From Syntrophales bacterium (lineage in GTDB: Bacteria > Desulfobacterota > Syntrophia > Syntrophales > PHBD01): DNA of 64,000 bases. Made by a program: the position numbers and the translations under genes. This document shows positions 1 through 64,000 of the stretch, piece by piece; within the stretch, counting starts at the first letter, position 1; every line of letters begins with the position of its first letter. The notes beneath the pieces were generated by a model. That model searched no databases. It had not been told where the DNA came from and saw only the letters and a list, made by a program, of their open reading frames with translations. The stretch is taken from contig OY764159.1 of assembly GCA_963668175.1 (NCBI GenBank), positions 1,676,077-1,740,076 on the forward strand, in the 5' to 3' direction.

Positions 1-273
1 CGGCAACGGACAATCCTGGCGGATAAGCCCGGGGGCCGCAACTCCCGTCCCGACCGACGGCGGGCTCCGAGTGAAGCATTTCATCCAGAACAGCGGCGGC
101 GGCAGGCGTTCCCTGATAAATAGTGGCATGATATCGGAGCCTTATAAATAATGGAGGACTGGCACGTTTCTTTCTATCTCTCATGCGAGCCCTCAAAAAG
201 CATCCGATATCCAGCAAGGCTTTAACCTATTTTCCAGTATGGAATAGATTAATTATGTTAAGGAGGAGGGAGT

Positions 274-1593
274 ATGGCCAATGAATCAGTAGCAACAGCA
301 ACACAGGCATTTGCGAAGCCAGAGACCAATACCCGCTGGTATATCGTTTTTATGCTGGCTCTGGGAACAGTCATCAACTACATTGACCGCGTCAATTTCG
401 GTGTCGCGACGCCGACATTGATGAAGGAGTTCAACTTGGGGGCGGTGGAAATGGGCGTCCTCATGTCGGCCTTCTTCTGGTCGTATACCATCATGATGCT
501 TCCTGCCGGCGCCCTTTTGAACAAATTCGGGCCCCACAAGGTCCTGGGCGCCGCGGGGCTCGCCTGGGGTGCCGTCACGATGTCGATGGCGGCCTGCCAG
601 GGTTTCGTTTCGTTTATCGTGATCCGCGTCGGTCTGGGCCTCACGGAGGCACCCGCTTTCCCGTCCAACGCCCGTGTGGTTTCGGTCTGGGTGCCGAAGC
701 GGGAAAGGACCTTCGCCTCGGCGATGTTCGACTGCAGCGCCCGGGCCGGTAATGCCTTTGCGCCCCCGCTCGTCGCCTACATCATCGCGGCATGGGGCTG
801 GAAGGCCTCCTTCGTCGTCACCGGCGCCCTGGCCGTTGTCTGGGCCATCTGGTGGCTCATGACCTATCACGAACCGTCCAAGCATCCGAGAATCTCCAAG
901 AGCGAACTCATGTATATCCGCCAGGACGAAGTCATCCATGACGACGGGACGATCAAGAGCCATCCGATTCCCATGTGGCGGCTTATCACCTATCCCACCA
1001 TCCTCAAGCTGTGCGTCGCCTATGCGCTCTATCTTTATGTCTGGGTCGTCTTCACGTTTTGGATTCCCACCTTCCTGATGAAGGCCAAGGGCCTGTCGCT
1101 GAAGGAGATGGGGCTTGCCGCGTCGGTGCCGTTCATTGTCGGCGTTCTCATGGAGCTCGTCGGCGGCAAGGTTTTCGACAAATGGTACGATAAGGGCGGC
1201 ACGATCAACTCCCTGCGCCGGACAGGCATGGGCATCGCCATGTTCGGGGCGGCCATTTTCATCTACTGCCTCATGGAATCCAACACGGCCTTCTGGGCGG
1301 TCTTCTGGCTGAGCGCCTTCATGGGAATCTTCTCCTTCGGCGCCTCCAACGTCTGGGCCATCCCGAGCGACATCGCCCCTTACGGACAGGCGGGCGGCGT
1401 CGGCGGCATCTACAATTTCGCCGGCAACTTCGGCGCCCTCTTCGGCCCGATGATCACCGGCTGGTTCGTCCAAAATTCGCCCTATGGCTTCAACGGCGCC
1501 TTCGGGCTCTGCGCGGCTTTCGCGGCAATAGGCGGTTTCCTCTACATCTTTACAAGCTATGAACGCCTGATGCCCAAGAAACAGGATATGTAA
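274..1593 (+). CDS. MFS transporter (anion:cation symporter / ACS-like)
   Basis: 439 aa, about 12 predicted TM helices, N-terminal IDRVNFGVA motif typical of MFS; ATG start with AGGAGG RBS. Confidence 0.85.
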   Translation: MANESVATATQAFAKPETNTRWYIVFMLALGTVINYIDRVNFGVATPTLMKEFNLGAVEMGVLMSAFFWSYTIMMLPAGALLNKFGPHKVLGAAGLAWGAVTMSMAACQGFVSFIVIRVGLGLTEAPAFPSNARVVSVWVPKRERTFASAMFDCSARAGNAFAPPLVAYIIAAWGWKASFVVTGALAVVWAIWWLMTYHEPSKHPRISKSELMYIRQDEVIHDDGTIKSHPIPMWRLITYPTILKLCVAYALYLYVWVVFTFWIPTFLMKAKGLSLKEMGLAASVPFIVGVLMELVGGKVFDKWYDKGGTINSLRRTGMGIAMFGAAIFIYCLMESNTAFWAVFWLSAFMGIFSFGASNVWAIPSDIAPYGQAGGVGGIYNFAGNFGALFGPMITGWFVQNSPYGFNGAFGLCAAFAAIGGFLYIFTSYERLMPKKQDM

Positions 1594-1605
1594 ACATTAA
1601 GAAGA

Positions 1606-1640
1606 TCCGGGACGGCCGCCCGCAAGGGTGGCCGTCCCGG
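1606..1640 (+). terminator. GC-rich hairpin after MFS gene (GGGACGGCC...GGCCGTCCC), weak T tract
   Basis: perfect inverted repeat seen in sequence; no clear U-run. Confidence 0.25.
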
Positions 1641-1761
1641 CCCCTATCGGCGCTTCTCATTGCAAGCGAGGCCCCGCATGAGCGGTCCTGCGGCGCATCC
1701 CGTGTAATGATCCGCGATTCTCGAAAGCAGTTAAGAAATAAACACAGGAAAGGAGTTTGTT

Positions 1762-2901
1762 ATGGAGTTCTCTTTAACGGAAGAACAAACCATGTTTAAG
1801 GAGACCGCGAGGAAATTTGCCGAAACGGAGATTACTCCTCTCATTCATCAGATGGAAACGACACAGCGGACGCCCCGCGAGCTGATCAAGAAGATGCGGG
1901 AGTTGAGTTTTTACGGAATCCAGTATCCGGCCAAGTACGGCGGTGTCGGCAGCACTTATCTCGAATACGTTATGGTCCTTGAAGAGATCTGTCGCGTGTA
2001 CTGCGCAATCGGCGGCCATATTTCCGTCAACTGTCTCTGCGCAGGGACGCTCAACGATTTCGGCACGGAAGAACAGAAGCTGAAGTACCTGCCCCAGGTC
2101 GTGGCCGGAGACGCGGTAGGGAGCTTTGCCTTCACCGAGCCGGCGACGGGCTCCGATCCCGGTGCGGTCCGGACGACCTGCGTCCGCGACGGTAACGACT
2201 GGGTCATCAACGGCGAAAAGATATTCATCACCAACTCGACCCTGCCCGGCTATATCGTCGTCTTCTGCAAGGATGTGGAAAAGGAAAACAAGATCACGAA
2301 TATCATCGTTCCCAAGGATGCCAAGGGCTATTCTACGCCGAAGCTCGTGGAGAAGATGGGCATGCACGGCATGGAAGTGGCCGACGTCGTTCTTGAAGAC
2401 GTGCGCGTGCCGTTTGAAAATACGACCGGCGGTGAAGCGGGACGGGGCAAGGGCTTCACCATTCTGACCACGGAAATCGCCATCGGGAAGCTGGGCATCT
2501 CGGCCGAGTGCGTCGGCATGGCCCAGGGCGCCCTTGAAGAGGCGATCAAGTATGCCAAGGAGAGGGTCCAGAGGGGAAAGCCGATTTCCAGCTTCCAGAC
2601 GATCCAGTGGCTTCTTGGCGAAATGTCGTCCGATGTCGAAGCGGCGCGGCAGTACCTGTACTACACGGCCTACTGGAAATCCCAGAAAAAGGATATCCTG
2701 TTCGATTCGGCGAGGCTCCGTCTCTTCGCATCGCAGGCTTGTCACCGCGTGACGAGCAACGCCATGCAGGTCCTCGGTGCGTTTGCCTATTCGAAGGAGT
2801 TCAACGTGGAGCGGATCTTCCGCGACATGAAACTGGCGGAAATTTACGAAGGTGTCAACGAAATCCAGCGCGTCATGGCTGCGGCCGGTGTCCTTCGCTA
2901 A
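1762..2901 (+). CDS. acyl-CoA dehydrogenase
   Basis: 379 aa; typical ACAD N-terminal helical domain, middle beta domain and C-terminal EIYEG motif; good RBS. Confidence 0.9.
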   Translation: MEFSLTEEQTMFKETARKFAETEITPLIHQMETTQRTPRELIKKMRELSFYGIQYPAKYGGVGSTYLEYVMVLEEICRVYCAIGGHISVNCLCAGTLNDFGTEEQKLKYLPQVVAGDAVGSFAFTEPATGSDPGAVRTTCVRDGNDWVINGEKIFITNSTLPGYIVVFCKDVEKENKITNIIVPKDAKGYSTPKLVEKMGMHGMEVADVVLEDVRVPFENTTGGEAGRGKGFTILTTEIAIGKLGISAECVGMAQGALEEAIKYAKERVQRGKPISSFQTIQWLLGEMSSDVEAARQYLYYTAYWKSQKKDILFDSARLRLFASQACHRVTSNAMQVLGAFAYSKEFNVERIFRDMKLAEIYEGVNEIQRVMAAAGVLR

Positions 2902-2935
2902 ATAGATCATAAGTATATCAGGAAGGAGTACGTTT

Positions 2936-3709
2936 ATGGACATGAAGTATTTGCTGTTGAATGTGGAAGACAAGGTGGCGACCGTAACGATCCATCGTCC
3001 CGACAAGGGGAATGCGCTGGCGCCGGAGGTTCTTCAGGAAGTGGAATATATCTTTACGGAGATCGCAAAGCGTCAGGACGTGAACGTGGTCGTGTTCACG
3101 GGCGGCGAGAAATACTTCTCGGCGGGCTTCGATCTCACGATCATCCGGAAGCTGGAGAAAGTATCGAACGAGGACTACACGGCGCTGTTCCACCGTGCGT
3201 ACCGTGCGATTATGTTCTGCGAGCAGCCGGTAATCTGCGCCGTAGGCGGACCGGCGATCGCGGGCGGATTCGACCTGACCTTGATGTGCGATATCCGGTA
3301 TGCATCCGAGCGGGCGAAGTTCGGTCAGCGGGAAATCGTTCTGTCGCTGACGCCGATCATGGACCCGCTGTGGCGTATCATCGGTCTGGGCCGTGCGAAG
3401 GAAGTGGCGCTGACGGGCCGTATCTACGACGCCCACGAGGCGGAGAAGATGGGCTACGTGACGAAGGTGTTCCCGGAAGGGCAGTTGCTGACGTCTGTCA
3501 TGGCGATCGCGAAGGAGATGGCCTCCTACGACCGTATGTGCCTGAAAGAGACGAAGCAGCTTGCGAACCACATTTTGGACGAAGACCTTGACGGCGCCAT
3601 GAAGGTCCAGGAATGGCTGTTCAGGACGTATATCGGCTCCGAGGACAACCACCAGCGCATCGACGCCCTCCAGGCCAAACTGGCGGCGGCGAGAGCGAAC
3701 AAGAAATAA
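2936..3709 (+). CDS. enoyl-CoA hydratase/isomerase (crotonase family)
   Basis: 257 aa; crotonase fold motifs (VVVFTGGEKYFSAGFDL, oxyanion hole region GGPAIAGG). Confidence 0.9.
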   Translation: MDMKYLLLNVEDKVATVTIHRPDKGNALAPEVLQEVEYIFTEIAKRQDVNVVVFTGGEKYFSAGFDLTIIRKLEKVSNEDYTALFHRAYRAIMFCEQPVICAVGGPAIAGGFDLTLMCDIRYASERAKFGQREIVLSLTPIMDPLWRIIGLGRAKEVALTGRIYDAHEAEKMGYVTKVFPEGQLLTSVMAIAKEMASYDRMCLKETKQLANHILDEDLDGAMKVQEWLFRTYIGSEDNHQRIDALQAKLAAARANKK

Positions 3710-4255
3710 CGGCCTTGCAGTAAGGGGGCCCGGGATACCGGGTTTACTGGGCCAGTTCTGCGTGCCGCGAAGGACGGCCGGATGATGCGGACATCCGGCC
3801 GTCCCCGCGCGGTGGCAGGACCGGCCCCAACGAGGCAGAGATGCCGTCCACCCCTTTGACATCGTTCAATCTTTTCTTCCTCTCCGGGCGGACCGACTGA
3901 CGCGGATATGTGCACCGGCGGAGAACGGCCGCCGTTTCTCTGCGGACGAGGAATGAATCAGGAACCGGGGCTCCGCGTGGAATTTCGATCCGGCTCGCTG
4001 CAGGCTTGACGTCTGGGGACATCCGCGGGGACGGGTTCCTGTTGCTTGTCGTGTCTGTCAACGTACCCCTTGCGCGGGCGGGCATTTGCTGGTATGAAGA
4101 GCACATCACCCCATCCGTGATGGGAAGCTGTAAGGGGTGGGACTACTGAGTGCCCTCATTTGTGTCGCCCTGCCACTTTCGGTTCCCTGCGTTGCCTGCA
4201 TTCCTGCGCTGTTGAGCAGTCATATTCTCCTTAGGAAAGGGTTATAATACCCCAT

Positions 4256-4828
4256 ATGAATGCCATATCCGTCGCCGCCATCGTTTTTGCCGCCGCCCTG
4301 GTCGTCATTTTCATCCGCGGACATCGTATCCTTAAGAAACGAGAGAAGAGGCTCGAAGAGATTGCCCGGGAGGAGCAGAGGGATGTGAGAAAGCTTGCTT
4401 ACGTCGCCTACCACGGCGGTCATCCCGACCTACCGGTGCCCCAGAAGCTGACGGCGGCTCTGACGGAGGATGCCCTTGTCCTGGTAACCAACCGGGGAGA
4501 TAAGACCGTGCTTCCCATGCAAGACTGGGTCAAGTTGGAGAAGTTTACGACAAAGCGGAAGCACGATGTGAAGCAGCGGAGCATGGTCCTCTGGGGCCCT
4601 TTCAATAATGTCATGTTCAAGGATCAGATCCGGCATTTTATAGTCGTCAACTACCGCCACGGCCGGAACGAAGATCCGGACAACCATATCCTGATCGAAC
4701 TGGGAAACCCGGACGAGAGGGACAAGGTATTTGCGGAAATCGACCGGACGCTCACGCAATTCAGACGTTCCGGTCCGGTGGCGGAGCGGGGCCGGCCGGC
4801 GGAAGCGGATCTGCTGCATACGTCCTGA
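4256..4828 (+). CDS. hypothetical membrane-anchored protein
   Basis: 190 aa; single N-terminal TM helix followed by a soluble domain; no recognisable family. Confidence 0.5.
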   Translation: MNAISVAAIVFAAALVVIFIRGHRILKKREKRLEEIAREEQRDVRKLAYVAYHGGHPDLPVPQKLTAALTEDALVLVTNRGDKTVLPMQDWVKLEKFTTKRKHDVKQRSMVLWGPFNNVMFKDQIRHFIVVNYRHGRNEDPDNHILIELGNPDERDKVFAEIDRTLTQFRRSGPVAERGRPAEADLLHTS

Positions 4829-4853
4829 CCGGTGCCAGACGGGGAAAACGGGC

Positions 4854-6995
4854 GCGATGGAAGAGACGGAAAGAGAAAAAAAGCATTTTGACAAGAGATA
4901 CTTTCGCTCTCAGGAGCATTTGAAGAAAAAAGTCCGGCTCCTAGCATCCATCTATAAAATCAGCCGGCTGCTCAACCGGTCCATCACCAGGGACAAGATT
5001 CTGCTTGCCCTCGTCAAGGAGATGAAGAAAGTCTTCGATCTCCACCGCAGCATGATCTTTCTGATCAACAGGCGGGAGAATACCCTGGAGATGAAGTACG
5101 TCATCGGTTTCTCCCCGGAAGAGTCCAAGAGGGCCTTCAAATACCCCCTGGACATGGACAAACAGCAGTGCCGGGAGACGCTCGTCGCCAGGACGGGCAA
5201 GACCATCTACATCAGGAACGCCCAGAACAGCCCGATCATCACCGAATTCGACTTCAAGATGGACCGCATCTGGCGCCGGACGTCCTCCATCTCGATGCCG
5301 CTCAAAATAAAGGGGGAGATCATCGGCGTCATCCAGGGCGACCAGACGGAAAAGGAACTCGTCCTGTCGAAGAGCGACATCGACCTTTTTTCGACCTTTG
5401 CGAGCCACGCCTGCCTGATCATTGAGAACGCCCGTCTTCAGGAGCAGTACCAGAAAAAGATCGCCCAGCTCCTCTCCCTTCAGGAAATTACGAAAAAGAC
5501 GAGCTCCACACTGAACCTCCGGAAACTGCTGAATATCGTGACGGTCAATGCCCTCAAGATCACCGGCGCCGCTGTCTGCACGCTCCTGCTTGCGGAGCGG
5601 GACTATCTCCGTATCGTCTCCTGCGTCGGGCATGAGATCGATCCCGAAAAGTTCCGGTTGAAAATCGGCGAGGGAATCGCCGGCTGGGTGGCGGAGAAAG
5701 GCGTGCCCCTTCTGATCGGCGACGTGACCGAAGAGCCGCGATATATCGAAAGCATACCGGGGATCGGGTCCACCCTGGCCGTTCCCCTGGTCAGCGAGAA
5801 GAAGGCGCTCGGCGTTCTCGTCGTGGACAGCTTCAAGAAGTCGGCCTTTTCGCTCGACGACCTGGAACTCCTCATGGTCTTCGCGAGCCATACGGCGGTC
5901 GTCATCGACAGCGTCCGTCTCTACGAACAGGTGATCGCAGAGAGGAACTTTGCCTCCAACATCCTGGAAAGCTCGCCCAACGGCATCATCACGATCGACG
6001 AGAACAAGAAAATCCGGGCGCTCAACCGGAAGCTGGAGGAGATCCTCGGCATCAAGCGGAGACTCATGCTGGACAAGAAGATCTCCGAAGTCTTCAAGGA
6101 CAACGAAATCCTCGCCGTTCTGAACCAGATGATCGAAGAGCGGCAGATCGTCGAGAACCACGAAGTCACCATGACGAAGAAGGACGGCTCGACGGTCATC
6201 CTGGGGCTCAGTTCTTCCTCCATGCAAACGGACGAAAAAGGGCTGGCGGCCATGATCATCACGATCCAGGACCTGACTGATTTCAAACGCGCCGAAGCCC
6301 TTATCCGCAGGGTGGACCGCCTTTCCTCGCTGGGGCAGTTGTCGGCGGGCATTGCCCACGAGATCCGGAACCCCCTTGCCAGCATCAACTTCAACGCCCA
6401 GCTGCTCCAGAAGAAGCTCAAGTCCGATAGAAATGTCGAAAGCATCCTCAATGACACCTTCGAGGGAATCGACCGTATCAAGGTGCTGGTGCGGCGGATA
6501 CTCGACTTTACCAAGACGGGACAGCCCTCGTTCAGCAAAAGCTCCATCAACAGCGTCATTGCCGACTCCATTTCACTGATCGAACCGCAGCTTAAGAAGC
6601 GCAAGGTCGATATTAAAAGATATTTCGCCGACGGCGTTCCCGATATCCTCTGCGATCCCCACCAGATCCAGCAGGTCTTTGTCAATCTCCTGATGAATGC
6701 GATCGAATCGATCGAGGACGCAGGTACGATCGAAATCAGATCCACCGTGGAAAAAAGGCGGTCGGACGGAACGCGCGTCGTCGTCGTGCTTTCCGACGAC
6801 GGCGTGGGCATCCCCAAGGAGAACGTCGCCCGGGTGTTCGATCCGTTTTTTACCACCAAACCCGACGGGACGGGACTGGGGCTCTCGATCGTCTATAAGA
6901 TCCTGGAGCAGCACGACGCCCAGATAGAAATCAAAAGCAGGGAAAAGAAAGGGACGTCGTTCGTCCTCCGGTTTCCCGTAAAAATGCATACATGA
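4854..6995 (+). CDS. cytoplasmic sensor histidine kinase (GAF-GAF-PAS-HisKA-HATPase)
   Basis: H-box SAGIAHEIRNPL, C-terminal ATPase G-boxes (DGVGIP, GTGLGLSI); internal ATG chosen as start because the longer ORF overlaps the upstream gene. Confidence 0.85.
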   Translation, partial: AMEETEREKKHFDKRYFRSQEHLKKKVRLLASIYKISRLLNRSITRDKILLALVKEMKKVFDLHRSMIFLINRRENTLEMKYVIGFSPEESKRAFKYPLDMDKQQCRETLVARTGKTIYIRNAQNSPIITEFDFKMDRIWRRTSSISMPLKIKGEIIGVIQGDQTEKELVLSKSDIDLFSTFASHACLIIENARLQEQYQKKIAQLLSLQEITKKTSSTLNLRKLLNIVTVNALKITGAAVCTLLLAERDYLRIVSCVGHEIDPEKFRLKIGEGIAGWVAEKGVPLLIGDVTEEPRYIESIPGIGSTLAVPLVSEKKALGVLVVDSFKKSAFSLDDLELLMVFASHTAVVIDSVRLYEQVIAERNFASNILESSPNGIITIDENKKIRALNRKLEEILGIKRRLMLDKKISEVFKDNEILAVLNQMIEERQIVENHEVTMTKKDGSTVILGLSSSSMQTDEKGLAAMIITIQDLTDFKRAEALIRRVDRLSSLGQLSAGIAHEIRNPLASINFNAQLLQKKLKSDRNVESILNDTFEGIDRIKVLVRRILDFTKTGQPSFSKSSINSVIADSISLIEPQLKKRKVDIKRYFADGVPDILCDPHQIQQVFVNLLMNAIESIEDAGTIEIRSTVEKRRSDGTRVVVVLSDDGVGIPKENVARVFDPFFTTKPDGTGLGLSIVYKILEQHDAQIEIKSREKKGTSFVLRFPVKMHT

Positions 6996-7001
6996 GGGGC
7001 C

Positions 7002-8378
7002 ATGTACCGCTATAAGCTACTCATCGTCGACGACGACCGGTTGCTGCAGAATTCTCTGAACAATATCCTTTCGGAGAATTACGACGTCATGATCGCCGGC
7101 AGCGGTGAGGCCGCCCTGCAGATCCTGAAGAAACATACGGTGGATCTGATCCTGCTGGATATCAGGCTGCCCGGCATCGACGGGGTGGAGACGCTCCGCC
7201 AGATAAAAAACGGCGACAACAGTACGGGTGTGATCATGATGACGGCTTACGAGGACATCAAGACCGTGATCACCTCGATGAAGAACGGCGCCGCGGACTA
7301 TCTGGTGAAGCCCCTCGATATCGAGGAACTGGAGATCATCATCGAAAGGGCGCTGGAAAACATCCGCCTGAAGCGTGAACTGGAAGAACTCAGGAAACAG
7401 TACATCCAGGAATTCGACATCGACCAGATCGTGGCTGAGAGCCAGGGCATCAAGAACGCCCTGAAACTGGCGAACACCATTGCCCAGAGCGACGATACGA
7501 CCGCGCTGATCGAGGGCGAGACGGGAACGGGCAAGGAGGTCATAGCCCGGACGATCCACTGCAACAGCCGTCGCTTCGGGAAGCCCTTCGTTAGCATCAA
7601 CTGCGGGGCGATCAGCAAGGAACTGATCGAAAGCGAACTCTTCGGCTACGAAAAAGGGACGTTCACGGGCGGCCTGCAGGAAGGTAAGAAGGGAAAGATC
7701 GAACTGGCCGAGAGCGGGACCCTTTTCCTCGACGAGATCAGCGAACTTCTCCCGTACTCGCAGGTCAACCTGCTCAGGTTCCTGGAAGAGAGGGAGTTCT
7801 ACCGGGTCGGGGGGACGGAGAAGCGCAAGGTCGACGTGCGGATCATCGCCGCCACGAACAAGAGCCTGGAGGAAGGTATCGCGAAGGGCACCTTCCGGAA
7901 AGACCTCTATTACCGTCTGAACGTGGCCAAGATATTCCTGCCGCCGCTTCGGGACCGGAAGGCCGACGTCATCGCCCTCGTCCGCTTTTTCATGAACAAG
8001 TTCAACGAAAAGTTCGGCAAGAATTTCCGCGGGGTATCCAAAGAGGCCCAGGCGCATCTCCTCAATTATCCCTGGGTGGGCAACGTCCGGGAGCTCCGTA
8101 ATTGCGTCGAAAGGGTGATTCTCGTCGAGAACGACACGGAGATCCGGCCGGAACATCTCCTGTTCTTGAACCACCAGCTCGACACCCATCTGCCCGCCAC
8201 TTTCGAGCCGGCATGGAGCCTTCCCCCTGCGGGGATCGACCTGGACGAACTTATCAAGAAACTGATCCTGCAGGCCCTGGAGCGGGCGCACGGCAACAAA
8301 GCCCAGGCCGCCAAACTCCTCGGCATGTCCCGGCCGACTATGATCTACCGTATCGAAAAGTACGGCATCAAAATTTAG
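7002..8378 (+). CDS. sigma-54-dependent response regulator (NtrC/Fis family)
   Basis: REC domain (LIVDDD..D), AAA+ sigma-54 interaction domain (GETGTGKE, GAFTGA-like ESELFGYEKGTFTG), C-terminal Fis HTH. Confidence 0.9.
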   Translation: MYRYKLLIVDDDRLLQNSLNNILSENYDVMIAGSGEAALQILKKHTVDLILLDIRLPGIDGVETLRQIKNGDNSTGVIMMTAYEDIKTVITSMKNGAADYLVKPLDIEELEIIIERALENIRLKRELEELRKQYIQEFDIDQIVAESQGIKNALKLANTIAQSDDTTALIEGETGTGKEVIARTIHCNSRRFGKPFVSINCGAISKELIESELFGYEKGTFTGGLQEGKKGKIELAESGTLFLDEISELLPYSQVNLLRFLEEREFYRVGGTEKRKVDVRIIAATNKSLEEGIAKGTFRKDLYYRLNVAKIFLPPLRDRKADVIALVRFFMNKFNEKFGKNFRGVSKEAQAHLLNYPWVGNVRELRNCVERVILVENDTEIRPEHLLFLNHQLDTHLPATFEPAWSLPPAGIDLDELIKKLILQALERAHGNKAQAAKLLGMSRPTMIYRIEKYGIKI

Positions 8379-8585
8379 CAGGCCGCGCCCCCTGCATGGG
8401 GGCAGTTGAAAAACGCCCATCTGCAGCGTTGCGTTTCGCCCCGCGGGTGCTCACGTACCTTGTAGTACGCTCCGCTCCGCGATGCTCGCGCGCCTTGCAT
8501 ATGGACATTTTTGAACAGCCTGTTCAGAATCTCGTTTTAGCAGGCCGCGCCCCCTGCATGGGGGCAGTTGAAAAACGCCCATCTG
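8376..8585. repeat. MITE-like intergenic repeat element, copy A (about 110-bp core flanked by a perfect 49-bp direct repeat)
   Basis: TTAGCAGGCCGCGCCCCCTGCATGGGGGCAGTTGAAAAACGCCCATCTG occurs twice (8376-8424 and 8535-8583); the core shares conserved blocks, including the palindrome TTGAACAGCCTGTTCA, with the inverted copy at 56640-56812. Confidence 0.6.
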
Positions 8586-8599
8586 TCGCACTTCAATTC

Positions 8600-9853
8600 C
8601 TATCCCTGCCGACCGCGCACTTCCTTGACAAAAAGAAAGAAGACGACGGCCGCTCCGGCCATGGCCGCATCCAGCAGGAAGGCCCAATGGTAGCTTCCAA
8701 GCGTATCCCGGACGGCGCCGCCGGCCCAGTGGGAGAGGATGGCCCCCGCGCCGTACAGGGGCGTCCAGACACCGATGACGGTGCCGATCAGCGGCCGCGG
8801 AAAATAGTCGCCGGCGCAGGCGCCGTAGATAGGGAATGTTGCGCCGTAGACGATCGCCAGGGCGCCCACCAGACAGGGGAGTACAATCGTTCCCGTACCG
8901 GCGGCGACGATCAGAAAGAGGACGATGGCGAGAAATACGTTTGCACAGAGGATAGTTCGCCTCCGGCCCAGGCGGTCCGAGAGGGGCAGAATCGTGAGGA
9001 CTCCCAGAACCTGAAAGATGCCGTGAATCGTGGCGAGAAAGCTTGCCGCTCCGAGGGAGAGGCCGGCTTCGCTGCGGGCGTAATCGACCATGAAGGTCGT
9101 AAATCCGTAAAGGGCGAAGGCGACCGAGAAGTAGGAGCCGCCTATCCACCAGAAGATCGGGTTCCGGAGAACGGCCGTAAATGGTCCGGCGGAGGCCGGA
9201 CCGGATGAAGGCGGCGGGACTGCGGCACAGCCGTCCTTATCTCCCCAGGGGACCGTGCCCGAGGATTCGGGAGTGTTCCGAAGGACCGCGGCGTTGACGG
9301 CGACCAGGGCAAGGGCAGCTCCTCCCAGGGCGAGCCATGTCCAGCGCCAGTCGTAATGGGCCGCGACGAAGGGAAAGATGGCGCCGACGGCGGCAAAGCC
9401 CAGCCCGTATCCTGTGCCGAGAATACCGAGGGCGAGGCCGCGGCGACGCGGGGAAAACCACCGCTGGATCACGGCCAGGACCGGGGTCCAGATGCCTGCG
9501 GCCCCGGCTCCCGCGAGGGCATACGCCAGGCACGCCTCACCGAGGCCCGACGCTTTCGACAGGAGCAGAACACCGGAGCCCAGGACGGCAAGACAGACGG
9601 GGATGACAAGCCGGACGCCGATGCGGTCGGCGAGGAATCCGGCGACGGGTGCGAGGCAGATATACGCGCCGAGATAGGCATTGTAGATCGTGCCGCCGGC
9701 GGTGCGGGAGAGGCCCATGTCGCGGATCATCTCCGGCAGGACAACGCCGTAGCCCAGGCGGACCGAGTAATTGATGAAGATGTCCAGAAAGCCGGCGCCC
9801 AGGATGATCCAGGCCCAGTGCAGGACTCTTCCCTGAGTCGATCGGGATGGCAT
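8600..9853 (-). CDS. MFS transporter
   Basis: 12 TM helices, MFS-like loop motifs; six-frame ORF starts with TTG at 9898, first ATG at 9853; neither has a clear RBS. Confidence 0.8.
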   Translation of the reverse strand: MPSRSTQGRVLHWAWIILGAGFLDIFINYSVRLGYGVVLPEMIRDMGLSRTAGGTIYNAYLGAYICLAPVAGFLADRIGVRLVIPVCLAVLGSGVLLLSKASGLGEACLAYALAGAGAAGIWTPVLAVIQRWFSPRRRGLALGILGTGYGLGFAAVGAIFPFVAAHYDWRWTWLALGGAALALVAVNAAVLRNTPESSGTVPWGDKDGCAAVPPPSSGPASAGPFTAVLRNPIFWWIGGSYFSVAFALYGFTTFMVDYARSEAGLSLGAASFLATIHGIFQVLGVLTILPLSDRLGRRRTILCANVFLAIVLFLIVAAGTGTIVLPCLVGALAIVYGATFPIYGACAGDYFPRPLIGTVIGVWTPLYGAGAILSHWAGGAVRDTLGSYHWAFLLDAAMAGAAVVFFLFVKEVRGRQG

Positions 9854-9994
9854 GCGTTTTTGGAATGAGAGTATATGAGGTGCCGGCCGGGTTGTCAATG
9901 GGCGATATGCCGGTCGCCGTTCCTCGGCAGGAGGGGAGAGGCCTCCGGCCGAAAGGCGGCCGAAGGCGATATTTCCCCGCCCCCCGATTCGTTC

Positions 9995-10414
9995 TTACTG
10001 TTTTTTGGCCTTGTTCGGCAGCTTCATGTCGAACCTGGCGTGGCAGTCGAGACAGTAAACCTTGGACGGCGAATGCTCGTGATGGCAGACCGTGCAGGCG
10101 ATGTCCCCCAGGTGGGATTTGTGGGGGTTGCGGTCGGGAAAATCCTTCGGCGTGGAATTTTTAACGAGCTTTTCCATGGGACCGTGGCAGGCGAGGCAGC
10201 GCTGGTTCTCCACTTCCGCGTCGGCCGCGGGAACGGACTTCCCGTGGCAGTTGGCGCAGGCGATGCCGCCTTGCATATGGGGCCCCGCGGCAACCTGGGG
10301 CGCTTTGGCAGTCTTCGGCTCTTTTTTCGCCGCCATAGCGGTGAGATGGCCCGCGGCCAGGCAGATTGCGACCGCCCAAAGGGCGATCCATACGGGTGCG
10401 AATTTTCGTTTCAT
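9995..10414 (-). CDS. small tetraheme cytochrome c (periplasmic)
   Basis: four CxxCH motifs (CANCH, CLACH, CTVCH, CLDCH) in about 140 aa; signal peptide; RBS AAGGGAGA before the ATG at 10414. Confidence 0.85.
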   Translation of the reverse strand: MKRKFAPVWIALWAVAICLAAGHLTAMAAKKEPKTAKAPQVAAGPHMQGGIACANCHGKSVPAADAEVENQRCLACHGPMEKLVKNSTPKDFPDRNPHKSHLGDIACTVCHHEHSPSKVYCLDCHARFDMKLPNKAKKQ

Positions 10415-10604
10415 CGTTATCTCCCTTGTGTAAAGAAAAGGCCCGTGAATCCGGCCCATTCACGGACCCTGTATAAAACCGGACGACAGGGACGACGCCG
10501 GCGTCGGCCGGGGGTCAATTGAAGCCCGGACCGGCGCCGACGGTCCCATTCCTGTGGAGACTCCTCCCGCGGACCGCCTCCGGCCCGCAGAAGGAGCATT
10601 TCCT

Positions 10605-12215
10605 CTATTTCCAGATTTTCTCCGTGGCGGCGAACTTTCCCGCCTGGCGTCCGAAGACGATCAGGTCGCAGATGGCCGTCCCGCTGCCGGGATACCTGCC
10701 GCCGAAAACGCCGATGGCATCGCGGCCCGCCGCATAGAGGCGCGGAATGACCTCGTCGAAGGCGTTGAGCACCTGGGCCTTGGTGTTGATGTTGAGCCCG
10801 CCGTCGTGGGCGATCATGCCCACGCGGACGGTGAAGCCGTAGTAGGGAGGCGTCCTCAGGGGGGCCAGGGCTTTCTTCCTGCCGAACTGGCTGTCCTTTC
10901 CCGCTTCGGCGTCCTTGTTGTAGTAGGCGATGGTCTTCTCCACGGCCGCCGTATCGAGACCCATTTTTGTCGCCAATTCGGCGATAGTGTCGGCCTTCCA
11001 GAGGTCGCCCGCCGCGGCCTGCTTGTCGATGTTGTTGGGATTGAGACCGATGGCGATGGTCATTTCGGGTGTGATCCCCCGGGCTTTCCCCGTTTCGGCG
11101 ATCTCCAGGGCCTTCTTGACGCTGGTGGAATCCAGGATGCAGTAGGCCGTCGTCGCCTTGTTGGTGATCATCGCCTCGCAGACGAGGACGTAGTAAGTGC
11201 CTTCGTCGACGAAGCGCGTGCCGTCCTTCTTGACATAGATGTTGGGAATTCCCCAAATGTTTGCATAGACGATACTCGCCATCCGCTGGCCGGGGAACAT
11301 GGTCGAGGGCAGCGGGCAGATCGTGTTCAGGCCCTTCATGGCGCCGCCGCAGTAGATGCCGATTTTGTAACCGTCTCCCGTGGCGTTGATGTCGCCGGTG
11401 GGGATGGTGTCGGCGAGATCGGGCGAATAGTCCCGAAGCCAGGGAATGCACCCGGGGCTGGACACGATGCCGCCGGTGGCGAGCACGACGGCCTTGCGGG
11501 CCCGGACGTTGATTTCCTTGCCGCGCCTCACAACCTTGACGCCGACGACCTCGTAGCCGCCGTCCGCCTTCGACGGCCGGACGATGGGGCGCGTCACCTG
11601 GGCGCCGAGGACGGTCTTGATGTTCTTCTCGGCCTTCACGGTATTCATCATGACGTTGAACAGATCGCGGCCGCCTCCCTTCACGCGGTGCCCCCGTTTC
11701 ATGGGCGGGGTGATCGCCGTGTATTCCGGCAGAAACTCCATGCCGCTCATGGCGAGGAGTCCTACGGGAAATTCGGCCCCCATGCTCCTGATCCATTCGA
11801 TGTTCTCGTTCGACATCTCCGCCGCGAGCTTCACAAGCTCCGGTTTCGCCCCGCCCTTCCCGCAGGCCATGATATATTTGTACATGGCCTCGGGGGAGTC
11901 TGAAAGCCCCGCTTCCTTCTGTGTGCTCGTTCCCGAAGCGTAGATGATGCCGCCCGATATCTTCGTCGAGCCGCCCGGCACCTCCGATTTATCGAAGATG
12001 AGGACCGACGACCCTGCCCGCGCCGCTTCGATGGCGGCGCAGGCCCCGGCGCCCCCGTATCCGGCGACGACGACGTCGGCCTCCATGTCCCATTTCTTCG
12101 GTATCGGCGCTGCGTGCGAATCCTTCATGCCCATTCCTGCCATGGCCAGGGCACCCGTGCCGATGGCCGCTCCTTTCATGAATCCCCTGCGGGACAACTT
12201 TCCTTCTTCCGGCAT
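10605..12215 (-). CDS. Tat-exported FAD-binding flavoprotein, fumarate reductase/urocanate reductase/methacrylate reductase family
   Basis: twin-arginine signal SRRGFMKGAA; FAD dinucleotide fold VVVAGYGGAGACAA; C-terminal HDGGL...RLYAAGRD motifs of FAD_binding_2 reductases. Confidence 0.85.
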   Translation of the reverse strand: MPEEGKLSRRGFMKGAAIGTGALAMAGMGMKDSHAAPIPKKWDMEADVVVAGYGGAGACAAIEAARAGSSVLIFDKSEVPGGSTKISGGIIYASGTSTQKEAGLSDSPEAMYKYIMACGKGGAKPELVKLAAEMSNENIEWIRSMGAEFPVGLLAMSGMEFLPEYTAITPPMKRGHRVKGGGRDLFNVMMNTVKAEKNIKTVLGAQVTRPIVRPSKADGGYEVVGVKVVRRGKEINVRARKAVVLATGGIVSSPGCIPWLRDYSPDLADTIPTGDINATGDGYKIGIYCGGAMKGLNTICPLPSTMFPGQRMASIVYANIWGIPNIYVKKDGTRFVDEGTYYVLVCEAMITNKATTAYCILDSTSVKKALEIAETGKARGITPEMTIAIGLNPNNIDKQAAAGDLWKADTIAELATKMGLDTAAVEKTIAYYNKDAEAGKDSQFGRKKALAPLRTPPYYGFTVRVGMIAHDGGLNINTKAQVLNAFDEVIPRLYAAGRDAIGVFGGRYPGSGTAICDLIVFGRQAGKFAATEKIWK

Positions 12216-12393
12216 TGCCAATCTCTCCTTCCTCTCTTTTCTCTTACGTCATAAGTCGGCGGCAATATACCAGCGACATAAGGCCGCCGCGGCCTGACAC
12301 GGTCGCCTGGGCGACGGTTCAGCTTTGGGTTTTGTACGGTTAAAAGGCGGGAAAGACAATGACAAGAAATCTTACGTTGATCTTAAAAAATAT

Positions 12394-13683
12394 TTAAGAT
12401 TCGCCGTAGGACGCAAGGAAAGACCGGAGGTTCTGCGTTTTGCTGAGGCCGATCTTCTTCCGGATGTGGTGGCGGTAGACGTTGACGGCGTTTTCCGAGA
12501 CGTTCACGATTTCGGAAATCTCCTTCGTTGTTTTGCCCTCCCGGATGAGGCTTGCAACCTGAATCTCCTTATTGGTCAGGTCCAGGTGGTTCACGGTGAG
12601 CTTGTGGGCGAAGGGCGAGATGATGTCCCGCAGGTTGGATTCGACGACCTTGAGATAGGAGCGGCCCCTTTCGCCCGTCTGGTTCTGCAATTTCTCCAGG
12701 TAGGGAAGGACGAGCTGCTTGATGTTTGCGAGGATCTTGTCCTCCATCTCGCCGCGATCGCCGTCGCGCTGCTTCAGGAGGACCCTGAGGGCCGTGTTCA
12801 GATCCTGCAATTCCCCCGCCTTGATCTCCAGTTCTTTTTCCTTCCGCCTCAATTCGGTGATGTCCCGGATCGATTCGAGAGCCCCGACGACGTTGCCGTC
12901 GCTGTCGTAGAGAGGGCTGGCCTTGCACCATAGGCAGACCTTCTTCCCTTTCAGGCGGCCGACCCATTCCATGCGCAGGAGGGTTTTGTGTTCCCGGACG
13001 ACGGAAAATTCCCTTTCGCCCCTGGCGTCGGGGGCAAGCACGAAGTCGATCAGGATCGGCCGGCGGTTTCCGCAGAAGGGCACGACGTAACTGTAATTCC
13101 CCTGTCCCATCATCTCACTCGCCGGAACACCCGTCATTTCCTCGATCGCCCGGTTCCAGGCGATGACCTTCCCGTCGAGGTCGATCGCCAGTGTGGCGTC
13201 CGGGAGGAAGTCGATGACGTCCATCCAGCGATGTTCCGATTCCCGGAGGGCCACCTCCGCCTGCTTGCCGGCGGTTACATCGCGGCAGCCGACGACCAGG
13301 CCGCCGTTTCCGCCGTTTTCCCGGACGGTTTTTCCCGAACAATAGAGCCAGACATAGCGGCCGTCGGCGTGGCGGAAGCGGAAGGATTCGCCCTGCTGTC
13401 CGGTCTTGAGGGCCTCCGCGAAGGACGCCTTCATCCGTTTGCGGTCCTTTGGGTGCACGTGGTCGGTGACTTCGCGGCCGACGATATGGTCGGCATCGTA
13501 GCCGAGAATGCCTTTGATGGAGGGGGTCACGTACTGGAAAATGCCGTCCCTGTCGAGGAGGGCAACGATATCGACCATGTTGTCGAAGATGACCTTTTGC
13601 AGGGCTGCCGCCGTCGCGCCTCGATCGGCGGTTCTGCGGCACGGGGATTGAGACGGAGTTTTTTTCTGAATTTGCTTTTTCAT
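12394..13683 (-). CDS. PAS-domain sensor with C-terminal LuxR/GerE HTH (transcriptional regulator)
   Basis: two PAS-like domains plus C-terminal LTNKEIQVASLIREGKTTKEISEI...LSKTQ LuxR-type HTH. Confidence 0.8.
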   Translation of the reverse strand: MKKQIQKKTPSQSPCRRTADRGATAAALQKVIFDNMVDIVALLDRDGIFQYVTPSIKGILGYDADHIVGREVTDHVHPKDRKRMKASFAEALKTGQQGESFRFRHADGRYVWLYCSGKTVRENGGNGGLVVGCRDVTAGKQAEVALRESEHRWMDVIDFLPDATLAIDLDGKVIAWNRAIEEMTGVPASEMMGQGNYSYVVPFCGNRRPILIDFVLAPDARGEREFSVVREHKTLLRMEWVGRLKGKKVCLWCKASPLYDSDGNVVGALESIRDITELRRKEKELEIKAGELQDLNTALRVLLKQRDGDRGEMEDKILANIKQLVLPYLEKLQNQTGERGRSYLKVVESNLRDIISPFAHKLTVNHLDLTNKEIQVASLIREGKTTKEISEIVNVSENAVNVYRHHIRKKIGLSKTQNLRSFLASYGES

Positions 13684-13839
13684 GACGGCTGCATGCGGCA
13701 AAGGGGCTCTGCCCGTTTGTTATTTCAGAGGGTGGAGTATAGAAAAGCCGCCGCGCCGTGTCAACGGAATTATGGCTGCTCTGTCGGAAGGTCGCGCGGA
13801 GTGGCTGTTACGCCGGGCCGGCTGCAGCAGTTCGTGCGG

Positions 13840-14469
13840 TTAACGGACGGTGATCTCCACACGGCGGTTTCGCGGTTCGGAGACGCCGTCGGCCGTCGGG
13901 ACCAGGGGGTTTCCCTTTCCATGGTAGGTGATTTCGATGCTGTCGCGGGGGATGCCCTTCGAGAGCAGGACGTTCGCCACGGACTTCGCGCGGCGCAGGG
14001 AAAGCATCCGGTTGTAGTCGTCCGAGCCCACGCTGTCCGTATGGCCGCTGACGATGATGTCCGTCGATTTCCGGACCCTGACGGCTTCCAGGACATCCGG
14101 CAGCAGGCGGAGGGATTCGGGCGTCAGGTCGGCGCTTCCCGACTTGAACTGCATGACGAAGGTCGCCGGGGCCATGGGCTCAGCTTCCAGGGCCTGCCGG
14201 ACGGCCGTCCGGGCCTGCTGTTCGCCGATCACTTTAGGCTTCCCCTGGGCTCCGGTCAGCGCGGAGGTTTCCGTCGATTGCCAGGCCTGATCCAGCGTTT
14301 GCGATCCTTTTTTGTCGGTGACTTCGAGGCTGCCGACCTTGCCGTCGGGATTGGGGAGGAGGATGACTTGCGTCGTCGGACCGCAGGCGGCTACGATGAG
14401 GGAAGCGAGAATGGAAAAGGTTACGGCCTTCAGCGGCTTCAGGCATGATCGCGTAGTCCCCGCGGCCAT
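13840..14469 (-). CDS. OmpA-family lipoprotein
   Basis: lipoprotein signal (LIVAAC), C-terminal OmpA_C motif (SGHTDSVGSDDYNRMLSLRRAKSV...NRRVEI). Confidence 0.75.
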   Translation of the reverse strand: MAAGTTRSCLKPLKAVTFSILASLIVAACGPTTQVILLPNPDGKVGSLEVTDKKGSQTLDQAWQSTETSALTGAQGKPKVIGEQQARTAVRQALEAEPMAPATFVMQFKSGSADLTPESLRLLPDVLEAVRVRKSTDIIVSGHTDSVGSDDYNRMLSLRRAKSVANVLLSKGIPRDSIEITYHGKGNPLVPTADGVSEPRNRRVEITVR

Positions 14470-14470
14470 G

Positions 14471-15007
14471 TTATTCCCCGGCTTTCTTGCCCCGGACCTT
14501 GTCCCACAGACCCTTGAGCGTCGATTTGTCTTCGCCCTTCGCCGGAGCGGCGTCGTCCTCGTCGGGGGCGTCGACCTTGATGGCGAAGTGCGTTCCCCTG
14601 ATGCCGCAGACGGCCGTGGGCGTCTCGAAGCTGACCCCTTTTCGGTTGAGCTTGGCGATGAGTCCGGTGAGATAGGCGATCGTTCCGCGCCGGATTTTCG
14701 CCACGAAGGAGAGCTTTTCTTCCGCCGGATCGAAGGCAAACTGCGACAGGACCACCCGCGAATTGGGTCCCAGGGACAGGACGCTGTTGTCCTGGAGGAT
14801 GATCCCCATCGATCCGTCGGCCCTGGTGATCAGGGTGTCGCTGACTTGCAGTTTTTCGTTTGCCCTGGCGGGGATCATCTGCGCCTGGCGTTTTATGAAG
14901 GCCTGGCCGGAAACGTTTTTGATAAAACCGACCTTGGCCTCCACCGCCGCGGCAGGACCCGTATACAGGATCGCCGCCAGGCAAACCAGTATGGTCAAAT
15001 TTTTCAC
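14471..15007 (-). CDS. FecR-domain protein (periplasmic)
   Basis: FecR-like segment ITRADGSMGIILQDNSVLSLGPNSRVVL; GTG start preceded by AAAGG; signal peptide. Confidence 0.6.
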   Translation of the reverse strand: MKNLTILVCLAAILYTGPAAAVEAKVGFIKNVSGQAFIKRQAQMIPARANEKLQVSDTLITRADGSMGIILQDNSVLSLGPNSRVVLSQFAFDPAEEKLSFVAKIRRGTIAYLTGLIAKLNRKGVSFETPTAVCGIRGTHFAIKVDAPDEDDAAPAKGEDKSTLKGLWDKVRGKKAGE

Positions 15008-15080
15008 GGATTCACCTTTGGAATGGACGAAGTGTAATATATTCGCAGATAAATGCAATATCTTTTTGTCGTCAGGTCGT

Positions 15081-16535
15081 CTACAGCCAGGGGAACCTGA
15101 CCATCAGGCGGTAGATGCGATCGAAGGTCCCGCCGTAGGGCGGCGCCAGAAGGGCGCTCGCGGGGAAGGGCGCCTGTTTGAAGACCGGGCGGAGCTTCGA
15201 ACATTCCAGGAAGCCCTCGTAGCCGTGGTAATGGCCCATGCCGCTGTTGCCGACGCCTCCGAAGGGGAGGTCGTGCTGGGCCACTTGCATCGCGCAGTCG
15301 TTGATGCAGACGCCGCCCGACATGGTCCGGGCGATGACGCTCTCCTGGACGGTGTGGTTGCCGGTGAAGAGGTAGAGGGCCAGGGGCCTGGGGCGGCTGT
15401 TGACATAGGCGACTGCTTCGTCAATGTTCCGGTAGGTCTTGATCGGCAGGACCGGACCGAATATTTCCTCCTGCATCAGCGTCATGGCGTCATCGACATG
15501 GAGAGCCAGCATGGGCGGTATTTTCCGCGATGCCACATCGGGGACGGCGCCGGGAAGGAGATCGACGATCTCGGCCCCCTTGGCGCGGGCGTCGTCGATG
15601 GCCGCCGTAAGCCGCGCAAAGGATTTGGCGTCGATGATGGACGTGTAGTCGGCCGTATCGAGCCGCGGATATCGCCTGGGAACCAGGTTACGGGCCCTGG
15701 CGACGAAGGCCTCTGCTTTGTCTTCGGGGAGAAAGATATAGTCGGGGGCGACGCAGGTTTGTCCTGCGTTCATGTATTTCACGTAGAGGATACGTTCCGC
15801 CGCCTTGCCGATGTCGAAGTCGGCCGCGACGATCGCCGGCGACTTGCCGCCCAACTCCAGGGTGACCGGCGTCAGATGCTCCGCGGCGGTCTTCATGACG
15901 GTCTTCCCCGAACCGGGCGACCCGGTGAAAATCAGGTGGTCGAAGGGCAGCGCGGTGAATTCCCCGGCGGCGATACCCGGCAGGAAGGCCACGAGATCTT
16001 CGGGGATGACTTGGGAGACCAGGCGCTGCAGGAGGCGGCAGAGTCCCTGGGAGTTGGCCGCCATCTTGATCATGCACCGGTTCCCCGCCGCAAGGGCGGA
16101 TGTCAGCGGGCAGACAGCGAGCTGCAGGGGATAATTCCACGGTGAGACGATGCCCACCACGCCTTTCGGCTGGGGGATGACGCGGTTTCCCGCTCCCATG
16201 AACCAGAGCGACACATGCCGGTGCTGCGGCCTTGCCCATGCCGCCAGGCGGCGGCGCGCGTCGGCGAGTCCCGACAGGACGGGAAAGATTTCCAGGAGTC
16301 TCGTTTCGTGAAGGCTGCGGTTGCCGAAGTCGCGGCAAACGGCATCGGCGATCTCCGCCTCGTTCTCGGCGATGGCCGTCTCCAAGGCGAGAAGTGTCCG
16401 GCGCCTTGCGTCCAGGGAGAGATAAGGATTGTCCAGGTACGACGCCCGTTGTTTCGTGAAAACGTCTTGCGCCTGATTTCGCCCCTCATTCATAGCCGGG
16501 GACCGATCCAAAGGAACCGTTACCGTCTCGTCCAT
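15081..16535 (-). CDS. aldehyde dehydrogenase (coniferyl-aldehyde-DH-like)
   Basis: ALDH motifs (ELGGKSP, catalytic Cys region GQTCVAPDY, NYPL); ATG at 16535 with GGGAGGTG RBS. Confidence 0.85.
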   Translation of the reverse strand: MDETVTVPLDRSPAMNEGRNQAQDVFTKQRASYLDNPYLSLDARRRTLLALETAIAENEAEIADAVCRDFGNRSLHETRLLEIFPVLSGLADARRRLAAWARPQHRHVSLWFMGAGNRVIPQPKGVVGIVSPWNYPLQLAVCPLTSALAAGNRCMIKMAANSQGLCRLLQRLVSQVIPEDLVAFLPGIAAGEFTALPFDHLIFTGSPGSGKTVMKTAAEHLTPVTLELGGKSPAIVAADFDIGKAAERILYVKYMNAGQTCVAPDYIFLPEDKAEAFVARARNLVPRRYPRLDTADYTSIIDAKSFARLTAAIDDARAKGAEIVDLLPGAVPDVASRKIPPMLALHVDDAMTLMQEEIFGPVLPIKTYRNIDEAVAYVNSRPRPLALYLFTGNHTVQESVIARTMSGGVCINDCAMQVAQHDLPFGGVGNSGMGHYHGYEGFLECSKLRPVFKQAPFPASALLAPPYGGTFDRIYRLMVRFPWL

Positions 16536-17049
16536 CCTGGCACCTCCCGCTGTCTTTCGCTGGGGGCACGCGTTCCGTCTTGAACCGTTCGCGCCGTGTG
16601 CCGGCCCGGAAACCGATTCCCTCCGGGGCACCGCTTTCCGTGACCGCTCCCCCCCTGCACGGTACGGCGTCCTTCCCTGTTCCTTGAGTCTTGCGATGTT
16701 ACCAGTATAAGAAGGCCGTTTGAATATGTCAAATAAAACATAATATGTCAGGAACGAACGGACGAACGGATCGCCTGTGTCGAACGCCACGGCCGGCGAA
16801 ACAGGAAAAAGCTATAATTATTGAATATATACAATATAAGACCGGAAAGGCGCGTCCGGCTTTGTGTTGCGGGAATGAACGTTCGCTCATGTAGGAACTA
16901 CAGAGCTTATAGCGATTGATCTTTTATAAAATATTCAATATAATGCCGGAAAGTGGTTTCCCGCTTGAAAACGTGCCGGTAAGGCCCGGAAGAAAGCCTT
17001 GTGCGGTTTCGGCGGGAATCCTACGCGAAATAGATCAAGGAGGTTTTGG

Positions 17050-18720
17050 ATGCGCAAGACAAGGATGTTGTTATTGGTGGGCGGTATCATGCTGGTGCTG
17101 ATATCGTCGTCCGTCGCCGCAGCCGCCGAGGCGAAGGATGCCCGGAGCGGCGCGACGTCTTTTGAAAAGCTGATGGGCTTCGGCGAAGGCCTGGCTGCCG
17201 TTTACGCCAAAGGGCAGTGGGGTTTTATCGACCTGGCGGGCAAGCGGGTCATCGAGCCCCTCTTCCATGAAGTCAGGGGATTCCGCGGAGACTATGCCGC
17301 GGCCCGCCTGGAAAAGCGATGGGGTTTCATCGACAGGAAGGGCACGTTCGTCATCAATCCCCAGTTCGACGACGCCCGGAATTTTTCCGAAGGCCTGGCC
17401 GTCGTGAAGAAAGAGAATGCCTGGGGTGTAATTAACGAAAAGGGTGCTATCGTCCTCGACTATTCCTATGAAGATCTGAAGAGTTTCAACGGCGGCCTGG
17501 CCCCGGCCAAGAGGACCGGCAAGTGGGGCTACATCGCCAAGGACGGAAGCTTCAAAATCGCCCGGACCTGGCTGGAGGCCGGCGAATTCGCCGACGGCTT
17601 CGCCCCGGTGAAGACCGTGGAAAACCAGTGGGGTTATATCGATACCAAGGGCCGGTACGTCATCGAGGCCCAGTTCGACGGCGCCGGCGGATTCTCGGGC
17701 GGGCTGGCCCCCGTGCAGGAAGAGACGAAATGGGGCTTCATCGACAGGAAGGGCAAATTCCGGATCAACCCCCAGTACGCCGGAGCCAGGCCTTTTAAAG
17801 ACGATCTGGCTGCGGTGCAGTCGGGCGGCAAGTGGGGTTACATCGACAGGAAAGGGAGGCTCGCCGTCCCCTGTAGTTTCGATGCGTCCGGCGACTTCAG
17901 CGGCGGCCGCGCCCTCGTGGAAAAAGACGGCGTCTCCTTCTACATCGACAAGAAAGGCGGGCAGATCCTCGACGTATCGGCCCGTAAGGTGGTCGCGGCG
18001 GCTCCGGTGACTCCGGCGGCTCCGGCGGCGAAAAGAAGCAGCCTGAAGGACGCGTGTGGCCAGACGCCCTGTCGCATTACCGGCCTCGGCAACGTCGCCT
18101 TCGGCGATATCCCCGTCAGCAACAGGTTAGGGAGTGCAGCGGACAACGATCTCGTGATCCTGAACCTGAGTTCTTCCGATCTCGTTGTGACCGCGAACAA
18201 CATCTTTGCCGGCATGCCGAACACGATCAAGAAAGGGCACAACTACACGTTCTATAACCAGAAGGATACGTTACAGGGTTATATAACCTTCGCGTTCGAC
18301 GATGCCGCGAACCCCGATCCGTTCATGATTTATGGGGATCACGTATCCCAGGACCCGTTTGCCTTTTTCGTGCAGGATCCCTGTCCGCAATCCTCTTTGT
18401 CCACCAGGAAGGGACTCAAGGCACCGCTGGGCAGTTCGCCTGCAGCCCCGAAAGATTCGGGAAACAGTCCCTATCAGTGGGACGGCCAGATGCACTGGGG
18501 CCGGTTCGCCACGAATGTCGCGCCGGTGGGGCAGTGTCCGGAAATGTGCACGGATTACAGGGCCTATACCGTCGTATCGCCCCGGCGGACCGTCACGATC
18601 TCTTCGACGAATTTCAAGGAAAAAACCGGCGGCACGCTTTTCCTCATCGTTGCCGATACGAATCCGGGCGACGGCGTTTCGATCTTCTCGCAGCGCATCT
18701 CGCCCGTCGTACCCAAATAG
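17050..18720 (+). CDS. secreted KWG/WG-repeat protein with unknown C-terminal domain
   Basis: signal peptide; at least 8 tandem about 40-aa repeats each containing KWGFID/KWGYI; RBS AAGGAGG. Confidence 0.7.
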   Translation: MRKTRMLLLVGGIMLVLISSSVAAAAEAKDARSGATSFEKLMGFGEGLAAVYAKGQWGFIDLAGKRVIEPLFHEVRGFRGDYAAARLEKRWGFIDRKGTFVINPQFDDARNFSEGLAVVKKENAWGVINEKGAIVLDYSYEDLKSFNGGLAPAKRTGKWGYIAKDGSFKIARTWLEAGEFADGFAPVKTVENQWGYIDTKGRYVIEAQFDGAGGFSGGLAPVQEETKWGFIDRKGKFRINPQYAGARPFKDDLAAVQSGGKWGYIDRKGRLAVPCSFDASGDFSGGRALVEKDGVSFYIDKKGGQILDVSARKVVAAAPVTPAAPAAKRSSLKDACGQTPCRITGLGNVAFGDIPVSNRLGSAADNDLVILNLSSSDLVVTANNIFAGMPNTIKKGHNYTFYNQKDTLQGYITFAFDDAANPDPFMIYGDHVSQDPFAFFVQDPCPQSSLSTRKGLKAPLGSSPAAPKDSGNSPYQWDGQMHWGRFATNVAPVGQCPEMCTDYRAYTVVSPRRTVTISSTNFKEKTGGTLFLIVADTNPGDGVSIFSQRISPVVPK

Positions 18721-18735
18721 AAAGGATAACAGAAC

Positions 18736-20820
18736 ATGAACAAGTCCCTTAAATGGTTTCTCATAGTCGCTTTCGGGTTCTGTCTCGGCATCCTGCCGCC
18801 TGCCGTCTGCCCGGCGATGCAGGCCTACGAGCTGGCTCAGAATCTCACCGGCACGGCGTCGGGTACGGTCATCTTCCTCCAGAATCTGTCGCCGTACTCA
18901 ATCAAGCTGACGGCGCACAATGTTTCCGATCCCGTGACGGCCAGTTCCCAGAGCACGGTCCTGGTACCCTTGGGCTTCCCGACGGCGCTGCCCGCGACAG
19001 TCTATCCCTCGTGTACGGCCGTGGCCTACACCTCGCCAATGGTTCCCATATTCGTCAACTTTCAGGACTATAATTCGCCGATCGTCAACCTGTTTCAGCT
19101 CGATTACCTGATCAGCCAGGTTACGGCCCTCGACAACCAGAATCGCCCCGTTACCGCCGACGTCCCGTTCCGTCTCTACATTTCCCATACGGTTCCCCCG
19201 GCGCCAGAACGGGGCAGCATGCATCTGCTCTGGAATCTGTTCAAGGAAGCCCTGTCCATCACCGATGTCGTTCTGGACCCGGAAAGCAAGATAGGGTGGA
19301 TCGCCCTGGCGGCCGACACCTACGATCTCATCGACGACGCCGCCTTCCCGGACGGCAACAAGAATACGGGTTCGCCGAGCAATCCGAACATCATTGCCGC
19401 CTATGCCGTCATGGACTTCACCAGGGAGACCCCCAGCGTCTTCACTACCGACGGGAGTCTCCAGAATACGGATGCCATCGCCACCCAGGCGGGAGGCATG
19501 TCCGCCCCGGCCAACGGCATTATCGTGACGGTTTCGACGGTCCGCGGCAAATGGGGAACGACCGGGGCCGACGTAGTGCCCTACACTTTCGTGACCATTT
19601 ACGACACCCCCCATTTCACGGCAGCCAGCCTCTCCCTGGCCATCAAGGATGCGACCAAGGCGGGGACGCTTACGGCCGATAACGCCACAGCCGGAATGGC
19701 GGTCCGCATGCAGAAGAGCGGCCGCGTGGCGATTATGGAGATCGCCAATGCGTTGAAAGGCTTTTCTCCCCAGCAGTATGCCGCCGTGAACAGCGCCATT
19801 GCGAAGATCAGGGGCGGAAAGGCGCTGGCGTCCGATGAAGCGGCGATCCTGAACGATCTGGGGGCCCGGGCTGACAAGCTGATCCTGGCCCGTGCGACCG
19901 ATTGCCCGTCGGGGGCTTGCACCATGCCCGACGGGACGTGCACGCAGACCAAGCAACTGGACTGCAAGGGCACTTATAAAGGCGACGGGACGACCTGTCC
20001 CACCGGGGCCTGTTTCAAGGACGCCAACACCTGCACCATACTGACGCAGGTGGCCTGCAAGGCGATCTCGGGGGCGACCTACAAGGGCGACAACACGTCC
20101 TGCCCCACCGGCGGCTGTTATTACCAGAGCACCCAGACCTGCGACACCGGCCTTACTCAGGACGCCTGTATCGCCAAGAACGGCAGCTATATGGGCAACT
20201 ATACGGACTGCGGCAAAGGCGCCTGTTACCTTCAGGATAACTGTTCGATTACGTACGGCGGCCTGTGCACGCCGCCCTCGATATATCACGGGACGGGTGC
20301 GGTCTGCGGCGCCGTCATGTCGGTTTCTCCCGTCTATCTCGGCGCCAAGAAAGACCCTTCCGCACAGTTAAGGGGACTCTCGGCCAATGTCCAAAATCCC
20401 TTTGCCGCCCTCACCTTTTCCAGTGAGGATTATCTCATGGCCAACTCTTGTACCGGCCCGATGCTGTCCTGCGGCTTCAGTGTCATGATGGACGCGACCA
20501 AGCCTCTCAAAACGGCCTTCACCGTGTCGGACGGAAAGAAGTCCTTCGATATCAAGGCCACCTGGGGCATGGATCTCCCCCAGACGTCGTTGACGGCGAA
20601 GTCTTCAAAGAAACAGTGCCAGTTCGCCGTTCCCGTCAACTACTCGTCCGGCTCCGTCCAGATCACGGGAGGCCCCGCAGTCGTTGCGAACACCTGCAAC
20701 GGTTCCCAGGGCGACTCCTGCCTGGTCACGCTCAAGACGTCCGTGGGAACGTCCACGGCTACCTTGACGGACCCGGTGACGGGGATCAGCGCCGCAGTGA
20801 GTCTGAACTGCCAGAAGTGA
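18736..20820 (+). CDS. secreted protein with tandem Cys-rich repeats
   Basis: signal peptide; four repeats of C..(T/S)G.C...C....C.G.YKGD.T.CPTG.C; no recognisable family. Confidence 0.65.
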   Translation: MNKSLKWFLIVAFGFCLGILPPAVCPAMQAYELAQNLTGTASGTVIFLQNLSPYSIKLTAHNVSDPVTASSQSTVLVPLGFPTALPATVYPSCTAVAYTSPMVPIFVNFQDYNSPIVNLFQLDYLISQVTALDNQNRPVTADVPFRLYISHTVPPAPERGSMHLLWNLFKEALSITDVVLDPESKIGWIALAADTYDLIDDAAFPDGNKNTGSPSNPNIIAAYAVMDFTRETPSVFTTDGSLQNTDAIATQAGGMSAPANGIIVTVSTVRGKWGTTGADVVPYTFVTIYDTPHFTAASLSLAIKDATKAGTLTADNATAGMAVRMQKSGRVAIMEIANALKGFSPQQYAAVNSAIAKIRGGKALASDEAAILNDLGARADKLILARATDCPSGACTMPDGTCTQTKQLDCKGTYKGDGTTCPTGACFKDANTCTILTQVACKAISGATYKGDNTSCPTGGCYYQSTQTCDTGLTQDACIAKNGSYMGNYTDCGKGACYLQDNCSITYGGLCTPPSIYHGTGAVCGAVMSVSPVYLGAKKDPSAQLRGLSANVQNPFAALTFSSEDYLMANSCTGPMLSCGFSVMMDATKPLKTAFTVSDGKKSFDIKATWGMDLPQTSLTAKSSKKQCQFAVPVNYSSGSVQITGGPAVVANTCNGSQGDSCLVTLKTSVGTSTATLTDPVTGISAAVSLNCQK

Positions 20821-20905
20821 CGCGGAATGCCGGCCTGCCGGCATCTTGACGCGGACAGCATTGTTCCGGATGCGTCCGGAAAAGGTTGAAAGAAAGGAAG
20901 AACGA

Positions 20906-22012
20906 ATGAAAAAAATCAAATGGCCGACCACGTTGCTTGCGCTTTTGCTGTTCTCTGTCCTGGCCGCGGCGGCGGAGGCCTGCTCCGTCGTTCGCGTTAT
21001 CGCCAAGGACGGAACCATCATCAGCGCCCGCACGATGGAATTCGGCATGGATATGAAGTACAACGCCATGGTCGTCCCGCGGGGCAAGGTTTTCGCCAGT
21101 CCCGCCCCCGGCAAGGGAACGGGGCTGAAATGGAAGACGCGCTACGGGTACGTTGCCGTCAATGCCTTGGGCGACGAGACAGTCGCCACGGACGGCATGA
21201 ACGAAGCGGGCCTGTCCATGAGCCATCTGTGGTATGAAAACGACATGGAATGGCAGACTGCGGGTTCGTCGGAAAAGGCGGAGGCCCTGGCCAACGCGAT
21301 GTTCGGCACGTGGATCCTCGGCAATTTCGCCACCGTCGACGAAGCGGCGAAGGCCCTGAAGAAGATCAAGGTCTTCAGCTACAAGGTGGCCGAGGCGGGC
21401 AACGTCTCATTCCCCGCCCACTTTATCATCAACGACGCCAAGGGCGGCTCCATCGTCATCGAGTACGACAAGGGCCAGCTCCACGTCTACGACAATCCCC
21501 TGGGGATTATGACCAACGCGCCGAACTTCCCCTGGATGGTCAACAACCTCCGCAATTACGTCGGCATGACCAACGACCAGCGCGGGGCTCAGGACTTCGG
21601 CGGCATGAAGCTTCCCGCCACTGGCCACGGCGCGGGGATGCTCGGCCTGCCGGGGGACATCACGCCCCCGAGCCGGTTCGTCCGTCTCGCCGTCCTGTCG
21701 AAGTTCGCCGATCCCCAGGAAACGGCCGAAGGGGCTTTGAACCTCGCCCAGCATCTCGTCAGCACGATCCATATCGTGAAGGGCACGATCGTGGACCGCG
21801 ACAAGGACGGCAAGATCGTCGCGAGCGAAACGACCCAGTGGTCGTCCTACCGGGACCTCACGAACCGCATCTTCTATTTCCGCACCTACGATAACTTCAA
21901 TATGCGGAAGATCGACCTGAAGCGGCTCGACTTCACCGGGCCCAAGGTCCGGCAGATCGAGATCGTCCAGGACCGGGAGGCGATTGCGGACGTCACCGAC
22001 CGTCTGAAATAA
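20906..22012 (+). CDS. choloylglycine hydrolase / penicillin V acylase family Ntn-hydrolase (secreted)
   Basis: signal peptide ending AEA followed by nucleophile Cys (CSVVRV...ARTMEF); GLPGDITPPSRF matches PVA motif GLPGDFTPSARF. Confidence 0.85.
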   Translation: MKKIKWPTTLLALLLFSVLAAAAEACSVVRVIAKDGTIISARTMEFGMDMKYNAMVVPRGKVFASPAPGKGTGLKWKTRYGYVAVNALGDETVATDGMNEAGLSMSHLWYENDMEWQTAGSSEKAEALANAMFGTWILGNFATVDEAAKALKKIKVFSYKVAEAGNVSFPAHFIINDAKGGSIVIEYDKGQLHVYDNPLGIMTNAPNFPWMVNNLRNYVGMTNDQRGAQDFGGMKLPATGHGAGMLGLPGDITPPSRFVRLAVLSKFADPQETAEGALNLAQHLVSTIHIVKGTIVDRDKDGKIVASETTQWSSYRDLTNRIFYFRTYDNFNMRKIDLKRLDFTGPKVRQIEIVQDREAIADVTDRLK

Positions 22013-22311
22013 TCACGCATTGCGACCGTCCCGCGGCTTTCCCGGCCGCGGGACGGTCGCGCTCTTCTTCCGTGGTTCCCTCTTCATGAAGCCGGCATGT
22101 GGGGCAAACGGTTCTTCTCCGGCCCCCTCCCGTCAGATAAAAGCTATCAATATCCCTCCATATAACCCCGATTGTCCGCCCCAGGCCCCGGGAGTAATTT
22201 ATAAAGCAGGAAGTCCTCCGCGGCGACGGGCTGCGAACCCGCAGGGTATGGGGATAACGGTTGCCTCCCGGAGCGCAGAGGGTGCACGGGAACGGACAAA
22301 GAGGAAAGGAA

Positions 22312-23523
22312 ATGAAACAGGGATACCGCACCACGGCCGTCGTCTGGATCGTTGCCCTGTCCCTTCTTGTGCCGATGCCCGTGCTCGCCCAACAACCGCC
22401 GGAAGATGCTGCGGCGCAAAAGTCCCACGTCTATTCCCAGGAAGAACTCGACCGGCTCCTCGCGCCTATCGCGCTCTATCCCGATACGCTGCTTTCGCAG
22501 ATTCTCATGGCGGCCACGTATCCCCTGGAGGTGGTCGAGGCCGACCGCTGGCTCAAGCAGAACAAGGGCCTGGGCGTCGACGCCCTCGATGCGGCCATGA
22601 TGTCGAAACCCTGGGACGTGAGCGTGAAGTCGCTGTGCCACTATCCGCAGGTGCTCGCCATGATGAGCGACAAGCTGGAACTGACGAACGACCTGGGCAA
22701 CGCCTTCCTCAATCAGCAGGAACAGGTGATGAATACCGTTCAGGATCTCCGCGCCAAGGCGCAGTCCCGCGGCAATCTCACGGCGACCGAGAAGCAGAAG
22801 GTCGCCTCCGAGGACGGGGCCATTACCATCGTCCCGGCAACCCCCGAGGTCGTCTACGTGCCGGCCTACGATCCCTGCTGGGTTTACGGGCCATGGTGGT
22901 ATCCCTCCTGCACGCCGTGGTGGTTCTGGTATCCGGGGATCGTGGTCGGCGCCGGGTTCTTCTTCGGTCCGCCCTGCTTTGTCGGCCCCCTCGATTTCTG
23001 GTGCGGTTTCCGCTGGCGGCGTCACGAAATATTCGTCAGTGTCAACAAGACGTTTGTCGTCCACAACCCTTCCTTCACCAGGATGCACGGCGGTACGGAG
23101 GTCTGGGTACACGATCCCGCGCACCGGCGCGGCGTGGCCTATACCCGGCCGGAAACCGCCCGCCGCTTTGGTCAGATGGTCCGTCCGGGTGTGGACGCCC
23201 GCCGGTCGTTCCGGGGATTCGCACCGGAAGGCATCCGGCCGGGGACACCCGCGGGTTCCGCGGCGCGGCCGTTTTCGCCGTCGCCGGGGATAGGAAAACC
23301 AGGCAGGCCGTTTTCGCAGCCGCAGGGTGTCTCTCCGGCTTTCAGGCCGTCTTCGCCGCAGGCCGGGCACGCTTTTGAGGGTTTCGGAGCGAGCCACGGG
23401 GAAGTCGTGCAGCACAGCGAGCGCGGGCACAGCAGTGTGGGAAGCAGCGGCGGCGGCCGCGTCGGGGGAGGCAGTATCGGCGGCCACGTCGGCGGCGGTC
23501 ACGTGGGGGGAGGCAGGCGATGA
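22312..23523 (+). CDS. DUF3300-family secreted protein
   Basis: signal peptide, conserved LLAPIALYPDTLLSQILMAATYP block, Gly/Arg-rich C-terminus. Confidence 0.7.
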   Translation: MKQGYRTTAVVWIVALSLLVPMPVLAQQPPEDAAAQKSHVYSQEELDRLLAPIALYPDTLLSQILMAATYPLEVVEADRWLKQNKGLGVDALDAAMMSKPWDVSVKSLCHYPQVLAMMSDKLELTNDLGNAFLNQQEQVMNTVQDLRAKAQSRGNLTATEKQKVASEDGAITIVPATPEVVYVPAYDPCWVYGPWWYPSCTPWWFWYPGIVVGAGFFFGPPCFVGPLDFWCGFRWRRHEIFVSVNKTFVVHNPSFTRMHGGTEVWVHDPAHRRGVAYTRPETARRFGQMVRPGVDARRSFRGFAPEGIRPGTPAGSAARPFSPSPGIGKPGRPFSQPQGVSPAFRPSSPQAGHAFEGFGASHGEVVQHSERGHSSVGSSGGGRVGGGSIGGHVGGGHVGGGRR

Positions 23524-23549
23524 CAGGGATATCGGGCAAAAGAAGGCCG

Positions 23550-24479
23550 ATGGCATTCGCTAGGCTGCTTTGCTGTGCGGCGGTTGCAGTCATGGCGATC
23601 CACGCAGCCCCGGGTGAAGGCCTGGCTGCGAAGGCCAGACAGCTCGCGTTCGACTCGCCCGAAGCGGCCTTCAATGCGATGATGCAGGCCATTCGGACCG
23701 GCGACGGCGGGCAGCTTAAGGCCCTGTTCGGCCCGGCCGGTAAAGACATCTTTCCCGCCGACCCGGAGGGGAGCGCCGCCCTGAGGAAGAAATTCGCCGC
23801 GGCCTACGACGAAAAATTCCGCCTGGAACGCCGGGGCGAGGACAAGGCGGTCCTGCACGTGGGCGACAACGACTGGCCCTGGCCCGTTCCCCTGGTCAAA
23901 GCCGGCAAACGCTGGCGGTTCGATACGGCGGAGGGCATCCGGGAAATCGTTGCGCGCCGGATCGGCAGGAACGAAATCTCCGCCATCCAGGTCTGCCTCG
24001 CCTATGTGGACGCGCAGCGGGAATACGCCGCAGAGCATCGCACCGGGGATATCGGCGAATATTCGCAGAAGCTCGCAAGCGACCCGGGCCTCAAGAACGG
24101 GCTCTGCTGGGAAACCAGGGAAGGGGAGAGGCCGAGCTTTCTCGGGCCGCTGCTCGTCGGGGCCTGCAAGACCGAAGCGACGGGAACGACCCCGCTTGTG
24201 ACGTCCTTCGCCCCCTATCACGGTTACTATTACAGGATCCTCAAGCGTCAAGGCCGGGCGGCGCCCGGAGGCGCCTACGGCTACGTCGTGGACGGGAAGA
24301 TGATCGGCGGATTTGCCCTCGTCGCGTATCCGGCCGTGTACGGCGCTTCGGGAATCATGACGTTCATCGTCGATAAGGACGGCGTCGTCTACCAGAAAGA
24401 CCTGGGCCGCTACACGGAGAAGCTTGCCGAGTCGATGGAGAGCTACAATCCCGACGCCACCTGGAAAAAAGTGGATTGA
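23550..24479 (+). CDS. DUF2950-family secreted protein
   Basis: signal peptide; typical partner of DUF3300; FALVAYPAVYGASGIMTFIV block. Confidence 0.65.
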   Translation: MAFARLLCCAAVAVMAIHAAPGEGLAAKARQLAFDSPEAAFNAMMQAIRTGDGGQLKALFGPAGKDIFPADPEGSAALRKKFAAAYDEKFRLERRGEDKAVLHVGDNDWPWPVPLVKAGKRWRFDTAEGIREIVARRIGRNEISAIQVCLAYVDAQREYAAEHRTGDIGEYSQKLASDPGLKNGLCWETREGERPSFLGPLLVGACKTEATGTTPLVTSFAPYHGYYYRILKRQGRAAPGGAYGYVVDGKMIGGFALVAYPAVYGASGIMTFIVDKDGVVYQKDLGRYTEKLAESMESYNPDATWKKVD

Positions 24480-24679
24480 CCATCGGGACCCGCCGGTTAT
24501 TCTTTTCCCGGTTCCCGGCTTCGCGCCGCCGGACCTTGCCGGAAAGAAATCCTGTCTGCAAAGGCCTTCCTGTGTTATAAGAAGAGAGTTGCGGCCGGCT
24601 GGGCCTCCACGGGCCGCAGCGGTTCTTCTCTGTCCTTGCGCATCGCGGATGCGGACGACATTCCCTGGAGGAAGGAGGA

Positions 24680-25624
24680 ATGAGCATGCTTCAATCCCCC
24701 TGGCTGCGGGCGGCCCGCCTGCAACTGCACACCATCGGTTTCGCCCCGCTTCTCCTCGGCAACGTCGCCGCCTGGTACGAGCAAGGTGTTTTCAGTTGGC
24801 CGCGGTTCATCCTTTCCCTGCTGATCGGGCTTTTCCTCCATATCATCACGGCGTTCGTCAACGACGTGGCGGATGTCGGCACCGACGGGGCCAACCTTTC
24901 CCGGACACCCTTTTCCGGAGGTTCGGGCGTCCTCGTCGAGGGACGGCTATCCCGTGCCGACCTGGCCGCGGGCGCGAGCGGACTGGCCTTCCTTTCTCTG
25001 GCCCTGACCTGGGTGCTGATCTTCGTCCTCCATGTCCATTGGGCGATCGCTCTCTTTGTCGGCTGGGGCCTGTTCTCCGCCGTAGAATACAGCCTCCCCC
25101 CCGTGAAGCTCGCCTACCGGGGAGGCGGCGAATTCCTGGTCCTCGTGACCTACAGCCTGGCGCTGGTATGGGCCGGATATTTCGTGCAGGCGGGCTTCGC
25201 CTATTCGCCCTTGATCTGGGTGTTTTCCGTTCCGATAGGTTTCGCCGTCTTCACGTTGATTACGGTAACGCAGTTTCCGGACCGGGAGGCCGATGCGAAG
25301 GCCGGCAAGCGGTCGCTCGTCATCCTCTTCGGCGAAAAAACGACCCTGCGCATCTGTGCGCTCGCCGTTATGCTCGGTATGGCCGGCATTGTCACGTCCT
25401 TCCTGACGGGTTTCGTTCCGGTCTGGGCGGGGGTGATGTCGCTCCTCGCTTTGCCCCTCACGTATCGCCTGGCGAAAACGATGCTTCGTCCCGACCTGGA
25501 CGGGACAGCCCTTTATATGAAGCTCAGCCGGGAGACCTTGCTCCTGACGCTCTGGTTCAGTCTGGCGCCGGCCGCCGGCCTGATCGTGCAGCGCTGGATG
25601 GGTTTTCAGGGGTTGTGTGGATGA
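24680..25624 (+). CDS. UbiA-family membrane prenyltransferase
   Basis: about 8 TM helices; first Asp-rich motif NDVADVGTDGAN, second D-rich region DREADAKAG. Confidence 0.75.
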   Translation: MSMLQSPWLRAARLQLHTIGFAPLLLGNVAAWYEQGVFSWPRFILSLLIGLFLHIITAFVNDVADVGTDGANLSRTPFSGGSGVLVEGRLSRADLAAGASGLAFLSLALTWVLIFVLHVHWAIALFVGWGLFSAVEYSLPPVKLAYRGGGEFLVLVTYSLALVWAGYFVQAGFAYSPLIWVFSVPIGFAVFTLITVTQFPDREADAKAGKRSLVILFGEKTTLRICALAVMLGMAGIVTSFLTGFVPVWAGVMSLLALPLTYRLAKTMLRPDLDGTALYMKLSRETLLLTLWFSLAPAAGLIVQRWMGFQGLCG

Positions 25625-25746
25625 ATGCCCGGTTCGGCCCGGTGACCTCCGCGCGGCATGTCGGGGGAGACCGGAATCCGGCGCTTCGGTGGTTCGTGTA
25701 AGGCAAAACTCCGTCGGGATGCGTCCGGGACGCATCGGGAAAAGGC

Positions 25747-27387
25747 ATGAGGACTTTCCGCATCATATTCGGTCTCATCGTCGATCTGGCCCTCTTCGGA
25801 ATGTTTGTTCCCTGGGCGACATTCCGGACGGGACATCTCCTCGACGGCCTCTTTCCGGTTTCCCTTCGTCCGGCTCTTCTTTTTGACGCCGCGGGCTGCG
25901 TGTTCGCCGCGGCGGGAGGGGCGTGGCTGCTCTGGTCGTGGTATCTCCTTGTCCGGGAAGGCCGCGGCTACATGACGGAGCTTTTCCGCATCGAGATTTC
26001 CCCCGTGACGGAGCGGCTCGTTGTCTCCGGGCCGTTTTCCCTCCACCGCCATCCCGTCTGCGCGGGCTACCTCTTCCTCCTCGCCGGCATCGGACTTGCG
26101 AAAGGCTCCTTCTGGTCGGCCGCCGGATGCGCGCCCCTGATTCTCGTCCTTGTTTCCGTCTATCTTCGCCTCTTCGAGGACCCGGGCCTCCGCCGGCGGT
26201 TCGCTGCGGAATACGACGATTATGCCCGACGGGTCCCCATGTTCTTTCCCGGCAGGCCCGGGCGCGTTTCCGTCGCCTACCGCAACCTCATCGCCGACCG
26301 GATACGCTTTGCCGTCACCGTCGCCGGGGTCGCCTTCGCGGTGCTCCTCATCTGCTTCCAGCTTTCGGTCCTCAAGGGAACGCGGAGCCAGATCACGACC
26401 TACATCGACCACGTCGGCGCGGACGTCTGGGTGATGCAGAAGGGCGTCGACGACTTCGTCGCAACATCCGCCGTTCCGAAAACGAGTGTCGATGCCGTGA
26501 AAAAGCTGAATGGCGTCCGGAAGGCGGAGGGTATTTACGCCGTTTATACCCTGATCGAAGTCAATAAGGTGAAGTCCCGGGTATACGTGATCGGCTACGA
26601 CACTGCCACGGGCGATGGCGGCCCGTGGAAGCTGGGAGAAACCCTGCCTCACATCGCCGGGGCGCGGTCGCTCAAAGACGGTGAAGTCCTCCTCGACCGT
26701 GACCTTGCCCGCCGCCATCATCTGAAAGTCGGCGACCGTGTCTCCCTCTTCGGCCAGACGTTCACCGTCGCCGGCTTCACGCTGGAGACGAACTCCATCG
26801 GGAGCCAGTACGCCTTCCTCTCCCGGGATTCCGTAGGCGGGATCATGCCGGGCGGCGGGTCCTTCTTCACCCATGTGCTCGTCTGGACGGACGGGACGGT
26901 TTCCGGCCCGGAGATGGTCCGGCGGATCGCTGCGGCCACGGGCCTCGGCTGCCTCGCGCGGGAGGTCCTCGACGACCACATGCGCGATTTTCTCGGAATG
27001 TTCATGCTGCCCCTGCTCACGGCGGGCGTCGTCATGGGATTCCTCGTCGGGTCCGTCACCATCGGTATTACCCTGTACACGGCCGTTCTGGAGCGGTTCA
27101 AAGAATACGGGACGATGAAGGCCCTGGGGGCGACGGACCGGTTTCTCTACGGCATCCTCCTGAGGCAGGCCCTTATCTCCCTGGGCTTGGGCACGGCCGT
27201 GGGCCTGGCGCTCGCGGCGGGTGCGGACCGTTTCATCAATCTCTGGGTCCCCGGCATGACGGCCGGCCTCGACAGGGACACGGTCCTGCAGACTGTCCTT
27301 GCGGGACTGCTCATGGCGGTCCTGAGCACAGGCCTCCCCATGTGGCGGCTTTACAGGTTGGACCCGATGGAGGCCTTCCGGTCATGA
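25747..27387 (+). CDS. fusion protein: ICMT/PEMT-like methyltransferase domain (N-terminal) plus MacB/FtsX-type ABC permease (C-terminal)
   Basis: residues 1-160: VSGPFSLHRHPVCAGYLF...EDPGLRRRFAAEYDDYARRVP (isoprenylcysteine carboxyl methyltransferase signature); from about residue 165: AYRNL...TM1, MacB-like periplasmic domain, three further C-terminal TM helices; no stop between the two parts. Confidence 0.7.
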   Translation: MRTFRIIFGLIVDLALFGMFVPWATFRTGHLLDGLFPVSLRPALLFDAAGCVFAAAGGAWLLWSWYLLVREGRGYMTELFRIEISPVTERLVVSGPFSLHRHPVCAGYLFLLAGIGLAKGSFWSAAGCAPLILVLVSVYLRLFEDPGLRRRFAAEYDDYARRVPMFFPGRPGRVSVAYRNLIADRIRFAVTVAGVAFAVLLICFQLSVLKGTRSQITTYIDHVGADVWVMQKGVDDFVATSAVPKTSVDAVKKLNGVRKAEGIYAVYTLIEVNKVKSRVYVIGYDTATGDGGPWKLGETLPHIAGARSLKDGEVLLDRDLARRHHLKVGDRVSLFGQTFTVAGFTLETNSIGSQYAFLSRDSVGGIMPGGGSFFTHVLVWTDGTVSGPEMVRRIAAATGLGCLAREVLDDHMRDFLGMFMLPLLTAGVVMGFLVGSVTIGITLYTAVLERFKEYGTMKALGATDRFLYGILLRQALISLGLGTAVGLALAAGADRFINLWVPGMTAGLDRDTVLQTVLAGLLMAVLSTGLPMWRLYRLDPMEAFRS

Positions 27388-28058
27388 CGCCAGTCATAGA
27401 AGCCCAGGACGTATCCCGGCGTTTCGGGCCGGGCGGCAACGAAGTCGTGGCGGTCGACAGCGTTTCCCTGCGCGTCGGCGCCGGGGAAATGGTCATGCTC
27501 ATGGGGCCGTCCGGGAGCGGCAAGACGACGCTCCTGGCGATGCTGGGCTGCATCCTCAGGCCTTCCTCGGGAAGCATCCGCATCATGGGGAAGGAGGCCG
27601 GCGGTCTATCTCCTGTCGAGCTGGCGCGGCTTCGGGCGCAGGCCATCGGCTTCGTCTTCCAGGGGTTCAATCTCCTGGCCGCCTTGACGGCGATGGAAAA
27701 CGTCGTCCTGGCCGGCGAGTTCGTCTCTCCGCGCCCCCGCGATATAAGGAAACGCGCCGAGGCCGTCCTCGTGCAGATGGGGCTCGGCCGCCGCCTCCAT
27801 CACCTGCCGGAGCATCTTTCCGCCGGGGAGAAGCAGCGCGTGGCCTTCGCCCGGGCGCTCATCAACGGCCCCGGGATCGTCCTTGCCGACGAGCCGACGG
27901 CGAATCTCGACGCGGAGAACCGCGACCTGGTCGTGAGCCTCCTTTTGACCGCCGCCAGGGAACGGAACGTCGCCGTCGTCATCGCGACCCACGACGACCG
28001 CATCGAACACATCGCCGACCGTGTCATCCGCATGGGCGACGGTAAGATCGTTCCATAA
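27384..28058 (+). CDS. ABC transporter ATP-binding protein (MacB/LolD-type)
   Basis: Walker A GPSGSGKTT, signature LSAGEKQRVAFARAL, Walker B VLADEPT; ATGA overlap with permease stop. Confidence 0.9.
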   Translation: MTPVIEAQDVSRRFGPGGNEVVAVDSVSLRVGAGEMVMLMGPSGSGKTTLLAMLGCILRPSSGSIRIMGKEAGGLSPVELARLRAQAIGFVFQGFNLLAALTAMENVVLAGEFVSPRPRDIRKRAEAVLVQMGLGRRLHHLPEHLSAGEKQRVAFARALINGPGIVLADEPTANLDAENRDLVVSLLLTAARERNVAVVIATHDDRIEHIADRVIRMGDGKIVP

Positions 28059-28356
28059 TGCCTCATTCGCTTGTTTAATGTCCCGATGCGCCCTCGTCCC
28101 CCTCTTTCGTCAATGAGACATCTTCATGAGGATTCCCGGAGTGCCGATCGCGCGCCTTCGCCGATCGGTATCGTAAGCCCCGCCTGACAGCGTTCCCATA
28201 ACTCAATACCGCCGGTTTTTTCTTGGCCGAATCTTCCTCTGTTCCGCGGAACGTCGCCGGCTGCGGGATAGCTGGGCGTGGCGAAGAGAGGAGATAGGGC
28301 AAAGAAAGGTTGACAAAACCGGCCGGAGGGCCCTAGATAGGTCCACGGAAAAAGCG

Positions 28357-28941
28357 ATGCGCTGGAATAATCTTTCGACATACAAGCGGGAGGCTTGGGT
28401 GGCGCTGGCCTTTGCGCTCCTCATCGCCGCCACGGTGTTTCAGCTTCACGAACAGGGGAGGGGTTTCTGGTGCGCCTGCGGGCAGCCTTACCTGTGGGAG
28501 GGCGACATCTGGAGCGCCCACACCTCGCAGCATCTCTTCGACCCGTACAGCTTCACGCACATCCTGCACGGCGTCCTGCTCTGCGGTCTTCTGACGTTGG
28601 CGTTTCCGAAGGTTCCGCTTCCGTGGCGCATCTTCATGGCGGCGGTCATCGAATGCGTCTGGGAAATCGTCGAGAACAGCCCGTATATTATCCACCGCTA
28701 CCGTACCGTCACCATCGGCCTCGGCTACGAGGGGGATTCCATCGCCAATTCCTTAAGCGACATCTCGTGCTGCCTCCTGGGGTTCTACCTGGCCTACCGC
28801 CTGGGCCTCAAACGCTCCATCGTCTTGTTCGTCGTGATTGAGGTTGTGCTCCTCTTCTGGATCAGGGACAACCTGACCCTGAACGTCCTGATGCTCACCT
28901 GGCCCATCGACGCCGTCAAACAGTGGCAGATGATCCGTTGA
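28357..28941 (+). CDS. DUF2585-family membrane protein
   Basis: 194 aa, 4-5 TM helices; TTGACA-17-TAGATA promoter at about 28310-28345. Confidence 0.6.
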   Translation: MRWNNLSTYKREAWVALAFALLIAATVFQLHEQGRGFWCACGQPYLWEGDIWSAHTSQHLFDPYSFTHILHGVLLCGLLTLAFPKVPLPWRIFMAAVIECVWEIVENSPYIIHRYRTVTIGLGYEGDSIANSLSDISCCLLGFYLAYRLGLKRSIVLFVVIEVVLLFWIRDNLTLNVLMLTWPIDAVKQWQMIR

Positions 28942-28944
28942 AGG

Positions 28945-29040
28945 GCGGTGCGATATCGCCGTCGTCATCGCGACCCGCGACGACCGCATCATCCACATCG
29001 CCGACGGGCGCGTCATCCGCGTCGCGGACGTGAAACCGGC
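28945..29040 (+). pseudogene. degenerate duplicate of the 3-prime end of the ABC ATPase gene
   Basis: CGCCGTCGTCATCGCGACCCGCGACGACCGCATCATCCACATCGCCGAC is about 85% identical to 27973-28040 (AVVIATHDDRIEHIAD). Confidence 0.5.
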
Positions 29041-29258
29041 GGGGAGCCGTGAAGGCCGTTCCCGGATCCCATACATGACGGAGACGTTGCCCGGCCGTGG
29101 CTAAGTGATTTGGGGTGAAAACGAATTTGTCTTCATCTCACTTTTTTCCCATATGTGACGGGTTGCTGTCCCCGGGCATCCTCTCCCCATCCTTTTGTTG
29201 CTTTACACCTGTTTATGTTTTACCGTAGATCATCTTAGATCGACAAGAGGAGCAGGAA

Positions 29259-29783
29259 TTGACTCTTTCCGATATCCGTCTTCCCCGGGAACTGGAGGCG
29301 GATGGCAGCGCCGCCGCCATCCGCCGCGCATTATCGTCCCGGACGACGATGATTCGGCCCGGGGGCACGCAGGAAGTTCCCTTGATTGCGATGAGTGCAT
29401 CCTTGGAACAGGCGCTGGTGAGGTCCCGGTCCAAAGGGCAGATCCTTTACGGGTTCGAAGCCATCCGGGAAAGGCTGGCTTCCGAGAAAAAGGGGATCAT
29501 GAATGTACTGGAACAAGGCTCCGCGCCATACGGCAATCGCATCTCCAGGTTGATCCTCTTTTCCGACGACGGCGCCGGGCGCCTCTACCGGCATATCGAG
29601 CAGCTCCTGCTGGATCACAGCCCCAGAATCCTGGGCTGTCTCCTGGATATCGACAGCGGCGTTCTCGGCAGTCTGATTATCGGAAAAGACAGGCCGATCA
29701 AAGTCGTGCTGGCGGAGCACAAAGAGGCGGTGTCCGAACTGCTGCGGGCGATGATCGCCGGACCTGCGCAAACCGATCCATAA
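29259..29783 (+). CDS. hypothetical protein (TTG start with strong AAGAGGAG RBS)
   Basis: 174 aa ORF in the rearranged island; no recognisable family. Confidence 0.4.
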   Translation: MTLSDIRLPRELEADGSAAAIRRALSSRTTMIRPGGTQEVPLIAMSASLEQALVRSRSKGQILYGFEAIRERLASEKKGIMNVLEQGSAPYGNRISRLILFSDDGAGRLYRHIEQLLLDHSPRILGCLLDIDSGVLGSLIIGKDRPIKVVLAEHKEAVSELLRAMIAGPAQTDP

Positions 29784-29949
29784 GGAAATCTCCCTGCCAC
29801 GATTACTGCAAACCGAAGTTACTCCTGGCGTGTACCACGAACGGCAGCATTATTATATTATCCACACCGTCCAATCTCTCGAATCCGATTAGCGGGAACA
29901 AGAAAATAAACCAGTTCTCCATTCCCCGATTTTGCCGGGACGGAACCGG

Positions 29950-30012
29950 GTCAGACATCCTGATGACGGCCATGGCCCATCGAGGCCGTCAAACAGTGGC
30001 AGATGATTCATT
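29950..30012 (+). pseudogene. degenerate duplicate of the 3-prime end of the DUF2585 gene
   Basis: GGCCCATCGAGGCCGTCAAACAGTGGCAGATGATTCATTGA versus 28900-28941 GGCCCATCGACGCCGTCAAACAGTGGCAGATGATCCGTTGA. Confidence 0.5.
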
Positions 30013-30044
30013 GAGAGATACCGTTAGAAAACCGGTGCGAGTCC

Positions 30045-30845
30045 TCAATTCTTTGCCTTGCCTTTTTTCACATATTTAAACTGACAGATGTTTATGCTGC
30101 CAAATGCAGATCCTTCACGCACTGAGAATCCTCTATATATCTTGAGTATCCCCGGAAACGAATCCCAACCGAACATGTATGCCTGCCCTTTATACAGCAT
30201 TATCTCAGCACCGTAAGAAGCATTAATGGAACCCAGTATATCATTATATCGCCAATCTAGACGAGTATCCGATTTTATTACACCATACAAATCTTTCCAT
30301 CCTGCTTCGTTACATGATCGCTGATTTAACAATACAACCTGTTCAGTACGGCCATCGTAATCAATATCAATCGTTGCGATCTGTAGTTTGATTCGACCGT
30401 CAGTAAGATCGGTCTTGTAACCTGGCTCAATTATCTTCCATTGCCCAACGCGATACTTTTCTCCCCGGCCACTCAAAGCCATGTCCTCAATCAGTCCCCA
30501 ATGGGCTTTGGGATCAATCAAACTCCATGCGAGCTTCTTAAACTGCTTTTCCCCAGGCGGCAGAGTCCAGTTGCAAATCAGTTTATCAGGAGATTCACAG
30601 GTTCTGTTCAATACCTTTTCAAAATCGACACACACGGGCAATTCGCTCCTTTCCCACACTTCCGCGCGCCTGCCATTCCCCAGAGATGTTGTCCGATCTA
30701 CCCATGAGATGCGTTTCCAGCATTTCTGCGTCTTTTTAATTTTTTTCTCGATAGCCGTTGCATCCTGTTTTTCGGCCGCCATCAGTGATGGACCCGTTAA
30801 ACAGAACACCAAGACAATCGCGGATAGAATCAATTTTCGCGACAT
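30045..30845 (-). CDS. secreted hypothetical protein encoded in an AT-rich (about 42% GC) segment
   Basis: signal peptide MSRKLILSAIVLVFCL; codon usage unlike neighbours; no family recognised. Confidence 0.55.
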   Translation of the reverse strand: MSRKLILSAIVLVFCLTGPSLMAAEKQDATAIEKKIKKTQKCWKRISWVDRTTSLGNGRRAEVWERSELPVCVDFEKVLNRTCESPDKLICNWTLPPGEKQFKKLAWSLIDPKAHWGLIEDMALSGRGEKYRVGQWKIIEPGYKTDLTDGRIKLQIATIDIDYDGRTEQVVLLNQRSCNEAGWKDLYGVIKSDTRLDWRYNDILGSINASYGAEIMLYKGQAYMFGWDSFPGILKIYRGFSVREGSAFGSINICQFKYVKKGKAKN

Positions 30846-30955
30846 ATCGCTTAACCTCTCACGGTCTGCTGTCCGGATAGACCATGGCCCGATCTTGCGT
30901 CGGGCCATGGCCGTTCAATCGTTTTCCAAGCTTCACATTTCCGAAACAGACAGCA

Positions 30956-33046
30956 TCAGGTCTTTGCTGCCGCATCCGGCGCCGAGGCCGGTGCAGCCGC
31001 GGCGTCCTTCTTCGTGATGAGGCTGGTGAGATAGGCGGAAAGCAGGCCGCCGATGCCGTCGCCGCCCTGGACCAGGAAGTCCGGCGTGACCTTGACGTTG
31101 CCCGCGGCGATCTGCTTGGAGATTTCGATGGCCGTGACGCCCTGCTGTCCCACCGCCTTGTTCTGCAGTTCGTAGGCCTTCGCCGTGGCCTCGCCGATGG
31201 CGAGTATCTTGGAACCCTCGGCGTCGCCCTTCGCCTTGATACCCTTCGCCTCGCCCTCGGCCCGGAGCCTGATGCTCTCCGCCTCGCCTTCGGCGAAGCG
31301 GATCGCCTTCTGCTTGTTCTGCTCGGCGATCTTGACGCCGATCTCCGCTTCCACGAGGTTCTTCTGCTGGTCGGCCTCGGAGCGCGTCTTCTCGGTGGCG
31401 ATGCGAGTCTGCTCCGCCTTCTGCTGTTCCTGGTACATCGCCTGCTGCTGCTGGGCGATGATCTTCATCGTCTGTGTGTCCATGAGGTCCTGGGGCAGCT
31501 TGATCTGGCAGATGAGGACGGAGACGCATTCCACATGGTATTTCTCAAGCTCCGTGCGGGCCCGCTCTTCGGCTTTCCGCTGCTCGTCCTGGCGGTCCTG
31601 CATGAAGTTCATGGCGGACGTGGACGAGGCCTGGTTGCGGAAGCTCGAATCGATCATCGGGTGGATGACGTGGCGGATCAGGTTGTCGATGGAGCCGATC
31701 TTGGCGACCATGTAGGGCGCCTGGTCGGGGCGGACGCGGATGATGACCTTGACGGCGACGCTGATCTCGAAGCCGTCGCGGGAGATGACCTTCAGGGGAT
31801 CGAAGTTCGTCTCCTTGGCGTCGTCCCAGTCGATGGTGATGTTCGTCGTATCGACGATGTAGGCGATGAACGCCCGGCGGTTCAGGTAATAGATGCCGGG
31901 GCCGGCCACCTCCTGCTGGATGCCGCGGAAGCCCTTGGGCACGACGTAGCGCTCGATGCCGGTGTCCAGCCTTTTTTCGATCAGTTCGACCGGCGGCACG
32001 CCCGTGTCCGCCTGGATCTCCTTCCTGGCCGTTTCCGCGACGATCTGCTTCACCTGTTCGGGCTCTTCGCCCACGTTCGAGATGACGACGGCGACCTGGC
32101 CGCGCTCCACGGTGGCTACGTCGTCAAGCTCCAGCTGGAACATGAGGGTATTGACGTAGTACGTGCCCGGCTTGAGGACGTCGAACTGGGGGCCGCGCTG
32201 GCCGCCCGCCCCCAGGAACTTCGAGGCGTCCTGGTAATCGTTGTGCCCCGGGACGGACTTCGCCACGTATTCGGTCTCCGGCAGGGGCTCGCCGTCCAGC
32301 GACGTCACCAGCCCGACCTTGCCGGACGGGACCACCGTGGCCTCCCTGACCTCCGCGTGGAAGAGGTCGGTGTTGATGCGGTAAGTGCCGGGCAGCAGAA
32401 TTTCGATCTGCGGCCCCTTCTGGCCGTGGTTGCGGAGGAACATCTGGCCGTTTTCGAAGTTCGAGTGGCCTTCCGCCTTGTGGGCGAGAAGCCGGCCGAC
32501 GGAGATCGGCTCGCCGTCCATCGCCGTGACCATGCCGATCTTGCCCTTGTCGATCACGATGCAGGGGACCTTGCGGATTTTGAACAGGAAGGGGTTGATG
32601 CGGTAGTTCCCCGGCGGGAGGATTTCGATCTGGGGGCCCTTCTCCCCGCCGTTGTGGAGGAAGGCCTCGCCGTCCTGAAACGAATCGTGACCGGAGACTA
32701 CCTTGGCGAAGATCTTTCCCGGAGGAATGGCGTCCCCGTCGATGGATTCGATGATGCCGACCTGGTCCTCGGTGATGACGGTGAAGGGCACCTTCGTCGC
32801 TTTGTAAAGGAAGGGGATCAGGAGGTGAAGCCCCGGCCCCAGGGTCCTCGCCTGGACGCCGACCTCGTCCGCCATGGCGACGACGCGGCCGCTGGGCATC
32901 TTCTTGCCGAACCAGCGCCGTTCGAGAACGGCGATCTGCGTGCCCCCGACGTTGACGATCATGTTAGTCAGGATGATGAGAAAGAGGATGAACCCGACGG
33001 CGTAGAGGGCGACCATGCCCGGGTGCTGAAAGATGTAATCGATCAT
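30956..33046 (-). CDS. flotillin-like SPFH/band-7 protein
   Basis: N-terminal TM, repeated SPFH beta segments, long Glu/Ala/Lys-rich coiled coil (flotillin C-terminus). Confidence 0.85.
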   Translation of the reverse strand: MIDYIFQHPGMVALYAVGFILFLIILTNMIVNVGGTQIAVLERRWFGKKMPSGRVVAMADEVGVQARTLGPGLHLLIPFLYKATKVPFTVITEDQVGIIESIDGDAIPPGKIFAKVVSGHDSFQDGEAFLHNGGEKGPQIEILPPGNYRINPFLFKIRKVPCIVIDKGKIGMVTAMDGEPISVGRLLAHKAEGHSNFENGQMFLRNHGQKGPQIEILLPGTYRINTDLFHAEVREATVVPSGKVGLVTSLDGEPLPETEYVAKSVPGHNDYQDASKFLGAGGQRGPQFDVLKPGTYYVNTLMFQLELDDVATVERGQVAVVISNVGEEPEQVKQIVAETARKEIQADTGVPPVELIEKRLDTGIERYVVPKGFRGIQQEVAGPGIYYLNRRAFIAYIVDTTNITIDWDDAKETNFDPLKVISRDGFEISVAVKVIIRVRPDQAPYMVAKIGSIDNLIRHVIHPMIDSSFRNQASSTSAMNFMQDRQDEQRKAEERARTELEKYHVECVSVLICQIKLPQDLMDTQTMKIIAQQQQAMYQEQQKAEQTRIATEKTRSEADQQKNLVEAEIGVKIAEQNKQKAIRFAEGEAESIRLRAEGEAKGIKAKGDAEGSKILAIGEATAKAYELQNKAVGQQGVTAIEISKQIAAGNVKVTPDFLVQGGDGIGGLLSAYLTSLITKKDAAAAPASAPDAAAKT

Positions 33047-33442
33047 GTTTTTGGTCCTTTCTTCTTGTTCTGGGGTTGATCTTGTTTTTTAGCTTCCTGT
33101 AACCGCTGTTCCGGAGGCCGGACCATTTTCGCCGGCGCATCCCGGCACATGTGTCCGTATACGCGGGAAGCCCGGAACAGGGACGATTTTTGCCAATTCT
33201 CGCCTCTTTTATACTAAAGAATAAGATATTATGCTAATATTTATTTTAGACAGAATCACTATTTTGTAAATAGCTGGGTATTGTAGAGGATAATACACAA
33301 AACGATGGGGCGCGTTTCACGCGAGACGAGGCAAAGGAAAATGGTGGCGTGGGGTGGCTCCGTGATGCGGCCGGGGTGATGCACAGATAAAGCGTTTGCA
33401 GGGAATGAAACCTGAGATTATCGGTGAACGGCCGGTCGCGGC

Positions 33443-35254
33443 CTAGACTAGTTCCGTGAGGGCTTCCCGGATGCGGAGGACCACATCGTCCCAGCCGCCG
33501 GGTTCGTTCTGGTTGAAGATGCGCAGGGTGCCGGGATACCAGGGGCTGTCCTCCCTGTCGACGAACCAGCGCCAGCAGCTGTTGAACCGGTTCAGGAGCC
33601 ATACGGGTTTGCCCATTGCCCCCGCCAGGTGGACGACGGCCGTATCGACGCTGATGACGAGATCGAGGTTTGCGATAAGGGCGGCCGTATCGGCGAAATC
33701 GCGGCAGTCCGCCGTCCAGTCGATGAGCCCGAAGTCGGCCGGGGCCTTCGGCCCGTCCTTCTGCAGCGAGAAGAACCGCACATCGGCGACATCCAAAAGA
33801 GGGGCCAGGCATTCGGGGGCGACGGACCTTTTCCTGTCTGTGATGACGAGATCGGGAGACTGGACCCGAGAGCTTCCCGCCCAGGCCAGTCCGACTTTCA
33901 TGTCGTCCGATCCCAGGGCGGCAATACGTTCCCGCCAGCGGGCCTCGTCGGCGGCATCGGGACGCAGATAGGGGACAACCGCCGGTATCGTTTCGACCTC
34001 CGTCCTGAAAACGACGGGCAGATGCATCATGGGGCAGTGGACATCGAAAGCCGGGATGTCGTCGGTACGCGTGAAAATGGCGTCCACACCGGCGAGTGTC
34101 CGGACAATGCGCTGCAACTGGGGCGGCACGAACATGAGGACGTTGAAACCCATTGCCCTGATCATGGGTACGTACCGGCAGAATTGAATGGTATCGCCGA
34201 AGCCCTGTTCGGCGTGGATCAGGATCGTCCGGCCTTCTCCCGCTTCTCCCCGCCACTCGGGCCGGTTGAAGCACCGGGAAATATGGCTGAACTGCTTCGA
34301 CTGCCAGCGCCATTTGTATTCGCGCCATCCCTCGTCGAAGTGCCCGAGGGCCAGGAGAGACATCGCCAGATTTTTGTGTATTTCCGCATTGCCGGGATCG
34401 AAGCGCAACGCCTCCCGGTAAACCTCGACGGCCTCTTCGTGAAGCCGCGAATCCTTCAGCGTGTTGCCCAGATTGTTGAGGGCGCCGGGATACGTGGGGC
34501 GGAGCGTCAGGGCCTTCCTGCTACACTCGACGGCCCCGGCGAGGTCGTCCCTGAAGCGCCGGATCACGCTCAGGTTGCTGAGGGCCTCGGGATAGTCCGG
34601 TTGGATCGACAGGGCCTCCCGGTAAAGGGCCTCTGCGCCGTCCAGGTCGTTCGAAAGGAAGCGGATAACGCCGAGATTGTTGATGACCAGGGGATTGCCG
34701 GGAACGAGGTCAAGCGCCAGCTTATAGCAGGCCGCCGCTTCGGACAGCAGGCCCATCTCTTTCAGGGTGTTGCCTTTTCCCGTGAGAGTCGCGGCATGAT
34801 GGGGGTCGATGGAGAGCGATTTGTCGAAGGCGGTAAGCGATCCTGCCATGTCGCCGGTCTTTCTCAGGGCATGGCCGATGTGGGCATGAGCCCTGGCATG
34901 GTCCGGCCTGAAGGAGACAACGCGCGTCATGAGCAAAAGCGCCGCGGTGTAATTGTTCTGGGCCAGGTGCATGAGGGCGAAGCAGTACATGACAGCCGTC
35001 GACCGGGGGACGAGGGCCAGGGCCTTCTGCATCCAGGCCTCCGCCTCCTTCTTGCGCCCCTCCACAAAATTGACGACGCCCTGCAGGAAGACGAAGGTGT
35101 GGTTCTCGGGATTTTTCCGCCAGAGCTCGATGCAGACCTGCCGGGTCTCTTCGACTTTCTCCTGCCCGCGTCCGCTCATAATCAGGAATTCGACAATATC
35201 CTCGATCCGGCTGTCCGTGTCTGTCCGGCGGTCTGTCATTGCTTCCCGGTTCAT
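33443..35254 (-). CDS. TPR-repeat protein with C-terminal GT9 (heptosyltransferase)-like glycosyltransferase domain
   Basis: about 9 TPR repeats, then ILIHAEQGFGDTIQFCRY...LAWAGSS...DTAVVHLAGAMGKPVWLL resembling ADP-heptose transferase fold. Confidence 0.75.
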   Translation of the reverse strand: MNREAMTDRRTDTDSRIEDIVEFLIMSGRGQEKVEETRQVCIELWRKNPENHTFVFLQGVVNFVEGRKKEAEAWMQKALALVPRSTAVMYCFALMHLAQNNYTAALLLMTRVVSFRPDHARAHAHIGHALRKTGDMAGSLTAFDKSLSIDPHHAATLTGKGNTLKEMGLLSEAAACYKLALDLVPGNPLVINNLGVIRFLSNDLDGAEALYREALSIQPDYPEALSNLSVIRRFRDDLAGAVECSRKALTLRPTYPGALNNLGNTLKDSRLHEEAVEVYREALRFDPGNAEIHKNLAMSLLALGHFDEGWREYKWRWQSKQFSHISRCFNRPEWRGEAGEGRTILIHAEQGFGDTIQFCRYVPMIRAMGFNVLMFVPPQLQRIVRTLAGVDAIFTRTDDIPAFDVHCPMMHLPVVFRTEVETIPAVVPYLRPDAADEARWRERIAALGSDDMKVGLAWAGSSRVQSPDLVITDRKRSVAPECLAPLLDVADVRFFSLQKDGPKAPADFGLIDWTADCRDFADTAALIANLDLVISVDTAVVHLAGAMGKPVWLLNRFNSCWRWFVDREDSPWYPGTLRIFNQNEPGGWDDVVLRIREALTELV

Positions 35255-35278
35255 GGCATTGTTTCCTTATCCGGGCTG

Positions 35279-36004
35279 TCAGGCCGACGTATTGATGGTG
35301 CCTGCCTGGGTGCCGGCGTTAAGCAGGCCCGCCAACATATCCAGCAGTTTTTTCCGGTTGGAGCCGGACATTGAACCAGTCGAAACCGCATCGGAGGCCG
35401 AACCGCTCGCGCTCACCGATTGCACGTTTTTGAGCAGGTCGGAAAAGGAGCTCTTTGCGCTTGTGAGATCGCCCGACGAGAGGGCGGTGGAGAGTGTGCC
35501 GAGTGCCGTGGACAGCTTATTGGAACTGTCTTTCGTACCGGAGGACGATGCGGCCGCAGTTACGGTTTTCCCCGCCGTTCCCGAATCGGCGGCCGGCCCG
35601 TTCTGCAGGTTCTGCATGACCGTGGCGAAGATATTTCGGGCGCCGGTCAGGTTCCCCGCGGCAAGGGCCGCTCCCAGGGCGTCCATGTCCTTTTTCAGCG
35701 GATTCGAATCGTTTCCGGCCGCGGCCGAAGACGTCGTGCCCGCCGCATCCGTGGAGCTTGCTCCCTGGATGTCCTGCGTGAGTTGCGAGAGGAACGAATT
35801 CTGCGAGTTGAACAGACTGTTGATGTCGAGCGCCTGAAGAAGCGAACTCACATCGGTCGAACTGGTATCCGCGGTGCTGGTCCCGAAGACGGCATTGAAT
35901 GCCGAATCGGCGGATTGACTGCCCGACGAATCGGTCCGCGAACCGAACAGTGATTTATAGAGCTCGTAAAGATAGTTGCTTGACGAAATTCCGGATATCG
36001 ACAC
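35279..36004 (-). CDS. Ser/Thr/Ala-rich low-complexity protein
   Basis: GTG start with perfect AAAGGAGG RBS; 241 aa, over 45% S/T/A/G, no signal peptide. Confidence 0.5.
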   Translation of the reverse strand: MSISGISSSNYLYELYKSLFGSRTDSSGSQSADSAFNAVFGTSTADTSSTDVSSLLQALDINSLFNSQNSFLSQLTQDIQGASSTDAAGTTSSAAAGNDSNPLKKDMDALGAALAAGNLTGARNIFATVMQNLQNGPAADSGTAGKTVTAAASSSGTKDSSNKLSTALGTLSTALSSGDLTSAKSSFSDLLKNVQSVSASGSASDAVSTGSMSGSNRKKLLDMLAGLLNAGTQAGTINTSA

Positions 36005-36805
36005 GATAAACCTCCTTTCTCATCGCCTGTCCCGGACCCCGGATAGAGGCCGGCGGCGATTGCCTCTGGTGGTTGGACAAAAGCAACGAACGTGCCCTGG
36101 AGACAACGTTGCGCGCCGAACCGTCGCATCCCGGCGTGAAGAGTCCTTACGGCCGGACTGACCGGCGGGTTTCTTGCGAATAAAGTTCTTGAAAATCGGA
36201 TATATAGCCGCTATGCCGGAGAGGCGGGCTGCCGCGGTTGCCTTTGAAAAATATACAAATCTTAACGGAAGATTCCAGGTGGGATGCGGCAGGGCAGGCC
36301 GCCCGCCGGCCGCAAAGAGGGAAAATATTGCCAGGGCGGAATTGCCGGGGGAAAATTATGCCTCCGTCCAGCGGCCCGGCCGTGTTCCCGGAAAGAGGGC
36401 GTGGCGGCGCGGGAAGTGCGACGCCTCCCTTCATCTCTCTCCATTCAGGCCGATCGGGACGGCATCGCAACGGAAAATGCGGGCATGGTTCCGTTCGTCT
36501 CCCCCGTTGCCTTTGTTATCCGCGGGAATGCCTCTCCCCGCTTTCCTGCATTCTTCTTATTCCGCACGGACCTCGCGTCCCTTGCCAGACTGGCTGCGGC
36601 CTGCTGCAGGGCGCGGATCTCCTCCGCCGTCAGATAATCGATAGCGCTCCTCATAGCAATCCTTTCCCGTGCCGGCCGCCGGCGGCAATTTTTGCTGCCC
36701 GCCTGCCCTCGATAAAACATTATTTGCCGGTTTCACGGCGTACCCACCCCTCAATATACGGATATTGCATGTCACGTGCCAGGAGAAGGGCGGCTTGCGG
36801 AAATA

Positions 36806-36860
36806 AAGAAAGGGCGGTTGTCCTCGACGGCTCATACGCCGTTCCGCCCTTCTTAAGACA
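36806..36860 (-). terminator. rho-independent terminator downstream of leuD
   Basis: on minus strand AAGGGCGG...CCGCCCTT stem followed by TCTTTATTTCC. Confidence 0.5.
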
Positions 36861-36923
36861 CAGGCTTTCGCCCGTCCTTTATTTTCGATTTTCTGCACTG
36901 TTTTCGGAATTGGTTTCGCAGCG

Positions 36924-37418
36924 TCAGCGCCTATTGGCGACGATGTAGGCCATGAGGCCGCCGGCGGCGACGAGTTCCTGCATAAACGGCGGAATCGGTT
37001 CGATGCGCCATGTCCCCGAAGCCGGTGGCGAAGCCGTGACGGTGCCGCTCGCGCTGTCCACCTCGATCTCGCTGCCCTCGGCGACGGCGTCCCATATTTC
37101 CGCGGATTCGAAGATGGGCAGGCCCATATTGAAGGCGTTGCGATAGAATATCCGGGCGAAGCTCTTCGCAATAACGCAGGAGATGCCGGCCGCCTTGATC
37201 GCTATCGGCGCATGCTCCCGCGACGAGCCGCAGCCGAAATTCTCCCCCGCCACGATGATGTCCCCCCGCGCGATCTTTTTCGCGAACGCGGGGTCCGCGT
37301 CCTCCATGCAGTGGGCGGCCAGGGCCTCCGGGTCCGAAGTGTTCAGGTAACGCGCAGGGATGATGGCGTCCGTATCGATGTTGTTGCCGAATTTCCAGAT
37401 GCGTCCTTTGTACTTCAT
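36924..37418 (-). CDS. leuD: 3-isopropylmalate dehydratase small subunit (LeuD-like aconitase swivel domain)
   Basis: 164 aa; DTDAIIPARYL...GENFGCGSSREHAP motif; ATGA overlap with leuA stop; RBS GGAGG. Confidence 0.8.
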   Translation of the reverse strand: MKYKGRIWKFGNNIDTDAIIPARYLNTSDPEALAAHCMEDADPAFAKKIARGDIIVAGENFGCGSSREHAPIAIKAAGISCVIAKSFARIFYRNAFNMGLPIFESAEIWDAVAEGSEIEVDSASGTVTASPPASGTWRIEPIPPFMQELVAAGGLMAYIVANRR

Positions 37419-38995
37419 GATTTCCCTCCTTTCCCTGCCTCCCTGCCCGTCTCGGCGCCTTCGGCCTTCCGGGTATTGCTCTTCAGCCATTCCAGCCTGT
37501 TCAGGGCGTTCACGTAGGCGTTGGCCGAGGCGACGATGATGTCGGGATGGGCCCCGCGCCCCACGACGCTCCGGCCGTTGTACTGGAGGCGGACAGTCAC
37601 CTCTCCCAGGGCGTCGGTCCCGCCGGTGATGGCTTTGACGTTGTACTCCAGCAGGCGGTAGTCCGTACCCGTGATCTTGCGGATGGCCGCGACGGTGGCG
37701 TCGAGGGGCCCGACCCCGAAGCCGGCGTCCTGGACGGTCTTATCGTCCACCCGCATCTTCAGGGTGGCCGTCGGGATGGCGACGTTGCCGCTAATGACGC
37801 TCATGTAGATGATGTCGTATTTGTCCCGGCCGCGGAAGACTTCTTCGTAATAGATCGCTTCCAGGTCCTCGTCGAAGATTTCCTTCTTGATGTCCGCCAG
37901 TTGCTTGAAATGGGCGAAGACCCGCGTCATCTCTTCGCGGGTGAGCTTGTAGCCCATCTTCTCGAAATGCGCCTGGATGGCATGGCGGCCCGAGTGCTTG
38001 CCGAGGACGATATGGGTCTCCGGTACGCCCACGGAATGGGGCGTCATGATTTCGTAGGTGAGCTTGTTCTTGATGAGGCCGTCCTGGTGGATGCCCGATT
38101 CGTGGGCAAAGGCGTTCGTGCCGACGATGGCCTTGTTCGGCGGGACGGCGATGCCCGTGATCTGGGTCAGGAGGCGCGACACCTGGTAGATGCGTTCGCT
38201 TACGATTCCCGTCTCGTAGCCGTAGAAATCCCTGCGGGTGGCGAGGGCCATGGCGATCTCCTCCAGGGCGGCGTTGCCGGCCCGTTCGCCGATGCCGTTT
38301 ATCACGCATTCCACCTGTCTCGCTCCGTTCTGGATCGCCGCCAGCGAATTGGCGACGGCCAGGCCCAGGTCGTCGTGGCAGTGGACCGAAACGACGGCCT
38401 GCGAGATGTTCTTGACCTTCTTGAAGAGGAAGGCGATCAGGGCGCCGAACTCGCCCGGGACGGCGTAGCCGACCGTATCGGGGATATTGACGGTCTTCGC
38501 CCCGCAGGCGATGACGGTCTCGATGATCTCGGCGAGGTAGTCCCTGTCCGTTCGCGTCGCATCCATGGGCGAGAATTCCACGTTGTCGGTGTAGCGGCGG
38601 GCATGGGTGACGGCCCGGCGTGCGTCCTCCAGGACCTGCTGACGCGATTTGTTCAACTGGTGCTGCAGGTGGATGTCCGACGTGGAGATGAAGGTGTGGA
38701 TGCGCGGATTTGCCGCCCCTTCGATCGCCTGCCAGGCCCGGTCGATATCCGCGATATCCGCCCTGGCCAGGGCCGCGACCTGCGAGCCGCGGATCTCGCG
38801 GGCGATCTGCCGGACCGAATCGAAATCCCCCTCGGAGGCGATGGGGAATCCGGCCTCGATGATATCGACACCGAGTCTCTCGAGCTGGCGGGCGAAGCGC
38901 AACTTTTCGTTCGGGTTCATGCTGGCCCCCGGCGATTGCTCCCCGTCCCTGAGCGTCGTATCAAAGATCAGTATCCTCTCCTTTTTCCGTTCCAT
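37415..38995 (-). CDS. leuA: 2-isopropylmalate synthase (LeuA/CimA family, long form with regulatory domain)
   Basis: LIFDTTLRDGEQSPG N-terminus, HxH metal site region, about 525 aa. Confidence 0.85.
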   Translation of the reverse strand: MERKKERILIFDTTLRDGEQSPGASMNPNEKLRFARQLERLGVDIIEAGFPIASEGDFDSVRQIAREIRGSQVAALARADIADIDRAWQAIEGAANPRIHTFISTSDIHLQHQLNKSRQQVLEDARRAVTHARRYTDNVEFSPMDATRTDRDYLAEIIETVIACGAKTVNIPDTVGYAVPGEFGALIAFLFKKVKNISQAVVSVHCHDDLGLAVANSLAAIQNGARQVECVINGIGERAGNAALEEIAMALATRRDFYGYETGIVSERIYQVSRLLTQITGIAVPPNKAIVGTNAFAHESGIHQDGLIKNKLTYEIMTPHSVGVPETHIVLGKHSGRHAIQAHFEKMGYKLTREEMTRVFAHFKQLADIKKEIFDEDLEAIYYEEVFRGRDKYDIIYMSVISGNVAIPTATLKMRVDDKTVQDAGFGVGPLDATVAAIRKITGTDYRLLEYNVKAITGGTDALGEVTVRLQYNGRSVVGRGAHPDIIVASANAYVNALNRLEWLKSNTRKAEGAETGREAGKGGKS

Positions 38996-39020
38996 CGTCC
39001 TCTCCTTTCGGCTTCGATCG

Positions 39021-39065
39021 CTAAAAATAAAAAAAGCCATGGGCTTTTCAACCCATGGCTTTTAA
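39021..39065 (-). terminator. attenuator-type intrinsic terminator immediately upstream of leuA
   Basis: minus strand GCCATGGG-TTGAAAA-GCCCATGGC hairpin followed by TTTTTTTATTTTT, 25 nt before the leuA start. Confidence 0.5.
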
Positions 39066-39087
39066 GTGCGTTCTTTTCAGTAAATCT

Positions 39088-39216
39088 TTAAGGTTCGACT
39101 AAAAACGACGGGTCGTATGTCGGCGTATGAAGCAAAAGGCACAAAAGTCCGCCCGCCAGGGAGAGGTCTTCCCGGATGCCGATGCGGATCGCGATGTCGT
39201 TGATGCCTGTTGCCAT
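39088..39216 (-). CDS. candidate leu leader peptide (42 aa, contains LLCLLL)
   Basis: ORF MATGINDIAIRIGIREDLSLAGGLLCLLLHTPTYDPSFLVEP ending 23 nt before the terminator hairpin; weak RBS. Confidence 0.35.
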   Translation of the reverse strand: MATGINDIAIRIGIREDLSLAGGLLCLLLHTPTYDPSFLVEP

Positions 39217-39455
39217 ATCCGTTTTCTGTAACCCTCGTTTTGCAGTTCCGTTTCCGTAACTTTCTGTAACAGTTACGGCAAATGAAAAGGAATGTCAACG
39301 AAAATTTTCATATCCGTGATCCGGATTCGATGAAGCGACGTCGATTCCAGATGAAAAATCAATACCTTCCGGATTTCGTTTCCGAGTTAAAGTTCTCCAC
39401 TTGTGAAGTCTGCGCCGTCAGCCCCGGTATTCCTGCCTGCCGGCCTGTAAACCGC

Positions 39456-40100
39456 CTAGTTGTTTATATCCCGGCGGTAGGCGACAATGTCCTCGACCGC
39501 CACGACAGGGAAGCCGTGTTTGCGGGCAAAGGCCGCGATTCCCGGCAGGCGCGCCATGGTGCCGTCGGGATTGGTCAGTTCGCAGAGAACGCCGTAGGGC
39601 CGCAATCCGGCCAGGCGGTTCAGGTCCACCGTCGCTTCCGTGTGGCCCGGCCGTACGAGAACCCCTCCCGGCCGCGATCTCAGGGGAAAGACGTGTCCCG
39701 GCCGCCGCAGGTCCTCCGGCCGGGCGCCGTCGGCCACGGCCGCCCTGACGGTGGCCACGCGGTCGGCGGCGGAAACGCCGGTGGTGACGCCCTCCGCAGC
39801 CTCGATGGAGACGGTGAAGGCCGTCTGGAAGCGGCTGGAATTTTCCGCCACCATCATCGGTAGGCACAGGCCGTCCACCTTCTCCGCCGTCAGGCACAGG
39901 CAGACGATGCCGCTGCATTCCCGGATGAGGAGCGCCATCTGAGGCGCGTCGAGAAAGTCCGTGGAGAAGATGAGATCGCCCTCGTTCTCCCGGTTTTCAT
40001 CGTCCGTAACGAGGACGCCGCTGCCGCAGCGAAGCGACTGAAGGGCCTTTTCCACCCGTTCAAACGGTTTGCCGAATGAGGAAAGAATGTTCTGATCCAT
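39456..40100 (-). CDS. ribB: 3,4-dihydroxy-2-butanone 4-phosphate synthase
   Basis: 214 aa; [17 protein letters not shown] motifs; RBS AAAGGAG. Confidence 0.9.
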
Positions 40101-40239
40101 GATAATACTCCTTTGAAAGAGGGATTACCCGAATCAGGGCTGAAGAAGAGAAAATGAAACGCGGCGGCGGAAAGTCCGCAGGGGCTTGTCGCCCGTCTGT
40201 CGGCGCTTATGTCTTGCCGTTTTTCCGGCGCCGGTCGCG

Positions 40240-40420
40240 ATACCTTATCCTCTTCCATCCGGACTGTAACCGTCGGCCCTGGCTTCGCACCAGGTCTGCT
40301 GTCCCCCTGCCGGAAGCAGGGGCGCTCGCGGGCTCCCCGGAATAGTCCGGGATACCGCCGGTGGGGAATTCCACCCCGCCCTGAGAATAGGCTGCTGTCC
40401 GGATATAGGAAGAGGAGGCC
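40240..40420 (-). ncRNA. FMN riboswitch (RFN element) in ribB leader
   Basis: minus-strand sequence CAGGGCGGGGTGGAATTCCCCACCGGCGGTA...AGCCCGCGAGCGCC...GACAGCAGA...GAAGCCAGGGCCGACGGT..AGTCCGGATGGAAGAGGATAAGG matches conserved RFN blocks. Confidence 0.8.
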
Positions 40421-40627
40421 GTTGTCAACCGAATTATGCCGTCCCGGGAAAAACGAAGGCAGGACGGCCTGTTGTGAGGTCGGCCTGCCTTTAAGCGAAT
40501 GCACTTTGCCGCGCCTGCATGAAGCGCGAAAACAGGAAACCGACGTCATCGCGCCTGCTGAAGCGTCCGGACGGCGGGGCATGCCGGAACGGTGCCCGGC
40601 GCATATCGGATCACTTGCGGCGTCCGG

Positions 40628-42169
40628 TTAAAACTCCTCAGGTCCCGTCCCTTTGCGCTTCACCCGGGACAGGACGTTTTGGACCAGACGCCCCGCCGGC
40701 CTTTCATCGTGGTCTTCGGCCCGACCCATTCGGGCGCCCGCCCCGCCCACGACCTCCATGAGTTCGACCACATACCCCTTCATCTGTTCGGCCTGGGCGT
40801 TCATTTCCTCCGAGGCGCTGGCCGATTCCTCCGCATTGGCGGCGGCGCCCTGGACGACCTTGTCCATCTCCGAGACCGCCGAACTCACCTGGGAGACACC
40901 CTTGGACTGCTCCTTGGAGGCCGCTTCCACTTCGTCGATGAGCCCACCGATCTTGGCCGATATGGCGACGTTCTCCTTGAATGCATCCCGGGTTTGGAGC
41001 GTCAGTTCGCTGCTCTTCCGCACGGTCGCAAGGGTGTTTTCGATGAGGTCCGACGTGTTCTTCGCGGCTTCCGCGGCCCTCATGGCGAGATTGCGCACTT
41101 CGTCGGCGACGACGGCGAATCCCGCGCCGGCCTCGCCCGCCCGCGCCGCCTCGACCGCGGCGTTCAGGGCCAGGAGGTTGGTCTGGAAGGCGATCTCGTC
41201 GATGGTCTTGATGATCTTGCCCGTCTCCTCGCTGGTCTTCGATACGTCGGCGATGGCCGTCGCCATTTCGCCCATCTGGACATCGACCTTCCCGACGATC
41301 TTCTTCGCTTCGTCCATCAGGTTCTTGGCCTGCGACGTATTCTCGGCATTCTGCTTCGTCATGGACGAGATCTCCTCCATGGACGACGACGTCTCCTGCA
41401 GGGCCGCGGCCTGTTCGGATGTGCCCTGGGCCAGGCTCTGGCTTGCCGAGGCGACCTCGGAGGATGCCGCCGAGACCTGTCCGGCCGCTTCGGAAAGGCC
41501 CGTGATAACCCGGTTCAGCGGGCCCGTGATGCTCCGGGTGAGGAAAAAGGCCATAAGCGTACCCAGGACCAGGGCGGCGATGCCGAGGAACAACATGACC
41601 GTCCGCGCCACCGTGGCAATCGCTTTCGTTTGCTCCCCGTCATTACGGACCGTTTGCTGGACAAACGCCACGAAAGCCCCCACCGCACCCATGAATTTCT
41701 CCTGGACGGGCAGAAGCTGAACCATGATGACTTCAGCCGCCTCGGCGTTCTTGTTCTGCTTGCCCAAATCCATCGCCTTGTCCGACAGGGCGAGGACGGT
41801 CGGCAACTGGTCCGCAATCTGCTTGAAGAGTTCCTTTCCCTTCTCCGTAACGAGGCTCTTTTCCATCTTTCCCAGGACGGCGGTCAACGCCTCCTTGTTC
41901 TTTTTATACTGATCTTCCATCTTCCGGTTCGTCGCCTCGTCGGAGGTCAGGGAGACGTCCCGTATGGCCCGCGACAGCCCGGCGTACTGCTCCGTTATCT
42001 CGCCCAGGAAGCCCAACTGGGCCACCCTGACTTCGGCAAGCAGGCCGATCTTTTCGTTCATGACACCGATCCTGTTTACTGAGATAGCCACAACAACGGC
42101 CATGAGGACCAGCACCAGAGCGAATCCGCCGCCCAGCTTGGTTCCGAGCTTCATCTTTGCTATACTCAT
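40628..42169 (-). CDS. methyl-accepting chemotaxis protein (4HB_MCP sensor, HAMP, MCP signalling domain)
   Basis: two TM segments flanking a periplasmic domain, HAMP, highly conserved signalling hairpin and methylation heptads. Confidence 0.9.
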
Positions 42170-42637
42170 AGAAACCTCTCATGAATCGTGTATTTGCTGA
42201 AGAAAAACTATTCAATTTCCATGCCATCGGGGGTTCCGTTAAGATTACGAATAATGTGAGCATGTTGCGAATATTCACGGTGGGAGCGGTTGCCGGGCAG
42301 GTGTTCGTTGTCCGGTTTTTCCGGATGGATCGAGCGCGTGCCCCGTATAGGAAAAAACGGATCTTTGTCCTTTTGAAAAGGGCCGTGATCATGGTATGAA
42401 AGGCATCGCCCAGCCCGCCGGAGCCGGACAGGCCGCCATTATCGGGCAGATGACGACAGGCTTTCCCTTCAGCCCCTTGACGCCGGCGACCTTTCTGCTC
42501 ATCGGCACGACAAACGTCGATCTGGCCGACCACCGGAAGTTCACTTTTATTTACGCTTTTTTCGACCGCCATCGTCATGGCGGTCGTATCGATCATCATC
42601 GGGTTGTACCCGATCCAAGGACTGGAGGAACTGCCGC

Positions 42638-43978
42638 ATGAACAAGATCAGGATCGGCTCGGGGGCGGGGTACGCGGGCGACCGCATCGAACCGGCCGTC
42701 GAACTGGCGGAGAAGGGGGCCATCAGGTATCTCGTTTTCGAATGCCTGGCGGAAAGAACGATCGCCATTGCGCAGCAGGCCAGGATGAAGGACCCCGGGG
42801 CGGGTTACGACGCGCTCCTGGAAACGCGGATGGAGGCCTGTCTGCCCGTGTGCCGGAAGAACGGCGTGACGATCGTTACGAACATGGGGGCGGCCAATCC
42901 CCTGGCGGGGGCGGCCAAGATCAAGGAAGTTGCGGGCAGGCTGGGCATCCGGGGCCTCAAGATCGCCGCCGTGACGGGCGACGACATTACCGACATCATC
43001 AGGAAGGGCGACTACATCATCGAAGAGACCGGGGAGAAATCCTCGGCGCTTGCCGACCGGATCGTTTCCGCCAATGCGTATCTCGGCGCCGAATGCGTGG
43101 TGGAGGCCCTGCGGAACGGCGCCGACGTGGTCATCACGGGCCGGGTGGCGGACCCGGCGATCTTCATCGCCCCGGCCATCTATGAGTTCGGCTGGGATAT
43201 GGAGAACTGGAACATCCTCGGGCAGGCCATTGTCATGGGCCATCTGCTCGAATGCGCCGGCCAGGTCACCGGGGGCTACTTCGCCGACCCGGGATACAAG
43301 GATGTGCCGGGCATCGGCCGCCTCGGGTTTCCCATCGCCGAAGTAGCGGAAGACGGCACCTTTGTCGTCACGAAGGTCGAAGGGTCGGGCGGGATGGTGA
43401 CGCTCGCCACCTGCAAGGAGCAGCTTCTCTACGAGATCCACGATCCGTCGTCCTATATCACGCCGGACGTCGTGGCGGACTATACGGATGTCCGGATGGT
43501 CCAGGCCGGCAGGGACCGGGTACAGGTCACGGGCGGGAAGGGGAGGCGCAAGACCGATACCCTCAAGGTCTCGATAGGCTACGTGGACAGTTTCATCGGC
43601 GAGGGGCAGATCAGTTACGGCGGCCCCGGGGCCGTCGAGCGCGGCAGGCTGGCCCTCCGGATCGTCGAGGAGAGGCTGAAGGACACCGGCGTGGCCGTGG
43701 ACGATATCCGCTGCGACCTTATCGGCCTCAATTCGCTCCATAAGGACAAGCTGTCGGCCGGGCACGACCCCTACGAGGTCCGCGTGAGGGTCGCCGGGCG
43801 GACGAAAAGCATGAAAGAGGCCGTCCGCATCGGCAACGAAGTCGAGACGCTTTACACCAACGGCCCGGCCGGGGGCGCGGGAGCCTGGAAGGGTGCCCGG
43901 GAGGTCGTCGCCATGGTGTCGACACTCGTTCCCCGGAACCTTGTCCATCACGCGATCCAATACGAGGTGGTATCATGA
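42638..43978 (+). CDS. AtuA-family protein (DUF1446, acyclic terpene utilisation)
   Basis: MNKIRIGSGAGYAGDRIEPAVEL N-terminus and length 446 aa typical of AtuA. Confidence 0.8.
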   Translation: MNKIRIGSGAGYAGDRIEPAVELAEKGAIRYLVFECLAERTIAIAQQARMKDPGAGYDALLETRMEACLPVCRKNGVTIVTNMGAANPLAGAAKIKEVAGRLGIRGLKIAAVTGDDITDIIRKGDYIIEETGEKSSALADRIVSANAYLGAECVVEALRNGADVVITGRVADPAIFIAPAIYEFGWDMENWNILGQAIVMGHLLECAGQVTGGYFADPGYKDVPGIGRLGFPIAEVAEDGTFVVTKVEGSGGMVTLATCKEQLLYEIHDPSSYITPDVVADYTDVRMVQAGRDRVQVTGGKGRRKTDTLKVSIGYVDSFIGEGQISYGGPGAVERGRLALRIVEERLKDTGVAVDDIRCDLIGLNSLHKDKLSAGHDPYEVRVRVAGRTKSMKEAVRIGNEVETLYTNGPAGGAGAWKGAREVVAMVSTLVPRNLVHHAIQYEVVS

Positions 43979-44280
43979 AGCTGCGCGAACTGGCCCATTC
44001 CCGGACGGGGGACAAGGGCAACACGTCGAATATCTCGGTCATCGCCTACGACCCGGACAATTACCCGCTTCTTTCGAAACACGTCACGGCCGAGCGCGTG
44101 AAGGCGTTCTTCTCCGAAATCGTCGAAGGGGACGTCGTCCGGTACACGCTGCCCAATATCGGGGCGCTCAATTTCGTCATGACCAGGGCTCTCGGCGGCG
44201 GCGTAACGCGCACCCTGGCAGTCGACCTCCACGGGAAATCCCTGAGTTCGGCCATCCTCGACATGGATATCCCGGCATAG
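43975..44280 (+). CDS. DUF4387 protein (AtuA-associated)
   Basis: 101 aa, HSRTGDKGN motif; 4-bp overlap with AtuA. Confidence 0.7.
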   Translation: MKLRELAHSRTGDKGNTSNISVIAYDPDNYPLLSKHVTAERVKAFFSEIVEGDVVRYTLPNIGALNFVMTRALGGGVTRTLAVDLHGKSLSSAILDMDIPA

Positions 44281-44401
44281 CGCGCCGTGGAGGCGTCCCC
44301 CCCACCGGTGTCTGCCTCCTTTGCGCCTTGAAAAAGTGGGAACGATCGGCTAGTTTAGAGACGGATCGATCCCTTCAAAAAAGTGCAAGGAGGCCATCGC
44401 C

Positions 44402-45052
44402 ATGCAGGTCATCGCCGTCAACGGCAGTCCGCGGAAGAAGTGGAACACGGCGACGCTTCTTCGGAAAGCGCTGGACGGCGCCGCGTCCCGGGGTGCGGCC
44501 CCGGAGCTGGTCCATCTCTACGATATCGACTTCAAGGGCTGCATAAGCTGCTTCGCCTGCAAGACGAAGGACGGCAAAAACTACGGCCGGTGCGCCGTGA
44601 AGGACGGCCTGACACCCCTCCTTTCCCGCATCGCCGCCGCCGACGTCCTCATCCTGGGGTCGCCGATCTATTTCGGGACCGTGACGGGGGAGATGAGGTC
44701 CTTCCTGGAACGGCTCCTGTTTCCGTATCTCACATACACCGATCCTCCGGGGTCCATCTTTCCCGGGAAACTGCGGACCGCCTTCATCTACACCCTGGGA
44801 GCCGACGAAGCAATGGCGGAGGCCCGGGGCTTCGGCAACCATTTCGCCCTGAATGAAATCTTTCTCCAGATCGTCTTCGGGAATACGGAGACGCTCTGCA
44901 GCTACGACACATACCAGTTCGACGACTACGCCAGGTACGCAGCACCCCGGTGGAACCCGGAGGCGAAGGCGAAACGGCGGGCTCAAGTCTTCCCGGAGGA
45001 TTGCGCAAAGGCCTATGCGCTGGGGGAAAGGCTTGCAGGAGGGCAGGGCTGA
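44402..45052 (+). CDS. flavodoxin-like NAD(P)H-dependent FMN reductase / iron-sulfur flavoprotein family
   Basis: VNGSPRKKWNT flavodoxin-like motif, CISCFAC cysteine cluster. Confidence 0.75.
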   Translation: MQVIAVNGSPRKKWNTATLLRKALDGAASRGAAPELVHLYDIDFKGCISCFACKTKDGKNYGRCAVKDGLTPLLSRIAAADVLILGSPIYFGTVTGEMRSFLERLLFPYLTYTDPPGSIFPGKLRTAFIYTLGADEAMAEARGFGNHFALNEIFLQIVFGNTETLCSYDTYQFDDYARYAAPRWNPEAKAKRRAQVFPEDCAKAYALGERLAGGQG

Positions 45053-45091
45053 GCCGGGAGCGGATGTCTTAAACATAAACCGGGATGCGCG

Positions 45092-45454
45092 ATGAAGCGG
45101 AACTGGGACACGATCAGGGAAATTCTCCTGCGGCTCGAAGAGGCCGTGCCGGGGGAACCGCCGTTCCCCGGGGAGCGGGCGGAGGAAGCGGACTATCACC
45201 TGGACCTTTTGCTCGAAGCGGGCCTCGTGACGGGACCTGCGGCGAAAGCTTCCGGGCCGGGATCGCCCCCGTTCGCCGCCATGCGTCTCACCTGGCAGGG
45301 GCACGAATTTCTCGACATGATCCGCAGCGACATGGTCTGGCAGCGGACCAAGAGGTCCTTCGCCGCAAGCGGCCTCGCCATGACCCTGGACCTGGTCCGG
45401 GCCGTCGCGGCGAATATCGCCGCCTCGATGCTCAAGTCGCCCATGAGCGGCTGA
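45092..45454 (+). CDS. hypothetical protein (DUF2513-like)
   Basis: 120 aa ORF; weak RBS. Confidence 0.45.
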   Translation: MKRNWDTIREILLRLEEAVPGEPPFPGERAEEADYHLDLLLEAGLVTGPAAKASGPGSPPFAAMRLTWQGHEFLDMIRSDMVWQRTKRSFAASGLAMTLDLVRAVAANIAASMLKSPMSG

Positions 45455-45578
45455 ACGGGAGCGTGAGCGGCCGAACAATCCCGCCCTTTTTTATCTTTAT
45501 GCAGCAGTCCTGCTTCGGTTATCATGAAGGCGTCAGGACATTCCACGGGATAGATTTCTCAAGTATTGAGGAGCATTT

Positions 45579-46061
45579 GTGAGCGTTCACAGCGGCGGCA
45601 TTCTCTTGTACCGGTACCGGGAGGGGCGCCTTCAGGTCATGCTCGTCCATCCCGGCGGACCTTTGTGGGCGAGGAAGGACGAGGGCGCCTGGTCCGTGCC
45701 CAAAGGGTTGTTCGATGCTCATGAAAGCGCCCTGGATGCCGCCCGGAGGGAGTTTGAAGAGGAGACGGGCTTCGCCGTGGACGGGGAGTTTGTCGCGCTG
45801 GGCGAACTGAAGCAGGCGAGCGGAAAGATCGTCCACGCCTGGGCCGTGGAAGGAGACTTGGATACGGCGAAGATCAAAAGCAACACGTTCACCCTGGAGT
45901 GGCCGAAGCACTCCGGCATTCTTCGGGAATATCCCGAAATCGACCGGGGCGGCTGGTTCCATGTCGACGCCGCCCGGCAGAAGATCGTGAAAGGCCAGGC
46001 CGCGTTCCTCGACCGCCTGCTCGTGCGTTTGGGGTACGTCCCGCCTCCCGGAAACGGGTAG
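45579..46061 (+). CDS. NUDIX hydrolase
   Basis: Nudix box GLFDAHESALDAARREFEEETGF; GTG start with GAGGAG RBS. Confidence 0.8.
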   Translation: MSVHSGGILLYRYREGRLQVMLVHPGGPLWARKDEGAWSVPKGLFDAHESALDAARREFEEETGFAVDGEFVALGELKQASGKIVHAWAVEGDLDTAKIKSNTFTLEWPKHSGILREYPEIDRGGWFHVDAARQKIVKGQAAFLDRLLVRLGYVPPPGNG

Positions 46062-46211
46062 AATCTCTCCGTTCCCCGACACGCAATGATGCCTGCCTCC
46101 CCCCGACGAGACCTCAAAAAAGCTTGCAATGCCTTCCGAAGCCTGATAATTGACACAATATAGATGAAATTCTATGTGAATAATAGCTATTCTATACTTT
46201 GAGAAGGTATT

Positions 46212-46295
46212 ATGATCCTTTGCCTTGCAACCCCGTCGCGTGAAAGTGGACGGGGTTTTATTTTTGAGCGGTTTTGGGGTGGAACACCGGGATAA
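46212..46295 (+). other. 27-codon leader ORF overlapping a terminator hairpin upstream of the tandem lipoprotein genes
   Basis: promoter-like TTGACA-17-TATGTG at 46150-46178, RBS GAGAAGG, ORF MILCLATPSRESGRGFIFERFWGGTPG, hairpin CCCCGTC..GACGGGG plus TTTTATTTTT at 46231-46266. Confidence 0.3.
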
Positions 46296-46338
46296 GCGGT
46301 GGAGTCGGCGAGAATTCATTTGGGAAAGGGAGGTCTGC

Positions 46339-46944
46339 ATGAACGGAAAGCGCGTTTTCGTTATGACATTGCTGGTTCTTGCCGTATTCGCCTGCGGTCC
46401 GATGAACTCGGCCATCAGCGTACGGCTCAGCCTGGACACCTATCAGCCGCTCATCGATCCTGCGAAGTACGCCGATTACAAAGGGCAGACGGTCGTCTTC
46501 CAGTCGATCGACATCCTGGCGGACGACATCGCGAACCTCTATTTTACAAGCGGCGACGGCGAGGTCGGCTATCTGCTCTTCCATGCGCCCGACAAAATGC
46601 AGACGCCTGTGGCGTCCTTCTTCTGGTACGCCCTGGACAAGACTTTCAAGCACGCCGGGCTTGACGTCAAGGAGGTGGTGCCGGTCACGAACGCCCCGGA
46701 CCTGCTGATCGGAATCAGGTCGCTCACCGACCAGAATATCAGGTTCCGGGTCAGCCTTTCCCGGAACGGCAATCTGCTTCTGCAGAAAGAAATGATCTGC
46801 ACGAAGGTCCTGCCGCCGACGAAGACGGATGTGCCGGAGCTGCGAAGGAGGATGTTCGCCATGATTGACCTCATGGCCGAGACGATCCTGTCCGATCCCG
46901 ATTTCAAGCGGGAATTCTTCTCCGATAAATACAGAATCAATTGA
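46339..46944 (+). CDS. lipoprotein, paralog 1
   Basis: lipobox LAVFAC; 201 aa; about 45% identical to the next gene. Confidence 0.65.
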   Translation: MNGKRVFVMTLLVLAVFACGPMNSAISVRLSLDTYQPLIDPAKYADYKGQTVVFQSIDILADDIANLYFTSGDGEVGYLLFHAPDKMQTPVASFFWYALDKTFKHAGLDVKEVVPVTNAPDLLIGIRSLTDQNIRFRVSLSRNGNLLLQKEMICTKVLPPTKTDVPELRRRMFAMIDLMAETILSDPDFKREFFSDKYRIN

Positions 46945-47014
46945 GCCCGAGGATTGCCTGCCTGCGGTAAGCCGGGAACACTCGAATACACATTTCTCAA
47001 GAGGAGGGGATATC

Positions 47015-47617
47015 ATGAGAAGAAAACTGGATATTGTCTGCCTGTTGGCGCTGGTCATGTTTGTATTTTCTTGCGAGGGAACGATGAGCACGCCCATCAA
47101 GGTGAGTAGGCATGCCTATACGCCTCGTCTCGATCAGGCGAAATTCGCCGAATACCGGGGACAGACGATTATCTTCGACTCGATCGACTCGCAAGCGACG
47201 AACGTGACCAACTTCTACTACTTCAGCCCCGACCGGGAATACGCCTATCACCTGTTTTACAGTCCTTCGCACATGCAGCAGCCTCTCGCCTCTTTCTTCT
47301 GGTACGCGCTGGAGAAGACCTTTACGTCCGTCGGCCTGGTCGTCAAGGATATCGGTCCCGTGAATAACGCCCCCCAGATCCATGTGAAGATCGTGTCTCT
47401 CTCGGACCAGGAAGGGAATTTCGTCGTGAGCATTTCGAGAAACGGGTATCTCATCCTGCAGAAGCCGATCGTCTTTACAAAGAAGCTGCCGCCCACGAAG
47501 GACGTGGCCGAACTCGAGAGGCGCCAGTACGACTTCCTCGATCTGATGGGGGAGACGATCCTGTCCGATCCCGACTTCAAACGGGAATTCTTCTCCGAGA
47601 AGGGCAAAGTCAATTGA
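47015..47617 (+). CDS. lipoprotein, paralog 2
   Basis: lipobox FVFSC; shared blocks ASFFWYAL.KTF, ETILSDPDFKREFFS with paralog 1. Confidence 0.65.
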   Translation: MRRKLDIVCLLALVMFVFSCEGTMSTPIKVSRHAYTPRLDQAKFAEYRGQTIIFDSIDSQATNVTNFYYFSPDREYAYHLFYSPSHMQQPLASFFWYALEKTFTSVGLVVKDIGPVNNAPQIHVKIVSLSDQEGNFVVSISRNGYLILQKPIVFTKKLPPTKDVAELERRQYDFLDLMGETILSDPDFKREFFSEKGKVN

Positions 47618-47832
47618 ATCCGTGCCGCTGATATATGATGCCCGGGAAAGAGGTGGATTCCCCTTTTTTATTCGGAGAAACGGTTGCTTCGTTTTGCGCG
47701 TGAAACAGGTTCTGCCGGAGGAATCTGCGAAATTTTTCGTAACGGGCAGGTCGATTTTAACGGCATTTATACGGCGAGATGTGGTATACGGCAGCATCCT
47801 CGGATAAAAATGAAGCAAGGGGCGTTCATGCC

Positions 47833-48567
47833 ATGTACCTGATCTTGAAGAAAAATCGTATCTGCTTATATACGGCCGCCTGTCTGGTCTTTTTTCTTTT
47901 CTTTTACCCTGCTCAGGCCGTGACGGCTCAGCCGGAGGCCAAGGAAGCGAAGTCGTCCATTGAGAAAACGCTGACGAACGCGGTGCATGGCGTGTACGCC
48001 AGGCTTCCGGCCGACGTGCAGAAGATGCTCAAGTCGTCCGTCGTGCTTTCCATAGCCGTGAACGGTTACAAGGCGACCAAGGAGACGTATTACCGGAACG
48101 TGCGCGGCCAGCAGGCCCATCCGTCCATGGTGACGGCAAGGGCGGTCATCGGGTTTGCCGGGTGCTTTGCGGCTGCGTTGTTTCTGGGAAAGATATTTTT
48201 CCTCGTCTTTTCGGCCATCCCGTTTGCCGGCCGGTTTCTCGGGCCGCTCTTCGGCCTTGTGGGCGTGGCGAGCGGATGCATCGCGGGAGCCATCGGCGCC
48301 GAATGGCTGTTTGAAATGATCATGCCTCTTCAGGGGGCGGGATCGAAAGTGAGCAATGCCCTCCTCGGCGGTGCCCTGGGTGGCATCATCGGGGCGGTGA
48401 CCGGTCTGCTCATGGAAATGACGTTCGCGTCGAACAAGAAAGGCGGCCTGGCCGGTTTCTTTCGTTCGATGGTCCCCACGCTGATGGACGCCTTTGCCGG
48501 TCTGTTCTACGGCGGCCTGTTGGGGGCGCTTGCCGGTGCGATCGCGTTCTTCTATATTTTCCTGTGA
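47833..48567 (+). CDS. membrane protein with glycine-zipper helices
   Basis: signal/TM N-terminus; GxxxG-rich TM helices (GALGGIIGAVTGLL, GGLLGALAGAIA). Confidence 0.55.
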   Translation: MYLILKKNRICLYTAACLVFFLFFYPAQAVTAQPEAKEAKSSIEKTLTNAVHGVYARLPADVQKMLKSSVVLSIAVNGYKATKETYYRNVRGQQAHPSMVTARAVIGFAGCFAAALFLGKIFFLVFSAIPFAGRFLGPLFGLVGVASGCIAGAIGAEWLFEMIMPLQGAGSKVSNALLGGALGGIIGAVTGLLMEMTFASNKKGGLAGFFRSMVPTLMDAFAGLFYGGLLGALAGAIAFFYIFL

Positions 48568-48690
48568 GCGGAGCTGCGGAATGCTTGGGGGCGGGAACAG
48601 CGCCCCCTTCATGAAAGGTCCGTGGTCCGTTCGCCGTGCCGGAGCGGCCGCAGTCTTCTCGCCGCAAGGGGCTCTCCGGCCGCGTTGCCC

Positions 48691-49179
48691 TTATCTCCCG
48701 CCCCGTTTACCCTTCTTGTGCATCCCTTCGCGGAACGACGGCCGTTCCCCGTCTTCTTCCCCCGTCCGGAATTCGAACAACTGGTCCGGTTTGGACAGAT
48801 AGACCAGGAGGAAAAGGGCCAGGATGCAGCCTGCCTGGATTTGCGCCATGTCCCACATCGACCCGGCTTCGAGGTCGAACGCTTCGGGAAGCGCCCCGCC
48901 GAAGAAACCGACACCCAGGGCCAAGACGGCCCGGACGATGAGGGTTTGAACGGGGGTGGGGTCGGGATTAAAGAGGGACGCGATAAGGAGCGCAATGAGA
49001 CAGTTTATGCCGATAAGCAAGAGGATGGCTGCAGGCGCGGGATACTGCGGCTTCGCGTCCGGGGCGGCATCGTCCCCGCCGGGTGCGGACTCGATCCGGT
49101 CTGCCGTGACGGCTTGCGGCTGCGGTGCGGCGTCCACGGCCCATGCCGGCGACGCGGAAATGGTAAGGAGAACAAGCAT
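48691..49179 (-). CDS. small membrane protein, hypothetical
   Basis: signal-like N-terminus plus two TM helices; GGAGGG RBS. Confidence 0.45.
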   Translation of the reverse strand: MLVLLTISASPAWAVDAAPQPQAVTADRIESAPGGDDAAPDAKPQYPAPAAILLLIGINCLIALLIASLFNPDPTPVQTLIVRAVLALGVGFFGGALPEAFDLEAGSMWDMAQIQAGCILALFLLVYLSKPDQLFEFRTGEEDGERPSFREGMHKKGKRGGR

Positions 49180-49645
49180 GGAGCATATCCATGCCCTCCA
49201 GCGGCACGGCGGCCGTACATCTATGAAATGGTCCTGCAACAACGTACTTCTCGATTTATATCAGCCGCCAACGACGGCCTTATCAAATGTATGCGGTCCC
49301 CTGATTGATATTCTTTCAGGATACCCGTCTTCGGCGGAGTCCCTGCTCTCGATCGACGTGCAACCGATAGCCGGAGGAGGAGTAAACCGGGATGAAAAAC
49401 AGGGAGATGCTTTCAGCGGGATATGTTTACCCGGTGCTTCGGAAGCGGCGACTCGCGGCCATAATGATGTTGGAAGTATTATGTAAGACTTTTCGGGATA
49501 AGTCAAGTGAATTGTATGGAAGATTGTATGCAGTCAAGGGGGCTCAAAACGGCCTGGCGGTACGGATCGGGGGAGGGCGTATCCCGTCCGCCGGGGCGAA
49601 GTTCCGCGCCGGCCTTTCCTTTCATGATACGGCTGCTGTTCCGGA

Positions 49646-51226
49646 TTAACGGCTGGATCTGGTCCCGGCAAGTTTCGCCACGACCTTGTCCTGCAGGACG
49701 ACGATTTCCCTGATTTTCATGAGACGGCCCGCCGCGAGGAAAATGACGACGAACAGGGCACCGTTGATGGCTGCGCTTGCGAGGCTGCCGGTAAACGTCC
49801 CGATATTGAGGACCGGCAGGAGATAGTGCCTGCATGCTTCCAAAAAGAGGCCGATGGCGATGCTGAGCAGGGTCATCCTGCCGATGAAGAGGTAAACGTC
49901 CGTGCTGCCCGGGTTTTCCGTCCTCCGGTTCCAGAGGGCATACAGGATCGCGATCTGCAGGGCGACTGAGGCGGTTACGGCGAAGGCGATGCCGGAAAGC
50001 CCGAAGGCCTGCATGCCGTAATAATAAACCGGTATGCTCAGGACGACGGCAGCGGTGCTGAAGATCGCCGGGAAGAGCGTGTCCTCCATGGCGAAGAATC
50101 CCCGGACGACGACGTTCTGGGCGGCGAAGAAGAACGCCCCGGCGAGCAGAAAGGCCATGACCTGCGCCGTCCACGCCGTGGCGACGGCGTCGAACCGGCC
50201 CCGCTGGAAAAGAATGACGACGATCTCGTGCCGGACGACGATGAGAAGCGCCGAAATCGGGATCACCAGGGCGAGGTAGCGGAGCGTGCCGTTCAGAAGG
50301 TTGTTCATCTCCGCGAATTTCGCCTCCTTGGCAAGCCTCGCCAGGTAGGGATAGGACGCCGTGCCCACGCCCTGCCCGAAGAGCGCCACCAGCATCAGCG
50401 TGACCCGCAGTCCGTAGTTGAGGCTGGCGATGCTTCCCGAAGGCAAATAGGAGCCGAATATCCGGAAAAAAATCTCCGTCGAGAAGGTCATCGTGAGGCC
50501 CAGCATCAGCGGCAGCGTGAGCTTGACGTAGTGCGCGAGCTTCGGATTGCGGATGTCGAAGACGAAGCGGTACCGCATGCCCGCCTGCTTCGCGCCCTTG
50601 TACTGGAGGAGGAACTGGCCGATGAAGGCGCCGGCGAGGACGCCCCAGGAGAAGCCCTCGATGCCGAGCCAGGGGTGGAGCAGGAGACCCCCGGCGATGA
50701 TGCTCAGGTTGTAGATGACGGGGGCCGCCGCGGGGACGGCGAACCGTTCCTTCGTGTACTGGACGGCCATGAAAAGGGCGCCGGTAAAGAAGAAGAACTG
50801 GGCGGGGATGATGATCCTCGTCATCCGCACCGCCTTGGCGATGACGGCCGGGTCGTGCGTGCCTGGGACGATGAGGGCGATGAAATCCCCGGCAAAAACG
50901 AAAGAGACGGCGATGAAGAAAAGGACGACGGCCCCGAAGGTGTTATAGACGAGCGAGAATATCCGCCAGCCCTCGTCTTCCTCCTTGTTGACGAGATACG
51001 CGGTGAAGATAGGGATGAACGTCACGGACAGGAATCCCGCCGCTCCGATATGGTTGAGGATCTCCGGGATGACGAAGGCGATCTGGTAGGCGTCCACATC
51101 GCCCGTCGCGCCGCCGATGTAGGCCAGGGCCATCTCCCTGAGCAGGCCGGTGATGCGGCTCAGAAAAATGGACGCGGTCGTGATGAGCGTCGCTATGCCG
51201 ACCTTCCTGAAAAGCGATTTGGACAC
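49646..51226 (-). CDS. murJ: lipid II flippase MurJ (MOP superfamily)
   Basis: N-terminal FLSRITGLLREMALAYIGGATGDVDAYQIAFVIPE matches MurJ signature; 14 TM helices; GTG start after AAGGGAG. Confidence 0.85.
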   Translation of the reverse strand: MSKSLFRKVGIATLITTASIFLSRITGLLREMALAYIGGATGDVDAYQIAFVIPEILNHIGAAGFLSVTFIPIFTAYLVNKEEDEGWRIFSLVYNTFGAVVLFFIAVSFVFAGDFIALIVPGTHDPAVIAKAVRMTRIIIPAQFFFFTGALFMAVQYTKERFAVPAAAPVIYNLSIIAGGLLLHPWLGIEGFSWGVLAGAFIGQFLLQYKGAKQAGMRYRFVFDIRNPKLAHYVKLTLPLMLGLTMTFSTEIFFRIFGSYLPSGSIASLNYGLRVTLMLVALFGQGVGTASYPYLARLAKEAKFAEMNNLLNGTLRYLALVIPISALLIVVRHEIVVILFQRGRFDAVATAWTAQVMAFLLAGAFFFAAQNVVVRGFFAMEDTLFPAIFSTAAVVLSIPVYYYGMQAFGLSGIAFAVTASVALQIAILYALWNRRTENPGSTDVYLFIGRMTLLSIAIGLFLEACRHYLLPVLNIGTFTGSLASAAINGALFVVIFLAAGRLMKIREIVVLQDKVVAKLAGTRSSR

Positions 51227-51556
51227 GCAGTCTCCCTTGCGATGTGAAAATGGCATGCTGTGGATGTCTTTTAGTGATTTTTTCAGGATTTGTCAAAGGT
51301 TGCCTGTGACGGCCCCGGCGACGGGCGGGCCTTCATCCGGGTATACGGGCGATGGCCCCGCCCGGCGCGGAAAGCGGAATAACCGGTTTGACAAGACGGG
51401 AACGACTGGAATACAATATGACCATCCATCAATTGAAATCATCCTTCCGCTTAAGTTTTTTTTTGACGATGCTTTGAAGTTTCAGCAAAATAGGGCGGTA
51501 TTCGCTCTGAACGGCTGTTCGAAACAGAACATGGATGCCATGGGGGTGGGACGGAA

Positions 51557-52741
51557 ATGGACTGTCGGCGTTTGCGGAACAAGTATGCGATTGTCGGCGT
51601 GGGATACACGCCGCAGGGCAAGGTGCCCGGAAGGACGGCGCTCAGCTTCCATGTGGAGGCCTGCGCGAACGCCATCCGGGATGCGGGCCTGAGTAAGGAA
51701 GACATCGACGGGCTTTTTCTGTACCGTCATTTCCGGCCCATGGGGAACGATTATGACGTTACGGCCTTCCTGGTTGCGGAACAGCTCGGCATCCGCCCGT
51801 TTGCGCTCAACCAGGAGCATGTCTGTCATCGCAGCTGGCTGACGCACGCCATAGGGCTCCTTGAGGCGGGATTCTGCCGCTACGTGCTGGTGTCGTACGG
51901 GGACAATGCGCGGTCCGTGAAACGGCCGTTCATGGAAGAGCTGGACGCCGCCGGAAATCCCGCGAGCGAACTGGCCGCCTTCGGCGACTTCAGCCAACTG
52001 GCGAAATACGCCATGGTCGCGCGAAGGGCCATGCACGAGGACGGCACCGGGCCGCACGTCTGGAAGGAGATCGCCATCGGCCAGCGCAAATGGGCCAATC
52101 TGAACCCGATCGCCGGCATGCACGATAAGCCCCTGACGGACGACGGCTACTGGAACGACCCGTTCGTGGCGGAGCCTTTCCGCATGCTGGATGCCGTTCC
52201 CGTCTCCGACTGCGGCCGGGCGGTCGTGATCACCTCCGCGGAGCGGGCCAGGGACCTGAAAAATCCCCCGGTGCTCATCAGGGGCGTCGGCGAGTCGAAT
52301 GCGTCCCTGTCGCCCTTCCGCCTCAAGAACACGGACGACAGGAGCGCCGCGGCGATTGCCGGCGCGCAGGCCTTCTCTATGGCCGATTGCGGGCCGGGCG
52401 ACGTGGACGCGTGCGAACTGTACGACTGCTTCACGTTCACTGTGGAGCATACCCTGCGGGACTGCGGCTTTTTCAGGCACGGCGAAAGTGCGGACTGGCT
52501 CCGGCGGGAACGCATCGGGCCGGGAGGAAGCCTTCCGGTCAATACCTCAGGCGGCATGCTGTCGGAGGCCTACTGCATGGGCCTGACGCCGGTAAGCGAG
52601 GGCGCCATGCAGCTCATGGGGCGCTGCGGCGGGCGCCAGCTCGGCGTGCTTCCGGGAACGAAAAAGCCCAGCCTTATTCTTTGCACCGACAACGGCGGCG
52701 TGCTGCAGAGCAACTGCACCATGATCCTGGAAAGGAGTTGA
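51557..52741 (+). CDS. SCP-x-type thiolase family protein (BbsB/DitF-like)
   Basis: 394 aa thiolase-like fold without canonical N-terminal Cys motif; followed by a DUF35 partner. Confidence 0.8.
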   Translation: MDCRRLRNKYAIVGVGYTPQGKVPGRTALSFHVEACANAIRDAGLSKEDIDGLFLYRHFRPMGNDYDVTAFLVAEQLGIRPFALNQEHVCHRSWLTHAIGLLEAGFCRYVLVSYGDNARSVKRPFMEELDAAGNPASELAAFGDFSQLAKYAMVARRAMHEDGTGPHVWKEIAIGQRKWANLNPIAGMHDKPLTDDGYWNDPFVAEPFRMLDAVPVSDCGRAVVITSAERARDLKNPPVLIRGVGESNASLSPFRLKNTDDRSAAAIAGAQAFSMADCGPGDVDACELYDCFTFTVEHTLRDCGFFRHGESADWLRRERIGPGGSLPVNTSGGMLSEAYCMGLTPVSEGAMQLMGRCGGRQLGVLPGTKKPSLILCTDNGGVLQSNCTMILERS

Positions 52742-52745
52742 CGCG

Positions 52746-53177
52746 ATGGACCCCGGGACCTGCTTCCCCCTTATGCCGAAAATCAGCGACGACACGGCCC
52801 CCTTCTGGCGGGGATGCAGGGAGCGCCGCCTCCTGTTTCAGCGCTGTTCCGAATGCGGCCACATGCGTTATCCCGTGTCCGTCATTTGTCCCGAGTGCCA
52901 CTCGGCCGCCTTTGAGTGGGTCGAAGCGAAAGGGGAGGGGCGCATCTATTCGTTCGTCGTCTTCCGTCGCGCCTTCCACCCGGCCATGGCCGGCCGGATT
53001 CCCTATGTCGTGGCCGTCGTCGATCTCGACGAAGGGCCCTCGTTCCTGACGAACATTGTCGGAACCGATCCCGCGCTCATCCGCTGCGACCAGCGGGTCC
53101 GGCTGACATGGGAAAACATGGAAGACGGGCTTGCCCTGCCGGTTTTCACAATCGCGGAAACCGGTGAAGCTGCGTGA
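52746..53177 (+). CDS. Zn-ribbon OB-fold protein (DUF35), partner of SCP-x thiolase
   Basis: CSECGHMRYP...CPEC zinc ribbon followed by OB fold. Confidence 0.8.
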   Translation: MDPGTCFPLMPKISDDTAPFWRGCRERRLLFQRCSECGHMRYPVSVICPECHSAAFEWVEAKGEGRIYSFVVFRRAFHPAMAGRIPYVVAVVDLDEGPSFLTNIVGTDPALIRCDQRVRLTWENMEDGLALPVFTIAETGEAA

Positions 53178-53231
53178 CGGCGCCGGGAAAACGGAGGCGG
53201 ATTGATCGGGCTTTCGGCCCGCATGCGGCTG

Positions 53232-53939
53232 TCAGCCGTTGGCATCCCTGAGGAAGGAAAGCACCTGCGCCATCAAGCCGTTGATCGCTTGATATCTTTC
53301 CGGGCTCGCGCCCAGGATATCCGCTTCTGTCTGGATAGAGTCCGCCTGAACAAGTTCGCTGCGGCAATTCCTTACAAGTTCCCGGGCCGAATCCGGCGTG
53401 GTTTCCAGGTGAAACTGCAAGCCGATGACGGACCTGCCGTACTGGAACGCCTGGTTCCGGCAAACTTCGCTTTGTGCGAGATGGACGGCGCCTTGAGGCA
53501 GGTCGAAGGTCTCGCCGTGCCAGTGGAACACCTCGGCCGACACAGGGAAGCTGAAAATCGCTTTGCCCGTGGCCGGGATGCCCCGGATGGGAAACCAGCC
53601 GATTTCCTTCACCGCGTTTCTATAAACCCTTGTACCCAAACAATTTGCGATGAGCTGCGCGCCCAGGCAGACACCCAGGACGGGTTTCCCCGATTCGATG
53701 ACGTTGCGGACGAACTGCTTCTCCCGGGCGAGCCAGGGGTATTCGTCCTCGTCGTTGACGCTCATGGGGCCGCCCATGATGACGAGGAAATCGATTTCGT
53801 CAGGGGAGGGCGGCTCCTCCGCTGCGAACAGCCGCGTCCGGGAAATCCGGTATCCGGCGGCTTCGAGCCAGGGCCCGATACTGCCGAGGCCTTCGAACGG
53901 GACGTGCTGCAGGCAGTGCGCTTTCATCATGTGTATCAT
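53232..53939 (-). CDS. class I glutamine amidotransferase-like protein
   Basis: GVCLGAQ nucleophile elbow; His further C-terminal. Confidence 0.75.
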   Translation of the reverse strand: MIHMMKAHCLQHVPFEGLGSIGPWLEAAGYRISRTRLFAAEEPPSPDEIDFLVIMGGPMSVNDEDEYPWLAREKQFVRNVIESGKPVLGVCLGAQLIANCLGTRVYRNAVKEIGWFPIRGIPATGKAIFSFPVSAEVFHWHGETFDLPQGAVHLAQSEVCRNQAFQYGRSVIGLQFHLETTPDSARELVRNCRSELVQADSIQTEADILGASPERYQAINGLMAQVLSFLRDANG

Positions 53940-53953
53940 CCCTGGAACATGCG

Positions 53954-55066
53954 CTATCGGGCCCGCTGCAGCTGTTCCCAGTGCAGGTTGGAGCCGATGT
54001 TCGGGTTGTCGCTCGCTCTTTCGGTGAAATAGTATTCGCCCAGGCCGTTCGACCAGGCATGGCCGCCGGTCGGCAGTTCCACCTCTCTCCCGGCACGCTC
54101 GTCGTAATACCGGTCCACGCCGCGGATCGTGTCGCTCTGCATCCGGCCGATCCGGTCGTAGGTCTTCTGCTTGGCCTCCCAACTGCGCTGCTGGTCCTCT
54201 CGCAACTTGCTCCCGGCCTTGGATATCATGTCCCCGATGCGCCCGATCCTGACCGTCTTTTCAATCTCCTGCTTGGACAACATCTCCTTGACGTTCGCGA
54301 CCTTGGCGAACCAGGCCGGATTGAGCTTCACGGAATAGATTATCGTCTGGAAGCGCCCGGCGTTGGCGTCGAGCTTCCCCTTTTCCGCCCGGAAGGAAAA
54401 GACGTGGTCGATGTACCAGAAATTGATGAAGTCGGTCCGGGAGGTGTTGACGACGAACTGGCTGACCGCCGCGTAAATCTCCTCCTCCATAGCTCTGCCG
54501 TTCTGCCGGTATTCGATCCTCACCTTGCCCGCCTTGGCCAAGGCCTGGACGCCGCGCGCGGGCTCGCCTCTGGCGAGGGTTTCCAACTGCGGGACGTCCT
54601 TTTCGGATATCGTCCTTACGTCCTGGATGTTCTTCCGCGCGGAGGGGATCACGACGCTGTTGAAGGCCGTTCGCAGGCCGACCGGCTGGGCGACGACGGA
54701 GCCGTACATCAGGGAGCCGGGCGGCTTCAGGGAAAGGGTCTGCCGGTTGCTCGTCCAGAAATAGGTGTGCGTCGGAAAGAAGTTGAGTTCCTCCGAGCCG
54801 TTCGGGTTATAGAAGCGGAAACGGACCTGGATGGGGAGGGCGGGCGTCATCGACCACCGGACGGAACCCTCGACCCGCCAGTCCCTCGGGATCAGCAGGC
54901 GGAAGACCTCCAGCCCACACGCGGGATCGGTGTATTTGTACGTCACGAACGACTGTGCGCCGCCGCTGGGCGTCGCTGCGGATGCGGCCTGCGGCGCGCC
55001 GGCAGAGAGCAGACAGACCGCCGTGAGAATGACGAAGACGTGAAAAGACGAAATGGTTCTGCGCAT
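53954..55066 (-). CDS. secreted hypothetical protein
   Basis: signal peptide MRRTISSFHVFVILTAVCLL; GGGAGG RBS; no family recognised. Confidence 0.55.
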   Translation of the reverse strand: MRRTISSFHVFVILTAVCLLSAGAPQAASAATPSGGAQSFVTYKYTDPACGLEVFRLLIPRDWRVEGSVRWSMTPALPIQVRFRFYNPNGSEELNFFPTHTYFWTSNRQTLSLKPPGSLMYGSVVAQPVGLRTAFNSVVIPSARKNIQDVRTISEKDVPQLETLARGEPARGVQALAKAGKVRIEYRQNGRAMEEEIYAAVSQFVVNTSRTDFINFWYIDHVFSFRAEKGKLDANAGRFQTIIYSVKLNPAWFAKVANVKEMLSKQEIEKTVRIGRIGDMISKAGSKLREDQQRSWEAKQKTYDRIGRMQSDTIRGVDRYYDERAGREVELPTGGHAWSNGLGEYYFTERASDNPNIGSNLHWEQLQRAR

Positions 55067-55236
55067 GAGCGACCTCCCGGAATATGCCTTCACGCCGCCG
55101 GTATGCATGGCGCACGCGTAACTGCGGCGGAATTTGTACCACAAGTTCCGCCGGAGGTCACCTCTGTTTTGAGGATTTCCGGTTTTGCCGCCGTGAGAAG
55201 CGGAGGAGAAAGCGGCGGGCAGCGGTTTCGGTCGGT

Positions 55237-55575
55237 CTACTTATTCTTCTTCGAATCGGGCGGCAGGAACATGGAAAACGGCTTCAGGAGCGCCTTCAAC
55301 TGATCGGCGATGAGGTTCTGCATCCCGCCTACCATGTTGGAATAGACGTTGCCCGGCAGGGTCCCCTCGAACTCCTCCGACTCAAATTTGCCGTTCTCGA
55401 AGCTCTTCTTTTTCGCCCTCACGCGGGTGTTGACGCCGTCGGAGGAAATTTCCTTATACGAATACCGGAAGCTGACGAAGGGAAACGGATTCGGCGTATC
55501 GTCGACGATCTCAACGTCACGGCCGTTCCTTCCGGCAACCTCGCCCTTGTCTTTTTTCACAATATCTTTGCTCAT
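55237..55575 (-). CDS. small acidic hypothetical protein
   Basis: 112 aa ORF; weak RBS. Confidence 0.4.
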   Translation of the reverse strand: MSKDIVKKDKGEVAGRNGRDVEIVDDTPNPFPFVSFRYSYKEISSDGVNTRVRAKKKSFENGKFESEEFEGTLPGNVYSNMVGGMQNLIADQLKALLKPFSMFLPPDSKKNK

Positions 55576-55897
55576 AATTCCCTGCTCCACAGATAGGAAA
55601 ATCGTGCGGACAATCTAGAACGGAAGAGAGACTTTTGCAACGGTTTTTGAAGGAGGGCAGGCGGGATCGTTGGGATGTCGTTGCTGAGGAATAGTTCGGA
55701 AAAAATATAACGAACATAAGAAGCGAAAATTCGCATGCCATTCCATTCCCAATGCGATACAGAAATCAGTATCCCCTTTTCTGGCAAGGAAATGATATCC
55801 TTGGATTCATGCGATTGCTCCACAGAAAATCAACCGGCTTTGACAGGTGATTCTAAAGATGCATGATGGCGACGACATGAGGATGATCTGAGGACAG

Positions 55898-56041
55898 TTA
55901 TTGTTTTGGTATGTCACTGAAAAAGAACACATAGATAATCATCGAAATTCCGATCAGTAAGACGATATTTTTTGGATTTCTTAATAAACGGATTATAAAT
56001 TTGTAGAAATCATAAATCTCTTTTCCGACTGAATTCGACAT
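55898..56041 (-). CDS. possible small TM protein in an AT-rich patch
   Basis: 47 aa, one hydrophobic helix; local GC about 30%. Confidence 0.25.
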   Translation of the reverse strand: MSNSVGKEIYDFYKFIIRLLRNPKNIVLLIGISMIIYVFFFSDIPKQ

Positions 56042-56427
56042 ATTCGCCTCTCTTCGAATTATAGTATAGAATATGTACAATCATTTATTTATTATATGTA
56101 TTGTAGATTATAATATCAAGAAAAATATGATAAAAAAGGAGCGCCTCCATCATCCTCTTTCCTGTAATCCGTTCGCCGGTTCTCGATTACCGGTCGGTTT
56201 CAGACCATTTATGATTTTCTTGCCGAATATTCATCGATCATGTGACCGTTCAAGGCGCGTAGCTAATGCATAACCGGCAGCTGATGCGTTTGATACCCAT
56301 CCGCTTTTTCCTCCGTGTAATGCCTCGTTTTTTCACGCAAAACGCGGTCACCGCTCCCCTATTTTTTCATATGAAAGACGTTCCTCCCTTCATCGGTTGC
56401 CGGGAAAGCGGAGTTACGCCCCATCGG

Positions 56428-56456
56428 TTGACTTTTCCCCGCATGGTTGCTATATT
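56428..56456 (+). promoter_or_regulatory. sigma-70-like promoter TTGACT-17-TATATT
   Basis: near-consensus hexamers with 17-nt spacer; no annotated gene for about 450 nt downstream except the repeat element. Confidence 0.35.
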
Positions 56457-56639
56457 CCTGAAACGGATACCTTTATCGGCCGGTTGTGTCGCGCCCGCAG
56501 GGATGGCGAAAAAATCTTTTGTGCGTCGAGGCAGTGTGGCGGTATCCTTGAGAGGCGAGATCGTTGCGGAAAGACGGACGATAAACCAGCAGCGGTAAGC
56601 CCCGCGTAGTTTCGGCCTTTCCATACGGCAGTTCATTCG

Positions 56640-56812
56640 GGCCATGAACCTTAACTGCTTGTTGAAAAACTCGATTTTGAACAAGCTGTTCAAAAATGTC
56701 CAGATGTAAGGCGCGCAAAAGCTGAGGAAAGAGGCATACATAGAAGTATGTCGATTGACGAGGCTTGCAGCGCAACGCAACAGATGGGCGTTTTTCAACA
56801 GCCTGTTAAACG
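56640..56812. repeat. MITE-like intergenic repeat element, copy B (inverted relative to copy A, terminal inverted repeats CTGTTGAAAAAC / GTTTTTCAACAAG)
   Basis: shares GTTGAAAAACGCCCATCTG...GCGTTGCG and GCGCGCCTT.CAT.TGGACATTTTTGAACAGC.TGTTCA.AATC blocks with 8401-8530 in reverse complement. Confidence 0.6.
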
Positions 56813-56932
56813 TCGGCGGCAGGGGAATTTCCCCGCACCCCGCCGGGAGAACCATCGGGGGTCGGCCGCCGGGTTGACCCTTTTTTTGTAAGTTTTGACG
56901 GCAGCAGAAGAGAAGACGGAGAAGATTTCAAC

Positions 56933-57805
56933 ATGAAGTACGAAGGCATGATCATCAGGCCCCCCAGCGAGGCAGACAGCCTGCTTATACAGGTCACCGT
57001 GGGGTGCTCCAACAACAAGTGCACCTTTTGTCCAACCTACAAGGAGAAAAAATTCCGCATCAAGGACGACGAGGAGATCGCCGAGGACATCCGGGAGGCA
57101 AGCCGCTACGGCCGCATCCCGCGGGTCTTCCTCTGCGACGGCGACGCCCTCATCATCCCCCAGAAGAGGCTCGTCGGCATCCTGGGCGCCATCGGCGCGA
57201 AGATCAAGGGCGTCGAGCGCATCGGCACCTACGCCAACGCCAAGAGCATCCTGAAGAAAACGCCGGAAGAACTGGTCCGCCTGCGGGAGCTGGGACTCGG
57301 GATTGTCTACATGGGCGTCGAGACGGGGAATGAAGAGTTGCTTACCGCCATCAACAAGAAGACTGATTTCGGCAAGCTCGTCGAGGCGGGACGGCGTGTG
57401 AAGGAGGCGGGCATCACGCTTTCGGTCACGGTCCTGCTCGGCATCGGCGGCATCGAGAAGTCCGTCCAGCATGCCCTCGACACGGCGAAGGTCCTCACGG
57501 CAATCGACCCGGACTACGTCGGGGCGCTCACCGTCATGGTGGTGCCCGGCACGCCGCTCCACGACGAAATGCTCGCCGGGCGCTTCGTCCTGCCCGACAC
57601 CTTCGGGTTCCTCAAGGAGTTGGAGCTGATGATCGCCCATTCCGATTTCACGCACTGCTTCTTCACGGCCAACCACGCCTCCAATTATCTGCCGATCAGG
57701 GCGTGGATGCCGGAAGAGAAGGAAGAGACGCTGCGCCGCATACGCGAAGTCATTGCCAACCGCGACAAATCGAGGCTCAGGCCGGAATTCATGCGGGGGC
57801 TGTAA
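56933..57805 (+). CDS. radical SAM protein
   Basis: Cys cluster CSNNKCTFC near the N-terminus, glycine-rich SAM motif GDALI. Confidence 0.8.
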   Translation: MKYEGMIIRPPSEADSLLIQVTVGCSNNKCTFCPTYKEKKFRIKDDEEIAEDIREASRYGRIPRVFLCDGDALIIPQKRLVGILGAIGAKIKGVERIGTYANAKSILKKTPEELVRLRELGLGIVYMGVETGNEELLTAINKKTDFGKLVEAGRRVKEAGITLSVTVLLGIGGIEKSVQHALDTAKVLTAIDPDYVGALTVMVVPGTPLHDEMLAGRFVLPDTFGFLKELELMIAHSDFTHCFFTANHASNYLPIRAWMPEEKEETLRRIREVIANRDKSRLRPEFMRGL

Positions 57806-57815
57806 CGGGGGGATC

Positions 57816-58646
57816 GTGAAAAGCAAGGTAACCTCATTCTTCAAGTCCATTCTGCCCGTCAAGGACCAGACCCAGCTCGAAAAGGAAATCCAGTCGATCA
57901 TCGACGACGGCGAGGAGAAGGGCCTCCTCGACGCCCAGTCGGGCGAGATGATCCAGTCGATCCTCGACTTCCGGGACACGGTCGTCCGGGAGGTCATGGT
58001 CCCGCGGACGGAGATCGTCGCCGCCCGGATCGACTCCGCCATCGAGGAGATCCTCGACCTCATCATCCGTTCCGGCCATACGCGCATCCCCGTCTATACC
58101 GAAAGCGTGGACAACATCATCGGCATCCTGAACGTCAAGGACCTCGTCAAGTACTGGTCCAAACCGGTGACCGAAAGCGACATCACGGCGATCCTCCGCA
58201 AGCCCTACTACATCCCCGAAACGAAGAACACCCACCTGCTGCTCCATGAGCTCAAGGTCCAGAAGCACCACATGGCCATCGTCATCGACGAGTACGGCGG
58301 GACATCGGGGCTTGTCACATTGGAAGACCTGATCGAGGAGATCGTCGGCGACATCCGCGACGAACACGAAGAGCAGCGCGACGACCTGGTCGACCTGCCC
58401 GACGGCTACACGCTGGCGGACGGACGCATCGAGATCGAAGAGCTGGAAAGGCGTTTCGACGTCGCCTTCGAGGAAGGGAAGTACGAAACCCTCGGGGGGC
58501 TGATCCTCCACGAGACCATGAAGATACCGGTTACGGGCGAGCGGTTCGAGATCGGCGGCTTCGAGATGGCAATCGAGGAGGCCGACGAACGGAGCATCAA
58601 GAAAGTCAAGCTGCGAAAATTGGGACGGGAAGCAGGGAAGGAATGA
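57816..58646 (+). CDS. CBS-pair plus CorC_HlyC domain protein (CorC/YbeX-like)
   Basis: two CBS motifs followed by transporter-associated domain; GTG start assumed. Confidence 0.75.
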
Positions 58647-60187
58647 GCATGCCCCGGAGGCATCTGGACCTAAAATGGCTCTATGCCCTGGCATCGGGAA
58701 TCCTCCTGGCCCTCTCCTTTCCCAAGTACGGCGCGGGTTTCGTCGCCTGGATCGCCCTGGTGCCGCTCCTGCGGGCCGTCACGGACGGGGAAGTTGAAGC
58801 GAAAAAAGGCTTTCTCCTGGGGCTCGTTTCCGGGTTCGCCGCCTATGTCGGCATCATCTACTGGATCACCTACGTCGTCGTCCATTACGGGTATCTCCCC
58901 TACTGGATGGGCGTGGGGGCCACCGTTCTCTTGTCGCTCTATCTCGCCGTCTATGTCGGTCTTTTTGCCGCGGGCGTCGCCGTATTGAAAAAGAGGGGCA
59001 TCCCGTCGGTCCTGGCCGCGCCGGTCCTGTGGACGAGCCTCGAATACGCCAAATCGGTCCTCTTTACGGGCTTCCCCTGGGAAAACCTCGGTTATTCACA
59101 GTATTTGAACATCAACCTGATCCAGATCGCCGACATCGCGGGTGTGCCGGGCATCACCTTCCTGATCGTCCTTACGAACGCCGTTCTCGCCGATCTGCCC
59201 GAAATGAAGACAGACAAAAAAAGGGTGACGGCCGAGTTCATCATCGCCGTCGTCCTGATCGCCGCCGCCAACGTCTACGGCTACTTTCGCCTCAACCAGA
59301 TCGAAAAGGCGATGGAAAAGGCGGAATCCATGGACGTTTCGCTCATCCAAGGCAACATCGAGCAGGACGTCAAGTGGAACCCCGCCTACCAGAAGGGGAC
59401 CATCGACATTTACAGAAAATTCTCCCTGACGGACCCGCCGAATGGCGGGCTTATCGTCTGGCCGGAGACGGCGGCGCCGTTCTTCTACCAGGACCCGGGC
59501 GAAATGCGCGACGCGGTGACGGACGTCGCAAAGGCGACGGGCAGCATGCTCCTCTTCGGGAGCCCCGCCTATAAGCGACGGGACGGCGAAATATACCTGT
59601 CGAACAGCGCCTATCTCCTGTCTGCCGCGGGGGAAACGATAGGCCGGTACAACAAGGTCCACCTGGTCCCTTTCGGGGAGTACGTCCCCCTCCGGAATCT
59701 GCTGCCCTTCATGAGCAAGCTCGTGGCCGGCATCGGCGATTTCGAGTCCGGGCCGGGGTTCGTGCCCGTCGCCGCGGGCAGGCACAAATTGGGCATCCTC
59801 GTCTGCTATGAGGGCATACTGGCCGAGGCCGGCCGAGACTACAAGCGCGGCGGCGCCGATCTTCTCGTCAACGTAACGAACGACGCCTGGTTCGGCAAGA
59901 CGTCGGCCCCTTACCAGCACCTGTCCATGGCTGCGCTCCGCGCCGTGGAGACGCGGCTCTACCTCGTCCGGGCGGCCAACACGGGCATCAGCGCCGTGAT
60001 CGACCCCGCCGGGCGCATCGTCGGCCGGACGCCCATTTTCGAGCGGTGCCAGCTGCCGGGAAAAATTAAATTCATTGACGAGGCGACCCTTTATGGGGCA
60101 TATGGGGACGTTTTCGTCTATCTGAACATGATCATGATGACGGCCATGATCGGATATGCCGTCAAAAAAGGAGGCAAACATGCTTGA
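58643..60187 (+). CDS. lnt: apolipoprotein N-acyltransferase
   Basis: N-terminal multi-TM domain, C-terminal nitrilase-like domain with VCYEGIL and NVTNDAWFG motifs. Confidence 0.85.
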   Translation: MSMPRRHLDLKWLYALASGILLALSFPKYGAGFVAWIALVPLLRAVTDGEVEAKKGFLLGLVSGFAAYVGIIYWITYVVVHYGYLPYWMGVGATVLLSLYLAVYVGLFAAGVAVLKKRGIPSVLAAPVLWTSLEYAKSVLFTGFPWENLGYSQYLNINLIQIADIAGVPGITFLIVLTNAVLADLPEMKTDKKRVTAEFIIAVVLIAAANVYGYFRLNQIEKAMEKAESMDVSLIQGNIEQDVKWNPAYQKGTIDIYRKFSLTDPPNGGLIVWPETAAPFFYQDPGEMRDAVTDVAKATGSMLLFGSPAYKRRDGEIYLSNSAYLLSAAGETIGRYNKVHLVPFGEYVPLRNLLPFMSKLVAGIGDFESGPGFVPVAAGRHKLGILVCYEGILAEAGRDYKRGGADLLVNVTNDAWFGKTSAPYQHLSMAALRAVETRLYLVRAANTGISAVIDPAGRIVGRTPIFERCQLPGKIKFIDEATLYGAYGDVFVYLNMIMMTAMIGYAVKKGGKHA

Positions 60188-61287
60188 AAATGTGACCGAA
60201 ATCCTGAGCGATCTGGAGAAGAGAATCCTGCACGTCGGAGACTGCCTTTGACATCCCCGGCAAGCAGACCGAAATAGACAAGCTCGACGCCCTCTCCCAG
60301 AAGGAGGACTTCTGGAACGATGCCGAAACGGCCAGGGACGTCCTCCGCAGGAAGACCAAACTAGCGACCGTAGCGGACAACTGGAAAAAACTCAAACAAT
60401 CCCTGGACGATGTGAATGTTCTCTACGAGTTGGCCTCCGAGGAGGGCGACGAGGAGAGCATGGCCGAGGTCGAGAAGGAACTGACGACGCTCCAGGCCTC
60501 CGTCCGGAACGAGGAGCTTCGCCTCATGCTCGGCGCCGAGCAGGACGTCCTGAACGCCATCATGGCGATCAACGCCGGGGCGGGCGGCACCGAGGCCCAG
60601 GACTGGGTCGAGATGCTCATGCGCATGTACCTCCGTTGGGCCGAGAGAAAAGGCTACAAGACCAATATCATTGACTTCCAGCCGGGGGACGAGGCCGGTG
60701 TCAAGAGCGTATCGTTCACCCTCGAAGGCGATTACGCCTACGGGTTCGCCAAGGCCGAAACGGGCATCCACCGGCTCGTCCGGATATCGCCTTTCGACGC
60801 CGGCGGCCGCCGCCACACCTCCTTCGCCTCGGTCTTCACCTACCCGGAGGTCAACGACGAAATCGTCATCGATATCGACGAAAACGATCTAAGAATAGAT
60901 ACTTACAGGTCTACAGGGGCCGGCGGCCAGCATGTCAACAAGACCGACTCGGCAGTCCGCCTGACCCACCTGCCGACGGGCATCGTCGTCCAGTGCCAGA
61001 ACGAACGGTCCCAGCACAAGAACAAGTCCATGGCGATGAAATATCTCCGGTCGCGCCTTTACGAACTGAAACTGAAGGAACAGAACGAAAAACTGGAGGC
61101 GATGAACAAGACCAAGAAGGATATCGCCTGGGGGAGCCAGATCCGGTCTTACGTCCTGCATCCCTATAAGATGGTCAAGGACCATCGCACGAACCTCGAA
61201 ATCGGCAACGCCGGACGCGTGCTCGACGGCGATATCGACGATTTAATCGAGGCTTACCTGCTCGCCGCATCATCCGACAAGCCCTGA
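60181..61287 (+). CDS. prfB: peptide chain release factor 2, requires programmed +1 frameshift at CUU UGA C (60250-60256)
   Basis: frame 0: MLENVTEILSDLEKRILHVGDCL-UGA; +1 frame continues DIPGKQTEIDKLDALSQKEDFWND...SPFDAGGRRHTSFASV...GGQHVNKTDSAVRLTHLPTGIVVQCQNERSQHKN; SD-like GGAG upstream of the shift site. Confidence 0.85.
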
Positions 61288-61423
61288 TGAGCGTTTTTTT
61301 CTAGGGATATCGGGAAAGATGTGTTATACGCACGGGGAACTCAACCCGAACATCATCATCCCGGCCCAAAAATTCAGTAGGGACAGTTGCATGCGGCCGG
61401 GACTTGGCAAGGAGACATGAACC

Positions 61424-63178
61424 ATGAAGATATTATTGCGAGTTTTCCTCTGGAGTTGCCTGATCACGGCGTTCATGGCCGCAGGTCCGGGGTCTTCGGT
61501 CGGCCCGGTCTCGGCAGACGATAAGGTCGAGAAACAGGTCGCCGCCGCCGTCCCGGCAGACGAGGCCAAGAAACCGGCGGAAGCCGCCGCCCAGCCGAAA
61601 CCGCCGGAAAAAGCGGCCGAAGCCAAAGCGGCGAAATCGGACGACGATGACGACGGCGACGACGAAGGGCAGGATCTCATGGAAGACGCCCTGGCCCTCC
61701 TCGGCGAATCGGATGCGTCCTGGAAGAAGGGCGACATCGAAACCGCCCTGGAACTCCTCGACCAGGCCTATTCCCTGATCCTGGACGCCGACGGCGATCC
61801 CAACGTCGCCCGCCAGAAGGACGATTTGCGACTCATCATTTCCAAAAGAATCCTGACTATTTATAATTCCATCCACGCGGCGACGGCGGGCAGGCGTAGC
61901 GAAATCCCCACCGTTATGAATGCCGACGTCGAATATGAAATCAAACAGTTCCAGACGCGGGAGCGCGATTTCTTCATCGGCGCCTACCACCGGTCGGGCA
62001 TCCACCGTCCGGCCATCGTGAAAGCCCTGAAACAGGCGGGGCTTCCGGAGGAGCTGTCGTGGCTGCCTCTCGTCGAAAGCGGTTTCAAGGTCACGGCCAT
62101 GTCGCCGGCCCGGGCCCTGGGTATCTGGCAGTTCATCCCGTCCACGGGCTACAAATACGGCCTGACCCGGGATGAATGGATCGACGAACGCATGGACGTC
62201 GACAAATCCACCCAGGCGGCCATCGGCTACATGAAAGACCTCCACGGGATGTTCGGCGACTGGCTGACGGTGCTTGCCGCCTACAACTCGGGCGAGGGCC
62301 GGGTGCTCCGGGTCATCTCCCACCAGCGCGTGAACTACCTCGACCACTTCTGGGACCTCTACCGCGAACTTCCCCGGGAAACGGCGCGCTACGTCCCGCG
62401 TTTCCTGGCGACGCTCATGATCATCAAGGACCCCAAGAAATACGGCATGGACCTGGGCGAACCCGTCGAGAAGCCGATGAATTACGAAAGGGTCAAGACG
62501 GCGAAGCCCATGAAACTCACCGATATCGCGAGCAATATCAGCTGCTCGGAGGACCTGCTCTTCCAGCTCAATTCGGAACTCAGGCACAAGGCGACGCCGG
62601 ACCGGGAATATGACCTCAAGGTGCCCCCTGAGGCCGGGGAGAGACTGGTTGCGATCATGGACGAAATACCCCGGTGGGAACAGCCGCGATATGCCGCCTC
62701 CCGCCGCGGCGTCGTCCGGCACCGGGTCCGCCGGGGCGAGTCCCTGGCTTCCATTGCGAACCGGTACAGGACTTCCGTGGCCGCCATCCGCGAATACAAC
62801 CGTATTTCGACCGCCAAGGGCGTCTATGTCGGGCAGCGCCTGATCGTTCCCGTCCGGGCCCGGGTGGCCGCCGATACGCAGACTTCAAAGGCCGCAAGCA
62901 GCCGCGCCCCGCAGACGGCGGGGAGCACGCCCGTGACTTACAAGATCAAGAAGGGCGACACCCTCATCATGCTCGCCCGGCGCTTCCATACGACCATCCC
63001 GGAACTGAAAAAACTGAACGGCATGAAAGGCAACGTCCTGGTGCCGGGCCGGGTGATCCGGGTCGGAGCCAATCTCCAGGCCTCCGCGGAAGATCCTCCT
63101 GCGCCCAAGGTTGCGAAAAAGAAACCCGTCAAGAAGACCGTGAAGAAAAAAGTGGCGAAGAAGGACGTGCAGGATTGA
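61424..63178 (+). CDS. membrane-bound lytic transglycosylase (MltD-like) with C-terminal LysM domains
   Basis: signal peptide; SLT catalytic block ESGF...GIWQF; two LysM repeats; Lys-rich tail. Confidence 0.85.
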   Translation: MKILLRVFLWSCLITAFMAAGPGSSVGPVSADDKVEKQVAAAVPADEAKKPAEAAAQPKPPEKAAEAKAAKSDDDDDGDDEGQDLMEDALALLGESDASWKKGDIETALELLDQAYSLILDADGDPNVARQKDDLRLIISKRILTIYNSIHAATAGRRSEIPTVMNADVEYEIKQFQTRERDFFIGAYHRSGIHRPAIVKALKQAGLPEELSWLPLVESGFKVTAMSPARALGIWQFIPSTGYKYGLTRDEWIDERMDVDKSTQAAIGYMKDLHGMFGDWLTVLAAYNSGEGRVLRVISHQRVNYLDHFWDLYRELPRETARYVPRFLATLMIIKDPKKYGMDLGEPVEKPMNYERVKTAKPMKLTDIASNISCSEDLLFQLNSELRHKATPDREYDLKVPPEAGERLVAIMDEIPRWEQPRYAASRRGVVRHRVRRGESLASIANRYRTSVAAIREYNRISTAKGVYVGQRLIVPVRARVAADTQTSKAASSRAPQTAGSTPVTYKIKKGDTLIMLARRFHTTIPELKKLNGMKGNVLVPGRVIRVGANLQASAEDPPAPKVAKKKPVKKTVKKKVAKKDVQD

Positions 63179-63223
63179 GGCGGGATCTCGGTATATAACA
63201 AGAATAATCAACGCATTGCATGA

Positions 63224-63261
63224 GGGGCCGGCGGACTGAAAATCGCCGGCCCCTTTTTTAT
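63224..63261 (+). terminator. intrinsic terminator between convergent mltD-like and ybeY genes
   Basis: GGGGCCGGCG...CGCCGGCCCC hairpin followed by TTTTTTA. Confidence 0.5.
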
Positions 63262-63348
63262 GCGATTCTGCCGGGATGCGTATTTTTCGGGGGATGCCTT
63301 GATCTGAAGGATTGCCCGCCGGATGCGGCGGTGCGGGGAAAGGGCGTT

Positions 63349-63804
63349 TCAGTGCGCCAGGCGGTAGCCCTTGAGGAAGAAGAACAGCTCGTCCTCCATC
63401 TCCTTCATCCTTGTTTCCTCGGCGGGTGTGGTATTCTCGTGGTTGTAGCCGACGAGGTGCAGGAGCCCGTGGATCAGGAGGAAGTCTATCTCATCGTCCG
63501 CCGGGATCCGGGCCTTTTTCGCTTCGGTACGGGCGGTCTCCACCGAAATGACGATGTCGCCCAGCACTTTCGGATTGACGCCGCCGAATTCGCCCTCCTG
63601 CATGGGGAAGGAGATGACGTTCGTGGCATGATCGCGGTCGAGGTACGACCGGTTGATCTCCCTGATCGCCATGTCATCGACGAGGAGGATGCTCAGCTCG
63701 CTGTCGTCGCGGCCGAGGTGCCTGAGGAGCCTGGATAGAACGGAGCGGATTCTACGCAAATCGATCTTTGCTTCGCTCTGTCTGTTTTCGATCTGTATGG
63801 CCAT
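63349..63804 (-). CDS. ybeY: rRNA maturation endoribonuclease YbeY
   Basis: HGLLHLVGYNH zinc-binding motif. Confidence 0.9.
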   Translation of the reverse strand: MAIQIENRQSEAKIDLRRIRSVLSRLLRHLGRDDSELSILLVDDMAIREINRSYLDRDHATNVISFPMQEGEFGGVNPKVLGDIVISVETARTEAKKARIPADDEIDFLLIHGLLHLVGYNHENTTPAEETRMKEMEDELFFFLKGYRLAH

Positions 63805-64000
63805 TGTTTTCTTTCTTGGCTCCGTTGCCCGCCGCCGGTTTCACCAGTTCCGGATAGTCGATGCGGTGGTGGAAGATGCCGTTTAGTATCCGCGAGAAGG
63901 TCTCGGCGATCTCGTTCAGGTCGTGGAGGGTCAGCTCGCACTCGTCGAGCTGGCCGTCGGCGAAGACGCGTTCGATCCGCTCCTTGACGAGGTGGTTGAT
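63752..64000 (-). CDS. C-terminal part of HD/HDIG-domain protein (PgpH/YqfF-like), runs off window edge
   Basis: translation ...LHDLNEIAETFSRILNGIFHHRIDYPE; overlaps ybeY start. Confidence 0.55.
   Translation of the reverse strand: MNHLVKERIERVFADGQLDECELTLHDLNEIAETFSRILNGIFHHRIDYPELVKPAAGNGAKKENNGHTDRKQTERSKDRFA

Follow-up and report, generated by a model that had tools for sequence, protein, structure and literature searches.

ERIC or IRU sequences (enterobacterial repetitive intergenic consensus) are imperfect palindromes of about 125 nt with a sequence that is highly conserved across species. They occupy intergenic regions within transcription units and may point either way, exist as variants with insertions at internal sites, and are regarded as MITEs. 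Correia elements (CREE/NEMIS) of Neisseria duplicate TA and are IS630-like, and IS5-type enzymes use a 4-bp YTAR target. The Syntrophales (Desulfobacterota) are key syntrophic degraders of fatty acids and aromatic compounds and are known mostly from metagenomes. We analyzed a 64-kb stretch of Syntrophales DNA, here called the window, that contains two copies, A and B, of a hairpin-forming repeat. Both are probably members of a large MITE family of this order that appears not to have been described before. A full-text literature search on the element sequences and on Syntrophus MITEs found no description of it.

This family resembles ERIC in being an imperfect palindrome of about 125 nt, well conserved in sequence between species, with intergenic placement in either orientation and with internal insertions. 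However, its sequence is unrelated, its host clade is the Syntrophales, a target duplication of 4 bp is documented for it, as is a third terminal repeat on the outer side, and its pairing is preserved on a single strand regardless of how the locus is transcribed. Like Correia elements, RUP and Nezha, which are IS-derived bacterial MITEs, its members are 100-160 bp long, end in terminal inverted repeats, duplicate a short target that contains TA and often insert near gene ends; some copies carry outward promoter-like sites. In contrast to Correia elements, the duplication is 4 bp and YTAR-like, only 6 of 83 copies have the outward promoter-like site, and the part between the ends is not a spacer but a conserved, covarying hairpin. 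The kind of element is ordinary; the conservation of the hairpin on one strand, its slow evolution and the frequent contact of its ends with stop codons in housekeeping operons go beyond a plain MITE.

The two copies in the window are 48 kb apart and mutually inverted (Table 1). They share two conserved end blocks around a divergent centre, as had been described in an earlier note on this DNA. The sequence GTTGAAAAACGCCCATCTG occurs three times in the window against 0.01 expected, and TGGACATTTTTGAACAGCYTGTTCA occurs twice against 0 expected.

Table 1. Positions of copies A and B and of their parts in the window.
Feature	Position	Strand	Basis or remark
TTAG just outside copy A left end	8375..8378	+	contains TAG stop of sigma-54 regulator (8376-8378)
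Copy A left end	8379..8423	+	alignment with L127; family consensus
Copy A core	8424..8497	+	covarying internal helices and apical stem-loop CGTAC-CTTGTA-GTACG (8454-8469)
Copy A inner right arm CATATGGACATTTTTGAACAGCCTG	8498..8522	+	pairs with left end
Copy A spacer TTCAGAATCTCG plus TT, first bases of outer-right-repeat stump	8523..8536	+	comparison with long-form members
Partial second direct copy, TTAG and left end	8537..8585	+	same nested GC hairpin at 8546-8566
TTAG, second occurrence, ahead of second left-end copy	8537-8540		copy A locus
Copy B, complete long-form element	56655..56805	-	profile match 152.5 bits
Copy B outer terminal repeat	56655-56670		window order
Copy B spacer	56671-56681		window order
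Copy B hairpin arm	56682-56706		window order
Copy B apical stem-loop	56735-56750		window order
Copy B hairpin arm and terminal repeat	56781-56805		window order
TTAA target-site duplication, left, copy B	56651..56654	.	sequence; family-wide target-site duplication test
TTAA target-site duplication, right, copy B	56806..56809	.	sequence; family-wide target-site duplication test

A metagenome scan returned at least 120 stretches carrying family members. When a profile built from five copies was run with nhmmer over 124 fetched loci, it marked 137 non-overlapping places in 120 of them, 95 of these near full length. An exact-pattern search of 185,579 representative genomes gave only three true matches, from two metagenome-assembled genomes (MAGs); locus L002 carries a further family copy that does not fit the exact pattern. 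The elements are dispersed, non-coding and beside unrelated genes. The earlier note had allowed for the case of only these two copies with no conserved ends elsewhere, but more than 130 copies with conserved ends lie on other contigs. Its reading of a non-autonomous mobile repeat is borne out by this number and by the terminal inverted repeats, 4-bp target duplications and filled and empty orthologous sites described below.

Members are about 125-150 bases long and have 16-nt terminal inverted repeats (SAGSCTGTTGAAAAAC); the ends CAGGCTGTTGAAAAAC and GTTTTTCAACAGSCTS were found in 44 copies with up to four mismatches allowed. The hairpin core measures 101-224 nt, and long forms add about 25 nt of spacer and outer repeat, so that their right side reads GAACAGCCTG-N8-12-GTTTTTCAACAGSCTS. 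The conserved end of the element is CAGGCTG, preceded by a left flank that is YTRR and variable in sequence. Read in the orientation of copy A, a full member starts with a 4-bp target duplication and the terminal repeat CAGGCTGTTGAAAAAC running into the arm GCCCATCTG. Its core consists of helices that covary and is capped by CGTAC-loop-GTACG; the inner arm CATCTGGRCRTTTTTGAACAGCCTG, the pairing partner of the left end, comes next. After 8-12 nt of spacer, the member finishes with the outer terminal repeat and the second 4-bp target duplication. Variant members have different covarying termini (GACGGCTTCGTAAAAAG / CTTTTTACGAAGCCGTC). In composite members, further small hairpin modules are nested at several sites inside the element, and these modules recur in other loci. 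Such a mosaic build with nested modules recalls BIMEs (bacterial interspersed mosaic elements); BIMEs, however, are arrays of REP sequences with linker motifs, whereas this family is a single long hairpin frame with fixed ends.

Twenty-five of the 44 copies with 16-nt ends are flanked by a 4-nt direct repeat flush outside both terminal repeats, against 3.9 +/- 1.8, and never more than 10, when the pairings were shuffled 1000 times. In another version of this test the figures were 18 of 34 against 2.9. The duplicated tetranucleotides vary (TTAA, TTAG, CTAG, CTAA, TTGA, GAAA, TCAG and TACA) and the first five, mostly YTAR-like, dominate the spectrum. Insertion makes a 4-bp duplication, mostly at YTAR-like tetranucleotides. 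Filled and empty sites were also found. The copy A site is filled in the window and in L127 and empty in L125, L128 and L129; the copy B site is empty in L130-L132; and L079 is filled, reading TTAA...TTAC, with L051 empty and holding a single TTAT.

Copy B, which has the 16-nt ends CTGCTTGTTGAAAAAC and GTTTTTCAACAGCCTG, matches at 13 of 16 positions. The earlier note was right that this copy ends in inverted repeats, but its limits of 56640-56812 and its repeat length of 12-13 bp are better replaced by the interval in Table 1 and by 16 nt. A radical SAM gene is preceded here by a conserved leader that is bounded by a promoter and a terminator, and copy B interrupts this leader.

The left end of copy A is ordered as the terminal inverted repeat CAGGC/GTTGAAAAAC, split by a nested 21-nt GC hairpin, followed by the arm GCCCATCTG. 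On the right, the stump of the outer terminal repeat is a truncated GTTTT, the remainder of which overlaps the second left-end copy. An exact direct repeat that takes in the TAG stop codon of the sigma-54 response regulator gene (7002-8378) had been noticed here; it is present as stated, but is 50 bp long (8374-8423 and 8536-8585, spacing 162), not 49 bp. Both of its copies contain the GC hairpin GCCCCC-TGCAT-GGGGGC (8384-8404 and 8546-8566), again as observed before. The explanation then offered, insertion into a terminator with a long target duplication, is not supported. At the orthologous locus L127, where alignment with copy A shows an uninterrupted left end, CAGGCTGTTGAAAAACGCCCATCTG, two direct left-end copies (TAGCAGGCTGTTGAAAAACGCCCATCTG, TAGCAGGCTATTG...) are present as in copy A, but they lack the GC hairpin. 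What is repeated at copy A is therefore the left end of the element itself, found in two copies that each enclose the small GC hairpin. The empty orthologues read ctgTAG followed by unrelated sequence and have no GC hairpin, and in copy A the hairpin lacks a U-run and falls within the terminal repeat of the element, with CAGGC on one side of it and GTTGAAAAAC on the other. Copy A is a rearranged member, with left end and body complete and the right end truncated and followed by a second direct left-end copy, and its direct repeat should not be taken for a terminator duplication. The perfect palindrome TGAACA-N3-TGTTCA, thought at first to be a possible protein-binding site, does exist at 8512-8526, in the region of the inner right arm of copy A, and at 56678-56692, but binding as a feature of the family is not upheld. 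The TGAACAGCCTGTTCA palindrome is a by-product of the inverted arm and is found in only 4 of 84 copies. It was also rejected as a LexA (Cheo) box, with a spacing of N5 rather than N4 and an occurrence specific to a subfamily.

The earlier note saw no transposase nearby in the window, and none adjoins any copy in the fetched loci. No autonomous element with the same ends was found in 664 kb of loci searched for inverted end pairs 0.7-3 kb apart, nor in plasmids or phages. One such end pair, in L066, is a chance match inside an ORF for an FtsX/LolE-type ABC permease. With copy B as the BLAST query, plasmids and phages yielded no relevant match, only a 39-nt chance stretch in nuoG. Clustering of 531 neighbouring proteins all-against-all revealed no recurrent neighbour family, the largest cluster covering 11 of about 120 loci. 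A transposase acting in trans, with cuts staggered by 4 bp, would move the members.

The hairpin comprises 40 pairs, with 96.5% of cells paired and double changes in 20 pairs; none of 500 shuffles paired as well and slid controls reached at most 43%. A compensatory change distinguishes the two window copies, the apical stem being CGTAC/GTACG in copy A and CATAC/GTATG in copy B. G.U pairs occupy 216 cells on one strand against 30 on the opposite strand, and this asymmetry is equal whether the flanking genes are read with or against it. Copy B folds with z -6.07 on the window + strand, its better-folding (R) strand, against -2.15 on the - strand. The hairpin covariation is strong on a single strand, regardless of how the flanking genes are oriented. 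The sense strand of these genes is the weaker-folding strand in 26 copies and the better-folding strand in 18, with genes called by a simple in-house codon-usage ORF scorer, which shows no orientation preference. Between orthologous copies, divergence is about one third of that at 4-fold degenerate sites in the adjacent gene (0.066 against 0.218; Fisher p = 4e-5). No conserved promoter was found on either strand of the element; a sigma-70-like promoter driving the better-folding strand was considered and is not conserved.

Strand-specific conservation of the hairpin and slower-than-neutral evolution are not expected of an inert MITE mobilised by a DDE transposase. The hairpin body of about 125 nt is probably required in single-stranded form (on the strand that reads CAGGCTGTTCAAAAATG...) at one point or another in the life of the element, and after insertion it is probably kept by selection or by conversion between copies. 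A further possible account, which we put forward tentatively, is that the body is not passive cargo, that one strand must fold, as single-stranded DNA or as RNA, for the element to propagate, that integration leaves the terminal inverted repeats and target-site duplications of a DDE transposase though strand-specific folding is required for propagation, and that the host or the element later keeps the structure under purifying selection in housekeeping operons. If this is true, the family is either a MITE for which a strand-specific single-stranded stage is obligatory or a mobile structural module, of RNA or DNA, that has been domesticated.

One-strand folding is also what would be seen if an HUH (Y1) transposase, for example a RAYT, moved the hairpin in the form of single-stranded DNA, in the manner of REPINs or IS200/IS605, with the terminal repeats being merely the two arms of the hairpin. 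The independence of the structure from flanking transcription and the absence of a conserved promoter on both strands agree with this, as do the orientations of neighbouring copies within a locus, which are the same in 11 cases and opposite in 3. Short forms, that is copies ending at the inner arm, have no target duplication at that boundary, and the GACGGCTTCGTAAAAAG / CTTTTTACGAAGCCGTC variant has none either. The family shares with REP/REPIN-RAYT systems extragenic hairpins, a substrate thought to be strand-specific and single-stranded, long persistence in genomes, and termini that can supply the stop codon of a flanking ORF (PMC3733652). We nevertheless regard such transposition as unlikely. 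Long forms are flanked by 4-bp target duplications whose sequence varies, neither GTAG nor CGTC occurs as a tag at a fixed position at the ends, the unit, at about 125 nt, is much longer than 20-40 nt, no RAYT or other Y1 transposase gene was seen among the 10 flanked genes scanned, and there is no recurrent neighbour. To our knowledge, HUH single-strand transposition makes no such target duplications.

Very unlikely, in our view, is that the elements are primarily structured sRNA genes or cis-regulatory RNAs such as mRNA stabilisers or processing sites, with their function in the RNA hairpin and their dispersal secondary. Strong covariation with variable loops and inserted helices would suit such RNAs, and so would evolution slower than that of 4-fold sites, placement in 3' UTRs and intercistronic gaps, and the position of copy B within its leader. 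Against this, the elements show no preferred orientation to flanking genes, the G.U asymmetry is unchanged between orientation classes, neither a conserved promoter nor an association with a gene family was found, and the elements disperse by transposition, as their target duplications and empty sites show. Rfam at the gathering threshold matched only an FMN riboswitch elsewhere in the window, copy B at E up to 10 gave sroD as its best match (16.4 bits against a threshold of 50), and the uninterrupted leader at the copy B site gave no match. Inspection of the core by eye also led us to reject a hammerhead ribozyme (CUGANGA...GAAA), for which the required A15.1 and the stem order do not fit, and a K-turn, for which the bulge and GA geometry do not fit.

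Recombination sites like integron attC would account for one-strand folding, for a stop codon at the left boundary with the next start codon close by (4-30 nt past the right boundary in several loci) and for co-oriented neighbours, but this reading is already contradicted and practically excluded by a GTT box 5' and an AAC box 3' on both strands, the reverse of the R'' (RYYYAAC)/R' (GTTRRRY) order, by scanned flanked genes that are mostly housekeeping genes in conserved operons rather than cassettes, by inverted window copies 48 kb apart, by the 4-bp target duplications and by no integrase gene being seen.

In our preferred reading the family is one of non-autonomous elements integrated with 4-bp duplications. 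The 10 flanked genes scanned are mostly housekeeping genes, including those for MoaA, RF-1, PrmC, an EPSP-synthase family protein, HisD, FabH and YchF. On the same ORF-scorer gene calls, the upstream stop codon abuts the left end of the element in 35 of 54 cases. Elements end so often on TAA, TAG or TGA stops in tight operons because insertion targets YTAR-like tetranucleotides. Placed on stop codons and in intercistronic gaps of housekeeping operons, this widespread element adds hairpins of 125 nt to many transcripts. Its covariation on one strand and the slow divergence of its orthologous copies make it a test case of whether MITE- or ERIC-like hairpins of bacteria are kept for the propagation of the element itself or for a host function. 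It also complicates the assembly and annotation of Syntrophales genomes and can be used as a marker of the clade.

Alignment of copy A with the inverted copy B confirmed the layout described in the earlier note, two near-identical end blocks around a divergent centre. The end blocks occur three and two times in the window where 0.01 and 0 occurrences are expected. Copy B is a real copy, although its boundaries had to be redrawn, with a TTAA now flanking the element on each side, and a profile search of the window found no further family copies besides A, B and a partial third left end. Copy A lies between convergent genes for a sigma-54 response regulator and an MFS transporter.

Coordinates of the repeat copies and associated features (L-numbers are fetched loci from other contigs)
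Feature	Sequence	Position	Strand	Remark
Sigma-54 response regulator gene	window	7002-8378		TAG stop at 8376-8378
Direct repeat TTTAGCAGGCCGCGCCCCCTGCATGGGGGCAGTTGAAAAACGCCCATCTG	window	8374-8423; 8536-8585		50 bp, exact
Outward sigma-70-like site, copy A	window	8502-8530	+	TGGACA-17-CAGAAT or CAAAAT
MFS transporter gene	window	8600-9898	-	
Rearranged copy A junction	L125	4378-4561		compared with window 8379-9898
FMN riboswitch (RF00050)	window	40243-40392	-	108.9 bits, threshold 66.2
Leader promoter, conserved	window	56428-56456		TTGACT-17-TATATT, with TG
Promoter-to-terminator region	window	56428-56888	+	
Promoter-to-terminator region	L130	2232-2452		
Promoter-to-terminator region	L131, L132	2233-2452		
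Copy B element	window	56655-56805		TTAA at 56651-56654 and 56806-56809
Outward sigma-70-like site, copy B	window	56702-56674	-	TGGACA-17-CAGAAT or CAAAAT
Leader terminator, intrinsic	window	56857-56882		
Radical SAM gene	window	56933-57805		downstream of leader
Empty copy B site	L130-L132	~2368-2385		orthologous to window 56650-56810
Altered-termini variant	L052	9253-9357		
Altered-termini variant	L054	969-1068		
Altered-termini variant	L107	145-250		
Altered-termini variant	L069	9488-9617		
Three head-to-tail copies	L097	2079-2510		20-45 nt apart

Read on the F strand (the copy A orientation), the long form consists of a 4-nt flank, a left end CAGGCTGTTGAAAAAC-GCCCATCTG, a core of helices with an apical CGTAC-loop-GTACG, an inner arm CATCTGGRCRTTTTTGAACAGCCTG, a spacer of 8-12 nt, and an outer right repeat GTTTTTCAACAGSCTS followed by a 4-nt flank identical to the left one. 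The inner arm is the left end inverted, so the whole body is a single long imperfect hairpin; the end sequence occurs a third time as the outer right repeat. In many copies the outer repeat is decayed, or the element already stops at the inner arm. The hairpin core measures 101-224 nt, and composite copies contain further small hairpin modules, nested at several places inside the element. Such modules (for example GGCCGCCTCACCGTCTCGGCGGCGTGGCAA, GTAGGGAACGCATATATGCGTTCCCTAC and GCCCCCGCAAACGGGATTTCGCAAGGCTCAAC) recur across different members (L106, L101, L119, L120, L076, L053/L059 and others) and differ between near-identical orthologous loci (L110 and L119, L033 and L120); they seem to have been inserted and lost independently. 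A few copies have different, still pairing termini, GACGGCTTCGTAAAAAG / CTTTTTACGAAGCCGTC, with an unchanged core and no visible target duplication. The suggestion that an internal palindrome is a protein-binding site was not borne out: TGAACAGCCTGTTCA forms where TTCA follows the inner arm with its self-complementary CAGSCTG, and is present in only 4 of 84 copies.

The family is large. An exact-pattern scan of representative genomes found three true copies, which come from two MAGs, one of an uncultured Syntrophaceae member and one of Deltaproteobacteria, and a degenerate pattern for either arm matched at least 120 stretches in metagenome contigs. An nhmmer profile built from five copies located the family at 137 non-overlapping places, spread over 120 of the 124 fetched loci; 95 of these places are near full length, and E-values go down to 1e-47. 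The host is a Syntrophales member, and among named organisms the flanking proteins have their best relatives in Syntrophaceae and Syntrophus MAGs. The three tandem copies in L097 lie just downstream of a FabH-like gene, with a fourth in unchanged orientation 5 kb off.

This family size, target duplications, and filled and empty orthologous sites show that the element is real, mobile, and non-autonomous, and of a known kind, a MITE, as first proposed. Identical 4 nt lie directly outside both ends in 25 of the 44 copies with a recognisable outer repeat, whereas shuffling the pairing of left and right flanks gave 3.9 +/- 1.8 matches (maximum 10 in 1000 trials); an earlier version of this test gave 18 of 34 against 2.9. 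The tetranucleotides (TTAA, TTAG, CTAG, CTAA and TTGA commonly, also GAAA, TCAG and TACA) vary between copies and are therefore target duplications rather than element sequence. In L079 an element lies between TTAA and TTAC, whereas the 93%-identical L051 is empty with a single TTAT. The copy A site is occupied in the window and in L127, whose regulator is 95% identical, and empty in L125, L128 and L129 (96%, 89% and 88%). In these three empty loci, ctgTAG runs straight into unrelated sequence. The copy B site is empty in L130-L132 (radical SAM protein 86-87% identical). In L130-L132 the left flank is separated from TTAT by CAGCCTG, the repeat's terminal 7 nt, which looks like an excision footprint or, alternatively, may be a target mimicking the element end. 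L125, with the closest regulator ortholog, has neither the element nor the MFS transporter gene and has a cytochrome c3 gene directly after the regulator, indicating rearrangement of this junction among close relatives.

Neither a transposase nor any other recurrent gene was found beside copies in the fetched loci. Nine of ten genes scanned between or beside copies had a Pfam match, mostly housekeeping (MoaA-like, RF-1, PrmC, an EPSP-synthase-family enzyme, HisD, flavin reductase, YchF, an HD response regulator and FabH). We infer a partner transposase solely from the target duplication, which is 4 bp and YTAR-like, as is typical of IS5-type enzymes. ERIC and Correia elements are closest in style. 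The family appears to be undescribed so far: full-text searches with its sequences and with Syntrophus plus MITE found no published description, and the element had no Rfam match.

The direct repeat bracketing copy A is exact and real, although one base longer than the 49 bp first claimed, and starts within the last codons and stop of the regulator gene. The earlier note took it, with its GC hairpin, as consistent with a terminator duplicated on insertion, or with recombination. The terminator reading fails, since the hairpin has no U-run and is absent at the empty sites in L125, L128 and L129, and since L127 is doubled without it. L127 reads TAG-CAGGCTGTTGAAAAACGCCCATCTG, body, then ...CTCGTTT-TAG-CAGGCTATTGAAAAACGCCCATCTG-TCGCGC, two direct left-end copies (28 nt, one mismatch). 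Thus, the 50-bp repeat is the element's left end twice, with a hairpin nested in each. Compared with L127, the window has a 21-nt insert, CGCGCCCCCTGCATGGGGGCA, after CAGGC in both left-end copies, with no other occurrence in the window or fetched loci. It is possible that the hairpin came to be in both left ends by conversion between the repeats or by repeated site-specific insertion. An element followed by a direct partial left end including a few flank bases also occurs in L021 and L054.

Using our own codon-usage ORF caller, we found that in 35 of 54 cases an upstream gene in the F direction has its stop codon between -13 and +4 nt of the left end, and downstream start codons often follow the element by 4-35 nt. 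Relative to co-directional neighbours, 26 copies are F-sense and 18 R-sense; 18 others are in convergent and 15 in divergent settings. We attribute the stop-codon abutment to two factors, the YTAR target preference and selection against insertions that disrupt tight operons. An insertion that hits the TA(A/G) of a stop codon and duplicates 4 bp leaves the protein unchanged. The termini of GTAG REPs are reported to supply stop codons in a similar way (PMC3733652).

The hairpin folds clearly better on one strand. The R strand (CAGGCTGTTCAAAAATG..., window plus for copy B and minus for copy A) gave RNA folding z-scores of -6.1, -6.5 and -4.1 compared to -2.2, -4.3 and -2.2 for the F strand, and RNAalifold of 65 copies gave -43.2 and -14.8 kcal/mol, respectively. 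Aligning 63 distinct copies with MAFFT gave an R-strand consensus of 40 pairs, with 96.5% of cells paired and double changes in 20 pairs (136 cells); none of 500 shuffles was as good and slid controls reached at most 43%. Of the non-Watson-Crick cells, 216 are G.U on the R strand and 30 on the F strand. This bias is 3.8 versus 0.3 per copy where neighbours transcribe the F strand and 3.1 versus 0.5 where they transcribe the R strand, so it is a property of the element rather than of selection on local mRNA. This points to a stage at which the R strand is single-stranded, as DNA or RNA.

The element also diverges slowly in place. Between the window and L127, 11 of 167 aligned element positions differ (0.066) compared to 42 of 193 4-fold degenerate sites of the adjacent gene (0.218; Fisher p = 4e-5). 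Two more diverged orthologous pairs agree (L045/L099, element 90% identical and flanks 74.5%; L052/L107, 88% and 80%); closer pairs are uninformative. Either purifying selection or conversion between copies would account for this. The one-strand-only hairpin and this in-place constraint are the unusual parts of the family.

No conserved sigma-70-like promoter was found on either strand. Copies A and B share an outward TGGACA-17-CARAAT site, but only 6 of 83 copies overall have it. In both window copies it sits on the weaker-folding strand, and from copy A the putative promoter would transcribe the MFS gene in antisense.

Copy B sits in the leader upstream of the radical SAM gene. The non-coding region from promoter to terminator spans ~185 nt in the orthologs, with good conservation and a predicted structure; the window version is split by copy B and has a diverged 5' half. 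This region has no Rfam match and may represent a leader or small RNA not yet described. At gathering threshold, Rfam matched nothing in the window except the FMN riboswitch.

Follow-up and report, generated by a model that had tools for sequence, protein, structure and literature searches.

Split flavocytochromes like ArdAB of Shewanella woodyi also occur as periplasmic methacrylate reductases in Wolinella succinogenes and Geobacter sulfurreducens AM-1. ArdAB is a periplasmic acrylate reductase of a facultative gammaproteobacterium, and its split Tat-plus-Sec layout was proven by experiment (Bertsova et al., bioRxiv 10.1101/2024.02.11.579808). A split architecture of the same kind was proposed for Cgr1/Cgr2 of Eggerthella lenta, which has a LuxR-type gene nearby. 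Another group comprises the Tyr-type, respiratory-like gut flavin reductases (clades 2-4, for example the cinnamate reductases CirA, CirC, and CrdD), which are secreted FAD_binding_2 proteins. The enoate reductases among them that lack both active-site Arg and carry Tyr at the last position are active; clades 2-4 are accompanied by regulator genes and carry pocket residues specific to each clade, and in E. lenta most LuxR regulators of such reductases are transmembrane proteins (Little et al., bioRxiv 10.1101/2022.12.26.521950).

In the window (the whole 64,000-nt stretch of Syntrophales DNA analysed here), Pfam searches and sequence inspection identified genes for a PAS-PAS-LuxR regulator, a Tat flavoprotein, a tetrahaem cytochrome, and an MFS transporter, all four on the same strand, as in the first-pass annotation (Table 1). 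Judged from the sequence, the secreted flavoprotein and the four-haem cytochrome of this Syntrophus-like bacterium most likely reduce an unsaturated organic compound outside the cytoplasm. Such a layout is already known in kind, but the enzyme is without the defining residues of the reductases that act on fumarate, urocanate, and acrylate.

Table 1. Coordinates of the locus and its flanking genes in the window.
Feature	Position	Strand or orientation	Basis or remark
PAS-PAS-LuxR (GerE) regulator, predicted cytoplasmic	12394-13701	minus	Pfam PAS x2 and GerE
AT-rich conserved block, candidate operator/promoter of flavoprotein gene	12332-12393	minus	Five-locus alignment
Tat flavoprotein, FAD, predicted catalytic subunit	10605-12215	minus	FAD_binding_2, PDB, AF2
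Flavoprotein-cytochrome spacer, 190 nt, highly structured	10415-10604	minus	RNA fold
Tetrahaem c-type cytochrome, predicted electron donor	9995-10414	minus	CxxCH x4, Cytochrom_c3_2
MFS transporter, organic-anion type, accessory gene	8600-9853	minus	MFS_1
Sigma-54 response regulator	7002-8378	convergent, adjoins MFS gene	
Sigma-54 histidine kinase	4731-6995	convergent to MFS gene	
Acyl-CoA dehydrogenase	1762-2901		Sole beta-oxidation gene verified

The flavoprotein ORF opened at TTG 12221, and its probable start was ATG 12215, preceded by AGGAG, which gives 536 aa; the 537 aa annotated before had included the stop codon. Residue numbers used here follow the 538-aa translation from the TTG. The N-terminus contained LSRRGFMKG, after which came a hydrophobic segment and SHA-AP; R11, R12, and F14 were invariant in 35 homologues, so that the twin-arginine signal noted earlier is upheld as a prediction. 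Residues 1-34 were disordered (pLDDT below 50) in the AF2 model, the pLDDT of which was 87.4. The FAD_binding_2 fold of the fumarate-reductase kind was likewise retained (Pfam E-value, 5.6e-49), and Foldseek matched the model to Fcc3, UrdA, ketosteroid dehydrogenase (KSTD), and cyclohexanone dehydrogenase (CDH), each at probability 1.0 (including 1qjd and 6t86). The best PDB sequence matches were the Shewanella proteins Fcc3/FccA and Ifc3 (1qjd, 1d4c, 1qo8; about 29-30% identity, E-value of 1e-48; 8e-49 for Fcc3), followed by Delta4-(5alpha)-KSTD (1.9e-43) and UrdA (2.3e-35). The score was below the cut-off of all NCBIfam models, including TIGR01813 flavo_cyto_c (237.4 bits, cut-off 285.45) and PRK06481 (194.7 bits, cut-off 542).

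The cytochrome ORF (9995-10459) actually started at ATG 10414, preceded by GGGAG, and encoded 139 aa. Inspection confirmed the four haem motifs reported previously (CANCH, CLACH, CTVCH, and CLDCH), with five other His, and the protein did not prove to be an unrelated cytochrome: it matched Cytochrom_c3_2 (Pfam, 2.9e-21), the haem domain of Ifc3 as the best PDB entry (E-value, 1.9e-13, i.e. about 2e-13; residues 14-88 of 1qo8), the FccA haem domain (4.6e-12), and then the small tetrahaem cytochrome CctA. It was the sole multihaem ORF of the window, in which no quinol dehydrogenase gene (CymA/NapC/NrfH type) or further multihaem gene was found. The N-terminus, MKRKFAPVWIALWAVAICLAAGHLTAMA-AK, corresponded to a Sec-type signal or anchor. 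Both subunits are predicted to face the periplasm, given this N-terminus of the haem protein and the twin-arginine signal of the FAD protein.

Because both proteins matched Shewanella flavocytochrome c3 best among solved structures, the pair can be described as a split flavocytochrome c like ArdAB. It is unlike Fcc3 and Ifc3, which are one fused polypeptide, and the first-pass annotation was right in this respect. Like ArdAB, the locus has adjacent genes for a Tat-signal FAD_binding_2 protein and a Sec-signal tetrahaem protein, each homologous to a domain of Fcc3, and a regulator gene alongside. In contrast to ArdAB, it contained no lyase (dddY-like) partner gene, and the host is a syntrophic member of Desulfobacterota.

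The same annotation had likened the flavoprotein to fumarate, urocanate, and methacrylate reductases, and this part was not supported at the active site: the substrate-binding Arg and His residues were lost in the alignment, which is the outcome that the annotation had named as refuting. The column of Fcc3 Arg402 (the catalytic acid; Arg411 in UrdA) was occupied by Tyr344 (Tyr in 41 of 42 clade sequences), that of the carboxylate-binding Arg544 (UrdA Arg560) by Tyr510 (42/42), that of the carboxylate-binding His504 (UrdA His520) by Ile470 (V/I in the clade), and that of His365, the C1-carboxylate ligand, by Leu304. The protein thus lacked the Arg/Arg/His triad typical of reductases acting on fumarate, urocanate, and acrylate, and the proton-pathway Arg381 was replaced invariantly across the clade. 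Glu378 could be aligned only unreliably, falling in a gap or a variable stretch. By comparison, ArdA has kept both the catalytic Arg and the ligands of the fumarate C4-carboxylate at the positions of Tyr344, Tyr510, and Ile470. Met236 and Met375 of Fcc3 were kept as Met158 and Met314, and the T506 column was occupied by His472 in all 42 clade sequences. His472 and Arg509, both clade-specific and invariant, lie beside active-site positions.

The flavoprotein carried a Tyr...Tyr-x3-Gly motif, which is common to ketosteroid and cyclohexanone dehydrogenases and to the Tyr-type gut flavin reductases. Y510 and G514, invariant in the clade, aligned with Tyr570 and Gly574 of CDH, which hydrogen-bond the substrate carbonyl. 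Y510 and S513 aligned with chain residues 486 and 488 of the KSTD structure 4at0, S513 being Ser468 in the numbering checked against the SEQRES offset. The residue roles in 4at0 were reportedly described by van Oosterwijk and co-workers in 2012, including a hydrogen bond from Tyr466 to the substrate carbonyl. Tyr319 of 4at0, reportedly the catalytic base, was placed by MAFFT in column 343 (Y in the window protein, Y/N/G over the clade) and by HMMER transitivity one residue further, in the invariant column 344. The clade has its invariant Tyr in the Arg402 column; by the MAFFT placement, the Tyr of 4at0-like relatives lies one column earlier. The pattern described by Little et al., namely Tyr at active-site position 6 and no Arg either there or at position 4, was seen at Tyr344 and Tyr510, with the positions assigned to these columns by inference from residue order.

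The window protein belonged to a small clade (identity of at least 52%) from metagenome-assembled genomes of Syntrophia, Syntrophorhabdia, and Desulfomonilia, in which the signature L304-W323-Y344-H472-R509-Y510-S513-G514 was invariant. The motif LW[YNG]Y[VI]HRYSG was present in 13 of 13 clade loci and absent from all of about 70 further relatives; Tyr-type gut reductase relatives have, for example, PL[LM]DLTIYGA instead. These Sutterella and Eggerthellaceae loci were at most about 31% identical; the Sutterella relatives retrieved also had an adjacent 4-haem cytochrome, and the clade originates from environmental or endosymbiotic syntrophs rather than the gut. Within the clade, a cytochrome gene adjoined the flavoprotein gene in six of ten distinct contexts and an orthologous regulator in five. 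Homologous cytochromes with 4, 6, or 7 haems were encoded downstream in L001, L002, L005, L089, and L091, and no cytochrome gene was found beside the flavoprotein in L003, L083, L085, and L087. The closest relative, L091, was 96% identical in amino acids and 90% in nucleotides.

We regard it as on balance probable that the two proteins form a two-subunit periplasmic flavocytochrome c acting as an ene-reductase, which would serve as an organic electron sink. The loss of the Arg and His residues does not refute a reductase, because active enoate reductases without both arginines exist (Little et al.). The (methyl)menaquinone pool, or a periplasmic formate dehydrogenase or hydrogenase, would supply electrons to the four haems and through them to FAD, and N5 of the reduced FAD would give a hydride to an alpha,beta-unsaturated carbonyl compound at its beta-carbon. 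The Tyr510 hydroxyl and the Gly514 amide may polarise the carbonyl oxygen, and Tyr344, at the site of the Fcc3 acid catalyst, may protonate the alpha-carbon. Fumarate, urocanate, and acrylate are not expected as substrates because the carboxylate triad is missing. The pocket predicted from the alignments is largely hydrophobic or aromatic (Leu304, Met158, Met314, Trp323, and Ile470), with the clade-specific His472 and Arg509. This suggests as substrate a mono-carboxylate, or a comparable carbonyl compound, that is otherwise hydrophobic, for example a 2-enoate of the cinnamate, medium-chain, or alicyclic type.

The Tyr/Tyr-x3-Gly constellation is just as much that of KSTD and CDH, so the direction of the reaction is not fixed by chemistry alone, and a periplasmic alpha,beta-desaturase oxidising a saturated ketone or acid with electron transfer to the cytochrome c has to be weighed. 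The constellation fits Delta4-(5alpha)-KSTD (4at0) and CDH, which share the fold (about 20-30% identity to 4at0 and CDH 8am3) and the carbonyl-activating Tyr-x3-Gly element, and their PDB E-values and Foldseek scores equalled those of the reductases. Several NCBIfam KSTD-type models also matched at 140-200 bits, but none reached its cut-off (PRK12844, 198.9 bits against 789; PRK07843, 142 against 788). Further, 4at0 and CDH are dehydrogenases without a cytochrome partner, in contrast to the present Tat-signal flavoprotein and its adjacent cytochrome. KSTD-like relatives (signature W/S/T-YG/H...YSG) mostly lacked the Tat motif (39 of 41 by a strict regular expression), and none of those retrieved had a neighbouring cytochrome; the cytochrome-linked relatives were reductase-like groups of Sutterella and relatives and of Syntrophales, the latter also with the Tat motif. 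The hosts are syntrophic anaerobes, and for the closest named relative, Candidatus Syntrophus pelomyxae, the authors of the study found no high-potential acceptor system, so that a c-type cytochrome reduced at about 0 mV would be left without an oxidant. A desaturase therefore appears unlikely.

A reductase of non-carboxylate substrates (comparable to Cgr2 or VprA and acting on a vinyl-aromatic compound, an enone, or an unsaturated lactone), serving detoxification or co-metabolism rather than acid respiration, would agree with the loss of the carboxylate-binding arginines. The locus parallels the cgr locus in its LuxR-type regulator, PF14537 cytochrome c, and Tat FAD_binding_2 reductase with a divergent active site, and weak NCBIfam matches were obtained, of the flavoprotein to VprA (vinylphenol reductase; 167 bits) and of the cytochrome to Cgr1 (25.6 bits, cut-off 340), both far below the cut-off. 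However, Cgr2 requires [4Fe-4S] cluster(s), and sequence inspection of the flavoprotein revealed isolated conserved Cys only (C120, C291, and C361) and no conserved Cys cluster for such a centre. Invariant Arg509 and His472 adjoining the active-site positions, and an organic-anion-type MFS transporter in two clade members, which favours an anionic substrate or product, also make this reading quite improbable. A canonical 2-enoate reductase acting on a carboxylate (fumarate, urocanate, acrylate, or methacrylate; Fcc3/UrdA/ArdA/Mcr type), as annotated initially, is very improbable despite Fcc3 being the best PDB sequence match for both subunits, the 'fumarate reductase flavoprotein subunit' annotation of the nearest named homologue, and the split ArdAB-like architecture, since the triad, His365, and Arg381 are all replaced invariantly over the clade, the C4-carboxylate ligands kept by ArdA are absent, and TIGR01813 and PRK06481 remain under cut-off.

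The window was syntenic with Ca. Syntrophus pelomyxae (nucleotide identity, 73-83%), in which beta-oxidation electrons go via ETF to methylmenaquinone; its flavoprotein orthologue could not be picked out in the Pelomyxa symbiont transcriptome table. With a periplasmic ene-reductase, a syntroph could dump electrons from acyl-CoA oxidation without a partner organism. A broader proposal is tentative and perhaps doubtful: the clade may give 'obligate' syntrophs, this amoeba endosymbiont among them, a hitherto unrecognised means of respiration or dismutation, based on a periplasmic ene-reductase whose catalytic constellation is its own (Tyr344, His472, and Arg509-Tyr510) and on a hydrophobic unsaturated acid so far not known as an acceptor. 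If true, the cell could shed electrons carried from ETF to methylmenaquinone even without a methanogen as partner.

The regulator (435-aa ORF from TTG, 429 aa from ATG 13683) matched PAS (4.5e-28, two stretches), PAS_4 (1.2e-25), and GerE (3.5e-12), and no transmembrane segment was found by inspection; it is a soluble PAS protein, unlike the mostly transmembrane LuxR regulators of the E. lenta reductases. A promoter-like TTGACA-17-TATACT match preceded its gene (13764-13736, minus strand). Its link to the flavoprotein, proposed earlier, gained support from orthologues (E-values, 1e-134 to 1e-149) encoded immediately ahead of the flavoprotein gene in L001, L002, and L003, from another in L091, and from a block of about 60 nt kept right behind the regulator stop codon. 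This AT-rich block contained a direct repeat, TAAGAT-N5-TAAGAT (12385-12380, 12374-12369), and 31 of its first 61 columns were invariant across the five loci aligned, namely those of the window, L091, L002, L001, and L003, the proteins of which were just 61-96% identical; the spacer beyond it was not conserved. It may be the operator or promoter of the flavoprotein gene, upstream of which no sigma-54 promoter was found. The sigma-54 two-component pair was located beside the MFS gene as annotated, but the adjacent beta-oxidation genes were verified for the acyl-CoA dehydrogenase alone.

The MFS ORF was open from TTG 9898, and the conserved ATG 9853 gives 417 aa. The protein matched MFS_1 (3.8e-50) and was 70% identical to its L002 orthologue, with similarity beginning at MPSRSTQGRV. 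Its best NCBIfam matches, all under cut-off, were the SfMCT L-lactate transporter (125 bits) and the D-galactonate and oxalate/formate families, and the best PDB matches were SfMCT (6g9x), SLC37A4, and DgoT. In L091, 174 nt stand in for window positions 8372-9977; the gene is missing from this closest relative and is thus dispensable. On this ground the transporter is not regarded as an integral part of the system, in contrast to the earlier suggestion of an organic acid that is imported or exchanged; a periplasmic enzyme does not require its substrate to be imported. Where present, the transporter would be optional and may import the reduced product or an inducer.

The label 'operon' was not borne out either: the intergenic spacers among the four genes were long (about 172, 190, and 140 nt), a promoter-like match (9898-9870) lay ahead of the MFS gene, and a terminator-like hairpin (10470-10438; 13-bp stem and U-rich tail) lay in the flavoprotein-cytochrome spacer. 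The RNA fold of this spacer had an energy of -106.6 kcal/mol (z = -5.9, 200 shuffles). The hairpin, a candidate partial terminator or mRNA-stabilising element, was kept in its stems in L091, with a different loop.

The locus consists of four minus-strand genes in head-to-tail order, and their coordinates are listed in the feature table. Their content and architecture had been correctly called in the first-pass annotation in every structural respect. In the regulator, no membrane segment was visible on inspection of the sequence. The flavoprotein ORF starts with TTG, and its third codon is an ATG (12215) behind AGGAG, which gives 536 aa. Its N-terminus reads ...LSRRGFMKGAAIGTGALAMAGMGMKDSHA-AP, with both Arg and the Phe invariant across 35 homologues, and residues 1-34 were the sole disordered part of the AlphaFold model (pLDDT 87.4). 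The cytochrome, the sole multihaem ORF within the 64 kb window, has a basic, hydrophobic N-terminus and carries five His in addition to its four CxxCH motifs. The nearest families of the MFS transporter were the SfMCT lactate, D-galactonate and oxalate/formate transporters, all under cut-off. None of the four proteins reached the cut-off of an NCBIfam equivalog, and an exact sequence look-up returned no existing record for the flavoprotein.

Features of the flavocytochrome locus and of the remainder of the window
Feature	Position	Strand	Remarks
Locus	8600-13701	-	four genes head to tail
PAS-PAS-LuxR regulator	12394-13701	-	Pfam: two PAS, C-terminal GerE/LuxR helix-turn-helix
Flavoprotein	10605-12221	-	FAD_binding_2, 5.6e-49
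Cytochrome	9995-10414; start ATG 10414, behind GGGAG	-	139 aa; Cytochrom_c3_2, 2.9e-21
MFS transporter	conserved start ATG 9853	-	nearest families organic-anion carriers
Flavoprotein-cytochrome spacer	10415-10604	-	190 nt
TTGACA-17 nt-TATACT (11/12 sigma-70)	13764-13736	-	upstream of regulator
TTGACA-17 nt-TATACT (11/12 sigma-70)	9898-9870	-	upstream of MFS start
50-nt exact direct repeat, TTTAGCAGGCCGCGCCCCCTGCATGGGGGCAGTTGAAAAACGCCCATCTG	8374-8423 and 8536-8585	+	162 nt apart
Sigma-54 HK/RR	4731-8378		
Sigma-54-like match, TGGCACGTTTCTTTC	160-174	+	one mismatch
Second MFS	274-1593		
Acyl-CoA dehydrogenase	1762-2901		
Secreted WG-repeat protein	16999-18720	+	six repeats
Choloylglycine-hydrolase-family (linear amide C-N hydrolase) gene	20846-22012	+	
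DUF2950 protein	23520-24479	+	
FMN riboswitch	40243-40392	-	RF00050, 108.9 bits, E 2e-24; sole Rfam match in window

In a PDB sequence search, the flavoprotein matched the flavocytochrome c3 fumarate reductases of Shewanella best (E about 1e-48), ahead of Delta4-(5alpha)-ketosteroid dehydrogenase (1.9e-43) and then of urocanate reductase (2.3e-35). For the cytochrome, the top matches were the N-terminal haem domains of these Shewanella enzymes (Ifc3, 1.9e-13), with small tetrahaem cytochrome ranking behind them. Since both proteins find their best matches in the same enzymes, the two genes correspond to the two halves of a flavocytochrome c, and the split arrangement proposed earlier was upheld. 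Experimental proof of this layout exists for ArdAB, the Shewanella woodyi acrylate reductase, which likewise pairs a Tat flavoprotein with a Sec tetrahaem cytochrome and whose activity requires expression of both genes (bioRxiv 10.1101/2024.02.11.579808). The locus also resembles Cgr1/Cgr2 of Eggerthella lenta, where a LuxR-type regulator is clustered with the genes of a Tat flavoprotein and a PF14537 cytochrome. As judged from its sequence, the locus is a genuine and well-delimited periplasmic split flavocytochrome c, a respiratory-like flavin reductase.

Flavoprotein homologues with at least 52% identity to the window protein formed a compact group of about 46 clusters, beyond which identity fell sharply to about 40%. 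Its named members were MAGs of Syntrophus, Syntrophaceae, Smithella/Smithellaceae, Syntrophorhabdaceae and Desulfomonilia. Close members were found in just three of 185,579 species-representative genomes (59-61% identity), all others being at most 38% identical. A ten-position signature, L-W-[Y/N/G]-Y-[V/I]-H-R-Y-S-G, was present in 13 of 13 clade loci and in none of about 70 other relatives. Within it, His472 and Arg509 are clade-specific, with Thr at 472 and Glu, Gly or Ser at 509 in distant relatives. The clade is uncharacterised and restricted to syntrophs. One member, L001 (10001-14110 of a 589,544-base MAG contig), encodes two tandem flavoprotein paralogues that share 70% and 63-64% identity with the window protein. 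After them comes a 244-aa seven-haem cytochrome, the C-terminal four haems of which match the window cytochrome, and then genes for an acyl-CoA ligase and an acyl-CoA dehydrogenase of 602 aa.

The active site was compared in an alignment of Fcc3 (Shewanella flavocytochrome c3) residues 126-565, residues 27-508 of chain 4at0 (Delta4-(5alpha)-KSTD), both rebuilt from HMMER outputs, and 115 homologues.

Residues of the flavoprotein (numbered on the 538-aa translation) aligned with Fcc3, and their state in the clade
Fcc3	Window flavoprotein	Clade
His365	Leu304	39/42
Arg381	Trp323 in one alignment, Ala320 in a second	42/42
Arg402 (acid catalyst)	Tyr344	41/42
His504	Ile470	Val/Ile
Thr506	His472	42/42
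Arg544	Tyr510	42/42
Met236, Met375	Met158, Met314	retained

The first-pass annotation had likened the protein to reductases of the fumarate, urocanate and methacrylate type; the substrate-binding Arg and His residues of such enzymes are replaced, which refutes that reading by the criterion set in the annotation itself. The protein differs from ArdA too, which keeps the residues binding the fumarate C4-carboxylate and the proton-transfer Arg (bioRxiv 10.1101/2024.02.11.579808). The active site predicted for the clade excludes fumarate, urocanate and acrylate. The label 'fumarate reductase' on the closest named homologue is unfounded on the same alignment, and the annotation 'fumarate reductase flavoprotein' is misapplied in the clade. 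Loss of the Arg residues does not refute a reductase, because three of the four clades of gut cinnamate reductases described by Little et al. lack both; at the last active-site position these clades have a conserved Tyr, and their activity depends on clade-specific residues (bioRxiv 10.1101/2022.12.26.521950). In the window protein, Tyr510 and Gly514 are both invariant and align with Tyr570 and Gly574 of cyclohexanone dehydrogenase (CDH), two residues that bind the carbonyl of the substrate. In Delta4-(5alpha)-KSTD, the counterparts of Tyr510 and Ser513 are Tyr466 and Ser468, which we take to be functional residues of that enzyme, the match in numbering supporting the assignment. Its Tyr319 falls on Tyr343 or Tyr344, the alignment being ambiguous by one residue.

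Enzymes of this superfamily act on a carbonyl-activated C=C/CH-CH pair, with hydride passing between flavin N5 and its beta-carbon and a proton exchanged at its alpha-carbon. A fold search cannot separate reductase from dehydrogenase, since Fcc3, UrdA, KSTD and CDH were all retrieved with probability 1.0 and TM 0.67-0.76. The reductive direction is favoured because the flavoprotein is exported and has a low-potential multihaem cytochrome as its partner, and because among the relatives retrieved an adjacent cytochrome accompanies the reductase-like groups. These were the groups from Sutterella and its relatives and those from Syntrophales, the latter also bearing a Tat motif; in the KSTD-like groups, no adjacent cytochrome was found, and the Tat motif was absent in 39 of 41 members by a strict regex. 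The hosts are syntrophs, and for the closest named relative, Candidatus Syntrophus pelomyxae, the authors of its study identified no enzymes for other acceptors such as fumarate, oxygen or sulfate (PMC10579272); in the oxidative direction nothing would then re-oxidise the cytochrome. Acyl-CoA oxidation in such organisms also yields electrons at the menaquinol level that they cannot easily discharge (PMC10579272), which further favours reduction. No quinol dehydrogenase is encoded nearby in the 64-kb window.

The hydrophobic pocket with its clade-specific His and Arg in the alignment, together with an organic-anion MFS gene in two members, suggests a mono-carboxylate with a hydrophobic remainder as the substrate. 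A bile-acid link through the choloylglycine-hydrolase-family gene was set aside, as this gene lies 9 kb away and the match to a bile-salt MFS model was weak (44.8 bits). No link to the flavocytochrome was found for this gene or for the WG-repeat and DUF2950 genes, all 3-10 kb off.

Neighbouring genes were counted in 10 distinct clade contexts (the window, L001, L002, L003, L005, L083, L085, L087, L089 and L091). A homologous cytochrome with four, six or seven haems follows the flavoprotein in six of them. In five, the gene before the flavoprotein is an orthologous PAS-PAS-LuxR regulator; a PAS histidine kinase together with a LuxR-type response regulator is found in one more. Directly after the regulator stop codon, a block of about 60 nt (12332-12393 in the window) containing TAAGAT-N5-TAAGAT is kept in five loci, the remainder of the spacer not being conserved. 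This block is a plausible candidate operator and supports a functional regulator-enzyme pair; with the five orthologues, it bears out the proposed link to the PAS-LuxR regulator. LOV-type light sensing of the EL222-like PAS-HTH kind was discarded, as no NCRFLQ-type motif was seen by inspection and the PDB matches were generic PAS domains.

An MFS homologue occurs in three of the 10 contexts. Flanking genes share 73-83% nucleotide identity with the Ca. Syntrophus pelomyxae MAG (L002) and 87-90% with L091, a JGI metagenome contig and the closest relative, with gene order kept in both. This places the window in a Syntrophus-like organism. L091 has the order of the window (ALDH-FecR-OmpA-regulator-flavoprotein-cytochrome-sigma54 RR-HK), and in this otherwise collinear contig 174 nt (8281-8454) stand in place of window positions 8372-9977, which hold the MFS gene. 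The transporter is therefore accessory and not the integral part it had been taken for. Its gene was probably lost in the L091 lineage, since it is present in the more distant L002. The 50-nt direct repeat occupies the spacer that separates the MFS gene from that of the sigma-54 response regulator, with copy 1 overlapping the regulator stop codon; no further copies were found in the window or in L091. It resembles either a small repeated element or a local duplication connected with the indel of the MFS gene.

Three long hairpins are predicted in the spacer that separates the flavoprotein gene from the cytochrome gene (-106.6 kcal/mol, z = -5.9). The final one is terminator-like, with a stem of 13 bp and a U-rich tail, and L091 keeps it with an altered loop; the spacer is shorter in L002. 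The near-consensus sigma-70 patterns before the regulator and before the MFS start suggest that the locus genes belong to separate transcription units. Of the operon proposed earlier, the same-strand head-to-tail layout stood, and co-transcription of all four genes stays a proposal in view of the unusually structured spacer with its terminator-like end and the strong sigma-70-like match just before the MFS start. Sigma-54 control by the neighbouring HK/RR was rejected, as a search for TGGCAC-N5-TTGC gave no match close to the flavoprotein gene and none precedes it. The sole nearby sigma-54-like match precedes the second MFS and the acyl-CoA dehydrogenase; across the window, such matches are as numerous as chance predicts. 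This site would be a likelier target of the HK/RR than the flavocytochrome genes.

Syntrophic oxidisers of fatty and aromatic acids are generally portrayed as relying on an H2- or formate-consuming partner for want of electron acceptors, and the study of the closest named relative says so too (PMC10579272). The locus is of interest because organisms described without an electron acceptor may have an organic one that has been overlooked. If it encodes a working periplasmic reductase, this acceptor would change the enrichment, cultivation and modelling of syntrophs, and a new active-site type would join the growing catalogue of flavin ene-reductases. Other pairs of a Tat-motif flavoprotein and a four- or six-haem cytochrome were observed in L011, L031, L036, L037 and L080 (Syntrophaceae, Syntrophales, delta-proteobacterial and unclassified Pseudomonadota MAGs), with quite different pocket signatures (DYYYVCVYSG, PVVELTIYGA and RG[VI]TPTVYGG). 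A modest repertoire of distinct flavin reductases may thus far-reaching the periplasm be present in Syntrophales.

The Ca. Syntrophus pelomyxae genome carries the same locus, on JARLUC010000025.1 within positions 13657-28915, annotated as 'fumarate reductase'. Its transcriptome contains at least three 'fumarate reductase flavoprotein' entries, none of them assignable to the 1614-nt orthologue (PMC10579272, supplementary file 5). Two entries named 'fumarate reductase flavoprotein subunit', CSYNP_02391 (1575 nt, expression about 1870) and CSYNP_02457 (1563 nt, about 1270), rank beside ribosomal and ATP-synthase genes, although the text of that study reports no enzymes for other acceptors.

Follow-up and report, generated by a model that had tools for sequence, protein, structure and literature searches.

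Yeast cells prenylate the a-factor, methylate its carboxyl group with Ste14, and export it through the ABC transporter Ste6 (PMC2134810). With its farnesylation by Ram1/Ram2, proteolysis by Ste24/Rce1, ICMT-type methylation by Ste14, and Ste6-dependent export, this pathway is comparable to the cassette analyzed here. It differs in its ribosomal peptide substrate, its soluble alpha/beta prenyltransferase, and its ABC fold, and its components are neither linked nor fused; neither a peptide substrate nor a CaaX protease was found with the cassette. The one characterized bacterial ICMT-family enzyme in the literature searched is RhlM from Paraburkholderia, a rhamnolipid carboxyl methyltransferase that methyl-esterifies a secreted glycolipid and not a protein (PMC11069360). 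RhlM shares with the cassette a bacterial integral-membrane ICMT fold, conserved SAM-contacting His and Glu residues, and a gene position inside a biosynthetic operon. Its target is the carboxylate of an amphiphilic lipid that originates in the cytoplasmic leaflet and is bound for secretion, a type of substrate that we also propose for the cassette. In contrast, RhlM is a stand-alone enzyme for an acyl glycolipid instead of an isoprenoid and has no covalent link to a transporter. The family survey of the same study left out proteins of >330 aa (PMC11069360).

Other relatives are found among prenyltransferase pathways and type VII ABC transporters. In menaquinone synthesis, the UbiA-family enzyme MenA/UBIAD1 prenylates an aromatic carboxylic acid, and MenG/UbiE then uses SAM to methylate the membrane-bound product. 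The UbiA protein of the cassette is most similar to MenA and UBIAD1, but equivalog cutoffs are missed, the methyltransferase has an ICMT instead of a class I fold, no other men genes are linked, and the canonical pathway has no ABC transporter. The ebo cluster of cyanobacteria and other bacteria (EboC; PMC6282210) likewise combines a UbiA-family enzyme with a conserved operon, implicated in metabolite movement from the cytoplasm to the periplasm; its partners are EboA, B, E, and F, whereas a methyltransferase and an ABC transporter are missing. The haem extractor HrtBA, the lipoprotein extractor LolCDE, and the glycolipid exporter DevBCA handle membrane-embedded hydrophobic cargo and share with the cassette the order of TM1, periplasmic core domain, and TM2-4, and the separate ATPase, but none of them carries an enzyme domain. 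E. coli YbbAP-TesA couples a type VII ABC transporter to a lipid hydrolase (PMC12646458). TesA, a soluble esterase of the periplasm, binds the periplasmic domain non-covalently and acts once extraction has taken place, and YbbP has a duplicated (8-10 TM) architecture, whereas the cassette has an intramembrane methyltransferase on the cytoplasmic N-terminus of its permease, which would act before extraction. A methyltransferase-permease fusion combined with UbiA was not described in the literature searched.

Organization of the Three-Gene Cassette

The window, i.e., the whole stretch of 64,000 nucleotides under analysis, derives from a Syntrophales bacterium, and all evidence presented here stems from metagenome assemblies of uncultured organisms. 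Three ORFs occupy positions 24680-28058 on the plus strand (Table 1). Their boundaries had been read as overlapping or closely spaced, which applies to the ATPase and the permease: the ATG at 27384 overlaps the TGA of the fusion gene at 27385-27387 (ATGA), and the ATPase is translationally coupled to the permease via this overlap. The same 4-bp overlap is present in the called-gene tables of further loci (L001-L005 and L025). The UbiA gene and the fusion gene do not overlap. Their spacer, which yielded no Rfam match, contains a ribosome-binding site (GGGAAAAGG) and, at 25718-25736, a hairpin of 7 bp; as its length varies from 9 to 157 bp across loci, it harbors no conserved element or peptide gene.

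Table 1. Coordinates of the cassette, its domains, and the genes upstream (positions in the window)
Feature	Position	Strand	Details
CBAH Ntn hydrolase, upstream of cassette	20846-22012		
DUF3300, upstream of cassette	22261-23523		
DUF2950, upstream of cassette	23520-24479		
UbiA-superfamily membrane prenyltransferase	24680-25624	+	314 aa; Pfam UbiA E=1e-25
Spacer UbiA/fusion gene	25625-25746	+	122 bp; read directly from sequence
Methyltransferase-permease fusion, whole ORF	25747-27387	+	546 aa, single open frame
N-terminal ICMT/PEMT-fold (class VI) membrane methyltransferase domain	25747-26271	+	aa 1-175
C-terminal part, complete type VII (MacB/FtsX) ABC permease	26272-27387	+	aa 176-546
Permease periplasmic core domain	26311-26928	+	aa 189-394; MacB_PCD
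Permease TM2-4	27028-27366	+	aa 428-540; FtsX
ABC ATPase	27384-28058	+	224 aa; ABC_tran E=1e-29

Prenyltransferase and Methyltransferase Domain

Pfam searches bore out the domain assignments of the sequence-only reading, i.e., a UbiA prenyltransferase, an ICMT/PEMT-like methyltransferase in frame with a complete MacB-type permease, and a cognate ATPase. The UbiA protein retains both Asp-rich motifs (N61-D62-xx-D65-xxx-D69 and D201-xxx-D205), and NDxxDxxxDxxN, FSGGS, YRGGGE, and PDxxxD are invariant in the family. P0149 comprises 312 aa, so the gene start in the source annotation is probably the second Met (24686). The top NCBIfam match was a MenA model (91 bits, cutoff 264), and a family profile matched chlorophyll synthase (1e-10) and UBIAD1 (4e-9) among PDB sequences. 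Approximately 80 clusters share 50-100% identity, after which identity falls to ≤39%. Judged by these sequence comparisons, the protein belongs to a distinct clade that is closest to MenA, UBIAD1, and chlorophyll synthase. UbiA-family enzymes use small aromatic, tetrapyrrole, lipid, or sugar-phosphate acceptors, and we know of no member that prenylates protein cysteines.

The N-terminal domain of the fusion protein was identified as ICMT/PEMT-like by HMM, by profile comparison with PDB sequences, and by its predicted fold, for which ICMT is the closest solved structure. Pfam returned PEMT (PF04191; aa 50-153, 31.1 bits, gathering score 25) and no match to ICMT (PF04140) in the window protein. 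The ICMT signature ascribed to the window copy is approximate: it reads HRHPVC..GY instead of RHPxY (C for Y), FEDP instead of EE (ED for EE), and RFAAEY instead of FG.EY (FA for FG). The family consensus (HRHPvCvGY ... FEEPxLxxRFGxxYxxYxxxVP) is nearer to the canonical form. The cofactor-contacting His and Glu residues and the RHP ... EE..L..(F/L)G..Y..Y motif are conserved across the clade, as they are in stand-alone relatives of the ICMT family, which share at most 39% identity with the domain. PDB matches included AtTam46, the ICMT-fold subunit of the Ycf2-FtsHi motor complex, and the lipid A 1-phosphate methyltransferase LmtA of Leptospira was weakly similar (E=0.003-0.005; 17 bits, cutoff 325). 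Four TM helices are predicted with both ends and the cofactor loops on the cytoplasmic side, so that the C-terminus of the domain would meet the cytoplasmic N-terminus of permease TM1.

Permease and ATPase

In the permease part (MacB_PCD 9e-14, FtsX 6e-14), an amphipathic N-helix precedes TM1, the periplasmic core domain, and TM2-4. Stand-alone permeases of ~368 aa align to residues 174-546 of the fusion protein, which places the join exactly at their canonical N-terminus. An AF2 model of the full-length fusion reached a pLDDT of 85.6. In Foldseek comparisons of the permease, the best target-normalized TM-scores were obtained for HrtBA 7w7a (0.78, with HrtB as the best superposition) and 5xu1 (0.68), followed by LolCDE, MacB, and YbbAP; BceAB and YbbAP (9ge6) were among the structural matches. 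The best NCBIfam families were those of the glycolipid exporter DevC/DevA, but scores remained under the family cutoffs (DevC 64 bits vs. 290, DevA 222 vs. 296, LolCE 32 vs. 362). DevA, LolD, and MacB are the closest families of the ATPase, whose translation contains Walker A (GPSGSGKT), signature (LSAGEKQR), Walker B (IVLADEPT), and H-loop (ATHD) motifs. By these comparisons, the transporter has a complete permease and a complete ATPase, both of which match type VII extractors of lipids or hydrophobic ligands.

The description of the transporter as an extrusion pump proved too specific, as no locus contains a gene for a membrane-fusion protein or an outer-membrane duct. An extractor of the LolCDE/HrtBA/YbbAP type therefore fits better than a MacAB-TolC-type pump. 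Genes for a DevB/MacA adaptor or a LolA-like partner do not accompany the cassette either.

Conservation, Distribution, and Neighborhood

A frameshift artefact as the origin of the fusion is excluded: the same open frame of ~547 aa, with the same domain order, recurs in assemblies from ENA, JGI, NCBI, and Logan (~45 protein clusters, 58-95% identity) and in 20 further loci, which is more than chance. The neighborhood is conserved as well: UbiA immediately precedes the fusion gene in 18 of 18 testable loci, and the ATPase immediately follows it in all 19 loci with downstream DNA. Identities to the window copy co-vary across loci (r=0.89 for UbiA vs. fusion; r=0.90 for fusion vs. ATPase), and the three genes are strictly linked and co-inherited. 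UbiA and fusion clades are equally narrow in distribution, with abrupt drops to 39% and 42% identity outside, respectively. The cassette occurs in seven of 185,579 GTDB species, the full-length fusion forms one cluster among 1.84 billion representative proteins, and the carriers are a small group of uncultured Syntrophales bacteria.

The outer flanks of the cassette vary between loci. DUF3300, DUF2950, and the Ntn hydrolase lie upstream in the window, as had been reported, but are not members of the module, since none is found beside the cassette elsewhere. A polyprenyl-diphosphate synthase gene (PF00348; FARM context AASLLHDDFVDQD, second motif QIADD) adjoins the cassette in six loci (about a third) in three different positions and orientations, which identifies the pathway as isoprenoid; such a neighbor is missing from the window copy and from more than half of the loci. 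A retropepsin-like aspartic protease gene adjoins the cassette in L001, L004, and L016 (3 of ~14 loci with usable flanks), in differing positions and with a mutual identity of only 35-37%. L025 is flanked by genes for multihaem cytochromes. Neither a small ORF nor a precursor-peptide gene is conserved at the flanks of the cassette, nor was a CaaX-type soluble (alpha/beta) prenyltransferase or an Rce1/Ste24 protease found to accompany it. The loci likewise share no conserved acceptor-supplying gene, two-component system, or periplasmic partner enzyme next to the cassette.

The closest outgroup permease by pairwise distance, P0272 (42% identity), belongs to the sister group of the fusion clade in 60 of 100 bootstraps. 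Where the fusion protein has its N-terminal ICMT-fold domain, P0272 has an unrelated SAM methyltransferase of class I, which matches the Pfam UbiE/COQ5 family (1.7e-19). This domain scores 70-80 bits against MenG and MpqE quinone methyltransferase models (cutoffs 158-420); its scores against generic class I methyltransferases, those for arsenite among them, are just as high.

Discussion

We tentatively favor an operon that builds a prenylated, methylated amphiphilic membrane compound, which the ABC extractor takes out of the inner membrane. A trans-polyprenyl diphosphate would be provided by the dedicated synthase where present and by the pool of the cell elsewhere. UbiA would then move the prenyl chain at the cytoplasmic face onto an acceptor that is probably carboxyl-bearing or aromatic. 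The ICMT-fold domain may take the lipid laterally from the bilayer and methylate it with SAM, most likely to a carboxyl methyl ester as in ICMT and RhlM, which would neutralize the head group. The attached permease and its ATPase would finally extract the neutral lipid by ATP-driven mechanotransmission and release it to the periplasm, the outer membrane, or the medium, as in LolCDE, HrtBA, and YbbAP rather than in a tripartite pump; direct channeling from the methyltransferase to the permease is conjecture. Several points count against this model. The ICMT active site is predicted to be cytoplasmic, whereas characterized type VII systems take their substrates from the periplasmic side or the outer leaflet, so the neutral methylated lipid would have to flip. 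The window copy, like more than half of the loci, has no adjacent polyprenyl synthase, it departs from the canonical ICMT motif, and no conserved gene would supply the acceptor. AtTam46, in turn, suggests that an ICMT fold may act as a structural subunit of an ATPase machine.

A sub-case of this model concerns a quinone-type redox lipid, i.e., a respiratory cofactor instead of a secreted metabolite. We consider this reading unlikely. A MenA-like UbiA would attach the prenyl chain to a head group of the naphthoate or benzoate type, the methyltransferase would act on the prenylquinone or its carboxylated intermediate, and the ABC system would deliver the product to the outer leaflet, the periplasm, or the outer membrane, e.g., for extracytoplasmic electron transfer in syntrophs. 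The MenA and UBIAD1 matches of UbiA, the UbiE/COQ5, MenG, and MpqE matches of P0272, and the cytochrome genes at L025 are in line with a quinone, but none of the MenA, MenG, and UbiE scores comes near its curated cutoff, and the P0272 domain matches generic methyltransferases equally well. Moreover, the order cannot rely for its core quinone pathway on a cassette restricted to so few species, and the quinone methylations known to us are carried out by class I enzymes, none of them ICMT-fold.

Still less probable is a role in envelope maintenance or resistance without a secreted product. The type VII ABC system would then sense, protect, or extract in the manner of BceAB, FtsEX, or YbbAP, and the methyltransferase and UbiA would modify an endogenous envelope lipid in response to stress (a polyprenyl-phosphate carrier, a phospholipid as in PEMT, or a lipid A phosphate as in LmtA). 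Type VII systems often perform mechanotransmission rather than transport (PMC5985334), and the phospholipid methyltransferase family match, the BceAB and YbbAP structural matches, and the LmtA similarity agree with such a role. However, the LmtA score is far under its cutoff, no two-component system or periplasmic partner is conserved, and strict coupling to a dedicated UbiA, joined in some loci by a dedicated polyprenyl synthase, indicates that a specific compound is synthesized.

The analogy to CaaX processing, taken literally with a protein substrate, was not supported. It would imply that the ICMT-like domain carboxyl-methylates a peptide or protein encoded elsewhere, after its prenylation and C-terminal trimming, and that the attached ABC system then exports it, which we regard as very unlikely. 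The ICMT fold, the three-step logic of the a-factor, and the retropepsin-like protease speak for it; against it stand the small-molecule acceptors of UbiA, the missing substrate, prenyltransferase, and Rce1/Ste24 genes, the scattered and divergent protease copies, the match to PEMT instead of ICMT, and the glycolipid substrate of RhlM. It is similarly very unlikely that the ICMT-fold domain is non-catalytic (a membrane scaffold or lipid-binding permease adaptor) or an NADPH-dependent polyprenyl/steroid-reductase-like enzyme, as its profile matches ICMT and PEMT but not Steroid_dh, its cofactor-contacting residues and motif are conserved, and the parallel P0272 fusion carries a bona fide SAM-binding methyltransferase.

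With two methyltransferases of different folds joined to closely related permeases, methylation has been wired recurrently to this permease lineage.

The three-gene cassette

The sequence-only reading had described three consecutive genes encoding a UbiA-family prenyltransferase, a methyltransferase–permease fusion and the corresponding ABC ATPase, and our annotation bears this out, with all three on the plus strand at 24680-28058 (Table). The description of their boundaries as overlapping or closely spaced was correct in part: the ATG of the ATPase gene overlaps the TGA of the fusion gene as ATGA, whereas the UbiA and fusion genes are set apart, without overlap, by a spacer of 122 bp in the window. 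The ribosome-binding site of the fusion gene directly adjoins a 7-bp hairpin in this spacer (25718-25736, GATGCGT-ccggg-ACGCATC). The hairpin is not conserved, because the spacer length ranges from 9 to 157 bp among the loci. An Rfam search of window 23000-30500 gave no match, so no riboswitch or other RNA element was found in the spacers. Counts from a promoter and terminator scan of window 24300-28500 were not above those in shuffled sequence, and we therefore draw no inference on transcription unit boundaries.

Table. Coordinates of the cassette genes, genes adjoining cassettes and related UbiA genes.
Feature	Sequence	Coordinates	Strand	Remarks
UbiA gene (gene 1)	window	24680-25624	+	314 aa; Pfam UbiA E=1e-25
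Fusion gene (gene 2)	window	25747-27387	+	546 aa, single uninterrupted frame; PEMT, MacB_PCD, FtsX
ABC ATPase gene (gene 3)	window	ATG at 27384, cassette end 28058	+	ABC_tran 1e-29
CBAH-family Ntn hydrolase	window	20846-22012	+	upstream of cassette
DUF3300 gene	window	22261-23523	+	upstream of cassette
DUF2950 gene	window	23520-24479	+	overlaps DUF3300 gene by 4 bp
Polyprenyl-diphosphate synthase	L001	12496-13533
Polyprenyl-diphosphate synthase	L002	7907-8701	-
Polyprenyl-diphosphate synthase	L003	10282-11316
Polyprenyl-diphosphate synthase	L011	3-713
Polyprenyl-diphosphate synthase	L018	1-474
Polyprenyl-diphosphate synthase	L020	2-214
Retropepsin-like protease	L001	8305-8913
Retropepsin-like protease	L004	10503-11135	-
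Retropepsin-like protease	L016	2695-3303
Outgroup UbiA proteins	L014	6314-9675		Sorangium sp. So ce406
Outgroup UbiA proteins	L015	6316-8894		Pseudomonadota MAG
PNPOx_N-UbiA gene	L025	7001-8347		Logan SRR22388059; 448 aa

Elsewhere in the window, GC content falls to 0.47-0.49 at 29500-31000 (0.58-0.67 in the surrounding sequence), and this segment may be foreign DNA. Neither of the ORFs there, at 29195-30079 (+) and 30045-30908 (-), matches Pfam, and the first does not match NCBIfam either. Pfam matches are also absent for a 694-aa ORF (18736-20820, +) and a 731-aa ORF (30884-33079, +), the latter in a stretch where AT skew is strongly negative, as it also is at the cassette's membrane-protein genes. 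A 573-aa protein encoded at 16999-18720 (+) consists of WG_beta_rep repeats (six matched stretches, E=8e-73).

A predicted membrane methyltransferase fused to a type VII permease

The N-terminal domain of the fusion, taken as ICMT-like in the sequence-only reading, is indeed ICMT/PEMT-like: residues 50-153 match PF04191 with 31.1 bits (gathering score 25), and PF04191 is the only domain in the methyltransferase region among precomputed Pfam annotations of the fusion clade. Pfam ICMT (PF04140) did not match the window fusion at E ≤ 0.01. A family profile searched against PDB sequences retrieved the solved ICMT structures Ma-ICMT (4a2n, 1e-4) and Tc-ICMT from Tribolium (5vg9, 3.5e-4), and the AlphaFold2 (AF2) model of residues 1-180 (pLDDT 89) is predicted to have the ICMT fold. 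The family carries the ICMT/PEMT cofactor motifs (RHPxY..G and EE..L...FG..Y..Y) with the SAM-contacting His and Glu. The ICMT signature quoted in the sequence-only reading occurs in imperfect form in the window copy (RHPVC for RHPxY, ED for EE, FA for FG). The family consensus is nearer to the canonical one; within the fusion clade, the Tyr of RHPxY is replaced by Cys, Ser or Gly. Invariant residues in 24 fusion sequences are H100, R101, H102, P103, E144, L148, R151, Y156 and Y159, of which R101, P103, E144 and Y159 remain so when stand-alone relatives are added. The His and Glu are reported to contact SAM in Ma-ICMT, Tc-ICMT and RhlM, the rhamnolipid carboxyl methyltransferase of Paraburkholderia (PMC11069360); H102 and E144 of the fusion align with these residues, and both are invariant in the fusion clade. 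We assign the domain to the ICMT/PEMT class VI membrane methyltransferases and not to the isoprenylcysteine methyltransferases. Hydropathy and the AF2 model show four TM helices with K/R-rich loops at residues 63-103 and 144-187, from which both domain ends and the cofactor loops are predicted to lie in the cytoplasm. This predicted topology fits the cytoplasmic N-terminus of MacB TM1.

The remainder of the fusion has the layout of a type VII permease (TM1, periplasmic core domain, TM2-4), with MacB_PCD at residues 189-394 (52.7 bits), FtsX at residues 428-540 (52.6 bits) and, by AF2 model and hydropathy, four TM helices around a 190-aa beta-rich domain. For the full-length model (pLDDT 85.6), Foldseek returned a probability of 1.0 against MacB, LolC/E, HrtB and YbbP. 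It superposed best on the HrtBA haem extractor (7w7a, TM-score 0.78) and next on S. pneumoniae 5xu1 (0.68), with LolCDE, MacB, YtrEF, YbbAP and BceAB ranking after these. The downstream gene encodes the kind of cognate ATPase found in type VII ABC transporters (ABC_tran, 104 bits), with Walker A, signature, Walker B and H-loop motifs intact in translation and the DevA, LolD and MacB NBD models as top NCBIfam matches. The best NCBIfam families, DevC and DevA of the heterocyst glycolipid exporter, both score below cutoff (64.3 vs 290.35 and 222.2 vs 295.8), and no DevB-like gene was seen. LolC/E (TIGR02212) reaches 32.2 bits vs 362.45 and the MacB model 20.5 bits vs 966, with no adjacent HlyD/MacA adaptor that would point to a MacAB-TolC-type tripartite pump. 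Neither the Pfam tables for loci with called genes nor the window neighbours that we scanned contain an HlyD-family/membrane-fusion or outer-membrane-factor gene. As a type VII system lacking an adaptor, the transporter therefore resembles the 'extractor' members of the class and not a tripartite pump.

The sequence-only reading had raised the concern that a frameshift or false read-through created the fusion. Such an artefact is ruled out, as a single frame, with a conserved linker, is kept in about 45 protein clusters and in another 20 loci drawn from four data sources. The clusters were retrieved from a search of 5.8 billion proteins at 58-95% identity; nearly all measure ~547 aa and combine PF04191 with PF12704 and PF02687. 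Their sources are ENA, JGI, NCBI and Logan assemblies, and those with a name are labelled Syntrophales, Smithella or Deltaproteobacteria. The junction is conserved in the 24-sequence alignment (RVPMFFPxxRxRIPVAFRNLxADRIRF), and stand-alone permeases (~368 aa) align to fusion residues 174-546, so that the methyltransferase is attached precisely where MacB-type permeases have their canonical cytoplasmic N-terminus. Broken copies in some ENA assemblies (L002, L012, L027, P0089-P0092) look like assembly indel errors. One 177-aa relative (P0279, 54% identity) consists of the N-terminal domain only and ends exactly at the fusion junction, on a 111-kb contig that also carries a UbiA (P0203); this may reflect a gene that is genuinely split, or else a frameshift or other error of assembly. 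The distribution of the fusion is narrow. It was found, using two peptide patterns, in at least 7 of 185,579 GTDB species representatives, all Syntrophales, Syntrophaceae or 'delta proteobacterium' MAGs, and phmmer, run exhaustively against 1.84 billion representatives at 50% identity, yielded one full-length fused cluster (P0008) plus fragments.

The closest permease outside the clade by pairwise distance is itself a methyltransferase fusion (P0272; 610 aa, 42% identity, JGI/Logan, 8.9-kb contig). It comprises an N-terminal class I Rossmann SAM methyltransferase (Methyltransf_11, 1e-26; Ubie_methyltran, 1.7e-19), a Pro/Ala-rich linker, MacB_PCD and FtsX, and its methyltransferase thus holds the N-terminal position of the ICMT-fold domain while having an unrelated fold. 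In a neighbour-joining tree, the fusion clade was monophyletic in 100 of 100 replicates, with P0272 in its sister group in 60 of 100. That two unrelated methyltransferase folds occupy one and the same position in related permeases is an argument for a functional tie between methylation and this permease lineage.

The prenyltransferase and the linkage of the cassette genes

The UbiA protein matches PF01040 over profile positions 3-247 of 250 (90.8 bits vs 34.2) and possesses both Asp-rich motifs, which in the UbiA superfamily bind Mg2+ and diphosphate (NDxxDxxxD and DxxxD). They read N61-D62-xx-D65-xxx-D69 and D201-xxx-D205, and all six named residues are invariant in the clade and its outgroups. 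In NCBIfam, MenA models rank first (NF004751, 91.2 bits vs a cutoff of 264; TIGR00751, 51.9 vs 102), ahead of chlorophyll/bacteriochlorophyll synthase (TIGR01476, 54.3 vs 212.3), all of them below cutoff; from PDB, the family profile retrieved chlorophyll synthase (1e-10) as the best hit, then UBIAD1 (4e-9), and also DGGGP synthase. The clade is distinct, with invariant motifs of its own (FSGGS and YRGGGE), and as sharply bounded as the fusion clade: identities are 50-100% inside and at most 39% outside. The nearest outgroup UbiA proteins (~37-38% identity) share a conserved UbiA-hypothetical-UbiA order, followed by a Lycopene_cyc gene in Sorangium only. This set is apparently a separate cassette and is uninformative on the prenyl acceptor. 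In one divergent cassette (L025), the UbiA carries an N-terminal PNPOx_N (FMN-binding split-barrel) domain, with the PEMT-MacB fusion and the ATPase coming after it as in the other cassettes. We rejected the PNPOx-like domain as a cassette part, as this is a single case and no homologue lies near other cassettes.

Conservation of the gene neighbourhood, on which the proposal of a functional module depended, was examined by tblastn and ORF clustering in 20 further loci. All 18 loci with sufficient upstream DNA have a UbiA of this clade immediately upstream of the fusion, and all 19 with downstream DNA have the ATPase immediately downstream. Identities to the window copy co-vary (UbiA vs fusion, r=0.89; fusion vs ATPase, r=0.90), and flanks outside the three genes vary from locus to locus. 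The nearest unfused permease (P0054, L026) has neither UbiA nor methyltransferase nearby. The DUF3300/DUF2950 pair and the CBAH Ntn hydrolase, which the sequence-only reading had pointed out immediately upstream, recur beside the cassette in none of the other loci, nor does the DUF2585 gene of the window; we therefore reject all four genes as parts of the module. By synteny, the row at 20846-24479 is likely a separate operon unrelated to the cassette.

A trans-polyprenyl-diphosphate synthase (PF00348) adjoins the cassette in six loci, in three different positions and orientations; tblastn found none in the whole 64-kb window at E ≤ 1e-5. In the adjoining synthases, the residues at -4 and -5 from the first DDxxD motif are small (AASLLHDDFVDQD). 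In view of how chain length is generally set in such enzymes, their product is probably not strictly short-chain.

Proposed function and alternative explanations

The domain identities, motifs, predicted topology, linkage and parallel fusion have direct support; we infer an order of steps, a chemistry, a direct hand-over and a transport direction. Our leading but tentative reading, about which we are slightly more doubtful than confident, is that the operon produces an amphiphile that is both prenylated and methylated, and takes this compound out of the inner membrane. Polyprenyl diphosphate would be supplied by a dedicated synthase in some lineages, and UbiA would transfer the prenyl chain to an acceptor, probably carboxyl-bearing or aromatic. 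The ICMT-fold domain would then methylate the product, most likely as a methyl ester by analogy with ICMT and RhlM, thereby neutralising the head group, and the type VII permease fused to it would, together with the ATPase, pull the lipid out of the membrane. Topology poses the chief problem: the predicted site of methylation is at the cytoplasmic face, but type VII systems work from the periplasmic side, and the neutral product would need to flip from one leaflet to the other.

A more specific version, which we consider doubtful, takes methylation as an 'export licence' with a mechanical coupling to the exporter: the ICMT-fold domain would neutralise a prenylated carboxylate in the bilayer and pass it laterally to the fused type VII extractor, yielding a secreted isoprenoid product. 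If true, it would rank as the first case of an enzyme fused to a transporter in this ABC class and as a bacterial counterpart of a-factor logic (prenyl, methyl ester, ABC export). The product would be a new isoprenoid that syntrophic bacteria secrete as a signal, surfactant or redox shuttle, and the independent attachment in P0272 would then be the sign of a wider class, so far unrecognised, of lipid exporters coupled to methylation.

Alternatively, the product could be a specialised prenylquinone or redox lipid, which appears unlikely. Similarities to MenA, UBIAD1 and UbiE-like proteins speak for it. However, every score falls under its cutoff, and the cassette is too rare for a core pathway. 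That the cassette is a resistance or envelope-lipid module seems distinctly unlikely.

Literal CaaX or a-factor-like peptide processing, to which the sequence-only reading had drawn an analogy, is highly improbable. The sole prenyltransferase at the loci is UbiA-type, not a protein prenyltransferase, and no substrate gene was found: ORF clustering (≥60 aa, and 20-100 aa) revealed no conserved precursor peptide or small ORF with the cassette, only shadow ORFs or ORFs common to near-identical contigs. A retropepsin-like aspartic protease gene (clan AA, TIGR02281-like) adjoins the cassette, but in three loci only; its copies are 35-37% identical to each other, whereas the cassette proteins are ~65-70% identical to the window copy. 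CaaX substrates encoded away from the cassette are possible. A non-catalytic or reductase-type ICMT fold is very improbable given the conserved cofactor motif and the P0272 parallel.

Relation to known systems and significance

Each component belongs to a known family, and joining a processing enzyme to its own exporter is a known idea. In bacteria, the ICMT-family enzyme RhlM converts a secreted glycolipid to its methyl ester (PMC11069360), the ebo cluster ties a UbiA enzyme to metabolite export to the periplasm (PMC6282210), and the yeast a-factor, a peptide, undergoes prenylation, ICMT methylation and ABC export in this order (PMC2134810). Full-text literature searches returned no paper on this methyltransferase-permease plus UbiA architecture, and the ICMT family survey left out proteins >330 aa (PMC11069360).

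The practical reach of the finding is limited by the narrow distribution of the cassette, known from sequence alone, in a few uncultured Syntrophales. Bacterial ICMT-family membrane methyltransferases are very numerous, and RhlM (2024) is the sole one with an assigned substrate in the literature searched. Type VII ABC transporters are now emerging as extractors of hydrophobic molecules that work with lipid-modifying enzymes, like the E. coli transporter-hydrolase system YbbAP-TesA (2025). The three- or four-gene system is a compact setting for studying the coupling of biosynthesis to membrane extraction. A natural fusion of methyltransferase and transporter, firmly linked to a prenyltransferase of its own, offers a Rosetta-stone-type clue to which enzyme feeds which transporter, and together the fusion and UbiA predict a new methylated isoprenoid product.
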